Positions 1 to 64,000 of a DNA stretch of 64,000 bases are shown piece after piece (within the stretch, counting starts at the first letter, position 1; each line of letters starts with the position of its first letter). Position numbers and translations under genes: made by a program. Source of the DNA: Octopus sinensis (Eukaryota); contig NW_021832609.1 of the NCBI RefSeq assembly GCF_006345805.1, positions 41,971-105,970 of the forward strand. The letters are read 5' to 3'. The notes under the pieces were generated by a model, which saw only the letters and a program-made list of their open reading frames with translations, did no database searches and was not told the DNA's origin.

Positions 1-2955
1 CTGCGAAACAATACTGATGTAAGAAGGTCGAACCTTACGTTATAACAACACTAAGCAAAACCTGTAATATATGCTCTTTAATATATATTTTTTTTAATGT
101 TTTAAAATGTTACTTAGCTCATTTATAAATTAATTCAATTCTTCGATCTTTCTGGGCAAATATATCTATCACATTTTCATAGAAATCTTCTCTTTTCATC
201 AATTCTTGTAATAAATCTTTTTCAATTGACATTAGTGCTAACCCAGACAGTCTTCTTTCTCCTGTCGCATTTCTTTGGTATGTTTTAATTCTACTTAATG
301 CAGAAAAGGATCGCTCTACAGAAGCAGTGGTAGACGGAATTGTCAAAATCAACTTGCACAGATTGAAGAGTTCTGGCATAGCTTCAACAAGATCAGTGCT
401 GTTAATGTAACTCATTAAATGACTTACACTTGGTTTTTTAAAATCTTTCATTGAATACATCACATTGAGCTCACTTTGTAATCGTATTACATCAAAAAAT
501 CTGCCATAAGTTGTTCTTAAAGAATCTAAAGAGTCCACAGGAAATTGTTTGCAATACTCATCAACTTTGTTGAAATTCAAAAGTTCCATGAATTTAAACT
601 CTTCTAAGGATGAATATCGTGCTTTTATTTGGTCAACTATTGTACTTATAATTTTGTTATAAAGCGTTCTATAATGTCGTTGGGGATCAATAGATATATT
701 CTTGGATCTCTGAATTCCGATTCCTGCATCGACTCCATATTTTCCCCTAACCTATCATAAAAGACTGAAAAATTATCAAGTTTGTTTTCGAGTACAGTTC
801 TAGTTTTATCTATTTGCTGTTTACAATACACTATGTCATGACTTTTACTCTGGAGTATGTTAAATAAGACGTCAGTAAAAGAAAAAATGTCACTGAATAC
901 CTCTAACAAAAATAAGAATCAGGAGCTTTTAAAATATGTAAGAATCCAATTGCTGAATTTATGGTAGTCTCATCCCATGCTTCAGGATTTTCAATGATGT
1001 GTTCAAAAAGGCTGATTATGAAATTATAATTTTCCTTTATGGTAATAATAAGACGTGAGGAGTAATTCCATCTAGTTGCTGTTGCTTTCGGAAATCTTTT
1101 TTTAACAATATTATCTAATGCATTAGTCCTTTTCGGTGATTTCGTAAAAAATGTACCGAGTCCATTTATTGTAGAAAAAATATCTTGCATTCTTTCATAG
1201 CAGAGCATGATTGTGAAAGAACTAAATTTAGGATTTGGGCACAACAATGAATAAAGATCGCACATTCATATTTCTTTCTTACTTTTGCCTGTAACCCATT
1301 TAGTTGTCCTGCCATTGTAGCGGCACCATCATATGTCTGCGCAATCAATTTGTTTCCACATTCCCACGTCTCAATGCATTTAAAAACATGTTCAGATAAA
1401 GCATTTGCAGATCGATCTGCACTAACATCACTAAAACCGATAAATCGTTCTTTCGTCACACAGTCTTCTGTAACATAACGTAAAACTGTTGACAGTTGTG
1501 AAGATGCTGAGACATCAGATGTCTCATCAACAAGAATAGAAACAAACTTAGCTTGGTCAATTTCCTTCTGCATCTCATTCAACATAACTTTATGAATTGC
1601 TTCGATCAAGTCATTTTGAATTCTGTTCGACAGACCAGTGAAGATAGAAGCTGTATCTAAATGACTTTCCATTTGTTTGTCATACTTACTGATCAAATAA
1701 ACGAGTTCTTTATAATTTCCCCGATTATTAGAGCCTTCAGATTCAAAATGACCCCAAAACGATAATTCCTGGAGGCCTAAAAATATAACAACATCGATCA
1801 ATCGTTGCAGAATGGATCTGTTTCGTCGAACTTTCTCATTATGCTGTTGTATGCTTTGATTTTTACGTGCATCTAATTGTAAGTCTATGCGAACATTCCC
1901 GAATATTTTAGGTCTATCAAACATTTTATATGCCTTTGAGAACGCTCGTGCTTTAGCATAGCCATATGTAAATTATTTAAATCATCATAGCCTTTATCAT
2001 TCCAAACATTTTTTTCTAAGCCAAAAAGTAAACACGGCCAACAGAATAATTTATTAAGAGCAACACTTCCAGTAACCATTCTTCTTTTCATACGAATTAA
2101 CCTGAAATTGTCTCGTGAATTTCTTGTTGTAGCTTCGCAAATTAGGTAAATTCGGTGTTGGTCTCCCGCGATTTATAATTAATTTTTTCCCATCGAAGTC
2201 CCTTTTAGAAAAACTAGTTCTCAAAATATCGTTTATAGCACACATTTCACTCATTTTTAAAAAGGCTGCTCTTATTTAAGGACCCACGTGGAAGCGCCGG
2301 CGTAAATTTTAAGTCAATTTCAACAAAACGGAAAAATACCCTTTGTTAAATTAATTTAAGATTAATTAGCTATTTCTGAAATAAGAAATATAATGTAGAT
2401 ATTTTTGCTTTCAAAACTTTCTAAAAATATGATAGTGCAAACGGATGTTTTGGATAAAAAATTTCAAACTTACATGCGAAGGCTATTCCAACATTTCAGC
2501 TGGCTAAAACAAGAATTATGGGACGGCTCGTGTTCCGGTCAAAATAGCCAGAGGCGTGATATGCGATCTAAGCACAGCATGACACGCCAAACTGAATTTG
2601 TCGAATCGCTGAGAGAGAAGGGGGTGACCATTCCTCGTAGTATATCTTTTAAACAAAGAAAGAGGGAGAAGGGACAAACTATCAAAGACAGAGAGAAGGG
2701 ACTCATGCTGTCTTCCCAACGCATGACAAGCGATAAATTTATCGAGTCACTAAGATAGAGAGAGAGAGAGAGAGAGGAAGGAAGGACAAACTAATACAGA
2801 CAGAGAGGAGTGTGTATCATGCGATCTTCTAAAAGCATTTATCAAAGCAGATGTACGAAGTGGAGACAATATTTCTAAAACAACTGGACGTATTTTCTTT
2901 GAAACAAGGAAGGCATGCAGCACATACCTTGCATTGCTGAGAGTGCACGCCCCTG
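1..2955 (-). mobile_element. hAT DNA transposon, 3' end beyond window start
   Basis: Decayed hAT transposase at 119-2254. The 5' terminus at 2955 reads CAGGGGCGTGCACTC on the minus strand, a hAT-like TIR start. The other TIR and the TSD cannot be checked. Confidence 0.85.
119..2254 (-). pseudogene. Frameshifted ZMYM1-like hAT transposase (DUF4371-like region, DDE core, C-terminal dimerisation domain)
   Basis: Six overlapping or adjacent ORF pieces: LFCWPCLLF, NRGNYKEL, SILVDETSDVS, QTYDGAATMAG, FIHCCAQILNL, TRWN, TIPSTTASVERSFSALSRIKT. Confidence 0.9.
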
Positions 2956-3169
2956 GTGCATGTATATATGTATATAGGTAAAAGTTCTTGAAATTCTTGC
3001 AGATCAAATTCAGAATTGAATTAATAGTGAATCAGTTGATTTTATTTTTCCACACATTTCTCAGTTAAGTAAACATATTGATTATTTACACAAACTATTT
3101 CAAAAAATGTTGTAACAAAGGTTATTGGTAACTTGCCATCTGAAAAGAAGTCAAAATGTGAAAACAAAG

Positions 3170-3247
3170 AAAGATGGTGCCACTCAGTGGGACTGAACCT
3201 CAAACCACATGGTTGCAAAGCAAGCTTCTTAACCGCACAGCCATGTC
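3170..3247 (-). mobile_element. tRNA-SINE 5' remnant
   Basis: Reverse complement of GGGACTGAACCTCAAACCACATGGTTGCAAAGCAAGCTTCTTAACCGCACAGCC resembles a SINE A/B-box head; a similar piece lies at ~22930-22985. Confidence 0.5.
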
Positions 3248-3710
3248 TACTCCTCTACACATATAATATAACATCATGCTGTTTCTACTTTCTATGGTGA
3301 TATGAATTGGATGGATTGACAGGATTCAATGGATTGGAGGTCCAGATCTTACTTCAGTGTTTTGATGCAATGAAGGAAATGCATTTGATCATATGTCTGG
3401 CTTGGGTGTAAACAACAACAAAAGGACTTGATCATCTATCCACTTTTAATGCTGAGTATGAAAAAGTGGAAGAGAAAATGCTCTTTTTCTTGATTTATCA
3501 CACTTGCAATGATAGTTAAATTTATTATGCACTCCTATATATGTCAATTATTTTTATTTGACTTTTCTGTATCATCTATATCCATATATTTTATTATAAT
3601 ATTATATTATTGATATTTTTCAATGCATCTTAGAAGTAGTTCATTTCAAATATCATGCACCACACTCACACATACAAACAATAAATAATTTTTCATTTTC
3701 TCTTTTAAAG

Positions 3711-3749
3711 ATGCGGCACGTGCTAATGCAATTTCATCCAAGCCAAACA
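3711..3749 (+). CDS. Probable 39-nt phase-1 exon of host gene (x-AARANAISSKPN)
   Basis: Acceptor tttttcattttctcttttaaAG, donor GTAAGT, length divisible by 3 and open in phase 1, like the cassette exons downstream. Confidence 0.55.
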
Positions 3750-3938
3750 GTAAGTATAATTAATGCCATTACTTTCAGAATTATATATATACAGTTAATA
3801 TATATAATAGTAATATGTACACTACACACACCCAAACATATGCATGCATACACACACACGCACAAATACAAATGTCAAAACAGAAGAATGAAAATGTTTG
3901 GTATAATTTAATTTTACGTTACGCATGTTTCATTATAG

Positions 3939-3954
3939 AATTGGTGTCACAAAA
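3939..3954 (+). CDS. Candidate 16-nt microexon (phase 1 to 2; LVSQ)
   Basis: ttcattatAG ... GTATAC (weak donor). Its phase links exon 3711-3749 in frame to 4253-4281. Confidence 0.25.
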
Positions 3955-4092
3955 GTATACATGTTGAAAAATGTATAGAACCTCTGTCTATAATTCTTCA
4001 AAGAGTTTAAAATATTAAGAGGAGTGAAAACAAGATAGAGAAAATACATATATTTATGTATATACATGTACACACATACATATGTACACATA

Positions 4093-4109
4093 TATCTATA
4101 CTTATATAC

Positions 4110-4152
<43 letters not shown>
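4093..4152. repeat. (TG)n microsatellite
   Basis: About 30 TG units. Other simple repeats: (TAGA)n ~6505-6570, (TA)n ~19900-20030 and ~40715-40975, (ATGY)n ~43840-43940, (CAG/TAG)n ~55545-55605. Confidence 0.95.
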
Positions 4153-4153
<1 letters not shown>

Positions 4154-4252
4154 ATGCATATAAATATAAACAAACTAATGGTAATTTTTATTTGGAGCAT
4201 TGAAATATGTATTCTATGAAAGAAACAAGAAGCTGATGTTTTTTTATTGCAG

Positions 4253-4281
4253 TATTGCTGTCAGAACAACAGAGATAATGG
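4253..4281 (+). CDS. Candidate 29-nt microexon (phase 2 to 1; IAVRTTEIM)
   Basis: ttttttattgcAG acceptor, GTAAAT donor. It has a stop in phase 1 but is open in phase 2. Confidence 0.3.
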
Positions 4282-4667
4282 GTAAATAGCTTTACAAGGC
4301 GAAAAAAGTTGTCAACAAACTTTGTTTAAAAAAATATCAACATCTTATTTGTATTGTACAATGCACATTTTGACACTTCTAATAAAAGCAACATGCGTGG
4401 TTGTTCAATAAGTTATTTAGCATCTAAATCGGCAGATGAATTTGTCAGCAGGCAGTTTAACTTAATGGCAAATCACTCAGCTGGAGTCTTGGGGGATGTA
4501 GATTCAAGTCCCATGGCTGTTTGTCAACAACTTTTTCCACCTTTTAAGGGTATTTACCCATTACTTCCGCTGTTCAAATGATAACACTGCATTAAAAAAA
4601 TATCAACTTTTGTTTGTATCACACAATATATGTGTGTGTGTGTGTGTATGTGTATGTATTACTGTAG

Positions 4668-4688
4668 TATCTGTGCCAAGCAGTTTAG
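4668..4688 (+). CDS. Candidate 21-nt phase-1 microexon (SVPSSL)
   Basis: ttactgtAG ... GTATAAG. A related copy at 4974-4999 shares CCAAGCAGT..TTAG|GTATAAGC. Confidence 0.3.
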   Translation, partial: YLCQAV

Positions 4689-6469
4689 GTATAAGCTAAA
4701 TTTATGTTTGTGACATATTTCAAATACAAAAGGCAAATTCAGAGCAGTTACCAGAGAGAAAAATTCTCTCTTACTGTAAAAAAAGGTGTAAAAACACCAT
4801 ATCTATCCAGTGCTGTCACCTGTCAGATTCTCAGACATGGATGTTTTTAGCTTCTAGCCATTATCAATGTGAAATACCAAGAGAGACAACTCTGGACAGA
4901 CCTTTAACTAAAACACAGTCAACAACAATTACTGATGTGCGCCAGTAGACCACCAAGGTCATGAAAGTTACAGTAATATTAGCACCAAGCAGTATTTAGG
5001 TATAAGCCAAAAATATATATTTATACACACATATATATACATTCAGACATCTGCATGAATGCAAGCACCATCATCATCATCAATGTCATCATGTTTTAAC
5101 ATCTATATTCCTGCTAGCATGGGATAGATGGTTTGACAGGAAATGGCAAGCTGGAGAACTACATCAGGATCCATTGTCTGCTTTGGCAAGATTTCTATGC
5201 CTGGATGTCCTTCCTAACTCTAACCACTTTACAGCAGGATTGCAAAGTAACTTGCAAGACAAAGACCTCTTGGCTGGGAGTAAGCAAAGAAGCATTGTGC
5301 CAGTTGAGAGGTTAAAGTGTAATAGAGAGATAGAGAGATGTCTTACTATACTTGGCTACACCGCTAGAAAAAGAAAGGAGAGTTAGAGTCAGAGAGAAAG
5401 ACAGACAGAAGAAGATGACGTTGGAGGTGCAGCAGGACATATACACAGGGTGCTGTGTGGAAAATATAAATGGTACACAGGGGATAAGAGGAATGTTTCA
5501 TAAGTGTGTGCAGGGAGATGTTTAGAAGTGTGGAAGAGGTGACTGTAGCAGTTGTTGCTGAAAGAAATTGGAGTGGATGTGGGTAGTATGGTAGATATGT
5601 GAGGACATGGAGAGTGTGTAAGGAGACATGTGAAGGGGCCTGCAGTGGATAGTGAGAAGATGGTTTGTGGGGGGGGGGGATTTGGCAGAGCAAACGCTAT
5701 GCCTGAGTATTAGTGGACATGGTTATAAAGGACATGTCTCTATGGCCACGATTTTACTTAGCTTAATGTGTCTTCTGAAGCTCATCAAATTGCCAGGATT
5801 TTTGGTTGCTTGTCATCTCTTCTGTGAGGCTAAACATCTGAAGATTATTTCTCACCACTTCATCCTACATCTTCCTGGATTTACCAGTTTCACAGGTTCC
5901 TTCCACATTTGGAGATTGGCACTTCTTTATGCAGTTGTTCTCATCCATATGCATCGCATGACCATGAAGGCAGTCTTCCCTTTTGCACACTATATCTGAT
6001 GCCTCTTATACACAGTTTTTTCAGTTTTACACTTGAAATATTTACACTCTCATGTACATATATTTTGTCATTACCCATCCAGTGGAGTACACACTCCCAA
6101 GCACACAGACATGTTTATGAACTTAGACATGGTCTATAATTATATATGAAAGTAATTCTATACACAATATATGTAGCACATAAAAATATATGAACTATTT
6201 CAAAATTTTGTGTGTGTGTGTACCTGTGTGTTTGTGTATGTCTTTCAACATAGAGACAATGCAACACATACTTCAAAAAATGACTTCCACTTTAATGATA
6301 GGTGGTGGTGGTGGTTGTGTTGTTGTTGTTGTTATAAGAGAAATTCACTGGGAGAGAAAGTGAGAGAAATTATGTGTGTGTATGAGATAGAATCAAAGTT
6401 ATTTCTAGTAAAAAAAAGTTGTAGTTGTTGAAAAAGGAATACGGTTAGAGAGAGAGAGAGAGAGAATGA

Positions 6470-6509
<40 letters not shown>

Positions 6510-6534
6510 TAGAGAGATAGATAGATGATTGATT

Positions 6535-6571
<37 letters not shown>

Positions 6572-7212
6572 TTGGGTAAATAGGTATGGAAACTGTTGTC
6601 ACCATAGTGTACTAATGAAACTTTCAACAGATAAAAGTTTATTCTAAAAAGAAGGTATATACATGATTAACAAATATTTTTACCAGTAGTATAGCCACAG
6701 GTAAAGACTTAGTTGATAATAAAATAATCTGCCATGTTACTTCTAGACACATACAATAACACATACATACATCAACACACACACACAGATATTACAGATG
6801 TCAATAACAGTAACTATATTTGTCTTACTTCTTGGACTGAAGCTGTCATAATCTTAAATAGGAAATAGACATAGTAAAATTTAATATTTTGTTTTATTGT
6901 GTTATCTATTTATTCTTTATCTTATGTCTCAATGATATAGTAGTCATTTTTCAAATAAGCATCAAGAGTATAAATAGTAATAGTTCTTCCAATTATAGAT
7001 GCAAGGCCTGGAATTTAGAAGGAGCATTCAGCCTGTATTTGAGAGAAGCAGGCTTCAATTCTCCATAGCTGTCTACTGGCAACATTATTTTTATCTCCCT
7101 AGGGAAAACACCCTATCCTTCTCAGTTGTTTTAACAGCAATGCTGCATTCAAAGTTTACTTTCATGTCTGTAATATATATATATATATATTATATATATA
7201 TAATATATATAT

Positions 7213-7453
7213 GTGGCACATAAAAACACCATCCGAGCGTGGCCGTCTGCCAGCCTCGTCTGGCACCTGTGTCGGTGGCACATAAAATCACCCACTACAC
7301 TCTTGGAGTGGTTGGCGTTAGGAAGGGCATCCAGCTGTAGAAACACTGCCAGATCTGACTGGCCTGGTGCAGCCTTCGGGCTCCCCAGACCCCAGTTGAA
7401 CCGTCCAACCCATGCTAGCATGGAAAGCGGACATTAAAGGACGATGATGATGA
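7213..7453 (+). mobile_element. RTE-LINE 3' tail fragment
   Basis: GGAGTGGTTGGCGTTAGGAAGGGCATCCAGCTGTAGAAACACTGCC ending in (GAT)n. The same tail follows the RT fragments at ~27820-28070 and, on the minus strand, ~55760-55950. Confidence 0.75.
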
Positions 7454-7456
7454 TAT

Positions 7457-7900
7457 ATAAAAATAGAAATATTAAATTTCTAAATATCTCAGGGTGATAT
7501 AAGCAGTGGTGGAACGATAGAGCAGTTGTATACTGTCAACTTAACATGACAGTTTCATAAAGGGAATCACACCATTTAGCCTTAGGAAGCATCAAGGCTT
7601 CCTGTGGGCCTTGACATATTTCCTGTGTCCTTATGTTTACAAGGAGGAGACAAGCACCCCCACCCAGCTAAGCCTGTACCAGAGACATGTTTGTGAGTCT
7701 TGCTCGTCATCAGTCCGGGGTAGAGGGCTTGCTAGCTGACTGCAGATGCTTGTCTAGAACTTGTAAATATATATAATTTCAGTGGAGTAAATTCACTGAT
7801 CACAAAGAAAAAAAAATAGAAATATTAAATTTCTAAATATCTCAGAGAGATATAAGCAGTGGTGGAACGATAGAGCAGTTGTATACTCTCAACTTAACGT
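7457..7900. repeat. ~88-bp direct repeat (7457-7545 and 7811-7900)
   Basis: AAAATAGAAATATTAAATTTCTAAATATCTCAG...GATATAAGCAGTGGTGGAACGATAGAGCAGTTGTATACT.TCAACTTAAC occurs twice. Confidence 0.85.
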
Positions 7901-8149
7901 TAACATATGTATACTTATATATACGTGTATCAATAACACTGTGTACAAACTCTATACTTGGAGTGACCAATTTTAAATACTACTGGAATTTACTCACAAG
8001 GTATTGGAATCTTATATGTATACCATTCTACCTAAATAATGGATCTACAAATGCAATATCCCTGCATATCTCACATATATTTTCATTCCTCCACTTCACT
8101 CTCTATTTCATATCTTATCTAAATTAACTATTTCTTAACCATTTTCTCA

Positions 8150-8203
8150 CACCGTTTCCGATGAAGGGATGTATAAAACGTCCCGGAAACAGTTGTAAGA
8201 CCT
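8150..8203 (+). ncRNA. Decayed type I hammerhead ribozyme motif
   Basis: CCGATGA (U4C), stem II GGGATG/CGTCCC, GAAA, near-palindromic ACAGTTGT, GUA, stem I GTTT/AGAC. Confidence 0.55.
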
Positions 8204-8429
8204 TCTATTTATAAATGTTCTAAAATCTTCACAGCCTTGGATTTTTTTTATATACACTTGCTGATATATGACCTACTTTGGACTCTTTATTCGCATAATC
8301 TCCGAACCTGGAGCTTAACTATGGTCTGTCCATAGCACTTACTCAGCATTACCTGACACTTTTGGGTCTTATTGGCACCATTACCTCTCATAACTTATAT
8401 ATATATATATATATATATATACACGCATA

Positions 8430-8636
8430 CATGCATTATAATATCAAGGGCTATTACTGTGCAAAAAGCCACACTCTTTAATGGGATTCTAAAGTCAAAC
8501 TACTTCAATAAATATATACATGCATCGACATCGATGTGGGCACGTATGTATACTTATTGAAGTAGTTTGACTTTAGAGTCCCATTAAAGCATGTGGCTTT
8601 TACACACAGTTATAGCCCTTTATATTATAATGTATT
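8430..8636. repeat. Imperfect inverted repeat, ~90-bp arms
   Basis: CATTATAAT..AAGGGCTAT..AAAAGCCACA..TTTAATGGGATTCTAAAGTCAAACTACTTCAATAA is mirrored after a ~20-bp spacer. Confidence 0.85.
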
Positions 8637-8746
8637 TTATAAATAGAGGAAGAATTTAGATTTTTTTTCCTTAATTGGTTTACATGCTGGTACTCACTAA
8701 AATCTTATATAGATTTCATCATTATACATATATATATATATATATA

Positions 8747-9130
8747 GTGGAGGCGCAATGGCCCAGTGGTTAGGGCAGCGGACTCACGGTCGTAGGATCG
8801 CAGTTTCGATTCCCAGACCGGGCGTTGTGAGTGTTTATTGAGCGAAAACACCTAAAGCTCCACGAGGCTCTGGCAGGGGATGGTGGTGATCCCTGCTGTA
8901 CTCTTTCACCACAACCTTCTCTCACTCTTACTTCCTGTTTCTGTTGTACCTGTATTTCAAAGGGCCGGCCTTGTCACTCTCTGTTCACACACTGAATATC
9001 CCGAGAACTACGTTAAGGGTACACGTGTCTGTGGAGTGCTCAGCCACTTACACGTTAATTTCCCGAGCAGGCTGTTCCGCTGATCGGATCAACCGGAACC
9101 CTCGTCGTCGTAACTGACGGAGTGCTTCCA
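8747..9130 (+). mobile_element. Full-length tRNA-derived SINE
   Basis: A box TGGCCCAGTGG and B box GTTTCGATTCC followed by a non-tRNA body, flanked by TA runs. A 5' piece of the same family lies on the minus strand at ~42785-42842. Confidence 0.85.
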
Positions 9131-9164
9131 ATTGCAATTTCCATATATATATATATATATATAT

Positions 9165-9560
9165 ACTAGCAGTATCGCCCGGCGTTGCTCGGGTTTGTAA
9201 GGGAAATAATTATATAAGCATTTTTAGAGATGTAAAGTATAATAGCCATCTCAATATGGCTAACCACAAAGGGGGAGGGTGTTTACTGTAGCTTTTACGT
9301 TCTGAGATTTAATAATAATTTTAGAGAGTTACTTACTTCCCTATATATGTCAAAAATGGATAAAAATGGGAAAAATTGATGGTAAATTTTTTTTTAAATC
9401 GTAGACTCATCGTAGACGCGCGCTAATACCCAGACGGTCTCGATATGAATCACGACTATAAGATACCACCCGCTTTGGTTAAACTGCACCGCAAAATGTG
9501 GGAGTTTAGGAATCTAAATCGTAGGAGACAGACACACAACCTCACTTTTATATATAAAGA
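9165..9560 (+). mobile_element. Non-autonomous Helitron-like repeat
   Basis: Starts ACTAGCAGTATCGCCCGGCGTTGCTCGGG and ends ..AGACAGACACACAACCTCACTTTTATATATAAAG. Similar ends at ~62000-62155 and ~63616. Family assignment is from memory. Confidence 0.45.
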
Positions 9561-9723
9561 TTGCCTCTATTTACATAATATTGAGGTCTCTTTCTTTCTT
9601 TGTTATCTTACTGTTTTTACCAATATACATATATATATATATATATAAATATATATATAGTTACAGAGATGTACTTGCATAGCAAGTGACTTGATCTGAG
9701 ATCGTGTGCTGGAACGAAAACAG

Positions 9724-9980
9724 TTGCAGCGTTGAAGGTGTTTATAAGCCATTTAAGAAACAACAAAACCGTTAGATTCACTTCAACATTTAAATTAAAT
9801 TTGTCAAAATATTTTCGTCGCTTTGAGACCGCGACCTGTTAGCACGATATTTTTGTCAGTGAACAGGTCGCGGTCTCAAAGCGACGAAAATATTTTGGCA
9901 AATTAAATTTAAATGTTGAAGTGAATCTAACGGTTTTTGTGTGTTTCTTAAATGGCTTACAAACACCTTCCACGCTGCAA
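9724..9980. repeat. Palindrome with ~117-bp arms (9724-9840 / 9862-9980) carrying a hammerhead-topology motif
   Basis: Arms are direct reverse complements, e.g. TTTTCGTCGCTTTGAGACCGCGACCTGTT / AACAGGTCGCGGTCTCAAAGCGACGAAAA. Confidence 0.9.
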
Positions 9981-10084
9981 TATATATATACACATATATA
10001 TATTATGTATGTATGTATGTATGTGTGTATATGTGTATGCATGTATGTGTGTGTGTGTGCGTGTCTGTCCTTGTGATTGTCCTC

Positions 10085-10467
10085 CACCACTGCTTGACAA
10101 CGAATGTTGTTTGTTTACATCCCTGTCACCTAGTGGTTTGACAAAGGAAAAAGATAGAATAAGTACAATGCTTACAAAAATAAAACTGGAGTTGATTCAT
10201 TAAACTACAATTCTTCAAGGCATTGCCCCAGCATGGCCACAGAGCAATGGCTGGAAAAAGCAGAAGAATAAAAGAATTGAGGGGGACCTCTACATGGTAG
10301 CTAGACCTGGTAGAAATAGCAGCAAAATTTCCCCCAAATCACACCTTACTGTCTTATCTATGTATATATGTATGTATGAGCCTATGAGGGAGACCCCTAC
10401 ATGGCAGCTAGACATGGTAGAAATAGCAGCCAAATCTCCCTCAAATCACACCTTACTGTCTTATCTT
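10085..10467 (+). repeat. SINE body fragment followed by ~80-bp tandem duplication (10280-10358, 10388-10467)
   Basis: 10085-10275 resembles 13575-13775. CTACATGG.AGCTAGAC.TGGTAGAAATAGCAGC..AAT.TCCC.CAAATCACACCTTACTGTCTTATCT occurs twice. Confidence 0.65.
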
Positions 10468-10950
10468 TCTGCTACTTGGATATAGGTGTTATATTCGTCT
10501 AAAAAACTTTCCTGTCACACACTCACGCACACGCACATGCACACACACACGCGCACACACACACACACACACACTCACACACACGCACGTTAGCTTACAA
10601 TTTTATTTATATATTTGGCGTGTGTATGTGTGGAAAGAAGAAGTGGGAGGCAGAGTGAAAGAATCACTCACTACAGTAAGTGAATTAGTTTCATTTTATT
10701 CGTTGCCCACTGTGTTTGTGCGTTTGCGTGTGGTGTAAACCAGACTAAGAAAAGCATTTGACACACACACCAGAATGTGAGTTTTCTGTAAATTTTTTGC
10801 TTTATTGGAGTTTAAATTTTAAAAACTGGACCTGGCATGACGCGATGCTTGTACTCTTAAAAATGGCAGGTAAATTGTAATTGAAGAAATCCTATATTGT
10901 AGATTTGTATAACTCCCAAGGGAGGCAGATAAAATCTGCCTTTTATAATA

Positions 10951-11004
<54 letters not shown>

Positions 11005-11011
<7 letters not shown>

Positions 11012-12850
11012 CAGGGAGAGTTTATGACAACAAAAAACAAAAGACGAAGACAGGTGGTGTACAAAATAAACAGATGTTTTAGTATAACGCTCAGGAATAG
11101 AAAAAGTCTTTAACGTTTCGAGCCTACGCTCTTCTACAGAAAGGGACACAGAAAAAACAAGGAGAAAAAAATGTGTGTAGTGGCTAACGATCTATCATGG
11201 CGACTTTTGCCTGAGAGAAGTGTCAAACTCAAGAAGGAAAGTAGGGGAGATAACAAGGTAAAGATGACCCCCAACACAAAGGTGCATGTTGTGTATAAGA
11301 GAGTATGTATGTGTAGGTGTGAAGATGTGGGGATGGGTGTGTGGGTGGTGTGTCGTGATGTGATGTGTATTGTTGTATGGTGTATTATGGTGTGGTGTGA
11401 TGTTGTTGGGAGGTGGGGGTAGAGGTGGGGTATGTGGGGGAGGGGTGTGGGATAGGATGGGGGAATGGGAAGTATAGGGAAGGTGGAGTAGGGATGTGTA
11501 GGGGTAGGTGGGTTTATGGGTGGAGGGGAAGGTGGGTATGTGAGGAGAGAGAGGAGGAGAGAAGAGAGAAAGAGAATAAAAGAGGAGAGAGTAAGAGAGA
11601 AAGAGAAAAAAGAGTAAGAGAGAACAGAGAAAGAGAGTAGGGGTGAAGAGAAGTAGCAGTTAAGAGAAGTAGGAGTTGGGGCAAGAGAGGAGAGTTGGGT
11701 GGGAAGAAAGAGGATGGAGGGGGAGAGAAGAGAGAAGGAGAGTAGGGGTGTAAAGATGTAGGAGTGAAGAGAAGCAGGAGTCAGGGAGGAGGTTAGATGA
11801 AGAGGGGAGGAGAGTTGAGCCCAAATGGCATAAAAGAGCGAAGAGAGAAGATTAATCCCTGTTCACGGTGCAAATGGGAGTCTGGATGGCCTCTGTGCAA
11901 GGACAATCCGAACACAGACAGGTGTTGCAAGGAGTGACTGGTGGAGTGGAAATGGCATGAGACTGGGGTGTCATTGCCGAGGCAGATGTCTCAGAGGTGT
12001 TCCGTGAACCGGTCAGCCAAGCGGCGTCTCATTTGTCTGATGTACAGGGAATGGCAGAGAGAGCAGGAGATGCAATAGATGATATTGCTGGAAGTGCAGG
12101 TGAAAGAGTTGATGATGCGATAGGGTCGATGATGGGTGCCGGTGAGGATGATGGTGTTGGGGAGGTAAGGGCAAGTGCGTCAGCGTGGGTGGGAGCAGGA
12201 GAACAAGCCAGGTGGGAGGTAGGGTTGGTGAAGAAGCTGTGGACCAAGAGGTCTCGTAGGTTGTGGCTCATTTGAAGGAGGGGAGGGGTCAGTTAGGGAA
12301 GATGTGTAAAGTGGACGGGTTGGACTGGAGATGCCGGAAAGCTCGGAGAATGGTGCGTTGGAGAGTTAGGGTGGTGGGGTGGTAGGTGAGGGGAAAAGGG
12401 AAGCGGGAGACTACAGGGCAGGTTCGACGGGAGAGAGCAGATGCACAGTCCACGAAACGTGCTCTGGCAAGGGCGGTGTGGATAGTGGTGAGGGGATATC
12501 CACGTATGATGAAGTAGTGAGCCATGAGTTGAGACTGAGTCTCAAAGTCATGGTCGTCACTACAGAGCCTGCGTAGACGGAGGAATTGGGAATAGGTGAT
12601 GAAAAGCTTGGTGTGTTTGGGGTGGGAGGAGGAGAAGTTTAGGTATGAGTGTGAGTCTGTGTGTTTGTAGTGGATGGTGGTAAGAGTGAAGTGATGAATG
12701 CTGACCAAAATATCAAGAAAGGAGACAGAGGTCTCAGAGATAGTGCAGGAGAAGTGGAGGGCAGGATGGAAAGATTTGACGAAAGAAAGGAAGGAGTCTA
12801 GATGTTCGCGGGAGAGTGAGGTGGCACCGATACAGTCGTCAATAAATCTT
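11005..12850 (-). mobile_element. 5'-truncated Penelope-like element (probably Neptune-type): RT C-terminus, GIY-YIG endonuclease, purine-rich 3' region, pLTR
   Basis: RFIDD, VSFLDI, TDSHSYLNFSSSHP, YSQFLRLRRLCSDD. In another frame at ~11820-12110: FTCTSSNIIYCISCSLCHSLYI..RRLADRFTEHL. Hammerhead-like motif at ~11104-11143. Confidence 0.9.
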
Positions 12851-13570
12851 GTCTCTAGTTCTGGCAGTGACTCAGCTATTAGAGCAAGGTCATCAGCATA
12901 GAGGAGCTCCCAGATGCAGCCCCTCTTGAATTTCTCTGCTATTGCTTGGAGGACTATAGTGAATAAGAGGGAGCTGAGGACTGATCCTTGATGAACACAT
13001 ACTTCTATCTGGAATTCTTCACCATACTCGTTGCCAACCCTCACCTTACTGACAGCATCTATGTACAGGGCTTGTACAGCTCTTACCAACCTCTTCTCTA
13101 TCCCCAGTTTCTGCATTGATCATCAGATAAAGAATTGGGGGACACTGTCAAAGGCTTTCTCCAAGTCAATAAAAGCTATGTACAGAGGTTTATGTTTGGC
13201 TAGATATTTCTCCTGCAGTTGCCTTACCAGAGATATAGCATCAGTGATGCTTCTCCCTGGCATAAAACCAAACTGCATCTCATCTAGGCTAACTGTCTCC
13301 CTAATTAGTTGAGCTATGACCCTCTCTGTAACTGTCATCACCTGATCCGATAATTTGATACCCCTCTAATTATTTCTGTTTAAAGCATCACCTTTACCTT
13401 TGTAGTGGTTGACTATGGTGCTGCTACACAAGTCATTGGATATGAACCTTTCATGAACTACCTGATTTATGATGCAGGTGACAAGACCATAAACCACACC
13501 ACCTGATATTTTAAGCATCTCAGAAGCGATTCCTGATGGGCAAGGTGCTTTCCCTGTCTTCATGTCTATC
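12851..13570 (-). mobile_element. RTE-clade LINE RT fragment
   Basis: FGFMPGRSITDAI, FIDLEKAFDSVP, HQGSVLSSLLF, LLYADDLALIAES. Confidence 0.9.
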
Positions 13571-13574
13571 TGTG

Positions 13575-13775
13575 TTTGTCCCCCACAAAACATCACTTGA
13601 CAACTGATGTTGATGTGTTTACATCCCTGAAACTTAGCAGTTCAGCAAAAGAGACCAATATAAGTACTAGGCTTACAAAGAATAAGTCCTGGAGTTGATT
13701 TCTTCAACTAATGCAATGCTCCAGCATGGCCACAGTCAAATGACTGAAACAAATAAGGAATAAAAGAATAAATAA
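13575..13775 (+). mobile_element. SINE body and 3' end
   Basis: CAGCAAAAGAGACCAATATAAGTACTAGGCTTACAAAGAATAAGTCCTGG..CCAGCATGGCCACAGTC..GAATAAAAGAATAA; related to 10085-10275 and 22625-22985. Confidence 0.65.
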
Positions 13776-14039
13776 GAATACATATATTCATAGATGCATA
13801 CAAACATAAAGTCAGTGGATAAAAAAAAGTTGTTCGTATACTAATTTATTGGTTCCATCCCTTTCTAATGCTTCATTATAGTGGAATAACCCTGTTGAAG
13901 ATCTCTTCATCTGCTGCTATCAGGTTGAGTAAAAAGTAAGCTACGTTTCAAACCATGAAGAATTTGTACTGGATTTTTGCGGAGTTTTGATTTTTTTAAA
14001 CATTTTTTTGCAATTATCTGATAATACAGACATAGACTT

Positions 14040-14270
14040 GCCCAAATGCATCGATAAATTAACATTGCTATTTTTTTCACCATTGTTACAATCATCTGAA
14101 ATGGAACTATCAAAGCACGATATTCGGGTAATTTTGCTATTGAACTTCAAAAAAGGATGTAAAGCAGCTGAAACTGCTCGTAATATCAGCAAAACGTTTT
14201 GTGAGGAAATGACCAGTGAGTGATTCACTCAAAAATAATTTAAACGATTTTGCAGTGTTAATACTGCACT
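14040..14270 (+). mobile_element. mariner transposase 5' fragment
   Basis: MELSKHDIRVILLLNFKKGCKAAETARNISKTFCEE resembles the mariner N-terminal HTH; a stop follows. Confidence 0.7.
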
Positions 14271-15239
14271 GAATGATACTGAGCTACTGATCCATGCCAA
14301 CGTCCTACCTTACCATGGGTGGTGTGCAATACAAGGAACTAGTGTCGCTAAATATGCTATATGACAACCTACCACCAAAGAATAAAGAAAATATCTGGTG
14401 TTGCTTCCATAGCATTAACACTAGATGATCTGAGCTGACCACTAAAGGCCTAACATCAACAAGCCATCTTGAGTTTGTCTGAAATCTTTCACTCTGAATA
14501 TCTGATGAAATAGATGCATTCTACATGTCCACTTTTCCATGGTTGCAAGTATAAGATGAAATTTATTGACACAGATTTTCTAAAACTAGATGACCTTCCT
14601 TTCACCAACCCCAGCCTGTTTTCTAGCAAGGTGATATTTCCTCATGGTCAAACTTCAGTTTGGAAGTGAAAGATGCTGCTTCTTTGATGGTGACACTAAT
14701 TTTAAAAAATCATGTGATGTCAAGACGAAGAGACCCAAACATACACTATTATTCATTCACACACACAAGCACACACACACACACAAACAAACAACATGCT
14801 TCTTTGTTTCTCTTTTTCACATCCACTCAAAAGACTTCAACCAGCCTGTGGGCACTAGCCATAAGAGCTACATAGAGGGACATAACTGGAAACCATTTGA
14901 TTGAGGATACAGACTTCTTAATGACACATCTGTACTTTCATATATATGTACACTTGAATTTATGGAGATTATCATTTATTGACCATGTTTCATGCTGGCA
15001 TAAGTTAGCTACTGGATTTCATGCATCTAAGGACTGCATTGAGCTCCAGTGTTTGCTTTGGCATTGTACTTACAGCTGGACACCCTTCCTATTGCTGACC
15101 ACTTTACAGTATGGACTAGGTACATTTTCATGCTGCTTGCACTGTTGAAGTCGGCATGCAGTTCGCAGGACTGCAAACTCTGAGAAAGTTGGAATGTCAG
15201 TGTCATGCTAGGGGATGAGGGGAAGCCTGTGAGGATGGA

Positions 15240-15660
15240 GCCAAGCAGATTTCTGTAGAGGGATTTACAAGATGTGGCTATTCACATTTGTTGAATAGCC
15301 ACATCTAGTGGAGGAAGTGGGGAGTGAAAAAGAGAGATAGATAATGGACCCATGTGGTCCCACAAGGTACTTGTTGAGTAGAAATGTGTAAGTGGTTTGC
15401 AATGTTGTATGAGAAGGAGAATGAGGAGTGAGGGAGTAGACTGCCAAAATGGGAAGGATTGAAGGGTGGATGAAACAACAAATATGAGCTGGGGTAGATA
15501 GAGTGATACAGAAGAATAATGATGAGGATCAAGCAGCAGAAGTAATAAAGATGATATAGTTGCTAGTGGTGAGGACAAGGTGAGATATGACATGATTGGG
15601 TAGTCTGCTGGAGCAGGAAAATAGATGTATAATGTATGAGGAGTGGGTAGTCACTGTCAC
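15240..15660 (-). mobile_element. Highly decayed Penelope-like fragment (tentative)
   Basis: Purine-rich plus strand with composition like 11800-12800. No intact motif recovered. Confidence 0.25.
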
Positions 15661-16189
15661 AGTTGAACTCAAAATATAGCATTTCTACAACTCATTTTGC
15701 TGAGGAGGGCAAGTCATTTTGAGAACCTCGTGCACATGCACACAGACGTATAAAATATATCCAGGAATACTCTGTTTTATGGAAGTAATGCATTCATGAA
15801 AATATAGTTGCAGTGAGAATCCTTTAGCAACATTCATTTTCCCATTTTCATGTTATAAAGTAAGAATGCATTCCAACATGATCCCTTTTATGCAGGAAAA
15901 TAATTCCTAATCATACACAGAGCAATAAGTATACATGAGAACATCTGAAAAGAGACACTTTAGAAAGTGAATAAGAATTCTAATATTACCATAAAGATGT
16001 TGACTACTGTGTGAGAAGTGGTGGTGGTGGTGGTGGTATGAAAGCTACCAGGATGATGTATCTTCTGTCTGATAGTTTCAGAACTCATCCAAGATTGTTT
16101 AGTGTTTGTGGTACATCATACCTTGGTGTAGGAAGTGAGCTCATTGTAAATACTTCTCACAATTTTTATGCTACATTCATGATAAGTGT

Positions 16190-17860
16190 TGTAGTTAATG
16201 TTACAATTGCAGGCCTTCCACTATAAGGGTGAACCTCTTACCAATATCTTTTTTCCAGATAATTTAAAGAGATTTGAAGGAATTCTTATATTCTTATCTA
16301 TATTTTCAGATTGTTCTTCTTCTGAGGGCATCAGTTCTTCATTAAATATACTTTCTCCATGGTACCCTAGCAACTCAGCTCCGTCATCTTCTTTGACATC
16401 ATAAAATCCTATATTACATGCAAGTGTCAAAACATCTTTCCAAACTTGATATAGGCCTTCTGCTTGTGGAAATTTTATAAAGTCACAGATGCAGTCTGGT
16501 CATATATTTTTTCAATCACCATTCAAATTTTAGGGTTTCACTTTGTCCCATCACTCGTCTACATTATCCACAGCTCCCATTATGCTTAACTTCTTCCAGA
16601 TGTCTCTAAATATAAGTTTCTTTCCTGTCAATTGTTTTCATAAGCTGTTTGGAAGTTCTCAAATGAAATGACTTAATGTTTGCTGTCACACACTGTTCTA
16701 TTGACTGGAAGAAGAAAGTTTTTGCTCTACTTTTACACTAACAGAAACTTCATTTAAGTTCACTAGGTAGCTTTGTGTATTGTTTGTTGAAAATATTGGG
16801 TGACACTACCCTTCTATAGGATGAAAAATATTTGTAAAACAATCTTTGAAAGGACTTAATAGCCCTTTTCTTCATATTTGAACAAAAATTCAGTGGTATA
16901 TGAAACTTTGTGTGTTGCCTTGAAAATCCCAGGATTTTCAGGGCGATGCTCAAGTAGGAATTTTAATTTCATATCACCATATCACTAGCAGCATTTGTTC
17001 CCAGAGTGTCAGATGAATTTTGGAAGCTTTAAATCCTGGTGTTGATTTTTCTCCTTCAGAAATTATAGTTATAGCAAAAATGTTTAGTTTCATCAACATT
17101 GTATACTTACTGTCAGCAATGTTTGTCATCAACTACTCAGGATAATTAGATGCAGTCTCTCTGTCTGCATTGGCAGCTTCACAATCATTTTTATGTTGTA
17201 TGAATTCAAGTACTTCTTAAACCCTTCAAATCATTCTTTTGTAGATAGGAATAGATATTCATTACAGGTTTCACCTTCCTTTTTCTGCAACTCCTCAATC
17301 AAACTATTGCTTTTTTCTGTCTTTTATTTTTTTATATTTACCATTATGCTTTTCTGTATACTCCAATGAGTCTGATCCCCAACCCATACATTCAAGAGCC
17401 ATTCCATTTTAGGATTCACATCAGATTTACAAAAATGATAATGTCCAGATAGTTTTGTTTCGTTCATTTACAAATTCCTTCTATTGTTCAGTTAGACGCT
17501 AATGGTTGTTAGTGTTTCTCTGTTTCTTAAGGTTCTATTCGAATCTTAGAAAGGATGCTTTGATCTTATGTTTGCATGATACAATTACTTCTTAATGCCT
17601 ATTAATTACATAGTTTCTGAATGTAATGATCTTCAGAGTTTCTTCTAGGTGTATGTTACTCACCCACAGTGTTCTATTGTATGGCCTAACGTTTTATTCT
17701 AGACCAGTTAGTTGTATGTTCTACTCCAGTTCGTTATTTCATTGACAATTTTTCATGGTATTTCCAGTTACACCAATGTACACATATTTTAGTGCACTTA
17801 TCATCACTTCACATTTGTAAATTACGTTCTTTACCATGCAATTGTTATTAAATTTGCATT
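16190..17860 (-). mobile_element. Decayed Tigger/pogo (DDE_1) transposon
   Basis: PDCICDFIKFPQAEGLYQVWKDVLTLACNIGFYDVKEDDGAELLGYHGESIFNEELM matches the Tigger C-terminal pattern (D-V-EEL-SH-EL-NEEL). Upstream frames are riddled with stops. Confidence 0.7.
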
Positions 17861-18072
17861 CATTTTCCCATCTGCAGTTACATACTACATTACCTTTTCT
17901 GGTTTGGCTGTTTTCCTACTCCTCATCTGATTTATGTTGTGCACATCAGTGTTTGTGTGTGCCATATTTCCTGAAAAAATGCATGAACAATGACCCACCA
18001 GATATACATAGGTATTACAGATTATATGGTAATCATCACATGAATGCAAACTATAGTCCCAAAACACCTCCC

Positions 18073-18112
<40 letters not shown>

Positions 18113-18114
18113 TA

Positions 18115-19738
18115 CAGTGGGGGGAAATAAATATTCGTATATGTCAAAATTCTTTATTTATTTAATTTCTAATGAACATAAATAGGATATACCAATACTC
18201 TATTTGCATACACATGCATAAACTAAGAATATGCAAAAGAAACTAATAAATTATAGTAACTAAGGAATTTATATACAATTATAAATATTCAGGGGTGAAA
18301 AAAGTATTCGTTCAGAACATAAATAACTGATAATTCTGATTTAATACTTCGTAGCATAACCATTATTCAGTTCCACTTCAACCAATCTCTTCTTGTAGTT
18401 CTTAATCAATGACTTGCATGTTTCTTTAGGAATTTTTTCCCATTCTTCTTGACAAATTTTCTTCAAATCTGCAATGCACGTTGGGGCTCTTGAATGAATC
18501 TTAATGTTCAAATAACACCACATATTTTCAATGAGGTTCAAGTCAGGTGACAGGCTTGGCCATTCTAATAATTTTATATTGTGATCGACTATCCATGTTT
18601 TGGTAGACTTCGCTGTGTGCTTAGGGTCGTTATCCTGTAGTAAAACTCACCCTTCACAAAGCTGGAGTTTTTCTACAGGGTCCCATAAATTATTGTTCAA
18701 AATATTTTGGTACATCTCTGCATTCATTCCACCATCTATCACATGTAAATTGCCAGTATCATTTGCAGAGAAACACCCCCACACCATGATGTTGCAACCT
18801 CCAAACTTTATGGTAGGAATTGTGTTTTTCGGCGAATAGGCAGTACTATCTTTCCTCCAAACATGGCTACGCGAAATTTCATCCAAACAATTCAATTTTC
18901 GACTTGTCTGTCTATAGAACATTTTCCCAGAATGTATCAGTTTTATCTTTATGTTCAAAAAAACAAATTTTTAATGGGCATCTCTATGCCTTTTAGTCAA
19001 CAGTGGAGTTATTCTAGGAGAGCGTAACTTCAGTTCATTCCTATGAAGTTCATTGCTGATTGTTTGTAGTGTAACACTAGTCCCTGAAGCTAACAAATCT
19101 TCTTGCAACTCCTTTCTGGTGATCATTGCATTTTTTTTTTTTCGATTCTTCGCTTCATTTTTCTTAAAGCTCTAGGGGAAATCTTGCGTGGTGCACCAGA
19201 TCTTATTCTGTTTTCAACAGTTCCCGATATTTTTTATATCTTTGAATAAATGAAGATATGGTAAAAAATGGAATACAAAGGGTCTCTGATATTTTCCTGT
19301 AACTTTTACCTGCTTTCCTCTGTTCAATAATTAAGTTTTTCACTGAATTTGTGAGTTCTTGACTTTTCGCCATTATTACGATACTACTTTATGTTGTCTC
19401 AATGCTGAATGAAGAAGCTAGCGTTTTGATACTTAAAACTGACGACTGATAAGATTATTGGAACAAACGAGAAAGTTCTAGTAAAAAAAAAATATTTTAA
19501 CAGTATTTTGTGGCATAGAAAATCATAAATTTATTCTGTATGAATACTTTTTCCAACCCTAAATATTTATAATTGTATATAAATTCCTTAGTTACTATAA
19601 TTTATTAGTTTCTTTTGCATATTCTTAGTTTATGCACATGTGTATGCAAATATAGTATTGGTATATTCCATTTATGTTCATTAGAAATTAAATAGATAAA
19701 GAATTTTGACATATACGAATATTTATTTCCCCCCACTG
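18115..19738 (-). mobile_element. Full-length Tc1-family transposon (1624 bp), ~200-bp TIRs, TA TSD
   Basis: TA|CAGTGGGGGGAAATAAATATTCGTATATGTCAAAATTC ... GAATTTTGACATATACGAATATTTATTTCCCCCCACTG|TA. TIRs span ~18115-18316 and ~19534-19738. Confidence 0.95.
18341..19373 (-). pseudogene. Frameshifted Tc1 transposase
   Basis: MAKSQELTNSVKNLIIEQRKAGKSYRKISETL...; TIKFGGCNIMVWGCFS; NLIENMW...EEWEKIP...NNGYATKY. Confidence 0.9.
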
Positions 19739-19969
19739 TATATAAATATATATATATATATACATACGTACACTTACACATTAGAGCATTTTAGCTCATA
19801 TTTCTAGCAATGTATGTGTTTCTAACACACTAGTCACATTTAGTGACAATTATAGTTTTCCTTTTTGGTGAAACACTGCAAACTGCTGCCTTCATTAATT
19901 ATATATACACATACACACATATATACATATATATATGCATATATATATATATATATATACATATATATA

Positions 19970-20011
<42 letters not shown>

Positions 20012-20135
20012 ATATATATCTATATATATATTAAATGTGAGGATAAAATTCTTTTCGAAAAATATATTTTCTCGAAGAAAATTTTATCAATGGCCAGCAT
20101 ATTAAAAAGTACCTTTAACGGTTAAATTTATAAAC

Positions 20136-20571
20136 AATTCATAAATGAGGGCAAAGGAAAAAATTTCTAATGCCAAATATGCCGAAAAATTGGACATATT
20201 GTCCATTAACCATATAATTTTTTCACAATATGCACGCTACTTGAAAAAAGGTTGACAGAAATTTCTAAAAAATTCCATTATTACCGTATCGGACCGATTT
20301 CAGAGTTAGATCCTTACTCATACCCATGGGTATGAGTAAGTATCTCATTTATTTCTTTTGCCACATGTATCACTGATGAAGAGAGGGCTCTTAGTAGCTA
20401 ACTCTGAAATCGGTCCGATACGGTAATAATGGAATTTTTTAGAAATTTCTGTCGACCTTTTTTCGAGTAGCGTGCGTATTGTGAAAAAATTATATGGTTA
20501 ATGGACAATATGTCCAATTTTTCGGCATATTTGGCCTTAGAAATTTTTTCCTTTGCCCTCATTTATGAATT
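20136..20571. repeat. Palindrome with 174-bp arms (20136-20309 / 20398-20571); spacer holds a perfect 28-nt palindrome (20313-20340)
   Basis: Arms are reverse-complementary with few mismatches. The inner sequence CTTACTCATACCCATGGGTATGAGTAAG is its own reverse complement. Confidence 0.92.
20367..20421 (+). ncRNA. Type I hammerhead ribozyme motif
   Basis: CTGATGA (20373-20379), stem II AGAG/CTCT, GAAA (20406-20409), ATCGGT stem III, GUC (20413-20415), stem I GTATC/GATAC with an A-C mismatch next to the core. Confidence 0.65.
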
Positions 20572-20584
20572 ATATATATATATG

Positions 20585-20616
<32 letters not shown>

Positions 20617-22204
20617 TATATACATATATATGTAATATGGTATAATTATAAACAGGGCAAATTTTAGCCATTTCTCTGCAGACTGAAAAAATACAATTAA
20701 CAACCTTAATCGATTTTCGAACCTTATTGGGTTCTCATTGGAGACATCTATATCATTCTGACAGTCTCCAGAGAAGCATACATACACACACACACGCACG
20801 CACACACACACACACACACGCACATATACATATATATATACACATACACACATTCGTGCTGTATACTCGACCTCCACTCTCATATCTTCTTCCATTCTGT
20901 ATTTATAGTGATGATACTTCAGAATCAGGGATGCTGGTGTGTAAGGTTGTAAGAGTTTGGGAGAAAAGGAGGTGAATACAAACCATGGAATAAAACAGGT
21001 CAAATGAACATAGGAGTTTTAATAAATCATGAACAGGAAAGGATTTACGTATAGAAGTGGACACAGTAAGAATAAGAAATAGATGCTGACTGAAATAGTA
21101 CAAAGGAAAGGAAGTGGCAACTCACAGTACAGAGATGGCAATATGTATGGTATAAATGTATGGTGTATTCTGTTTTTGTCTCTTACAGCAGCAGAATAGC
21201 ACTTTCGACAGGAGAATGATGGAGGGCTCATTATAGGGTCATGAGTTGTGGGGCTGGCAGTTGTGATTGGTGGGGAAATTAAGAAAGGGATACCGATTTG
21301 AAGGGTGGAGGATCATTTGTGGTATGAACATGGAATGGATGTCTGTTGGAAGTGGCAGCAGATGTTAGATGTGGTGAGTAGTGGAAAAAGGGAAAATCAA
21401 TAACAATAGTGGAGGTTAGCTCATTGATGGTAAGGATAAAGGACAAATGTCAATAGGAGGTGAACCATACTTAGGAGATGTTTTTAATGGCATGAAGAGG
21501 AAATGTGAAGAAGAGAAAGATGCAGTTTAGAAGAGCTGATTTAGTTCGGTTTCTTGGGGTAGCATGTGTGAAAACATTGTTGCATATAAAATATACACTA
21601 TATAATAATTTGCTTGTTTGTTCACCTGTTATACTTTAGTTTGTTAGAGAGGTGGAAGTGGAATGAGTGAGAGGTTGAGTAAGAATGAGAGAAAGAGGGA
21701 GAAATGTGGGTAGAGAAGCAAGAAGAAGAGAGGAGTATAATAATACACTAAGGTCAAATGCATCACGTAGTTAGTTGAAGGGGGAGGCAAAGAGCAAGAC
21801 ACAACTATGATGAGAGGAAAGTGGGAGAGAGAGAGAAGTGTTAATGACTTACTGTCGGGTGGAAAGAGAAAGAGGGAAATGTTAAAGACATGAAGAGGGG
21901 AATTACATGGTTAAAATGTTTGTTGAAGAGGTAGAGAGAAAGAGAGAAATATAAGGTGCTTAGCAGAAGGAAATTTCAAAATCATATACTATTTTGCAAC
22001 TGGAAGTGAAATCACTTAGCAAAATACAAATAACAATCATCCTTTCTTTCTTAAATAGCTTTGCTTAATCTCTTTCGTTCTGTGGAATTTCCACAGATCT
22101 CACTAGTATTTTATTTTTTTTAGTTACTTTTTGTACAATATCAAAATATTAAAACTATCCTCTCCAAACAATAAATGTGCACATCTTTATATAATTTTTT
22201 GAAG

Positions 22205-22264
22205 CTAATGAAGAGCAATATGCTGAAGCTAGTGGGCCCAGTTATTTAGAATTGAAACCAGCAG
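22205..22264 (+). CDS. Cassette 1 exon a, 60 nt, phase 1 (x-NEEQYAEASGPSYLELKPA)
   Basis: ttttttgaAG / GTAAGT, symmetric and open; homologous exons at 24640 and 34043. Confidence 0.8.
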
Positions 22265-22483
22265 GTAAGTATAAACAATATTGTTAGTACACAGCATGAT
22301 CTTAGAAATTATCTTAAACATTAACAGAAAGCTAACAGTCATGAATGTATCATTCTCTAACTTTTATCTTTTAATATGTGTGTATGAGTGTGTTTGAGTC
22401 TGTCTCATTAGCATTTATTATTGTAGTATCAACACAATACTAACATAACGCTATTTATTGTTTTTATTTCTAATTTTTTAAAG

Positions 22484-22525
22484 ACATGAAGATTTCTTAC
22501 GTTAATGTTTCAAGGAAACCTGATG
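22484..22525 (+). CDS. Cassette 1 exon b, 42 nt, phase 1 (D-MKISYVNVSRKPD)
   Basis: tttctaattttttaaAG / GTAAGT, symmetric; YVNVS is conserved in all three copies. Confidence 0.8.
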
Positions 22526-22624
22526 GTAAGTATATAAGCAATCGAATAATAAAATTTCATTCATTAGAGCAAGAGTTAGCAAAATTTTGGTTCACTCTTT
22601 CTTTGAGTAGTAGAGGCAGCTTAA

Positions 22625-22985
22625 TGCATGTCTTTCATTTGTTCCAGTCATTGGACTGCAGCCATGCTAAGGCACCACTTTCAAGGGTTCAGTCCAACAA
22701 ATCCACCCGAGTACTTATTATTTTTAAGCCTTTTACTTATTCTATTGGTTTCTTTTGCTAAACTGCTAAGTTATGTGGATGTGAACAAACAAACACAATT
22801 GTCAAGTGGTGATGGGGATCAAACGCAAAGGCACACACACTCCCTTATATATATACCAAATCCATTCACAAGATTTTGGTCCGCCCAGGATTATAGCAGA
22901 ATACACTCGCCCAATGTGCCTCATCATATGACGAAACCCAGACCCATGTGTTTGGAAATTAAACTTCTTACCTCACAGCCACACC
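22625..22985 (-). mobile_element. SINE inserted in cassette 1 intron
   Basis: Absent from the homologous position in cassettes 2 and 3 (after GCAGCTTAAT). Confidence 0.7.
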
Positions 22986-23774
22986 TAAAAACCTTTCAAA
23001 ATATTAAAATTCCATTGCATATACGATAAACTTCTTACAGATATTCCTATTTAACTCTGATATTTTACCTTTTTATCAATCCTTACCCTTAATGATGTAG
23101 TTCATAAAAATTTATTTTGTAAGCCTTAATTTGTACAAAAAATCCAAATAATTAAGTAATAATGAATTCAGTAGATATTTGCCAAGGCATGAGACACAAT
23201 GAATGGGAATAAATTTGCAATAGTAAATGTGATTAACTGTTCTCCTCCAGTATCCAAAATCACTCCTGTTTATTTATAACTCTAGCAAGAAATTTATCTT
23301 AGAAAAACCCTTATTGCTCTAAACATATTTGTGAATAGCTTCCCTTAATGTTAATATCAGAACCAAATATTGAATTGATGGAAATAGTACATACTGTACT
23401 AAATATTGACAATTGAATTAGTGTTAGTACATTCTGAGATTATATCCTAGAGAAGTACACTTTGTACAATCAGCCTCTCAATAAGTTCTACTTTTACATA
23501 ATCATTAGCACACTCAGCATCCAAACTCTATCTACTAATCCCTACAGAACACTGAAGAGATGGAGGATATTGTGGCCTCTTGGCAGAAACGCCGTAAGGA
23601 ACTGATATTTTATGTTTTACTTGTATATATTTGTGTAGCACACAGTCTTTGAATGTGTATGTATTTTTATAATACTGCCTTTTGTTTTGGAATAGATAGA
23701 CTTAATAGAATGCCTACTGGCTGATCTATGTAATTTTTGTATCCCCTCCATTTTCTTTTTGCCGGATATATATA

Positions 23775-23980
23775 TATCATTCGCCATGATAGATCGCAAG
23801 CCACTAAACCTTTTTTATTTCTCTCCCTCTTTTTATATTCGCTCCCTCTTTTTTCTGTGTTCCTTTCTGTCAGAGAGCATATGCTCGAAACGTAAAAGAC
23901 TTTCTCACTTCCTGAGCATTAAACATCTGTTTGTTGTTTACACACCGATCTTTGTCTTTTGTTTTTTTTTTTGTAAATTC

Positions 23981-23985
<5 letters not shown>
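23775..23985 (+). mobile_element. Solo Penelope pLTR-like fragment, same family as 11005-11200
   Basis: CGCCATGATAGATCG..AGCCACT, GCTCGAAACGTAAAAGACTTT, CCTGAGC and ACATCTGTTT are shared with the reverse complement of 11030-11205. Confidence 0.8.
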
Positions 23986-24021
<36 letters not shown>

Positions 24022-24160
24022 TATAAATGAGTGAAAATTTACTGGTAAGTGTGTTAAATAATAAGGCAATAAAAGAGAATGACTCTCCCCAGACACCACA
24101 AAATATGCTTCAACACACAAACTCATATAAAGAATTTTGCAAACCAAATACAAAAATGAA

Positions 24161-24493
24161 GAATAGAAATGGCTTTTCTGATAATTTTTCCACTTCAATA
24201 ACTGAATGCTTATAAGTTTACAATCAGGTAACACCTGAATTCAGTTAGTCAACTAAGGCATGATTTAGGGCAGTTGTTGAGGCTATTGCTTTTGCTTTCC
24301 TTTTTCTTGAAGGTTTCCACAACAACAGTCCAGGAAGGAACTACAAAAAGAAAAGGAAAGCAGAAGCAATGGCCTCAGCAACTGCCCTCACCCATGCCTT
24401 GGGTAACTATTTGAATTCAGGAGTTACCTTTCTCTAAACTTATAAACACCTAATAATTAAAGTGGAAAATTATCAGAAAAGCCATTTCTATTC
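24161..24493. repeat. Foldback / MITE-like element, ~145-bp arms
   Basis: GAATAGAAATGGCTTTTCTGATAATTTTTCCACTT...GGGCAGTTGTTGAGGC mirrored by GCCTCAGCAACTGCCC...AAGTGGAAAATTATCAGAAAAGCCATTTCTATTC. Confidence 0.85.
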
Positions 24494-24639
24494 AGTTTTT
24501 CAGATAACTAATACTGTACCAAGGGCTTTCTATTTCTTTTTCTACTATCTACATATAGCTGCTACTTTCTGTGTATCATCAAAATATTTAAATCACACCC
24601 TCCAAACAATAAATATGCCTTTTATTTTATTTCTTGAAG

Positions 24640-24699
24640 TTGTGGAAGAACAATGTGCTGAGGTTAGCGAGCCGAAATATTTAGAAATGGGACAACGAA
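24640..24699 (+). CDS. Cassette 2 exon a, 60 nt (x-VEEQCAEVSEPKYLEMGQR)
   Basis: tttattttatttcttgaAG / GTAAGT, phase-1 symmetric. Confidence 0.75.
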
Positions 24700-24945
24700 G
24701 TAAGTACAATCAATATTGTTAGTACACAGCATGAGCTTAGAACCTATCTTTAAAATAGACAGACAGCGAACTATTATGAAATATGTCACTCTCTAACTTT
24801 TGTGTATTTAATATGCATGTATGTATGTGTGAGTGTGTTTGAGTGTATCTCATGAGTATTTATTATGGTAGAATCAGTACACAGCTATCTTAATTTAAAT
24901 ATTATTTATAGCCATGCTATTTGTTCTTTTTCTAATTTCTTAAAG

Positions 24946-24987
24946 ACACGGATGGTACTTACGTTAACGTTTCAAAGAAACCTGCTG
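24946..24987 (+). CDS. Cassette 2 exon b, 42 nt (x-TDGTYVNVSKKPA)
   Basis: ttctttttctaatttcttaaAG / GTAAGT, phase-1 symmetric. Confidence 0.75.
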
Positions 24988-25896
24988 GTAAGTATATAAG
25001 CAATTTATTAACAAAAAATTACATTCATTAGAGCAAGATTAGCAAATATCTCATTCTTTCTTTGAGTAGAATATGCAGCTTAATATATATGTATGATTGA
25101 AATTAAAACTTTGAAGGTGTTAAAATTTCATTGCATATGCAAAGAACTTCTTGCAAACATTCATATGTAACTTATATTTTACACCTTTATTTATCTTACC
25201 TTTATTAATGCAGTTCATATGCATATATTTTTAAAGTTTTATTTAAACAAATAACCCAAATTGGTATACAACTAATATTGAATTCAGTAGATACTTGCTT
25301 AGACATGAGACACAAAAAATGGAACAGATTTCCAAAGGTAAATGGGATCAGCTTTTCCCCTTCAGTATCCAAAATCACTCCTGCTTATGGATAACTCTAA
25401 CAAGAATGTAATCTCAGAAAAACCCTTATTGCTCTAAACATATTTGTGAATGGCTTCTCTTAATGGTAATATCACCACCAAATATTGAAGTGAGGGAAAA
25501 AGTACAAACTGTACTAAATATTGACAGAATTAAATTTACTGTTAGTACATTCTGAGATTATATCCCAGTGAAGTAAATTTTGTACATTCAGCCTCTCAAT
25601 AAGTACTACTTTTACATAACCATTAGCATTTTTCTTGTAGAATAGAATTTTGGGTGCCACTTTACTAAGGAACCCTCTTTCCAAAGTCTAATTTTGAAAT
25701 GGCATATTAACCAAAATTACTCTTTGTTTACTCTTGTTCATACCAAATAGATTTATTAGCCAATACTTTTCTTTTATGCAATATGTAAATGAGAGGATGA
25801 AGAACATATTCAGTACATGGACTCTGACTGGATTTAAGTATTTTTTGTTTCTAAATACATATATGTGGATATATATAATTATATTTGAAGAAAAAA

Positions 25897-26185
25897 GAAT
25901 AGAAATGGCTTTTCTGATCATTTTTCCACTTCAATAATTAGATGTTTATAAGTTTACAAACAGGTAACTCCTGAATTCAGTTAGTCAAACAAGACATGGG
26001 TGAGGGCAGTTGTTGAGGCCATTGCTTCTGCCTTCCTTTTTTCTTGAAGGTCCTTCCACAGCAACAGGCCAGTAAAGAACTTTAGAAAAGGAAAGCAGAA
26101 GCGATGGCCTCAGCAACTGCCCTCACCCATGCCTTGGTTGACTATCTGAATTCAAGAGTTACCTTTTTCTAAACTTATCCACATC
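25897..26185. repeat. Second copy of the foldback element; right arm interrupted, remainder at 33835-33885
   Basis: Matches 24161-24445, stops at AAACTTATCCACATC and resumes at GACATCTAATTATTAAAGTGGAAAA. Confidence 0.8.
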
Positions 26186-26597
26186 AGATCTTGTTTGTTT
26201 CATTCATAAAATCTGCATCTCTTAAAAGGAAGTCAAATATCTGAAAATCGGTTATATTGATGTAGTTTACATGCTTATTCCTGTGAAGCCATGTACTTGT
26301 GGAGAAAAAATTTGATGAAAACTTTAAAAAAAACTGTGTATTTTTAGCCAATAGTGAGACAGAAATTTTCTGTGATGTAGCATTCTCAACTTAGTGGTGT
26401 CAATTTTAATGTTTTACCCTGTGAAATTTATAGTTTAGCATCTGTGAAATGACCTGTTCATTGTAGGTTTCGAAATAAACAGAAATACCTGATGAAGTCA
26501 ACATCTATCATCTTACTGTTTCTTTTCTCTCTTCATTGATTTCTGTATGTTTTGTATATTTTTATTTTTATTTGTTATATTAATATAAGTGAATAAT

Positions 26598-28070
26598 TCC
26601 GGGTAGAAGTAGGGGTCCACCAAGGTTCAGCCCTCAGTCCCTTTTATTCATCATAGTCGTCCAAGCAATAACAGAGGAATTCAAGACGGGTTGCCCCTGG
26701 GAGTTCCTCTATACTGATGACCTGGCCCTCATAGCAGAATCACTACCGGAACTAGAAAAGAAATTTTGGGTGTGGAAGTTGGGTTTAGAATCAAAAGGCC
26801 TTATAGTAAATGTAGCGAAGAACAAAGTTATTTAAGTAGGAAGGTGAACTCATCACACACACCCTTAGGTAGGTGGCCCCGCTCAATCTGTAGAAAAGGT
26901 GTAGGTAGAAACTCCATAAGATGTACCCAATGTAAGCTATGGACGCATAAGAGGTGTAGCAACATCAGAGGAAAACTGAGAAGATAGCTTTCATACGCAG
27001 CAGATACACAGGGGCAATAGACACAATGGATACTCAGAAAACAGATTCCACCACACTCCAGGGGGAGAAACTAGAAGTAGTTGATCGTTTCCACTACCTA
27101 GGTGACCAAGTTAGTAGTGGAGGTGGATGCTCAGAGAGTGTCACCACTAGAATACGAATAGCCTGGGCAAAGTTTAGAAAGTTTCTCCCCCTACTGGTGA
27201 CAAAGGGTCTCTCGCTCAGAGTGAAAGGTAGATTGTATGACACATGTGAGAAAACTGCCTTGCTTCAAGGTAGTGAAATATGGGATGTGACAGCAGAGGA
27301 CATGTGTAGGCTTGAAAGAAATGAAGCTAGTATTATCCGCTGGATGTGTAATGTCAGTGTGCACAGACGACAGAGTGTAAGTGCTCTGAGAGAAATGCTG
27401 GACACAAGAAGCATCAGATGTGGCATGCAAGAAAGATGTTTGCGCTGGTATGGTCATGTACTATGGATGGATGAGGAGAGATGAGTGAAGAAGTGCCACT
27501 CCCAAACAGTTGAAGGAATCCAGGGTAGAAGTAGACCCAGGAATACATGGGATGAGGTGGTCAAGCATGACCTTTGAACATTGGGCCTCACAGAGACAAT
27601 GATGAAATACTGAGATCTCTGGAGATATGCTGTGACTGCGAAGACCTGACAGATAACGTGAGTTCATGGCTGTTTCCTGCACCAGCTTCACATAGCAGCC
27701 CCAACCCATCCAAAGTACCTTCGACTGCAGGACGGCCTGCTGTGCTTACCTTGGATTGTAGGGTGACCTGCTGTGCTTAAGGAGACCTACTGAGTCAAAT
27801 ACATCAACATCAAAATAAAAATCAAATGGAAATTGTAGTTGTGATACCTGTGCCTGTGGCACATAAAAAGCACCATCCGAACATGACCGATGGGTTCCGT
27901 ACCGGTGGCACGTTAAAAGCACCCACTACACTCACGGAGTGGTTGGCTTTAGGAAGGGCATCCAGCTGTAGAAACACTGCCAGATCAGACTGGAGCCTGG
28001 TGTAGCCTCCTTGCTTCCCAGACCCTGGTCGAACCATCCAACTCATGCTAGCATCGTTAAATGATGATGA
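26598..28070 (+). mobile_element. 5'-truncated RTE LINE with 3' tail
   Basis: HQGSALSPLLF, LYTDDL, LEVVDRFHYLGDQV, RIRIAWAKFRKFLPLL, LRWYGHV; (GAT)n tail at ~28060. Confidence 0.9.
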
Positions 28071-28270
28071 TGTATGTATGTATGCGTTTGTTTCACATTA
28101 GTTGTTACAGTTGTACTTTATGAAGCCATTGATTTCTACACACAGGAATCAATATGGGTTGCTTATGTCAGTATTATGTATACCTGTTATGTATTTGTGT
28201 ACATCACCAATATATATGTGCATGTGGATGTATGTATTCATATATAAGTTTATATGTACATTAATGCATT

Positions 28271-28311
<41 letters not shown>

Positions 28312-28329
28312 AATGGGGGTGTCTGTCTC

Positions 28330-28860
28330 TAAAACTCTAAGTTTGAGTAATGTTTTCATGCTTGGATTTGGAAACTACAATAAGAATAATCAATCCAATA
28401 GACTTTCTAAATTCAGCAGAGTTTATTTCTATTCACTTATCTTTATAGACCCAAGTTCCTTCAGCATTTGTCCATATTTGGATTTCCAGATTTGGCTTCA
28501 TGAATAATATAAATGATGAAAGAGCTGAATCCTAAAATCTAGTTGCAAAAAGGGAAGGTCCAAGCTGTTCATGTAAACATTGTTGGGTGGAGTTCTTCTT
28601 GTGCCCTTTCAATAGTGTTCTTCCTGAGTCCTTTCAGTTTCAGACTTATCCTTCAAATAATGTTCTACATGCATCATCGAAGGATTTGAAGAATCATTTT
28701 GTTCTCATCATATCCAATTCTGAACAGGCAATATTGGCATGATCACTTTCATTATCATCTTCAGGAAAAGAAGATTCATCACAAATAATTTTTTCCCATT
28801 CTTTATGGAAGCTGGATAACAATTGTGAAATCTCTTCAAGGCTTAGCTTTTGATTCTTTG
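28330..28860 (-). mobile_element. Possible piggyBac transposase 5' remnant
   Basis: Acidic N-terminus (KLSLEEISQLLS..DESSFPEDDNESD) followed by RTPPNNV.HEQLGPS, resembling the piggyBac N-x-L-x-x-x-PGP motif. Heavily decayed. Confidence 0.4.
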
Positions 28861-29589
28861 ATATTTCGTGGAAGGATTACAAAGGACAAATGAATAGTTG
28901 GCAGGCTGTCAATGTTTTATACTTGTTGAATTATGATGCAATACTAATTGTTTGTTTCATAAAAATGATGCACTAAATAGTAGTATTGCATCATCTTCAG
29001 ATGTCTTAGTAAATGCTGTTAGAGATCTTTGCCACCAGTATGGGATGAGGTTGTGCAAACTGATCTCAAAATGCTGAGCCTTACAGAAGAGATGACAATG
29101 GATTGGGAGGGTTGGTGCCCTGCCATGCTCAAGAAGACCTGCCCATAGCAAGCAGAACACCTACCCAAAACCTGGTCACAGTATCTCAACGTGCTGTGTG
29201 CACTGAGGATACAACTTTTTTGTAACCCCGTAGTCCTGTATCATATTCTGTCGAGTTTTTGCTAGAAGACTATGAAAATCAATGTTTTTTTTTTCTATTT
29301 GCTCAAAAAAGTTCACTCATGACTAACTTTGAATTTTTATATTTGGTTGCATTTGGGTGGGTTTCCAAAAACTAGGACCCTGATAGAATAATAAACAATA
29401 AAGGAAAAAAGATCCATAACTGTTAAAAGAATTATATTCTGCATTCCAGAATAATAAAAAGAAGGTAAGTCATATAAAGTCAAATTAGTCAATAGTCAAG
29501 TTGCGGCAAGTCTAATAGAGAGAATGAAACTCAATGGCAGGTTAGCTTTGTTCTTGCATGTGGTGTGTAGTTCTTGCATGACCTTAATT

Positions 29590-31100
29590 GCTCACTCACA
29601 GCATTAATTGCTTCTGCTGATCTTTAGTTTTGAGAGCTCTTGTTTCCAGTGATTTGTCAAGCATTTCAAAGAAGTCTTCTAAGAGTAGTAAGGTTTGTGA
29701 TAGCTCTGCATAATCTTCAGCTCTATAACCAGTGGTCTGCACAGTCATATGAGATGAAGTGGCAGACCATATGCAATCTCTCACATGTGGCGTAAGTAAA
29801 AATATAAGAAGGGCTAGGATTGCTTGCAAATTCCATCTGGCATTACTGATATTTGGGATTTTCTGAAACTTGATGAAAGGGATGTCTCTCTTTCCATGGA
29901 AGAACTTGAAGGCATGGGTTAAGTGAAACAGGAACTTCATATCATATCTCCAACCAGCTTGATCTACTATGACGATTTCCATACTGGAAGGAGCCTTGAA
30001 GTTCTTCATAACTTGTCATGAGTTCTTTGACAAGAAAATATCCGATATTGAGTGAATTGCTTGCACTAGCTAGCTCCTCATCCATGAAAATATGCAGGAT
30101 TCTGTCCAAGACATGGTGTTTGTTGCTCATGAATTGTGGCTCATCATAGCATTTGCTCAAGAAATTCTCTGCAGTCTAACCACTACCCAACTCTTTCATC
30201 CGGTATTCACACTTGTCGTATCAACAATAATCATTAAGATTTCACCCTAAAAGTGTAATTCATCCAAGATGCTTTTCAATCCTGCAATGGTCTCGGCCTT
30301 GTCACCACACAGCTTCAGAGCAGCCAGCTTAATTACACTTGTTTTATCTTGATGATTACCACTTGATATTCATTTCCGTCAATATGTTTACCATTAAAAT
30401 GCAGGTCCCATTTCTGATTGCTAGTGTATTGATCAAGTGTTTCTTCATTACACCAGCTTTCTCAAACAGTGCATTGTAAAATGCCTTGCTGACTAGGAGC
30501 TGGGATATCAATGTCCTCCTCTGACAATTCTTTGCAGATTTTCGCAGCTTTGTAGGTAGAGACATTTGTTTCAGTTACAAATCTCATACCAATTGCAGAT
30601 TTGTTGTTCCTTCTTGTGGAAGAATAAGTGCCATCACTATCTATATCGTTTTGATCAACTCTGTCATCTTCACCATAATTGTACTCTTCAATCTCTTCTT
30701 CTTCAGAGTCACTGTCAGTACCAGGGTTGCTGAGTTTGATAAAGAATGGGAGGCTTCAGCATCCGAGCATCTTCTCTTGGAATTATGGATAGTGTGCTTG
30801 CTTGCAGCTTTGCTTGTCGAATAACCCATTTTGCCCTGGCTTTGGAGTTGGATAGAATAAAGCATTTTATCATCAGCATTAAGCCATTCATTGCAGACTT
30901 TGTTGATATTGAACAGTTCTTCTAATGGCTCAAATTGTCTTTTTTAGGTGCATTTGTCATACAAATGAAGCACATTTTTGAGCTTGGAAATGATTGGAAA
31001 ATTCAGCTTATCTCTCCACAGTAGTGTCACCTCTTTCAATAATTCTGTCACTCTCTTCTTTCTGCATTTATTGATTTCCCAAAAAAACTGGTACCGACCA
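29590..31100 (-). mobile_element. Decayed DDE transposase of unresolved superfamily (hAT/P/Kolobok-like)
   Basis: Fragments IIVDTTSVNTG, HHVLDRILHIFMDEEL, NISNARWN..AILALL across several frames. Confidence 0.5.
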
Positions 31101-31479
31101 GCAACCTTCTCCTTGAGGCATTTGAATTCTGCTGTTCAGTGAGGCTTCATCTACAGACACACGATCTCTAGATGAATGGGACTGGAACAGCACCAGATGC
31201 AGTGTTTATGTAGGCAAATAAATACAAAAGTGTCTGGAAGCATCCCTGATCTGGTCACTGATATATGTGGAGTATGTTATAACTAAGAACAATGATTGCA
31301 GTGATTTCGGGTTCACCAGAACTCACATAACATCCAAGTGTTACTTGGATCACAGAATGATTCACAGCAAGGCATTTGTTAAACTATATGGAAAGAGGCC
31401 ACTAAAATCCAGTTTACATCCAAGAATAAACATTGCTTCTTTAAAAATCTAGAAATGATAAAAAATTTTGAAATACATT

Positions 31480-32215
31480 TAAATTCAAAGATTGCAGAAA
31501 TAGAGGAATGCCTAAAATATGGTGGCACAATATACATGACAGCATCAAATCATCTGCTGAAGTAGTTCTAGGATTTGTGAAGCACAAACACCAACAAGAA
31601 TGATTCTCAAATTAAACCTCTCCTAGAAACTTTGCACAAGAGACAAAAGACATGGATCTCAGACAAATACTTGCCAACATCCAGATTCCTATACATCTCT
31701 AGAGAAAATCTATGCAGAAAACTGCATGAGATGAAAAGTTTGGTGGACGAAACAAGCCCAAGAATTGGAACAGGCTGCTAACTCTCACAACTTGAGAACA
31801 CTGTATAACATTCTGAAAAATGTGTTTGGTCCAAAAAAGGTAGTACAGAATAGATTCTGTACTACCTCAAATGATGTAACACAACTCATAAGAAGGAAAG
31901 ATGAAATTCTAAAAAGATACCTGAACACTTTACATCTGTATCAAATCAAGAATCCACTAGCAGTGCTGAAGAACTAGTGGAACATCCTTCCTTGGAAGAG
32001 ACAAGTACTGTTATTGAAAAACTTTCCAATGGTAAAGATCTTGGACAAGACGATATTCCCATAGAGGTGTCCAAGCATGGTTGCAGTCAAATTGTAAATA
32101 AGCTGTGCAAATTGATCTGTTTGATCTGGGAAACTGGATCTGTTCCCCAGCAGTTCAAAGATGCATGTATAATGCACCTGTACAAAAACAAAAGGAAGAA
32201 GAGTCAATGTGATAA
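31480..32215 (+). mobile_element. RTE-BovB-like LINE fragment
   Basis: EQAANSHNLRTLYNILKNVFGPK; PSLEET..IEKLSNGK..GQDDIPIEV; IWETGSVPQQFKDACIMHLYKNK. Confidence 0.75.
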
Positions 32216-32989
32216 TCCCTTTTCCAAAAGAAGAATAAAGATAATCAAAAGAAAAGGAGAAATGTGATGTTATTGGCAAGCTATTCTAGTATAATTTATT
32301 TTATTGATACCTGATGGATTAAAGTTAAAGCTGACTTGTGTGAGATTTGAATTCAGAATGCAGAGGAACATAACTAAATAGAACAAAGCATTTAGTCTGG
32401 CACTCCATTCTGGACATAATTTTTGGAAACAACTGTCCTTCAAAGTTCCATACCTCATGGAAAAAGAAAAGTGAGATGGGCAGGTTTCCTTCATTTTGTT
32501 TTTAATCATTTTATGTTTCATACAATGGAAAATTTCCTCACAATCTCTGTCTTTCACATCCCAACCCGTAATTCTGTGCCCTTTTTTCCTTCCATATCAT
32601 TTAGGAAATAATTTTGATTCTGATTCATTCTGCCAGCTTCAGTTCCATGGGGTTTATTATTTCTACCTCAGCTGGATCCAAACCTACCAATTACATTACT
32701 TGCCCACCACGTGTACAGTTTTGCTTCTACATCTCTGACAGGTTTGTGGGAGGAGTACACGACCAGGTGATTAATAAGTTCACATCATAATCCTGACATG
32801 TTAGTATTGAGTTCAATCTAACTCCATCACACCTTGAGCAAGAATCTTTCAGCCTAGTTTTGGTTTGATCTTTTTTTATATTTTGTCTTCTACCTATGTT
32901 GGGTTTGAAAAAGGGACATTGCCTATGCCCTTCACAGACCATCTGGATGAATGAGGTTAATGATTAAGGACATTGATGTGCCTTGTGAA

Positions 32990-33290
32990 CCTTCATAAAC
33001 CAACATTTGTGGGAAAGATATGAGCAGGGAAGGATTTCTTGAGGGAAACATTTTGGGGAGGAAAAACTGAGCATAGCCATAAGTATGAGGCCTTTTAGGT
33101 AGGGCTGGATGGGGTTGGACATAAGAGGGATAATGAAAAGAGAAGAGGCAAATGGGATGGGAACGTTTGAGAGGTGAGGTGAGCTCAGCTAGCTGCAAGG
33201 AGCAGAAGCCATATAGTACAGTAGAAATGACAGAGAGGGGGGACAGAGAATGTCTGGGCATCAGAGAATGGAGCACATCTAGGAGTGACT
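32990..33290 (-). mobile_element. CR1/L2-like LINE 3' fragment
   Basis: SLSPL..YGFCSLQLAELTSPLKRS resembles the CR1-group C-terminus. Confidence 0.45.
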
Positions 33291-34042
33291 TTATAATTTA
33301 TTGCATCCACCTCTGTTTTCAAAATCTCCTTCAGAGTGGTACAAAAATGGCTTGAATGTGGATGTGGCTATTCAAAGCAACAGTAAAAACAGAAAAACAC
33401 AGAAAAACTTCATGAAATATATGTAAAATATATATGAAAAATATATAAAAGAATAAGTAAATATTAAAAAATTGATGAAAAACATTTACAATAAAATTCT
33501 AATTGATAGATATAAATCTTCCAGAAAATTTTAAAAAAACAGTGATATACACAAACAAAACATGTGGATGAAGTGAATCTCGTTGTGTAAAGAATCAGCA
33601 CAATGTGTGGTTAACATGATAACTAGCTGTTAATGCCTCACTGTCTGTTGATTGGCTAAAATTGATCAGATTTTCCCAACTTTAATTCCAATAACATCAG
33701 ATTCTTTAATTTATGAGATAAAGTAATTGGTTGAGCATAATCAAAATACAGAACAGTATCAATACACCAAAATTGAAAACAAGCTGAGCAAAATTAAAGG
33801 GAGCTGATTTTAGGTATGAAACTAACTAGATTCTAGACATCTAATTATTAAAGTGGAAAAATTATCAAAAACGCCATTTCTATTCAGATTTTCAAATATA
33901 TAATACTGTACTAATGGCTTTCTATTTCTTATTCTACTATATATACATATATATAACAGCTACATTCTGTGTATCATCAAAATATTCATATCATCATCTC
34001 CAAACAATAAATATGCCTATTTTTTAAATTAATTTCTTGATG

Positions 34043-34102
34043 CTGTGGAAGAACAATGTGCTGAGGTTAGCGAGCCGAAATATTTAGAAATGGGACAACG
34101 AA
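34043..34102 (+). pseudogene. Cassette 3 exon a with mutated acceptor (AG to TG)
   Basis: Nearly identical to 24640-24699 with GTAAGT intact, but preceded by ttcttgaTG. Confidence 0.75.
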
Positions 34103-34348
34103 GTAAGTACAATCAATATTGTTAGTACACAGCATGATCTTAGAACCTATCTTTAAAATAGACAGACAGCTAACTATTACGAAAAATGTCACTCTCTAAC
34201 TTTTTGTGTATTAATATGCATGTATGTATGTGTGAGTGTGTTTGAGTCTATCTCATTAGTATTTATTATGGTAGAATCAGTACACAGCTATCTTAATTTA
34301 AATATTATTTATAGCCATGCTATTTGTTCTTTTTTTAATTTCTTATAG

Positions 34349-34389
34349 GCATGGATGGTACTTACGTTAACGTTTCAAAGAACCTACTG
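34349..34389 (+). CDS. Cassette 3 exon b, 41 nt (1-nt deletion; x-MDGTYVNVSKNLL)
   Basis: ttcttatAG / GTAAGT intact; AAGAAACCT has become AAGAACCT. Could be a pseudoexon, a frameshifting exon or a sequencing indel. Confidence 0.5.
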
Positions 34390-34699
34390 GTAAGTATATA
34401 AGCAATTTATTAAGAAAAAATTACATTCATTAGAGCAAGATTAGCAAATAGTTTGGCTCATTCTTTCTTTGAGTAGAATAGCAGCTTAATATATATGTAT
34501 GATTGAAATTAAAACTTTGAAGATGTTAAAATTTCATTGCATATATAATAAACTTCTGCTGATGATAAATATACATTTTACATATATGTTTAAAAATCTC
34601 ATCACGCAATCAAACCAATGAAAGAGCCTTTATCTGGTCGCTCAACATGCTAAAAATAGCAGCCAAAGTATCCCCCTTCCTAAATCACACGTGCAAATA

Positions 34700-35450
34700 T
34701 TCTTTATCATATTCAAAACACTGATGCAAATTTAGAAAGGATTATTGGTGGAAGATTTAATGATAGAAGCCAATAATAGTCATGAATTTTGGAAAGAAAA
34801 ATTTATCTTTATCTTCAAATGTAATCTCAACAAAAGTTTACATTCATCAAATATGACACTGCTAGATGCATTAGATTGCATCAACATACTTGCAACATCT
34901 TTATAAATATAATTTGCAACTGCAATACAATTGTTTGTGGTAGACAATCACAACTACCTATTGATTAAAAGAAGAATTGTTTCTGCAACCAACTAATGGT
35001 CCTCGACAATTTAAATTTTGATTACTAAAACCACAACATATTCACTTACAAAAAATTGTGAAACATGTTCACTCAATACTGAACATGAAATTACTTCCAG
35101 AATTGAATTTCCTCCTGAATTTAAATATCTTGTTATTCAAATTAATAGATTTTTAATTAATCAAAATTTTAATATGGAAAAAAGAATCAAATGTGATATA
35201 ATGAACTTCAGATAAAAAAGGCAGCAAATATTTGGCACAAATTTCCTCTAAAAGCTGCTGTTATTCATAGAGGACCAACATCTAGAGCAGGTCACACTGA
35301 TTAAAACTAGAGATGATATATGGGATGAAATCAATGACAACATCATTACAAAAAGACATACTAAATTTCCTCCCAAATTGCCTGACATTGTTTTATCATT
35401 TATGGAAAAAAATGTAAACAAATTAAAAAACAAAATCAGTGGAATTGTAA
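34700..35450 (+). pseudogene. Intronless, disrupted USP (peptidase C19)-like fragment
   Basis: NCETC, YLVIQINRF, then in shifted frames KFPLKAAVIHRGPTSRAGH and IKTRDDIWDEINDNII: the USP His-box order (L-IQL-RF; AV-H-G-GH; W-ND). Confidence 0.65.
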
Positions 35451-36079
35451 CTAAAAATTAATTTAAGACGAAGATTGTATGATTGATTAATGATTATTTA
35501 GGAACCAAATTCATAAATAGAAAAAAGTAACAAGAACATTTTCTTAAATTGGAAATTAAAAATAGTTTTTTGGTTTATAAAATGGTTTTAATTTATGAAA
35601 AACCAAATATTTGCATAAAATTGACAGTACAATAGTAGTCATTTTTTATTGCAAAATTAGGTTACATAAGGTGAGTCTGGTAACTGATGGTTTTGGGGTC
35701 TTGTTGTTTGTAACATTTGGTGAGCCATTGTGCAACCAACAACATAGTAAAAATCCAGCCATTAATTCAATCAAAACATATATTAAATTAAACATGAAAA
35801 AATTGAAATATTATCATCACTTACATGGAAAAATTGAAATATATCTTTGAGTATTTTATTAACTGACACATTATTAACTAACTCTTATAACAGCAATGCG
35901 TGGAAAAATCATGGATTACATGGAAAAATGCGAGCATGAAAAGTAATATTCTTAAGATTAAAGATCCCCAAAACACAACATGCACATCTCAAATAAATAT
36001 CTATTACACCTTTTTCTCTCATGAATATTAAAACTTTATGTAAATTCTAACACTTTCATATATTTTTTCACTGATCTAT

Positions 36080-36850
36080 AATACTCCAACTATCCAAACT
36101 TCAGTGCCCAAACAACTGACAATAAACAACCATTACCAAGAAAATTTGCTCTCATCATCCCCACATCAGAATCGCACTGTAAACTCCCCTGACAGTTGCT
36201 GCAAAATCTACCAAACCAGAAAATCTCAGGGGGAGAGAGAGATGTTTTGGTACAGAAAGCACATGTTCTATAGGAAAACCCATGAAAAAAACTGTTCAAA
36301 GGAACAATTAACACTGAAATTAATGTACTAGATTGACAGAAGCTGCACATACAACACTAGTTGCAAACACGAGGAGGCATTATGACCAAAAACTACAACT
36401 CATGGCATACTTGAAGGTTATATATGAATTATATACAGTTTCTTGAATGCATTCCTCCACGTCCACTTTGGAATAAGCAATATGGTGGCTGAAGAGTAGG
36501 CAAGAGAAAGAAAGGACTTAGGCTGGGATGAATAGCTTCTTATAACCTTCCTAAGGTAACAAAACAGCATTGCTAAAACTTATTGACTGTATGGTTAGAC
36601 TCTAAGAAGTTTGATTCTGCTTATTACTTATGGATAAGAGAGTCACCTCATTCTGTTGAGGTTCTAAATGATATATTCATTGTTATTAAGGGACTGACAA
36701 CATCATGGTCCACAAGAACTATCAATAAGAACTGGAGCTACCACTATAGTCACTAACAAAGTTATATTATCTACAGGAATATTTCAGGGTGACAGCTCAT
36801 CTGTAATGCTTTTCATCCTAACAGCGAACCATTTGTCAGCCTTTAAAGGA
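36080..36850 (+). mobile_element. R4/Dong-like LINE RT fragment
   Basis: LLTVWLDSKKFDS and GIFQGDSSSVMLFIL. Confidence 0.65.
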
Positions 36851-37025
36851 TTACATGATAGGATCTGCACCCACATCTTTTTTGTTTATAACCTTACTAC
36901 TACTACTACTACTACTTCCAATTATTTTTCTGCAAAGCATGTAATTACTTTCAAAATTACCAAGCATCAAATAACTGTTTAAGAGATCAGGATCTCGTGT
37001 GCATTTTTATTCTTTCATTTTGTAG

Positions 37026-37088
37026 GTTACCAATGAAGGTCTATGTTCTACAGATGAACAAAAGGAACCTAGAAGCTTCCAGAACTGA
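37026..37088 (+). CDS. Candidate terminal coding exon of host gene
   Basis: Strong acceptor tttttattctttcattttgtAG. Phase 1 gives xYQ*, phase 0 gives VTNEGLCSTDEQKEPRSFQN*. Followed by AT-rich sequence with AATAAA at ~38017 and ~38068. Confidence 0.4.
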   Translation, partial: VTNEGLCSTDEQKEPRSFQN

Positions 37089-38334
37089 ATGAAACCTTGT
37101 GAGCAAGCAATCAGTCTCTTTGTCATCATTTCATGGACACTTTTGCAAGCACTGAAGATTTGAACTAAATATCTGATACTACCATAAATTATTGATTTCT
37201 GTTATATGCTATAACTGCTTTGTTTTTGTATTATAATTCATGACAATTTCTTGATTTATCTTCAGTCTTTATAAATGTCTATCTATAACTAAACATTTGC
37301 ATCAATGAAGTAAACCCAGTTAAATTTCAGTATTTCTTTCCTCTTATATGAGTCATCATCATTTAAACACAGTATGAATATTTAGCAACATAGTTATAAA
37401 TATCATTGATTTTGGAACATATTTTAGAATAATCTCCTGAAAAAAAATTAAGAATTTGAATTCATGCCAATTTTCTACAAATGACCAGCAATTATGATTG
37501 GGCTTTTTCCACATTAAACATATTCTTGAAACCATTTACAACTTCATGATTAAAATTTGTGATGTTCACTTTACAAAAGTTCATTATATACTTTGTTAGT
37601 TTACTGCATTGAAATCAGCGTATTCAGATTTCATTCTGTCACATTTATACATACATAAATTCAGAATTATAATCCTTGATATTATCAAGTTTTAAATTCA
37701 ATTTTTTCAGCCCTTTTAAATCCAAGGTCATTTTTTTAAATACTAAAATTATGTGTACTAGAATTCATTTTCTTCTTGGTGATTGTGAAGCTATGTGTTT
37801 TTTATACCCACATTTAACCATTCTTTCTATAAAGAAATACTTCACCTTATATGCTATACCATTGTAATATATTTACTAAAAGGAAAAAGATCACTGTACA
37901 TATATGGAATTCTTCCAACAATAATGCATGTTAGAGATGTTCCAATGTTAAGTTTGTCATTGCTTGTGAACAGTTATCACATTGTTCCTGCAAAAGTGCT
38001 TGATTATTCTTGTCTTAAATAAATACCTTGAAGTATTTAATTTCTTACCAATTCTATTTTTCTATTCAAATAAATATGGATTATTGCGCATTTTAATTAG
38101 TAATTTTATCACTATTTCAGCAAGTACTATCAAGGCTAGTCTTTGCTAATAAGGTCATAATAAAGCCAAAATATATTCAGAGCTGATAAAAATATCAAAA
38201 TATTATCATTAATTAATATCATGATGTTTTTAGCTGCTTATTTATTTCTAGTTTATTTTCTAACTCTCCATGCTTTAAATATGTTATAACTAGCTTTGCT
38301 TTGTTTTCTACCTAAAAACTATCTCACAGACATC

Positions 38335-39075
38335 AAGCTAAATTAAGAGAAGTTAATAGAAGTCAAACGCACTTATGAACAAGACAGGAGAAAATGAAGA
38401 AGTAACAATTGAGAAAATGAAAACAAAAGAGTGAAAAAATGAGTGTGTGAAAAGGTGAGTATTTAATAGATTACATAAACATCAAAACACTTAAAAAAGA
38501 TAGACCAGCAGAAAATTATGTATCTTACAACAAATACAAATTTAGAATTTTAAATCTATATCCTAGTTTAAGCCTGTTTTTTGTGTGTATGCACTCGCAC
38601 AACACACACACACACAGAAGAAGAACTGACAAAATTACCAAATTATAAGTCAATTTGCTTCCAATTAGCTTCATATCCTAAGACAGACAAAGATTTGTTC
38701 CTTTTTTTTTAATAATTACATAAGAATGTAAACTGGCTTTTCAAGAACAGTTAATTTCCTTTGTTATAATTAGTCAATTCCCTTTTTTTTTCTCTCTCTC
38801 TCTGTCTCTGTGCATGTGTGTATGTGTATGTAAACAGGCTTAAACTAAGGTATAAATTGAAAATACTAAATTTGCATTTTTTGTAAGATACATAATTTTC
38901 TTCTGGTTTATCTCTTCAGGCGTTTTAAGGTTTATGTAATCTATTAAAAACTCTTACCCTTTCACCCTGTCTCATTTTCTTATCTTTTCATTTTCATTTT
39001 CTTCATTGTTACTTTTCATTTTCTCATGTGTTGTTCATAAATGCTTTTGACTTCTATTAATTTCTCTTATTTAGC
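38335..39075. repeat. Degenerate foldback, ~270-bp arms
   Basis: AATAGAAGTCAAA..TTAATAGATTACATAAAC..GAAAATTATGTATCTTACAA..TTTAAGCCTGTTT is mirrored at 38800-39075. Confidence 0.8.
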
Positions 39076-40720
39076 TTAGTGTCCCCTGTTTTTATTTTGA
39101 TACAATACTTCATTCTGCTCTTTTACCTTCCCAACTTCTCCTACTAATGGCATTACCCAGTTGTCTTTCTATACTAGAACATAATTTTTCAGTATGAGTT
39201 TTCAGTTCATATTATAATCTATTTTGTATTGATTTCTCTGCTAGAAAATGACATTTTTTCCTTCAATTTTATGTACATTTTTTCATGCAGTGTTATGAGC
39301 CTTACTCATTGATATAACACAATGTCTGCAGTAAGATTTGAATTCATGACAAAGTGTTCACTACTTCAGTACTTTTACTTTTATATCTACTTTTCTTAAC
39401 CTAATTTTGCTAAACGCTTTTATTATCGCTATAATTTTAACTCAGTAAATAAAGATGAATTATAGTTTCTTCAAGTATTATTTTATCTTTCTATTAACCA
39501 TTTCAGTAGAATTTGATTTAACTTTCTTCTAAGAAGCAAGAACATTCAAATCCAAATTGTTAGAATGTGTATTTGTAAAAGAAATCGAACTTATAGTTTT
39601 ATTCTGATAAAATTACTTCACTCTTTTTTACATAGGTAAATTGCATGTGCAAATATTTATTCAGATCCAGTATTATTCCTCTTATATCTTACTACAAAAT
39701 GAATAAATAAATTGTTATAAGAATGAAATTGTTTTTGTGCTTTAGTTGGATGAAAGGGTGTGTTCCTGGCCTGTGTAGACTCTCAAAAGTAGTAAATTGA
39801 TGAGTTTATATGCAGCTTGTACATCAGTATGTCAATATATACAGATAGACAGGCATGAAAGAAATTCCAGAGTGTTGACTTTCTAAGGAAGGAGTGGGTA
39901 TAGTTAATGCAATGTGACACAATATGGGTGGCAAGAAGAGGAGCAACTCTTTAAGGTTGGCTTAGAAAGAGGATGGTATGTAACTAGCTATGTCAGAGAG
40001 CAGAGATTCTATTCTAGTAGTTTTAGAAGAAGCAGTGAGAAGAGACATGTTTATAAACAAAAGGTTGTTAAGAGCAAATTGGTGAACGAATTTTGCTAAT
40101 AATTTGGAAGATCTTCTGGATATAATCCTAGGATGCGTGTGTAGCAGTACTTTTTCACATGTGGTAACAAGTAAGGGAATGAAGTATACCAAGTTAGAGC
40201 CAAATTTCATGTGTAAGAGTCACAAAATCATCAATAGATAAAGCCATGCCAAATTATTTGTTTAAACCAGTGTTTCTCAACCAGGGGCCATGTAGCCCCT
40301 AAGTGTCCATATAAGATTTTCGGGAGATCCATGCAACAAAATAGTAAACAGGGGATCCACAAAAGTATTTGAAGGGACCCTGAAAACTTTGTTTTAGATA
40401 TATGTATTGGTATGTATTTCAAGAAACAGCTAAGTTTAAACTTTAAACAAATAATTTCGTGTGGGTTTGTCTGTTGATAGTTTTATGACCCTTGCATAAA
40501 TGTATTCTGGCTATGCCTCAGTATACTTCAATCTCTTCTTGTTGCAAAATGGAAGGGTTAACACAGTTTAAACATCTTGGTATTTTTCCTGAATCAAACT
40601 TCAAATTTTTCATTTTTAATTCACTTGAGAACAATTTTTTTTGTGTGTGATTGGTTTATTCATCAATAAAAGACACACCTGAAACAGCTGTATTGAACCT
40701 TAACCTATTTGATTTCTTAT

Positions 40721-40775
<55 letters not shown>

Positions 40776-40803
40776 CAATATATATATACATATTATTAAT
40801 ATA

Positions 40804-40867
<64 letters not shown>

Positions 40868-40929
40868 CATATATACATATATATGTTATATAATATATAT
40901 GTATATATATTATACATACATATATATAT

Positions 40930-40974
<45 letters not shown>

Positions 40975-40975
<1 letters not shown>

Positions 40976-42372
40976 CCTACATATATGGAAAATCGGTATG
41001 TGTTTGTTTGTGGCAATGTTAGCTAACTCCTCCTACATCGTTTTATTGATTTTATGAAACTTGACAAGTGAGTAGAATTTATGTCTGGAAATCTCATGAC
41101 ATACTTAGATTGTTGAAAAAATGGTAATACGGCTCCTAGAAGGGAACTTTATATCTACCTTATATAACTAAATTTTTTGAAACACCCAAGGGAAATGACC
41201 CATAGCACCTGCACAATGTCTTGTATAAACACTCAAGGAAAATAACCCATTTTATTGTTTTGTTCAATTACTTTGAATATTGAGTTCTTGTGTGTCCAAC
41301 TTCTAATTTTGGCAGACAATATCACTTTTATACTTTATTCCATACGTGAGTAGAACTCATTTCTGGAAACCTGGTGACATACTTAGATTGTTGAAAAATA
41401 TTGATAATAGGATCCTTCTATCTACTACATTATACTATATTTTAGTTAAACAACCCAAGGAAATAACCCATACCACCTGCAGTTTTTAGCAAAGCGATCA
41501 ATATTTGATTCTCACAATCAGCCGACCTAATTCTGCATTTCACTACTCACAATTTTGAACTGCTAAACATTATTATTGCACTTCCTTAATTTAATCTTAA
41601 ACCTTAAAGACTTCATTCATGCATTTCTATACATGCATACTTTTTTGAATGCCCATTACTCTTGATAATTCTGCATTTTTACAGTTACACTTTTTCCAGG
41701 AGAGTAGATAAATTTTTATTCCACAACATATTTGTAGTGGCAATTCTCGATTGCCAAATTTCACTTAACACTTCAAAAGCACTTTTCTCACGGTAAAACA
41801 ATAGTTTTTCTGTGAATGACAGCAGTTATACATTTCCCAGATGCCTTGACCCTTCTAACCTCTTCTAGGCCACCAAGGGCTGGAATGGAGATAACAGACC
41901 TCCAACGAAATCATTTATTCTCAATAATATACCTATCCTTCTGGTTGCTTTTCTTATAAAAACAAGAACTTCATAAGCTAAAGGTAGTTACTAAGAGCAA
42001 TCATGTGTGAATGTGAACATTATCATTGCACTTTCTTCAAACAAACAATGAAATCATTTGTTCTCAACAGTGTGTCTGTCCTTGTGGCTGTTTTGCAATA
42101 GTTATAAAAACGAGAACTCCGTAAGCTAAAGGCAGTTACTGAGAGCAACCATTGGTGATTGTGAACATTATCATTGCACTTTCTTCAAACACTTCATTCA
42201 TATGTTTGTATACATAAAATCTCTCCCCCATCCAGCTGAGTTTTTTGTACATTTTCATGGTGGAAAGTATACCTTTTGTGGCAGTTATAACGAAAGTGCT
42301 TCTTATATCAGAGTAATAAGGCGTTTCAATAGAACATCTGTAACCCCTGGTATTACCGCGTATGCCACCTAG
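40975..42372 (+). mobile_element. Non-autonomous Helitron-like element with internal tandem repeats
   Basis: A|TC start and ..GGTATTACCGCGTATGCCACCTAG|T end. Internal duplications at ~41070-41240/41345-41480 and ~41905-42045/42047-42190. Confidence 0.5.
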
Positions 42373-42438
42373 TATATACGTATGTATATAAAGATACTCA
42401 TGTATGTATATGTGTATATATGTATATGTGTATATATA

Positions 42439-42512
<74 letters not shown>

Positions 42513-42964
42513 AAAAATTTGCCAATATTCTGCATCATGAGGACCTAGGACTTGAGGTATTTCATATTGTAAGACAGTGTGTGAGAGAGAATCGTGATGT
42601 CATAGGAGACAAAGGTGTCTGCATGGATGGTGGCTCACTTGTATTCAATAATGCTGCAAAGAGAGAGAGTGGAGAAGCCACTATGAAAGGGAGAAAAAGA
42701 GTCTGCCAAATGCCAATCCAAAAGATGGACCAGTTATTGAAACTGACAGTACTTTGGTAGATAAAGCAATTAAGGGTATGAAAACAGGGACTCCGACGAC
42801 TCCGAGTCTGCTGCCCTAACCAGCGGGCCATTGCACCTCCACACATGCACACACACACACATATATATATATATACATATAGACTTATATATTTATATCT
42901 ATATATATATATATAAAAGAGGAAAGTTTGTACTCCGCAAAAATATATGTATAAAAAATATATA

Positions 42965-43263
42965 AAACATTCAAAACCGGATCATCCTTGCAATTTCAGC
43001 TGATTAATCTTGAGATTGCTCCGATCTGGCCAGCCCCAAGGAAAAACTAAGCTACAAGCATTAGATTTCTTAGAAAAAGGATCGAATGTATACGGAACAA
43101 GGACAGAAAAATGGACGATGTTACACGAAAATAAGTACAAAAAACAAAAAGTAATACGAATTTGCGAGGATGATCCGGTTCTTAACTGAAGATTAGAGGC
43201 TTCGAATGACCCATCCGTTTTCGTATTGTCTATTTGAATGTTTTGCGTTCTTGTCCTATTTTA

Positions 43264-43265
<2 letters not shown>
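42965..43265. repeat. PLE-related fragment with short inverted repeat
   Basis: AACCGGATCATCCTTGCAA (~42976) mirrored by TTGCGAGGATGATCCGGTT (~43163). CTGAAGA follows, but no complete hammerhead. Confidence 0.4.
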
Positions 43266-43316
<51 letters not shown>

Positions 43317-43959
43317 TTTTACTTGTCACAGTCATTGAACTGGAGCCATGATAAGGCACCATTTTGAGGGGTCTGGTTGAACAAATTACCCCAGTAGTTA
43401 TGTCTTGTCAGATACTTGTTCTAGCAATCTTTTTTTACCAAACTGAGAATGTAGGCAAACCAACTCTGGTGATCAAGCAGTGTGAGGACGGACAAACATA
43501 AACATGAACACACACACACAACACACACATGCAACAGGATTCCAGCCAGTTTTCGTCAATCAAATTTATTCACTAATCATCGGTTGATCTCGGATTACAA
43601 TGGAAGACACATATGCAAAGTGCTGCACAGTTCATAGATGTTTATACATCTTTATACAGAGTTGATGTATAAACATCATATAATATATCCTTGGTATTTA
43701 AGGGCTTAATTATAAAAAAAAAAACATCATTAAACTTCACAAGTTTATTGTAATAAATAAATATGTAAGGAATATACTTGTTTGCTTACACAAAATTGAC
43801 TAAAATGATGGTTGAGAGTGACATATTTTCAGCATATCATATGTATGTATATGTATGTATGTATGTATGTATATATGCATGTATGTATGTATGCTTGCAT
43901 GCATGTATGCATGTATGAAAGCATGCATGCATGCATGTATCTGTGAGTGCATGTGCATA

Positions 43960-45333
43960 TTTGTGTGTATGATTATCATTTTCAAGGCACTTTTTCCAAG
44001 TTTCTTGGCTTTATGGACTAGATGGAATTCCTTGAGATTTTCTATGGGTGGATACATAGAAGATACATGCCCTTATGGCAGCCAGACAGTGAACATGTAC
44101 ATTCTATCTTCCCTAACTCTAACGATGAAAACTGCAAGCATCTTGGAATCCATGGGAATGTTGCACACATTGCATACGGAATAACAAAAGAGTTCTTCGG
44201 CAGGCTTCAGAAAATATGGAACTGAGAGCTGTCTGCATTTAGCAAGATCATATCTCACCATGCCTATACAGTGATAGTGTTAATACTAACATTTGAGATA
44301 CTGAACCGGAAACTTTACAAGATGCAACCAGGACATCTAAACTAGAAAGGTACTGACCATCACTGTTAACTTCCTCAGTAGCAGTGACACACATAGGATC
44401 TATGTGGGACAAAAAATGTTGGTAGATGGATAATGTCAGTACAAACAGCCTTTGAATGTCACAGACAACATCTGCTGAATGGTAAAGAAAGAAATGGATA
44501 CACTCCATGCATACTCAAAAGTTAAAGAATCTTCAGTGCTGGAGAGAAACTGTGCAGCTACTCTGAGAATATTACTGTCTCATGCAACCAAAGATTGGAC
44601 TGACTATCTAAACAGAAGCTTGGAGGTGAAGTAGGCATCATACTAGCAAACCAATGCATGAGTACATAAAACTAGAGGATAACAGCAATAACATTAACAG
44701 TGACCTCTCTTGGACCTGTGATTTGATATATTACATACCACCTGGAAGGGTATGCATTAGCTATTGAGGAACCTGCTAAAAGAGAGACAAAAATACCACC
44801 AAATTTCTGTGTCCTGAGAGAAAATGTTGGCTTTGCTATACGAGTGTTGAAAATTTTACCTATATCAGCAGCAGCTACCCCAAAATATCTACGAAATATT
44901 ACCTACCTTTGAGGTATGATATCGTGGCAAAGACTATTTACAATGCTACCTCTAGGAAGGATTGTCCGACATATACATCAAAGGCATGTCAGAACCAGTA
45001 TGTATTCACGCCTTTAAAAACAAAGAATACTGGTGGAAAGCTCCAATAGAAACTGCAGTTCGGTGCAGACATAATAGACCTAGTGTGACAGGGAACAAAT
45101 GTCATGTCCTGCTGTAGAGATAACTTACCCAGCAGACGTAAATTTAGATCAAAAGTTCGGGGAAAAGTTAACATTTATGGTGTATTAAAGCAGAACTTAC
45201 AGCTCTTGTACACTATGAATTTCCGTTTATACCTGTTACCATAGGTGCATTAGGTTATGTACCTGCAAATTTACACAAAAACCTAAAAATACTAAGTTTC
45301 TTTTTTTCGGAATGAGCAAAGGAAAGTGACATG
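43960..45333 (+). mobile_element. R4/Dong-like LINE 3' part (RT C-terminus, CCHC, RLE); continues at 51169-51250
   Basis: C.LCYTSVEN, YWWKAPIETAVRCRHNRP, EITYPADVNL, IPVTIGALGYVP. The frame continues across the LTR element: EQRKVT|WIL..CTVKIYKTF. Confidence 0.75.
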
Positions 45334-45880
45334 TGTAGTGAATGTGTGTATGTATAAATAAATACATAAATTGTTTCATGATTAAAAAGGAATTTATTTA
45401 CATGGATTATAAATACACTACATACAAATGTAAGCAAATGCTACACATTGCTTGTATAGAGCACATATTAAAGATGAATATGTTTGTGTGTGTGGGTGTG
45501 TGCATGAATCATTCGAAACAGTAGCCTGTAGGCATTTCTCTGTCGTCTCCAAAACGCGGGGCGAGATACATCTGTCTGCTGGTGTGTCAGCTGCGATTGT
45601 GTTTCTTTCTCTGTTTTTCCCTTGTATTTATAATATTTGAAACAGCTAGAAAGATAGACATACTGCAACAGAGTTACTACTTAAGTAGGTCAGCGCTTGT
45701 CCAGTTGAACTTCGCCCGACATGGCTGAGGTCGCAGGTCAAAGGGAGATGATCAATCACTTTTGACAGAACAAAGAGATCTTTAAATTTCGCGCCTATAC
45801 ATGCATTGGTTTTTGACGACCGATGATTCTTGGATTCGATTTCGAATCTAGGCTTAAAGAAGGAAGTGCTAACTCTTACA
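45334..45880 (-). repeat. 3' LTR (547 bp)
   Basis: Preceded on the minus strand by PPT AGAAGGGGGTAG (45881-45892); about 97% identical by eye to 50624-51168. Confidence 0.95.
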
Positions 45881-46473
45881 CTACCCCCCTTCTAGTGAGA
45901 AAGCCACAGAGATCGAACGATATTGGAAATGTTATTTTTTGTGTGTATGCAGAAAAATTTTACACATTGTAACAGACAAATGAACAATAAAAATATGAAT
46001 CAAAGGTTTACTGTTTGTATGTGCTATATGGTGGGCAATATGTATATGTGCCCAGGCAGAAATATGTTGGCGCCGTTGAAAGAGATGTGCGTCTATTGAT
46101 TACTCGACCCACTAGAGGTCTAATAGAGGCAAGGTGTCTTTCAGTGGCGAAAAAGATCGAGTGGTAGCACACATGAGAATATGACTTGCAAATGTTGTGA
46201 ACATACAGTTAGCAAAATATATTTACAAGAAGGCAAAACATTTTAAAGAGAAAACAAAAATATGTACATGCAAAAATGAAAGAAATGTTCATCGGCAAAG
46301 TTCGATTGTGAAATGTTCCGTAAATGTTCATACAGATAGTTCTTCGTTGATGTGGAACAACGTTTCTGTTTTCATTTTTTTCCTCCTTATGTACACGAAT
46401 GTTCCTTGACTTCTCTGGGCTTGTATGCGGGTGATGCAGTTATGTGAGTTATGTGTTGATGTATGTAGTTCAT

Positions 46474-49400
46474 TTAGGAAGATGGACAAGTTAAAAGTTC
46501 GGAACCTACCCGAAAAACTTGCACAAACCTTGCTGGCCATCGAACTGTTCTTCCTGATTTGGTGTGTCGGGGTTGTGCAGAATCTGTGGTGTTTGCTGGA
46601 GTTGTTGAGTCTTTTCGAGGAAAGGAGGGAACTGGATGTAAGTCCTCCTCGATGAAGGCTTTTTTTAAACGATCAATCGAGACTGTAATTCGTTTGCCTC
46701 CAATATCGAGGACGAGATACTTGGGTTCTCTTTTGATAACCTTGTAGGGCGGAATATGGTGGCCGAAGTTGAGATGGTATCCCATCATTCCTCACGAAAA
46801 CATGAGTCTAAGTGTTGATATCTTTTGGGACTCGTGAAACGACGTTCCGTAGTCTGGGGCCTGAGGTGTGATAACTGCGACATGGATGCCCGTAATCGGT
46901 GCACATATTGTTGTGGGTCAGGAAAGTCTTGTGAAACAGTTTCGATCATCTGCCCAGGTAAGGTGAGTGCTGTGCCATAAACGAGTTCAGCCGGAGTATA
47001 TCCCAGTTCTTCCTTAACCGTGGATCGAATTCCAAGGAGGATGAGAGGGAGATGTTCCAACCAGTGAGAACTGTCTGGAGCTGCTTTGATAGATACTTTG
47101 AGTTGGCGGTGAAAGCGTTCGACCATGCCATTTGCTGCAGGGTGGTAAGCCGTAGTGCGGGTGTGTTTACACCCGAGGAGACGAGTCAGCTCGGTGAAAA
47201 GGTGGGAATCGAACTGACGTCCTCTGTCGGTGGTGATTTTGCGGGTGTGCCAAAATGCGAAACCCATTGTGATATCAGCGTTTTGGCGACCGTTTCTGCT
47301 GATATATCAGATAAGGGCCAGGCTTCGGGCCATCGCGAAAAACGATCTACGCAGGTAAGCAAATATGAATAGTTCTGCGAAGGTGGCAGGGGTCCGACGA
47401 TATCAATGTGAACGTGCTGAAATCGTGCGTCGGGTTGCGAAAATGAACCGATTGGTGATTTTATGTGCCGGTGGATTTTCGCTTTTTGGCACGCAACACA
47501 ACACTTGGTCCATTCTCTGATATCCTTGTTGATACTGGTCCACACAAAACGGGTCGATATCAGCTTTTGAGTGGAGCGAATACCAGGATGTGACAGAGAA
47601 TGCAGAGCGGAGAAAACTTCTCGACGATGTTTCTGTGGTACATAAGGGCGTTGGTAACGAGTGGAGATATCACACCAAATATTGGCTGTGGATGATGGTA
47701 GCGGAACATGCTGAAATTTCAGAGATGACGAATTCCGGAGCTTTAGAAGTTCTTCGTCATTCTCCTGGTCAGCTACTATACGTGCCAGATTAATTGTAGA
47801 AGTGGTGTGGATAGCATTGATCTGCGTGCGTGAAAGTGCATCGGCTGCTAAGTTGGTCGTCCCTTTGATGTGGCGTATGTCCGTCGTGTACTGCGATATG
47901 AAGTCGAGGTGGCGGATTTCTCTCGGCGAGTGGCGATCCGGCTTGGTGTTAAATGCATATACTAATGGCTATATACTAATGGTCGGTGTATATGGCAAAA
48001 CTGGTACCTTCTAGCATGTGACGGAAATGCTTAACGGCCAGGTATGCCGCTAATAATTCCCGACTGAATGTGCTGTATTTGGTTTCCGCGGGTTTTAACC
48101 GCTTAGAAAGAAAGACAACGGTTGCCATATACCGTCAACAAGCTGCTGTAGTACACCTCCAACTCCGGAATCGGATGCATTAACGAGTAAACATCGTGGG
48201 GCGTCTGGTTTTGGATAAATCAACATGGTAGCGTTGGATAACGCTTTTTTCAGGGCAGCGAAAGAAGCGAGTTGATCTTCGGTCAGAGCTATATCTGCAT
48301 TTTTGCAAGTTCGCTGACGTAGCAAATCCGTGAGCGGTTGCGCTATCTCAGCGAGAGGTGGGGTACGAACCGTCGATAGAAATTCGCTAGACCGAGATAT
48401 TCCTTTAATTTGCGGACAGATGTAGGTGGTGGAAAATCCACGATGGCCTTGACTTTCTCGGGAAGGGGACGAATTCCATCCTTATCGACGATGTGCTCGA
48501 GAAAATGAAGGGAAGCAACTCCGAACAAACATTTAGTAGGGTTGATAACAACACCAAATTGACGGAGGCGTTCGAATAGTAGGTGAAGGTGTTGGTTATG
48601 TTCTTCGTCCGAGTTACTGGCCACGAGTATGTCGTCTATGTAGGCATAGACGAAAGGCAAACCTCTAGTCACCATGTCGATAAACCTTTGGAATGTCTGT
48701 GCCGCGTTGCGTAAACCGAAAGGCATACGCAGGAATTCAAACATTCCGAAAGGTGTAGTAACTGCTGTCTTTGAGATGTCCGCAGGTTCCACTGGGATTT
48801 GGTTGTATGCTCGCACCAGGTCGATTTTTGAAAAGATGCGAGCTCCATGCAGCGAGCTCAAAAAGTCTTGAAGAAAAGGCACCGGATAGGCATCACTGAT
48901 AGTGTTTTTATTCAGCGATCGATAATCGCCGCAAACCCGCCAATCGGTCGATGATTTTTTTGGGACGCAGTGTATCGGCGAGGGCCAGTTGCTGCTGGAA
49001 AGGCGGATGATTCCGAGGTCGAGCATGTGCTGGAATTCCCGCTTGACGGCCTGGAGACGATCAGGTGGTAACCTTCTGGACCTTGCAGCAACAGGTGGAC
49101 CGCTGGTTTTGATGTGGTGGGTAACGTCGTGTTTAATCGGCTGGTTGTGGAATACTGGTCGAGCGACGTCCGGATATTCCTTCAGGATGGAACTGTGACG
49201 AGTCGTTGTTGTAAGCAATACAGTTGGGCTGACTGTAGCCATACGAGCGGCTATACCGCGCACAGTAAGCTTGGTGGTGCTGTCGACAAGTCGTCTGTTC
49301 TTTATGTCTACCAGGAGACCGAAATGATGCAGGAAATCGGCTCCTAAGATAGGGGTCGGCAGTTTAGCGACGACGAATACCCACTGAAAAGTGCGGCGTA

Positions 49401-49764
49401 GTCCTACGTTCAGGATAGGGACTGTTCACCGTAGGTTGGGATGGGTGAATGGTTGACTGCCTGAAGACAGACTGATGTCTTTTCTTTTTTTTCCAGAAGT
49501 GTTGGAGACAGGGATGATGCTGACTTCCGCACCGGTGTCAACCAGGAAACGCGTGCCTGTTACCCGATCGCAAACGAAAAACAGGCGACTGTGTGGGTGC
49601 GAGCCAGGAACTTCCGTCGCGTTCAATTCCTGGCTGTGCCGTTTCCCGAACTGGGTGAGGAAAATGAGCACGGTACCGTACATTTTTGTGCTGTGTTCCG
49701 AATGTTCGGTGGTACCAAACGTGTGAGTTGCGGGTAACACTGGGACCTCGAGACCGTCTGCCAT
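46474..49764 (-). pseudogene. Gypsy pol (protease, RT, RNase H, integrase), frameshifted
   Basis: RFLVDTGAEVS; [50 protein letters not shown]; LLVNASDSGVGGVL; [27 protein letters not shown]. Confidence 0.95.
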
Positions 49765-50590
49765 CTCGTCGCGATCGGCTGGTGCTTCGACGCTGGGGAC
49801 TAAGCTTTAGGGCCTGTATTTGGGTTGTGAGGATCTTTATTTTGAGCAGCTTGCTGCGTCATTAATGCACGCAAGTCCGAAATCTCGGAAGAACTGGTTT
49901 GTGCACGGAAAGGATTGGTACTGGGAGCGGCTGGCGTCACCGTTGATACCGTTGGATATTTGTGCAGTACTTCGGCTATTTTGTCAGCTAGCTCCGCCAG
50001 TTCTTCAATGGATGTATTTTCTCTGGTAGAAGCGAGAACAACCTGGGTATTGGAGGGCAGACGCTGGAGAAAAAGCTGCTTGAAAATTTTTTCTCGGAGG
50101 CTCTCATCTCCGAGAAGCTGCTTCATTCTACGAAGAAGCTAGGACGGCGTTTTGTCACCCAATTCTTCCGATATCAGAAGCTGGCGAAGTCGTTTCTGTT
50201 GCGATTCGGAGGTGTTTATCAGCGTGGTTTTAAAAGTGTCGTACGACACAGAACCGGGTGGTGCCATGATAAGATCACGGACAACGTTTGTTATTTCTGG
50301 CGACAGAGAACCGATAACATGCGAAAGTCGAGACGAATCGCTCAGTATTCTGTGAGAGGAAAACTGTGCCTCTATATGGTAAAACCATAATGCAGGGTCG
50401 TGGGTCCAGAATGGTGGAATTTCAAAGAAATCGCCGCTTGGAATGCCATGTCGATCGGAGGTATGATTTTGGCCGCTGGATTCTGTTCCGGGAGGGCCAT
50501 TGTGTTCGTCGGAATTCTCAGGTGTTTCGTTGCCGGGGTGATGATGTGCAAGCTGTAATTCTTCGACGCGGTTGATGAAGCTGGTTCCGG
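49690..50590 (-). pseudogene. Gypsy gag with CHCC motif remnant
   Basis: AAISLK..FW.HDPALWF; LISEELGDKTPS*LLRRMKQLL; LFLQRLP; WYHRTFG and AQKCTVPC split by a frameshift. Confidence 0.85.
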
Positions 50591-50611
50591 GGAAGGCGCA
50601 ATTCGTTTGAT

Positions 50612-50621
50612 GGGGTCACCA
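50612..50621 (-). promoter_or_regulatory. Primer-binding site, tRNA-Trp-like
   Basis: TGGTGACCCC immediately after the 5' LTR, complementary to the 3' end of tRNA-Trp (..GGGGTCACCA). Confidence 0.75.
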
Positions 50622-50623
50622 AA

Positions 50624-51168
50624 TGTACTGGATGTGTGTGTGTGTATAAATAAATACATAAATTGTTTTTGATTAAAAAGGGATTTATTTACATGTATTA
50701 TAAATACACTACATACAAATGTAAGCAAATGCTACGCATTGCTTGTATAGAGCACATATTAAAGATGAATATGTTGTGTGTGTGGGTGTGTGCGTGAATC
50801 ATTCGAAACAGTAGCCTGTAGGCATTTCTCTGTCGTCTCCAAAACGCGGGGCGAGATACATCTGTCTGCTGGTGTGTCAGCTGCGATTGTGTTTCTTCTC
50901 TGTTTTTCCCTTGTATTTATAATATTTGAAACAGCTAGAAAGATAGACATACTGCAACAGAGTTACTACTTAAGTAGGTCAGCGCTTGTCCAGTTGAACT
51001 TCGCCCGACATGGCTGAGGTCGCAGGTCAAAGGGAGATGATCAATCACTTTTTGACAACGAAGAGATCTTTAAATTTCGCGCCTATATATGCATTGGTTT
51101 TTGACGACCGATGATTCTTGGATTCGATTTCGAATCTAGGCTTAGAGAAGGAAGTGCTAACTCTTACA
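50624..51168 (-). repeat. 5' LTR (545 bp)
   Basis: Matches 45334-45880. Confidence 0.95.
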
Positions 51169-51559
51169 CATGGATTCTCTAAATTTAATCTATGAGCTGT
51201 ACAGTAAAGATTTATAAGACATTCCAAAGATTCTCCATCTGAGATTATTTACGTGAACAGATATACACACTTCAGTGTCTCTATCGAGAGTTTAACCGAC
51301 ACATGCTTTCAACCACATATTTACTAATACTGGGAATTCTTTTCAATCAAAATTCTTTTTGTTCTGTTAGCGACCGGCTTCAACTTCCTTGAGATAAACT
51401 TAAATAAAACTCAAAGGAAAACAAACAGTCGGTCTTCCGTTATTCGCATATTATTACATTACGTAGACGAAGAGAGATCACTCCAACGGCAATGAAAATG
51501 CAAACGAAAAGAATGACGATCTAAGGGAAGTAATTCAAGGAAGTTGTACTCGGATTTTT

Positions 51560-51760
51560 CTACTCTTGGCACAAGGCACAAGGGGATGGAGCCAGTCGAT
51601 TAGATCGGTTCCAGTATGCAACTGGTACTTAATTTATCGACCCCGAAGGGATGAAAGGCAAAGTCGACCTCGGAGAGATTTGAACTCAGAACATAAAGAC
51701 AGACGAAATACTGCTATGCATTTCACCCGGAGTGCTAACGTTTTCTGCCAGTTCCCCTTA
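51560..51760 (-). mobile_element. tRNA-derived SINE
   Basis: TTTATCGACCCCGAAGGGATGAAAGGCAAAGTCGACCTC..GATTTGAACTCAGAAC; same family as 60190-60800. Confidence 0.8.
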
Positions 51761-52093
51761 AGATGTACCCGGATCGCAATATCTTTGTGCTCAGCTTCCT
51801 AGTTTGCAAAGATCTATCTATTATGTATTCACATACCTAGTTCACGTGTTAATCGTGTGGATTAAACTAAGTTCACTTGGATTAGTATGTATGGAAAGTG
51901 CATACTTGTCTTCAAAAACAATTGCTGGTAATATTGCTTACAGTAAAATGTAAATGATACGTAAAGAATAAATTATAGAAATGAAGAAAATAAAAGAAAA
52001 TTTGTGTGCATCAGCGCTTGGGACCGCTACCTTTTATGGTAGCTTTCTTTCTCTCTTGAATATGTCCTAAGTTACAAAATCTACTACACTAAC

Positions 52094-53520
52094 TACCGTA
52101 ATCCGGGGAGAATAGGGACTAAGGGGTGAATAGGGACAATAACCGAGAAAAATATTTTAGAACAATAAAGTTGAGATGACTCAAATTGTTCTCGTTTCTT
52201 TCTAGTTATTTCGTAGGTACATATATATGCCTTTCGGAACTTCCTTTTGTGTAGGAGAGGTTGTACCAGCGAGGGTGCTCCAACCCGCTCAGTTTTCTTG
52301 CAGCAGGTTTCCAAACACCCAGTGCACGTGACTGATTTCCCGGAAAATCCATTGGTATCCTTACCACCGCCTATTTCTGCTTTCACCCCTATTTTGGTGT
52401 TTGTAGTGATGAATACCATGCTGCGACAGTACAACCAGTTCCTGGAAAGAAAAATACGCCAAAATAGATCCTGAGCGACTAGAGGTCGCCAACGGAACGA
52501 CACTCAGAAAAGCAGAAGAGGACTTCAAAATTCCTAAGAGTGTTCTTAATCGGCACATCAAGTTGGGGGAAAAATATCAAGAAACGTGGTAGACAGACTT
52601 TTATTTTCAGGTGAAGAGGAAATTCTTGCTCAAAGGCTCGTGCTGTGCACCTCTTGGGGCTATCTGATGGACTCCTATGATTTGCGACTGATCGTTAAAG
52701 GATACCTGGATCGTCGAGGTGTCGATGTGAAAGATTCGAAGGGAATATGCCTGGTGTAGATTGGACTGAGTCATTTCTCCTGTGACATAAGATAGTTTAA
52801 GAGAACGAATATGCCCAAATATCAAACGAGCAGTTGCTGCCGTCTCCCGACCTAAAATAAACTCAACAATTTAGCTGAGAGCTTAGATGGTATACCTGCA
52901 ACAAATATTGTGAACTACGATGAAACAAACCTAACGGACGACCCGGACGGAAAAAGTCATCTACTTCTGTCATGTACGCTGCCGCGACTGATGGTACACT
53001 TCTCCCTCCTTACATTGTGTACAAGGCAGTTAACATATACGACACATGACATTCGGTGGGCCAAAGGTGCCCGATACAACTGAAGTAAGTCGGGCTGGTT
53101 TGATCTTCAAAGTTTCAGTGATTAGTTAAAACCATAGCCTTACCTTATCTCATATCATGTTGAAAATACCTAAATCGTGTTTATTCTGCCAATAATAATC
53201 TGTTCATTTTGTGTCACTTTGTTTACCTGTAATACATCTAGTCTTTTTAATTCTGCCAATAATCTGTTCATTTCATATCACTCTGTTTACTTGTAATACA
53301 TGTAGTCAATAATCTATTCACTTCGTATCACTTTCTTTACCTGTAGTTTTATATTTGTCCGTATTGACCCTACAGCTAGTTGAATAGGTCCAATAATGTG
53401 TTGTATATAACTGTCCCTATTCACCCCCAAAAGACGGGGTGAATAGGGACAGTGTTTTTTTAGTGTGTGTGCCAACGAATTTTGATAAAGTTTCAATGCG
53501 CGTCGGTAGGTTACCGGTAG
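52094..53520 (+). mobile_element. Decayed pogo-like (HTH_psq + DDE_1) DNA transposon with internal deletion
   Basis: TA|CCGTAATCCGGGGAGAATAGGGAC start; GGGGTGAATAGGGAC subterminal repeats at both ends. Fragments TLRKAEEDFKIPKSVL, PGVDW..SFL, IVNYDETNLTDDP, LLPPYIVYKA, SKSGWFD. Confidence 0.8.
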
Positions 53521-53569
53521 GGACATAAATCCCACTAAATTAATCAGTAAGTGCTATTGCAGTCGCTTA

Positions 53570-54145
53570 GTGACATGCAAATCTTCTACAGAATGACCCA
53601 GTTGCCACGTACAAATGGGCTGAAGAAAACAACATGCAATTTAATGCAGAAGGATTTCAAGCCATAACAAACATACTTTGGACGAAAAGAAACTGCAATC
53701 CTTGAGTCAAACACACTGCATGATTTGGGGATTTATATGCGCATCTACACTTCGTTTCCTGTATAAAGCATCAAGATGCTGGTAATGTGTTAGCGAAGGA
53801 CCAGAAGAGTATACATGTTCTATGGAGTAAACATGTTCTATGGAGTGAAGATGGAAAAGGTATGTAGTGATATACTTATGGAAACTTCTGGTATAACTAT
53901 TCTTTGGCATGAAGAGTTATACCAGCCCCCAACTGGATGTCACTGTTCCACAAGTGACACCCAACCCATCTAGAGTGAGGAACAGGAACTGCAATAACTT
54001 GTAATTTAAATATCTTGCAAAAAAATCTGTGAAATCTACATGAGGTGGGGGGTAGATGTTTTCATGAAAAAACTTGACCCCTTTGCTGTCCAAGGTGCCA
54101 GATGAACCAACATCACAACAGGAAACTTGAAAGAGGGCAGTAATA
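53570..54145 (+). mobile_element. CR1/Jockey-like LINE fragments
   Basis: KWAEENNMQFN, DLGIYM, KKLDP.LSKVPDEPT. The last segment recurs on the minus strand at ~63900-64000. Confidence 0.6.
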
Positions 54146-54315
54146 TGAAACTTCCTCCTTCACCAAAACCAATCAGAGAAGAATGGCCACTGAAAAGGTG
54201 ATAATACTGGTAGGGCTCCAGCATAACTACAGCCTTTAGGCTGAAATGCATAAAAGAACATATATATATATATATATATAAATGAAAGAATGGAGTTGAA
54301 CGACGATTTAACAAA

Positions 54316-54416
54316 ATTCCTTTATTCTCGACATATGTTTCGAAGACTGTATATTCCTAATTTCGAAGGAATAAGGGGTGCATTATGCCGCCTTCTCATC
54401 AGGAAAGACAAGGAAC
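54316..54416 (-). ncRNA. Type I hammerhead ribozyme, intact-looking copy
   Basis: CTGATGA (54402-54396), stem II GAAGGC/GTCTTC with inner hairpin, GAAA, palindromic ACATATGT, GUC (cleavage after 54330). Stem I TTTC/GAGA, internal loop, then TTCCTT/AAGGAA. Confidence 0.75.
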
Positions 54417-54501
54417 TTATGTCAGCATCATGATGATTATCACTATGGACTCTGTGTGGGCAGTCATCTAAAAGTTTTTGTTCATCATGATGCTGACATA
54501 A

Positions 54502-54602
54502 GTTCCTTGTCTTTCCTGATGAGAAGGCGGCATAATGCACCCCTTATTCCTTCGAAATTAGGAATATGCAGTCTTCGAAACATATGTCAAGAATAAAGGA
54601 AT
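54502..54602 (+). ncRNA. Type I hammerhead ribozyme, mirror copy
   Basis: CTGATGA 54516-54522, GAAA 54577-54580, GUC 54586-54588; G-to-A at position 1.1 breaks the first stem I pair. Confidence 0.7.
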
Positions 54603-55754
54603 TTTGTTAAATCGTCGTTCAACTCCATTCTTTCATTTATTTGTATTAAAAAAAACACACAAATTTCCACACGAAAGCACGTGATCTCTGCCCTTGGTAT
54701 GTAGCTTCAACCATGTTTTTCTGACGTGAATTTGCTACCCGGGTATCGGTTAACCGAATTATCCATACTAGAATAATTCATTCAACTACTTATATATATA
54801 TATTATATATATATATATACGTGCATGAGTTGTCTAAGTGTTCATAAATCAGGGAAATGATGCACTTGTATATCTGTCAATAAAGTGGGTATGTTATGCA
54901 AAATGTACAGTATTATATACCCATTACAGTTGATCTTAAGAAGTGGTTTCATGCCAGGAATACAATGGAGTGTTAGTTAACAATCAGATTATAGAACCTT
55001 ATGCTCGTCAGGGTTAGCCAAAATGGTTCTAGCTAGCTAATTAACACTCATATCTACATTCTGCTCTGTATTTGTCTACTGTCATAAAATTGAAAATCAT
55101 TTAAACCAAATAACAAAAAAGAAAGAAAAAATTAATAACAGCAGTGCCCAAGCAATACCACAGTCTTTGATCTGGAACATGTAAAAGACTGAAAATGTAA
55201 CATTCACAGCTATTTGCTAATTAAGGTAATTTCACTTTAATTTAACTATCTATCAATATATCATTTAATGCATAAATTTATAGATCTTCATGGCGTTATT
55301 TCACAGCCTTAGACATTTTGAGTGTGCCTATGATTTCAATACACAAATGCAGAATAATATAGCTCTTCTCTCCCTCTCTCTTTCTTTCTCTCTCTTCTCT
55401 CCTAGTTTTCCCTTCTCCCTTTTCTCTCTTCTTTGTCTCCAGTTAAGTTATTACCTCCCTTGGCATAAACATAACCCACAAACGGATCAGCCAGACTCAA
55501 GGAACACATAGAATAGTATCAAAGATAAGAATAGTTATAATAACAGCAGCAACAGCAGCAGCAGCAGTAGTAGTAGTAGTAGCAGCAGCAGCAGCACCAG
55601 CAGCAAGAATAAATAGCAATGGTGATTAACTTTGATAGCTCTAAAGATGATTACAAGCAAATTAATGTGCCCACAGGAGGCTTTTCACAAAAGAGCAACA
55701 AAAAAAAAACAGGTATGAACAACTATCATGTGGTAAATGATAGCAATAATATTG

Positions 55755-58330
55755 ATAATAATAATAATCATTGTTTAACGTCCGCTTTCCATGCTGGTAT
55801 GGGTTGGATGGTTTGACTGAGGAATGGTAAGCCAGGAGGCTGCACCAGGCTCTAATCTCATCTGGCAAGGTTTCTACAGCTGGATGCCCTTCCTAACACC
55901 AATCATTCCAAGAGTGTAGTGGATGCTTTTTATGTGCCACCAGCACAGGGGCCAGTCAGGTGGTACTGGCATTGACCATGCTTGGATTGTGGCTTTTTAT
56001 GTGCCACTGGCATAGGAGCCAGTCAGTCGGTACTGGCATTGACCATGCTCAAAAGGTGCTTTTTATGTTCCACTGGCACGAGTGCCAGTAGGGGACACTG
56101 GCATTGGCTACACTTGAATAGTGATTTTTATGTGCCACCAGCATGGGTGCTAATCAGGCAGCACTGGCATTGGCCACAACTACGATTTCACTTGACTCAA
56201 CAGGTCTTCTTAAGCACAGCATATTGCCCGACAATTGAAGGGTACTTTTAAATGAACCAGTTATGCAACACTTGCATCAGCCATGGCTATGATCTCACTT
56301 GGCTTGCCGGGTCTTCCCAAGCACAGCATAACTCCAAAGGTCTCGGTCACTTGTCATTGCCCCTGTTAGGCCTAACAATCTCACTTGGCTTGCCAGGTCT
56401 TCCCAAGCACAGCATAACTCCAAAGGTCTCAGTCACTTGTCACTCTGTTAGGCCTAACGTTCACAGGTCATGCTTCACTACACCATCTCATGTCTTCCTG
56501 TGTCTACCTCTTCCACAAGTTCCCTCCACTGTTAGGGTGTGATACTTCTTCACACAGCTGTCCTTATCCATACGCAACACATGACCATAGAAGAACAGTT
56601 GCCTCTCTTGCACACCACATCTGATGTTTCTTATGTCCAACTTTTCTCTCAGGGTGCTTACACTCTGTCATGTATGCACACTGACATTACACATCCAGTG
56701 GATCTACTAGCTTCATTACTTTCAGATCTATGCATGTCATCAGCAGTCACAGCCCATGTTTCACTGCAATGTAGCATTGCTGTTTGCACACATGCATCAT
56801 ACAGTCTACCTTTCACTCTGAGCAAGAGGCCCCTTGTTACTAGAAGAGGTAGCAGCTCTCTGAACTTTGCCCAGGCTATTCTTATTCTAGCAGCTACACT
56901 TTCAGAGCATCCACCCCAGCTACAGACTTGGTTACCTAGGTAACGGTAGCTATCAACTACTTGTAGTTTTTCCCTCTGGCATGTGATGGAATCTGTTTTC
57001 TGTATATCTTGGGTGTTTATTGCCCCTGTGCAGCTACCACACACAAAAACTATTTTCCCAGTTAACCTTCCTTTGATAATGCTTCGCCTCTTATGTGTCC
57101 GTAGCTTACACTGGGTACATCTCATGGAGTTTCTACCTAAGCCTTTTTTACAGGTCGAGCAGGGCCTGAAGGGAATTGTGATTTGTCTGTCTTCCTACTC
57201 ACTAAGGCTTTGTTTTTTTGCTAGGTTGACTAAAGCCCTTCAATTTTAGACCTTGTTTCAACACTTGGAACTTCTCTAGTTCTGGTAATGACTCAACTAT
57301 TAGAGCAAGATCATCAGCATAGAGGAGCTGCCAGGGGCACCCTATCTTGAATATCTCTGTTATTGCTTGGAGGACACTGATGAATAAGAGGGGACTGAGG
57401 ACTGATCCGTGGTGAATACCCTACTTCTACTCAGAATTCTTCACTATACTTGTTGCCAACCCTCACCTTACTGACAGCATCCCTGTACATGGCTTGTACA
57501 GTTCTCACCAACCTCTCATCTATTCCTAGTTTCTGCATTGACTAGCAGATAAGGGATCAGAGGATCCTGTCAAAAGCTTTCTCCATGTCAACAAAAGGCA
57601 AGTACAGAGGCTAGGTGTTTCTCCTGCAACTGTCTTACTAGAAAATACAGCATCAGTGGTGCTTTTCCCTGGCACAAACTCACACTACATCTCGTCTAAA
57701 CTAACTCTCTCCCTAATTAGTTGGGCTATGACCCTCTCTGTGACTTTCATCACCTGGTCCAACAATTTGATACTTTTGTAATTATTCCTATCTAACACAT
57801 CACCTTTACCTTTGTAGTAGTTGACTATGATGTTGCTACACAAGTGATTGGGTATGACTTCATGTATCACCTGGTTGACTATATGGGTGACTAGACTATA
57901 TTCTATACTACCAGATATTTTAAGCATCTCAGCTGTGATTCCTGATGAGCCAGGGGTTTTCTCTGTTTTCATACCCTTAATTGCTTTACCAAAGTACTGT
58001 CAATTTGAATAGCTGATCCCTTTGTTGGGTCGACATTTGGCAGACTCTCTTTCTCCCATTCATTCTCTTCATTTAGCAATCTTTCACATTGGTGTCTCCA
58101 AGTCTCTCTCTTTGCAGCATCATTAAGTGCAAGTGAATCATCATATAAGCAGACACATTTCTCTCCTATGACATTACAATTCTCTCTCACACACTGTCTT
58201 ACAATACGAAACACTTCAAGGCTCTGGTCCTCACAATGTAAAACATTGGGAAATTTTTTTCTTATCTACTTCCCCTCTGGCTAAGTAAACCTGTCTCCTA
58301 GCTTCCCTTCTAGTGATCTGATGCAGTTCC
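55755..58330 (-). mobile_element. 5'-truncated RTE LINE (~2.6 kb), disrupted
   Basis: KTPGSSGITAEMLK, IKLLDQVMKVTERV, YADD region at ~57310, RIRIAWAKFRELLPLL. 3' UTR has tandem TTTTATGTGCCAC repeats and an ~85-bp duplication at 56290-56455. Confidence 0.9.
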
Positions 58331-58739
58331 CTGCTACCACCACACTTCCAGCCCTTCCATTCCTGTTTTTTTTCCCTAATGGCCCTATCAACTACACTGT
58401 TCCACCACCACATTACCTTAGGTTGAGAGGGGTCTTTGCACCACCCACAGATAATAATAATAATAATGACGATGATGATTTCTTTTATTTGTCACCAGGG
58501 CAAAGGATGAGGGGACAATACAAAGACATAATGTGTTGGGGTTTACATATAATGGAATGATAAAATAAAAAGTATACAGGGCATACATTAGAAGAAAGGA
58601 AGTATACATAGTATGTGACACTAGAAAAAGAGGAAAAAAAAAGAAAAAGGATCGTGATGGGGTATCCCCTGATTCAGGAGGACCTCTAGGATAATCAAGG
58701 AACCCCACCATCCATGATCACCCTGAGTACTAAGGATGA

Positions 58740-60190
58740 GAACCCACTCCAACTTCTCTCTTCTGACTCATAGGTCTACACTGAGAATGGTACCATTCAC
58801 TCTTGCCATTTTAGCAACTTTCACCCACCTCTTCATATAGATTCACTCGAGGACAGCACCTCCCTCTCCACCCTCACATGCCTTTCCAAGGGAAACTTGA
58901 AAAAGTCGATGAGAGCTTTACCAAAGAGGAATATTTATGTCCTCATTCCTTTCAGCCACATCCACCAGATAACCTCTTTTGCCACAGCCACCAGACAAAG
59001 GAAGACTGCCTTTCCAGCCTGATTAAAGGAGGGTGGCAGGGCAATCATCATTATGGACTTGGACAATAGACGGATCTGTCCTACATGCAACAGCAGCAGT
59101 TCAACATAACTCCACAAGTTAGCAATGCCCAAACACAGAACAAGTGCATGCAGAATGGTTTTGTCATTCTGCAAGCACCTCAGACAAGCCCATCTGACAA
59201 CACATCCGTGCCTGTAGAGTTTATCTTGATCCAGTAGTGCCCCCCGGTAGCACTGCCAGGACAATGACATCTGGAAATTATCCATAACAGTCCCTGACCA
59301 GAAAGTCCTCTGGAACAGAGTTGCCAGTTCATCTTTGTCGATACCTATGGTCTTCCCCGAGGACGTCATCGCACTTCACTGCTGCTAATCCACTGTAAAT
59401 ATCTAGTGGAACATCCATCGATCCTATTGCCTGACTTGTAGAGGACAGTGAGCTCTTGACAACATTCTAAGTGCCAGGCGCCCCATCTCAGCCTATACTT
59501 TACCCAATACTGCAGCTCCATCACGGAGATGAGCTTCAGAAAGGCATGCCTCACAAATGGAGCCCACAACACATTCACCTTCAAGAAATCACTGCAGGTG
59601 GCATGACCTGAGTGTGTGGCTGCGCATTAAAATCCATGGCATGCCTAAGCTGCTATGCAAAGGAAGTTGGCAGCAGACTGACCACCTGACCATTGAAATG
59701 CGCCCTTTCCACAAGAAAATAAACAGGATATGCTCCAATCTACTCAAGCAGTAACTGGGACATAGGACAATGGTTAGACAATAAATAATGACAGAGATGA
59801 TGTAGGCATTCGCCACCTCTGCTGACCTTTCAGGAACAACTTCTTCTCTGCCCATTTCTGGGTAAGAGAGGTCACCCTGTTTGTCACCTCTTCCCAATTC
59901 TTATCCACCTGGAGGTCGGGACCAAACCAGATCCTGAGCAATTTTACTGGTCCATCAGTCCAGCATCCAATGGCATTGATCTGCTTCTCCAGATGCCCAG
60001 TTGCAATCCCACCAACTTGTTGGCATTGATTTTAGCCCCTACAACTCACCTCATATTCCTTCACAATGGAGCCAACCATCTCCACTTTGGAGGTTTCCGA
60101 CACCATGACAATGACATCGTCCACATATCCAGACAGTGCCCTCTTCTTATTGTTTATTTACCTTCGTCAAGAGTCACAGCAATCTATGTA
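58740..60190 (-). mobile_element. L1/Tx1-like LINE 3' fragment; related pieces at ~61000-61730 and ~62160-62700
   Basis: AEVANAYIISVIIY, LFIFLWKG, LGMP, YRGAL..DKLYRHG, CLRC..DKTILHAL, CLVAVAKEVIW. Confidence 0.75.
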
Positions 60191-60800
60191 AATTAATGAT
60201 AATAATAGAAGTCCTTTCCACTAAAGCCACGGGGCCTGAAATTTGTTGAGAGGGGACTAGTCAGTTACATCGACCCGGGTGTTATTTTATCGATCCTGAA
60301 AGGATGAAAGGCAAAGTCAACCTGAGCAGAATTTGAAATCAGAATGTGAAGAAATATCACTAAGCACATTAATAATAATGGCATGAATTTTGGCAGTAAT
60401 TTCAGGGAGGGGTTTAATCTATTACATCGATCCCAGTACCCAACTGGTATCTCTTTTAATATCCCTGAAAGGATGAAAGACAAAGTTAACTTCAGCAGAA
60501 TTTGAATTCAGAACATAAGGATGGATGAAATCCCACTAAGCATTATTCCCAGCATGCTAACAGTTCTAACTTAATAATAATAATAATCCTTTCTACTAAA
60601 GACACAAAGCCTGAAATTTGGGGAGAAGGGAATAGTCAATTTGATCAACCACAGTGTTTCACTGGTACTTATTTTATTGATCCTGAATGGATGAAAAGCA
60701 AAGTTGACATCAGCAGAATTTGAACTCAGAACGTAGCAATAGACAAAATACCACTAAGCATTTTGTGCAGCATACTAACAGTTCTACCAGCTTACTGCCT
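60190..60800 (-). mobile_element. Three head-to-tail SINE copies
   Basis: GATCC/CCTGAAAGGATGAAAG.CAAAGT.AAC.T.AGCAGAATTTGAA.TCAGAA at ~60290, ~60465 and ~60680, each preceded by an (AAT)n tail. Confidence 0.8.
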
Positions 60801-62949
60801 TAAAAGAGCAGTTTGTAGGGGCATAGAATTGCCAAATGGAAAGAGAATGGAAGACCCCAGATGATGAGGGGTACAAGTACCTTGGGATCCTAGTGTTGGA
60901 CAATATCTTGCATGGAGAAATGAAAGACAATGTCATCATAGCATATTTGAAGTGCCTTAAACTCCTTGAAATCAAAGTGCAACTCAAGCAACCTTGTGAC
61001 TGCCATCAACATATGGGCTGTTACTGCAGTGCACTAATCAACAATGCTTCGGTACTGGACAAGTGCAGGCAGGATGGTTTCATGCTTCTGAATGCATCTC
61101 AGACATGCTTGGCTTATGGCACTTCCATGCCTGTAGGGTTTATCTTGAACCAGTAATGCTCTCCAGTAGCACTGCCATGCCAGAGATTTCTAGAAATTAT
61201 CTGTCTGCTTTGGGCTGAAATTTCTCTGAGAGAGCAGTTTGTTGATGGTCTTCACTGCCCAAGTCTCCCTAAGAATATCATCACTTTTACCCACCACTAA
61301 TCCTCTATAGAATGCTGAAGTGAATTTTCCACCTATCACCATACGTGACGGGCTGAGGGTTATGAGTGCTTGAAGACATTCTATATTTCAAGTGCTCTCT
61401 CTCACAATCTTGTCAACAAGACAAGCAAGGCCAACACATGTCTGGCAAACGTCAACCATATCTGTTCACTGGAGATATTGGAGATGCATAGCATCAGTGC
61501 ATGTTTGCACATCATAAGCCATGGCATGCCCAGTCCAACCATGCAGTGGGTGTGGACAGTAGATGGATTGCCTGACCATGGGAATGCATCCCTTTCACAA
61601 AATGTGAAAGAGTATATGCTTTAGTGCAGCCAGGTGGGGATCATGACATAGCATGATGATCAGGTGGTAATAGATAATGAACAAGATGTACACATTAGCC
61701 ACTTCAGCCCAACCCTTCAAGGATAGCTGCCATGTAGCATGGCTGTTTGTACACATGCATCATACAGTCTACCTTTTACTTTGAGCGAGAGGTCATTTGT
61801 CACCAGCAGAGGTAGGAGCTCTCAGAACTTTGCCCAGGCTATTCTTATTCTAGCAGCTACGCTTTCAGAGCATCCATCCCTACTACTAACTTGGTCCCCT
61901 AGCTAATGGACGCTAGACTTCTTTCAAACTGAAAGTATTCACACATTACAATAGTAATACTGAAATAATGTAAGAGATAAGAGATTGCTCTAGGCTTGCA
62001 TTAGGCAAGAAGTTGAAACTTTTTTTGGCCCATGACACTGCATAGACCCTAAGTAAGGCATGTGTAAAATTTGAGTGAAATCGGTTGTGTAGTTCTCAAA
62101 TTTTAGGGATTCACGCAGACAGACAGATAGACACACATTCTTATTTTTATACATTAGCCACTTCTGCCCAACCCTTCAAGGAAAGCTTCTTCTCAGGACA
62201 TTTCTGGATGAGAGTAGTCACCTCGCTCATCACTCCATCCCAGTTTTATTTTTTGTCAATCTGGAGGTCAATATAAAACCAGACCCTAAGCAATTTAGCC
62301 AATCTGTCCATCCAGCACTCAACAATGCTGTTGAATAGCATAGACTTTTCTTTCCAGGTGCCAAGCTGCAAGCCCTCTGACTTTACCTGGTTAATTTTCA
62401 CTCCTTTATACTCCCTAAGTGCAGTCCCAATCATCTCAATGATTTTGGTTTTTGACATCATCAGCAAATGCTCACACAGTATTCCCCACAGTGTATCCAG
62501 ATGGTACACTAGTTGTTTGAGAGTCAATAAATACAACAGAGATGAGAGTAGAGGAGACAAACTGGCAGACCAAGTGTATGACGTTGAACAGTTCCAAGAG
62601 GTGACTGCTCACTCTCACTATTGAACAGGTGTTACTGTACATTGGAGTGATCCATACCTTGAATATGGGCCCAAAACTGGCTGTCTTGAGGACTGCTACC
62701 AGGTACCAGTGGTCAACCCTATTGAAAACTTTGGATTGACCTTAATTGATCAGCGCCCCACCAATTTCTGGTTTTTGAGCCATTTTCGTAGATGGATCTT
62801 TTGGGGATGGTGTATGTCTGTACCTCCCCTTACCAGGCCACTGATGACATGCACCAACCTCATAGCTGACTGACCATCTGAAAATGATGGCTTCATATGT
62901 AGTTGATGCATTGTAGCTCATACTAGCACTCTAGAAACTGAGCCACTTA

Positions 62950-63540
62950 AATGCCAAGGCAATTCACTATAAGTAATTGATGGCTTTTCTTACATGGGAG
63001 ATGTGATTAGCAAGATTACTCTGAAAGCATAGTACTCAGAGTAAGAATGGGCTGGAAAAGCTCAGGGATTTACTAGCACTGCTGAAAACAAAGGTCTTTT
63101 CCTCCATAAGGAAAGGCAGAATATATGTTACATGTGTTAGAACTGCAATGCTGCACGCCAGTGAGACATGGGCCTTGAATGCAGAGAACATAATAGGTTG
63201 GAAAGAAATAAAGTTAGCATGCTCCTTTGGATGTGCAAGGTAAGAATGCATGAACATTACAATATAAATGACCTGAGAAAAAGACATTTATACTAAGAGG
63301 AATCAATGTAATGTGATGTACTAAGAGGAATCATGTAATGTGCAAGAGAAAAGACTATTCTGGTATGAGAATGTGATGTAAATGGATGAGGACAGCTGTA
63401 TAAAATGTGATGATCACTAAATATAGCTAGAGCCTGTAAATGATGAAGATCCAGGAAGATACAGAATAAAGTAATCGAGGTTGACCTCAGGACTCTGAAC
63501 ATCACAGACGAAAATAACAAACGATTGGCATATTTGGTGA
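62950..63540 (+). mobile_element. Decayed RTE LINE 3' fragment
   Basis: TAMLHASETWALNAEN and FWYENVM, homologous to 27200-27480. Confidence 0.7.
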
Positions 63541-64000
63541 TATGAAGTTCTTATGAAAACTTGCTCACTATGATAAAAATGTTTTCTAGAAGCACTGCAT
63601 GGGGATATATTATATACTAGCAGCGATACTTGGCATTACTCAAGATGAAAATGGCATAGTTTGTATATAATATATTACAGTTATGTTGAAACAGACGATA
63701 TGGGAAAGTACAGCATTGACAACAAAACATTTGTGGAGTAAATGATGGCTAATTCGACTAAGCAACATGCTATGTGTCCATTTAGAGTATCTCATGAAAA
63801 ATTGGAGTATGTCATGGAAAATTGCGGGCAGCGGTTATGTGATTTTTGAAGACACCAAAAAGCTGTCAGTGGATATACTCTCTTTTGCAGCAGTCGGTGC
63901 TGTGTCTAAAACGACCCATCATCTGAAATTACTGCCCTCTTTCAAGTTTCCTGTTGTGATGTTGGTTCATCTGGCACCTTGGACAGCAAGGGGGTCAAGT

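What the first reader, a model, noticed from the sequence alone, without database searches (positions are those of the whole stretch)
22205..34389. Triplicated two-exon cassette building a tyrosine-motif signalling tail
Seen in sequence: three copies of a 60-nt + 42-nt exon pair with homologous introns. Copies 1 and 2 have intact AG/GTAAGT sites and phase-1 symmetry, and are invisible to the ORF track. Peptides are NEEQYAEASGPSYLELKPA-DMKISYVNVSRKPD and VEEQCAEVSEPKYLEMGQR-xTDGTYVNVSKKPA. Established knowledge: pYxN binds Grb2-type SH2, YxxM binds PI3K p85, and (I/V/L/S)xYxx(L/V) is the ITIM consensus, matched by ISYVNV. Copy 2 lost the first Tyr (Y to C), changed YLEL to YLEM and lost the ITIM match. 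Inference: this is the cytoplasmic tail of a receptor or adaptor that gains and retunes docking sites by modular exon duplication, with in-frame skipping possible. The ecto/TM or catalytic part is not in this window, so the gene is unidentified.
Basis: partly seen in the sequence, partly recalled or inferred. Interest (0 to 1): 0.75.

Follow-up and report, generated by a model that had tools for sequence, protein, structure and literature searches.

The report
Octopus Ig-receptor tail mini-exon cassettes
The repeats are real coding mini-exons that build the tyrosine-rich intracellular tail of an uncharacterised octopus immunoglobulin-type membrane receptor, one of a gene family found here only in Octopus that changes its number of putative signalling docking sites by duplicating, converting and losing such exons.

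Summary
Three homologous 60-nt + 42-nt exon pairs lie at 22205-22264/22484-22525, 24640-24699/24946-24987 and 34043-34102/34349-34389. Pairs 1 and 2 have AG/GTAAGT sites and phase-1 symmetry. Pair 3 is broken: acceptor AG changed to TG, and a 1-nt deletion. The gene is identified. Residues 74-173 of RefSeq XP_036355079.1 (Octopus sinensis LOC115229375, "uncharacterized") match the window's exons, apart from residue 74 (spans a splice junction) and the junction into 3b. A further tail exon lies at 3711-3749 and the terminal exon starts at 37026. Homologues in O. sinensis, O. vulgaris and O. bimaculoides are multi-Ig-domain, single-pass membrane proteins. Their tails carry 1-23 copies of two mini-exon types: "a" (..EEQxAExSEPxYLxM..) and "b" (DMDxxYVNVSxKPx). 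Across the family the a-Tyr (40/41), the b-Tyr (44/48) and the b-Asn at +2 (44/48) are nearly invariant. The first a-Tyr and the ITIM -2 position are not. The core reading is therefore supported: a receptor tail that gains pYxxM (p85-type) and pYxN (Grb2-type) sites by modular exon duplication. The ITIM is not conserved. Whole-exon conservation does not exceed intron background, and pair 3 is decaying. Docking function is inferred from motifs only, and no transcript data were available.

The parts
3711..3749 (+). Upstream tail mini-exon ('exon 0', 39 nt, phase 1-1) encoding (N)AARANAISSKPN. Its last base joins CT of exon 1a to give Thr.
   Evidence: Exact match to P0006 residues AARANAISSKPN. 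The sites are tttaaAG|AT...ACA|GTAAGT. The O. bimaculoides orthologue is at L003 29639-29677.
22205..22264 (+). Cassette 1, a-type exon (60 nt, phase 1-1): NEEQYAEASGPSYLELKPA.
   Evidence: Identical in O. sinensis chromosome copy L001 and O. vulgaris L002. One substitution in O. bimaculoides.
22484..22525 (+). Cassette 1, b-type exon (42 nt, phase 1-1): DMKISYVNVSRKPD. It is the only b-module among 48 with a literal ITIM match.
   Evidence: No counterpart was found at the O. bimaculoides locus.
24640..24699 (+). Cassette 2, a-type exon (60 nt): (V)VEEQCAEVSEPKYLEMGQR. Canonical AG and GTAAGT sites.
   Evidence: O. bimaculoides 2a and 3a keep the same TTGAAG|TT acceptor. The L001 and L002 counterparts have TG.
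24946..24987 (+). Cassette 2, b-type exon (42 nt): NTDGTYVNVSKKPA.
34043..34102 (+). Cassette 3, a-type pseudo-exon. The frame is open but the acceptor AG is mutated to TG (cttgaTG|CT). It is skipped in model P0006.
34349..34389 (+). Cassette 3, b-type exon with a 1-nt deletion (41 nt): GMDGTYVNVSKNLL. It shifts the frame of the terminal exon. Model P0006 uses it through an implied non-canonical acceptor 6 nt downstream of the AG.
37026..37088 (+). Terminal coding exon (ttttgtAG|GTTACCAATGA...). In phase 1 it reads (G)YQ* with the stop at 37034-37036. In phase 0, after the frameshifted 3b, it reads VTNEGLCSTDEQKEPRSFQN* with the stop at 37086-37088.
   Evidence: Family proteins end in GYQ, SYQ or DYQ, or in the alternative frame.
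22125..24499 (+). Duplication unit 1. It holds cassette 1 plus shared intron blocks, interrupted by insertions at about 22626-22988 and 23511-24158.
24563..26178 (+). Duplication unit 2.
33948..34557 (+). Duplication unit 3, 92% identical to unit 2.

Best explanation
SHOWN.
- The three cassettes are the 3' coding mini-exons of an Octopus gene. The RefSeq model is LOC115229375 (O. sinensis, unplaced 106-kb scaffold). Its close relatives are LOC115212249 and LOC115212247 on chromosome CM016863.1, and LOC106880794 in O. bimaculoides.
- The gene belongs to a multigene family found here only in Octopus. Members have an N-terminal signal-like segment, several Ig domains, one transmembrane helix, and a cytoplasmic tail.
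- The tail is a string of two kinds of phase-1 mini-exon. Type 'a' is 60 nt: xxEEQxAExSEP[KR]YLxMKxP. Type 'b' is 42 nt: [DN]MD[GD]xYVN[VI]SxKPx.
- Module number (1-23) and order differ between paralogues and species. An a-intron-b unit with an intron of about 220-250 nt is the ancestral duplication unit.
- In this window cassettes 1 and 2 are intact. Cassette 3 is decaying: the 3a acceptor is lost and 3b is frameshifted.
- Copies within a genome resemble each other more than their orthologues do. Acceptor mutations and an 11-bp intron deletion are shared across copies. Both point to gene conversion or unequal crossing-over.

INFERRED from motifs and established SH2 specificity.
- After receptor clustering, a Src- or Syk-type kinase phosphorylates the two nearly invariant tyrosines, which sit after acidic residues.
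- pY-L-x-M in the a-module recruits a p85-type (PI3K) SH2 domain.
- pY-V-N-V in the b-module recruits a Grb2/Drk-type SH2 domain.
- The tail would then act as a multivalent PI3K and Ras-MAPK docking scaffold. Its valency is set by how many modules the gene carries and, because every module is phase 1-1 and a multiple of 3 nt, by how many are spliced in.
For: Identity of the exons.
- P0006 (XP_036355079.1) matches the window at 1a, 1b, 2a, 2b, 3b and the terminal exon, and at exon 0. The only departures are residue 74, which spans a splice junction, and the junction into 3b.

Receptor context.
- P0012, P0018, P0024 and P0029 join the same tail exons to Ig domains, with I-set and Ig_3 Pfam hits.
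- A single hydrophobic helix precedes the tail in 10 of 11 long members.
- In O. vulgaris L002 the Ig-domain gene model ends in exon 1a.

Module architecture.
- The same 60-nt and 42-nt exons, with tcttgaAG or tcttaaAG acceptors, GTAAGT or GTGAGT donors and phase 1, occur at paralogue LOC115212119 after Ig and transmembrane exons.
- The a-b intron is recognisably homologous even there.
- Genomic census. Of 17 a-modules, 16 are open, 11 have AG and 15 have GT. Of 16 b-modules, all have AG and 14 have GT.
- All O. bimaculoides exons have canonical sites.

Motif constraint.
- a-Tyr 40/41. Position +3 is M in 30 and L in 8.
- b-Tyr 44/48 and Asn at +2 44/48, the most conserved b columns.
- Neighbouring columns vary freely. 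The invariant +2 Asn is specific to Grb2-type SH2 recognition. A plain YxxPhi sorting signal would not require it.

Module number.
- 1 to 23 modules per predicted protein, in different orders.

Concerted evolution.
- Window c2 versus c3 is 92.3% and O. bimaculoides c2 versus c3 is 91.2%. Orthologous pairs are 88-90.5%.
- O. vulgaris c2 is a chimera, and an 11-bp deletion is shared across copies.
Against: No transcript data could be examined. All proteins cited are automated predictions, and several are clearly flawed. Examples are LINE-derived C-termini in P0002, P0005 and P0012, a 780-kb gene span for P0003, and a frameshifted transmembrane exon in P0024.

Two RefSeq models imply non-canonical acceptors: TG in P0001 and GG in P0006.

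Whole-exon conservation is no higher than intron conservation.
- Copy 1 versus copy 2: exons 0.67 and 0.79, intron 0.78.
- Window versus O. bimaculoides: exons 0.85-0.98, flanks 0.76-0.95.
- dN/dS is about 1.1 for copy 1 versus copy 2 and 0.7-1.2 for pooled paralogue comparisons (2.67 for the single 1b-versus-2b pair).

In the O. sinensis chromosome copy and in O. vulgaris, the 2a and 3a acceptors are TG and one donor is AT.

The window's exon 1a has YLEL, not YxxM.

SH2 binding, phosphorylation, expression site and ligand are all untested. The module instances used for the logos are related by descent and are not independent.
Confidence: 0.65

Rival explanations
1. Only cassette 1 (with exon 0 and the terminal exon) is functional in this gene. 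Cassettes 2 and 3 are duplicated pseudo-exons drifting neutrally, so the apparent 'retuning' of motifs is decay, not adaptation.
For: - Copy 1 versus copy 2 dN/dS is 1.1.
- Exon identity is no higher than intron identity.
- Window 3a lost its AG and 3b has a frameshift.
- In L001 and L002, four further 2a/3a acceptors are TG and one donor is AT.
- Copies homogenise by gene conversion, which can keep frames open without selection.
Against: - Window 2a and 2b have canonical AG and GTAAGT sites and open frames.
- O. bimaculoides 2a, 2b, 3a and 3b are all canonical and open. Its RefSeq model uses 2a, 2b and 3b.
- The motif cores KYLEMGQR and YVNVSKKP are unchanged, while the substitutions fall outside them.
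- Four predicted proteins include cassette 2 (P0001, P0006, P0008, P0024).
- For cassette 3 in this window the rival is probably right. For cassette 2 it probably is not.
Confidence: 0.2
2. The tyrosines act as YxxPhi endocytic or sorting signals (AP-2 mu2 binding) of a scavenger or adhesion receptor, not as phosphotyrosine docking sites.
For: YLEL, YLEM and YVNV all fit YxxPhi. Multi-Ig ectodomains resembling adhesion molecules fit an endocytic or adhesion receptor. The weak PDB hits are to contactin, DSCAM, ICAM-1, Robo and CEACAM.
Against: The near-invariant Asn at Y+2 (44/48) and Met at Y+3 (30/41) are not required by YxxPhi. They are the specificity residues for Grb2-type and p85-type SH2 domains. 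Acidic residues precede both tyrosines, as in tyrosine-kinase substrates. Ten to twenty tandem sorting signals would be without precedent.
Confidence: 0.1
3. The a+b pair is an ITAM- or ITIM-type immunoreceptor motif that recruits tandem-SH2 effectors (Syk/Shark-like kinase or SHP/Csw-like phosphatase).
For: - Yxx[L/M]-x8-YxxV puts the two tyrosines 12 residues apart, at the upper edge of ITAM spacing.
- The pair is encoded by two exons.
- Exon 1b ISYVNV fits (S/I/V/L)xYxx(I/V/L).
- pY-V-x-V also suits SHP-2-type SH2 domains.
- A related tail (P0022) ends in TIYADL.
Against: [quoted passage not shown]
- Here the spacer is 8, the +3 residues are M/L and V, and the boundary lies between the modules.
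- The a and b modules occur independently, in runs such as aaa and bbb.
- The ITIM -2 position is G or D in 36 of 48 b-modules.
Confidence: 0.1
4. The exons are an annotation artefact: open frames with splice-like edges inside a tandem repeat that is never expressed as protein.
For: There is no transcript evidence here. Several models are chimeric or use non-canonical sites. The exons show no conservation above the introns.
Against: More than 30 module copies were examined at five loci from three species. They keep exact lengths of 60 or 42 nt, phase, open frame and mostly canonical sites despite 25-40% divergence. They always lie downstream of Ig and transmembrane exons. Motif residues are selectively conserved. 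Independent annotation pipelines (NCBI for two species, a separate one for O. vulgaris) call them.
Confidence: 0.05

Closest known systems
PECAM-1 (CD31) and similar IgSF receptors whose cytoplasmic domains are encoded by several short, alternatively spliced exons
   Same: Multi-Ig type-I membrane protein. The tail is made of small exons, each of which can carry one tyrosine motif. A 19-residue exon (exon 14) containing a tyrosine is alternatively spliced and changes function (PMC2132561 abstract). The octopus a-exon also encodes about 19-20 residues with one key tyrosine.
   Different: No detectable sequence homology: PECAM-1 is not among the PDB sequence hits of P0003. The PECAM exons are unique, not tandem copies of two module types. 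Its motifs are ITIMs, whereas here they are YxxM and YxN. Octopus tails reach 23 modules.
YxxM / YxNM costimulatory and adaptor motifs (CD28 YMNM, DAP10 YINM, CD19 YxxM), and multi-YxN scaffolds such as LAT and Gab/Dos
   Same: The predicted docking logic is the same, from established SH2 specificity. pYxxM is read by PI3K p85 SH2 domains and pYxN by Grb2/Drk/SEM-5 SH2 domains. Several copies give a multivalent scaffold. The DAP10 motif YINM is cited in PMC4536121.
   Different: Those proteins carry one or a few unique motifs and are unrelated in sequence. Here the two specificities sit on two separate, independently duplicating mini-exons within the receptor's own tail. Binding has not been tested.
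Classical ITAM signalling subunits (CD3 chains, TCR zeta, FcR gamma, CD79)
   Same: Two tyrosine modules are encoded by two exons. TCR zeta carries three such units in tandem (PMC4536121), which parallels the triplicated cassette.
   Different: The ITAM consensus, spacer and exon-boundary position are not met (see the membership test). ITAM subunits are short chains with a charged transmembrane residue. Here the motifs are on the multi-Ig receptor itself.
Lineage-specific invertebrate IgSF receptor clusters (for example the Hydractinia Alr family, PMC9546547, and Botryllus fester/uncle fester, PMC11507803)
   Same: Clustered IgSF membrane genes in invertebrates. For Botryllus, the abstract in the search listing reports activating and inhibitory signals generated by the receptors.
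   Different: I saw these only in search listings and did not read the papers. No homology was tested. The octopus family's ligand, tissue of expression and polymorphism are unknown.

Membership tests
Immunoglobulin superfamily type-I membrane receptor | Ig-fold ectodomain(s) | tested here: met
   Pfam I-set, Ig_3, ig and C2-set_2 hits above cut-off in P0003, P0007, P0009 and P0012. These hits are in family members and sister models, because no Ig exon lies in the window.
Immunoglobulin superfamily type-I membrane receptor | Single transmembrane helix between the ectodomain and the tail, followed by basic residues | tested here: met
   One segment with mean Kyte-Doolittle hydropathy above 2.2 (for example IIIGCTVGIVLLLIIMGLLTY, followed by KRR) in 10 of 11 long members. 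It is absent from P0024, where the transmembrane exon appears to be read out of frame. It is encoded by its own exon in L004.
Grb2-type SH2 docking site | Y-x-N core | tested here: met
   YVNV in window exons 1b, 2b and 3b. Across 48 unique family b-modules, Y is present in 44 and N(+2) in 44.
Grb2-type SH2 docking site | Phosphorylation-dependent binding to a Grb2/Drk SH2 domain | not testable with these tools
   Needs peptide-binding or pull-down experiments.
PI3K p85 SH2 docking site | Y-x-x-M core | tested here: inconclusive
   Window 2a and 3a have YLEM (met). Window 1a has YLEL (not met). In the family, M is at +3 in 30 of 41 modules, L in 8, V in 2 and I in 1. Binding was not testable.
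ITIM | (S/I/V/L)-x-Y-x-x-(I/V/L) | tested here: not met
   Met literally only by exon 1b (ISYVNV). Window 2b and 3b have G at -2. Across the family, -2 is G (20) or D (16) of 48. The ITIM is therefore not a conserved property of the module.
Classical ITAM | D/E/NxxYxxL/I-x7-YxxL/I consensus | tested here: not met
   Here the pattern is Yxx(M/L)-x8-YxxV. The consensus is taken from PMC4536121.
Classical ITAM | [quoted passage not shown] | tested here: not met
   There are two exons, but the boundary falls three residues after YLEL/M, between the two modules. The a and b modules also occur separately.
Modular, skippable cytoplasmic mini-exons (PECAM-1-like architecture) | Symmetric phase, and exon lengths that are multiples of three | tested here: met
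   39-, 60- and 42-nt exons, all phase 1-1. The exception is the damaged 41-nt exon 3b.
Modular, skippable cytoplasmic mini-exons (PECAM-1-like architecture) | Alternative inclusion observed in transcripts | not testable with these tools
   Only predicted isoforms differ. P0024 omits exon 0, P0006 omits 3a, P0012 joins 1a to 3b, and P0008 omits 3a. No RNA data were available.

The most novel reading that the evidence does not exclude
The window samples a fast-evolving multigene cluster, found here only in Octopus, of immune-type (or self/non-self or neuronal recognition) IgSF receptors. Their signalling strength would be tuned genetically by birth, death and gene conversion of two docking-site mini-exons, and possibly per cell by exon skipping. 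This would be an invertebrate counterpart of vertebrate LRC, Siglec and FcRL-type receptor families, built from different parts. The window's locus is as diverged from the O. sinensis chromosomal copy as the O. vulgaris orthologue is. That would fit deep haplotypes or copy-number polymorphism at such a cluster.
Probability: 0.25. Interest if true: 0.75.

Novelty: new variant of a known kind. Interest (0 to 1): 0.5.

Why it matters
Cephalopods have no described repertoire of tyrosine-motif immunoreceptors, and the genes found here are all labelled 'uncharacterized'. I found no paper naming them.

The family gives a concrete, testable candidate for how an octopus cell-surface Ig receptor couples to PI3K and Ras pathways. 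It is also an unusually clean example of short linear motifs evolving as discrete, duplicable mini-exons. One exon corresponds to one docking site, counts range from 1 to 23, and intact and decaying copies sit side by side.

It also flags annotation problems. Receptor genes are split into an 'Ig part' and a 'tail part'. LINE fragments are exonised in some models. Non-canonical junctions appear in others. These would mislead expression and orthology analyses.

Tried and rejected
1. I looked for Ig or transmembrane exons in the window with an Ig-motif scan and with tBLASTN of family proteins. None was found. Only exon 0 at 3711-3749 turned up.

2. I tried to extend synteny upstream of 20731 into L001 and L002. 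Only dispersed repeats matched. Alignment breaks at the (TA)n/(CA)n tract at 20563-20850.

3. Whole-exon selection tests gave too few sites to decide. These were NG86 dN/dS and exon-versus-intron identity. They do not show purifying selection beyond the motif cores.

4. I tested whether the strongly conserved a-b intron folds into a conserved RNA structure, as with Dscam-type docking and selector elements. The energy was -8.8 kcal/mol, the covariation term was positive, and only 3 of 40 pairs showed compensatory changes. Rejected.

5. I could not fetch DNA for P0003 and P0024, because their gene ranges of 780 kb and 140 kb are too long. P0006's own contig was not on record.

6. Literature searches for the gene identifiers and for octopus ITIM or IgSF tails found nothing relevant.

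7. The ITIM and ITAM readings were considered and rejected as family-level properties.

8. P0010 and P0011 from the HMMER search are unrelated repeat proteins and were discarded.

Full report
**1. The observation**

| Exon | Coordinates | Length | Splice sites |
|---|---|---|---|
| 1a | 22205-22264 | 60 nt | ttgaAG / GTAAGT |
| 1b | 22484-22525 | 42 nt | ttaaAG / GTAAGT |
| 2a | 24640-24699 | 60 nt | cttgaAG / GTAAGT |
| 2b | 24946-24987 | 42 nt | ttaaAG / GTAAGT |
| 3a | 34043-34102 | 60 nt | cttgaTG (AG lost) / GTAAGT |
| 3b | 34349-34389 | 41 nt | tatAG / GTAAGT, 1-nt deletion |

All intact exons enter and leave in phase 1. They translate to NEEQYAEASGPSYLELKPA-DMKISYVNVSRKPD and VEEQCAEVSEPKYLEMGQR-NTDGTYVNVSKKPA. 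The 1-nt deletion in 3b shifts the frame.

The similarity is not chance. Copy 1 versus copies 2 and 3 is 75% identical over about 530 nt (E = 1e-95). Copy 2 versus copy 3 is 92.5% identical. The repeat units extend beyond the exons, to 22125-24499, 24563-26178 and 33948-34557.

**2. Which gene this is**

A search with the spliced peptide found two Octopus predictions. A full HMMER scan with one of them found a family.

One member is P0006 = XP_036355079.1, 'uncharacterized protein LOC115229375 isoform X2' of Octopus sinensis, on a 105,970-bp contig. Its residues 74-173 match the window at 1a, 1b, 2a, 2b, the frameshifted 3b and the terminal exon. Two points depart from an exact match. Residue 74 is Thr, whose codon spans the exon 0/1a junction. 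The model's junction into 3b omits the two residues (GM) that the canonical acceptor would encode.

Residues AARANAISSKPN match a further 39-nt phase-1 exon at 3711-3749. The window is therefore most likely part of that O. sinensis scaffold.

The model's more upstream exons (GVKRNKETSSAKG and TEDNYATISDEAL) are not in the window. Neither are any transmembrane or Ig exons.

The terminal exon begins at 37026. In phase 1 it reads (G)YQ-stop. After the 41-nt exon 3b it is read in phase 0 as VTNEGLCSTDEQKEPRSFQN-stop.

**3. What the tail belongs to**

Sister models attach the same exons to a receptor body.

- P0012 (O. vulgaris) reads I-set Ig domain, then IIIGCTVGIVLLLIIMGLLTYIFYKRR, then exon 1a.
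- P0024 (O. sinensis LOC115212249) reads many Ig domains, then TEDNYATIPDEAL, 1a, 1b, 2a, 2b, 3a, 3b and GYQ.
- P0029 is the O. vulgaris gene immediately upstream in L002. It ends in exon 1a plus read-through to a TAG.
- P0018 carries ...YKRRGVKRNKETSSAKGTEDNYATISDEAL, identical to the start of P0006.

Pfam finds I-set, Ig_3, ig and C2-set_2 domains. Ten of eleven long members have exactly one strongly hydrophobic helix just before the tail.

The best solved-structure relatives of the ectodomain are generic IgSF adhesion molecules: contactin-1, DSCAM, ICAM-1, Robo and CEACAM5. Their E-values are weak, from 1e-5 to 1e-2.

A word-based search with a full-length member returned 19 proteins. All named ones are 'uncharacterized' or 'Ig-like domain-containing'. 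No paper names these genes.

**4. Architecture across the family**

At paralogue LOC115212119 (L004), 75 Mb from the L001 locus on the same chromosome, two Ig exons and a transmembrane exon come first. They are followed by 60-nt 'a' exons (tcttgaAG...GTGAGT) and 42-nt 'b' exons (tcttaaAG...GTAAGT), all in phase 1. One a-b pair there has a 236-nt intron that is still alignable to the window's a-b introns. The a-intron-b unit is therefore old.

The modules are nevertheless used independently. Predicted proteins carry from 1 to 23 modules, in orders such as abab, baaabba and bbbabbbbbaab.

A census was made of five loci from three species.

| Module type | Copies | Open frame | AG acceptor | GT donor |
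|---|---|---|---|---|
| a | 17 | 16 | 11 | 15 |
| b | 16 | not tabulated (window 3b is frameshifted) | 16 | 14 |

Most copies are intact and a minority are decaying. That is a birth-and-death pattern.

**5. What is conserved**

Logos were built from 41 unique a-modules and 48 unique b-modules.

- a consensus: xxEEQ[Y/D/H/C]AExSEP[K/R]YL[E/C]MKxP. The second Tyr is present in 40 of 41. Position +3 is M in 30 and L in 8.
- b consensus: [D/N]MD[G/D]xYVN[V/I]S[K/R/Q]KPx. Tyr is present in 44 of 48 and Asn at +2 in 44 of 48. These are the two most conserved b columns.
- The first Tyr of the a-module is present in only 20 of 41.
- The residue two before the b-Tyr is G or D in 36 of 48. The ITIM match of exon 1b (ISYVNV) is therefore an oddity of that one exon.
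- YLEL in exon 1a is the minority form, and YLxM is the consensus.

Whole exons are no better conserved than their introns.

- Copy 1 versus copy 2: exons 0.67 and 0.79, intron 0.78.
- Window versus O. bimaculoides: exons 0.85-0.98, flanks 0.76-0.95.
- dN/dS is about 1.1 for copy 1 versus copy 2. Pooled paralogue comparisons give 0.7-1.2, and the single 1b-versus-2b pair gives 2.67. Ortholog pairs give 0.1-0.4. All rest on very few sites.

Substitutions avoid the motif cores. For example, all seven 2a differences from O. bimaculoides lie upstream of KYLEMGQR. This is the pattern expected of a disordered tail in which only short linear motifs are constrained. It also means that selection on cassettes 2 and 3 specifically cannot be demonstrated here.

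**6. State of the three cassettes**

Cassette 1 is identical in the O. sinensis chromosome copy and in O. vulgaris. Its 1a differs at one base in O. bimaculoides, which has no 1b at that place.

Cassette 2 is intact in the window. Its counterparts in L001 and L002 read cttgaTG|CT at the acceptor, as does every copy-3 a-exon of O. sinensis and O. vulgaris. One O. vulgaris donor is AT.

O. bimaculoides 2a and 3a both keep TTGAAG|TT. AG is therefore ancestral, and the TG version is a derived state that has spread between copies.

Three observations point to spreading between copies by gene conversion or unequal exchange.

- Some copies share an 11-bp intron deletion.
- One O. vulgaris copy is a chimera.
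- Paralogues within a genome (92.3% and 91.2%) are more alike than orthologous pairs (88-90.5%).

RefSeq models P0001 and P0006 imply TG or GG acceptors. Whether these reflect real transcripts or alignment artefacts cannot be decided without RNA data.

**7. Mechanism**

Shown: the exons, their gene, the receptor context, the modular family architecture and the selective conservation of YxxM and YxN.

Inferred from established SH2 specificity: the tail is a multivalent phosphotyrosine scaffold. a-modules would recruit a p85-type SH2 (PI3K) and b-modules a Grb2/Drk-type SH2 (Ras-MAPK). The specificity rules are that pYxN is read by Grb2, Drk and SEM-5, and pYxxM by p85. Valency would be set by module number and, potentially, by in-frame skipping.

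The invariant +2 Asn and +3 Met argue against a plain YxxPhi sorting signal.

The ITAM reading fails on consensus, spacer and exon-boundary position. [quoted passage not shown] It also fails because the modules occur separately.

The nearest architectural analogue is PECAM-1. Its cytoplasmic domain includes an alternatively spliced 19-residue exon with a functional tyrosine (PMC2132561). No homology to it was detected.

**8. Verdict**

Four corrections apply.

- The gene is identifiable: a RefSeq-predicted, uncharacterised octopus IgSF receptor.
- The ITIM is not a conserved feature.
- YLEM is the consensus form, not the derived one.
- Cassette 3 is a decaying copy.

The exons are already present in automated annotation. 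The family and its two-module tail grammar appear undescribed. I rate it a new variant of a known kind, of moderate interest.

Noticed in passing
window 22276-22298 and 24711-24733 (also copy 3, L001-L004): The intron block CAATATTGTTAGTACACAGCATG lies just downstream of each a-exon donor. It is better conserved than the exon itself, and AGTACACAGCATG is invariant in all copies aligned, including the paralogue 75 Mb away. One O. sinensis chromosome copy has lost 11 nt of the block. The 15-20 nt after each b-exon donor (GTAAGTATATAAGCAAT) are likewise identical across the nine window, L001 and L002 copies aligned; the distant paralogue diverges in the last few bases. This could be an intronic splicing element for mini-exon definition. 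No conserved RNA structure was found.
   Followed up: partly
window 31867-32264 (+), in the intron between cassettes 2 and 3: An open reading stretch resembling the N-terminal part of a non-LTR retrotransposon ORF2 (...KLSNGKDLGQDDIPIEV...). It gave no Pfam hit. O. vulgaris gene models P0002, P0005 and P0012 splice it onto the cassette exons, giving chimeric proteins. P0005 even fuses an adhesion-GPCR-like gene to the tail.
   Followed up: partly
window 119-1924 (-), 12289-13116 (-), 46785-49263 (-), 58935-59369 (-): Transposon remnants surround the gene. They comprise a hAT dimerisation domain plus DUF4371, a reverse-transcriptase fragment, reverse transcriptase plus integrase core (LTR-type element), and zf-RVT.
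   Followed up: yes
whole window versus L001 (O. sinensis chromosome CM016863.1) and L002 (O. vulgaris): The window is 95.4% identical to the O. sinensis chromosomal locus. The O. vulgaris orthologue is 96.6% identical to that same locus. If the window is O. sinensis, as the P0006 match implies, it is either a paralogous copy or a haplotype older than the species split.
   Followed up: partly
P0024 (O. sinensis LOC115212249), not in the window: The segment ARNTYGNNYWLHCRNCIIINNNGFLLIY sits where relatives have EIPMEIIIGCTVGIVLLLIIMG... It looks like the transmembrane exon read one base out of frame, and the protein has no hydrophobic helix. The cause is either a pseudogene, an assembly indel or a model error.
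   Followed up: partly
window 37026-37088: The terminal exon is used in two reading frames across the family. In phase 1 it gives (G/S/D)YQ-stop. In phase 0 it gives a 20-27-residue ending (VTNEGLCSTDEQKEPRSFQN, or ITSEGPCSSDEQKEPRT... in P0009). The window's 1-nt deletion in 3b switches it into the second frame.
   Followed up: partly
L001 12172 and 21716; window about 34355: RefSeq models imply non-canonical 3' splice sites. P0001 uses TG at two different offsets on identical sequence, and P0006 uses GG. This could be real TG-acceptor use or an alignment artefact.
   Followed up: no
window 20563-20850: (TA)n/(CA)n microsatellite tract. Alignment to both other assemblies starts just inside it, at window 20731. 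Upstream of that point only dispersed repeats match within the 3-8 kb available.
   Followed up: partly
window 22626-22988 (ORF 22628-23029, +, 133 aa): An insertion in duplication unit 1 that is absent from unit 2. It carries a 133-codon ORF with no Pfam hit. Part of it resembles sequence at window 43317-43372 and 13723-13754, so it is probably a dispersed repeat.
   Followed up: partly
L003 (O. bimaculoides) 28786-28826 and 29639-29677; P0022 C-terminus: Membrane-proximal tail exons also carry tyrosines that come and go. TEDDYATISDEAY and VERAYGISSKPS in O. bimaculoides correspond to TEDNYATISDEAL and AARANAISSKPN in the window's gene. A paralogue tail (P0022) uses a different repeat (DDVEELYAKVNKP) and ends in ...NYAELEF...TIYADLILDS, an ITIM/ITSM-like ending.
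   Followed up: no
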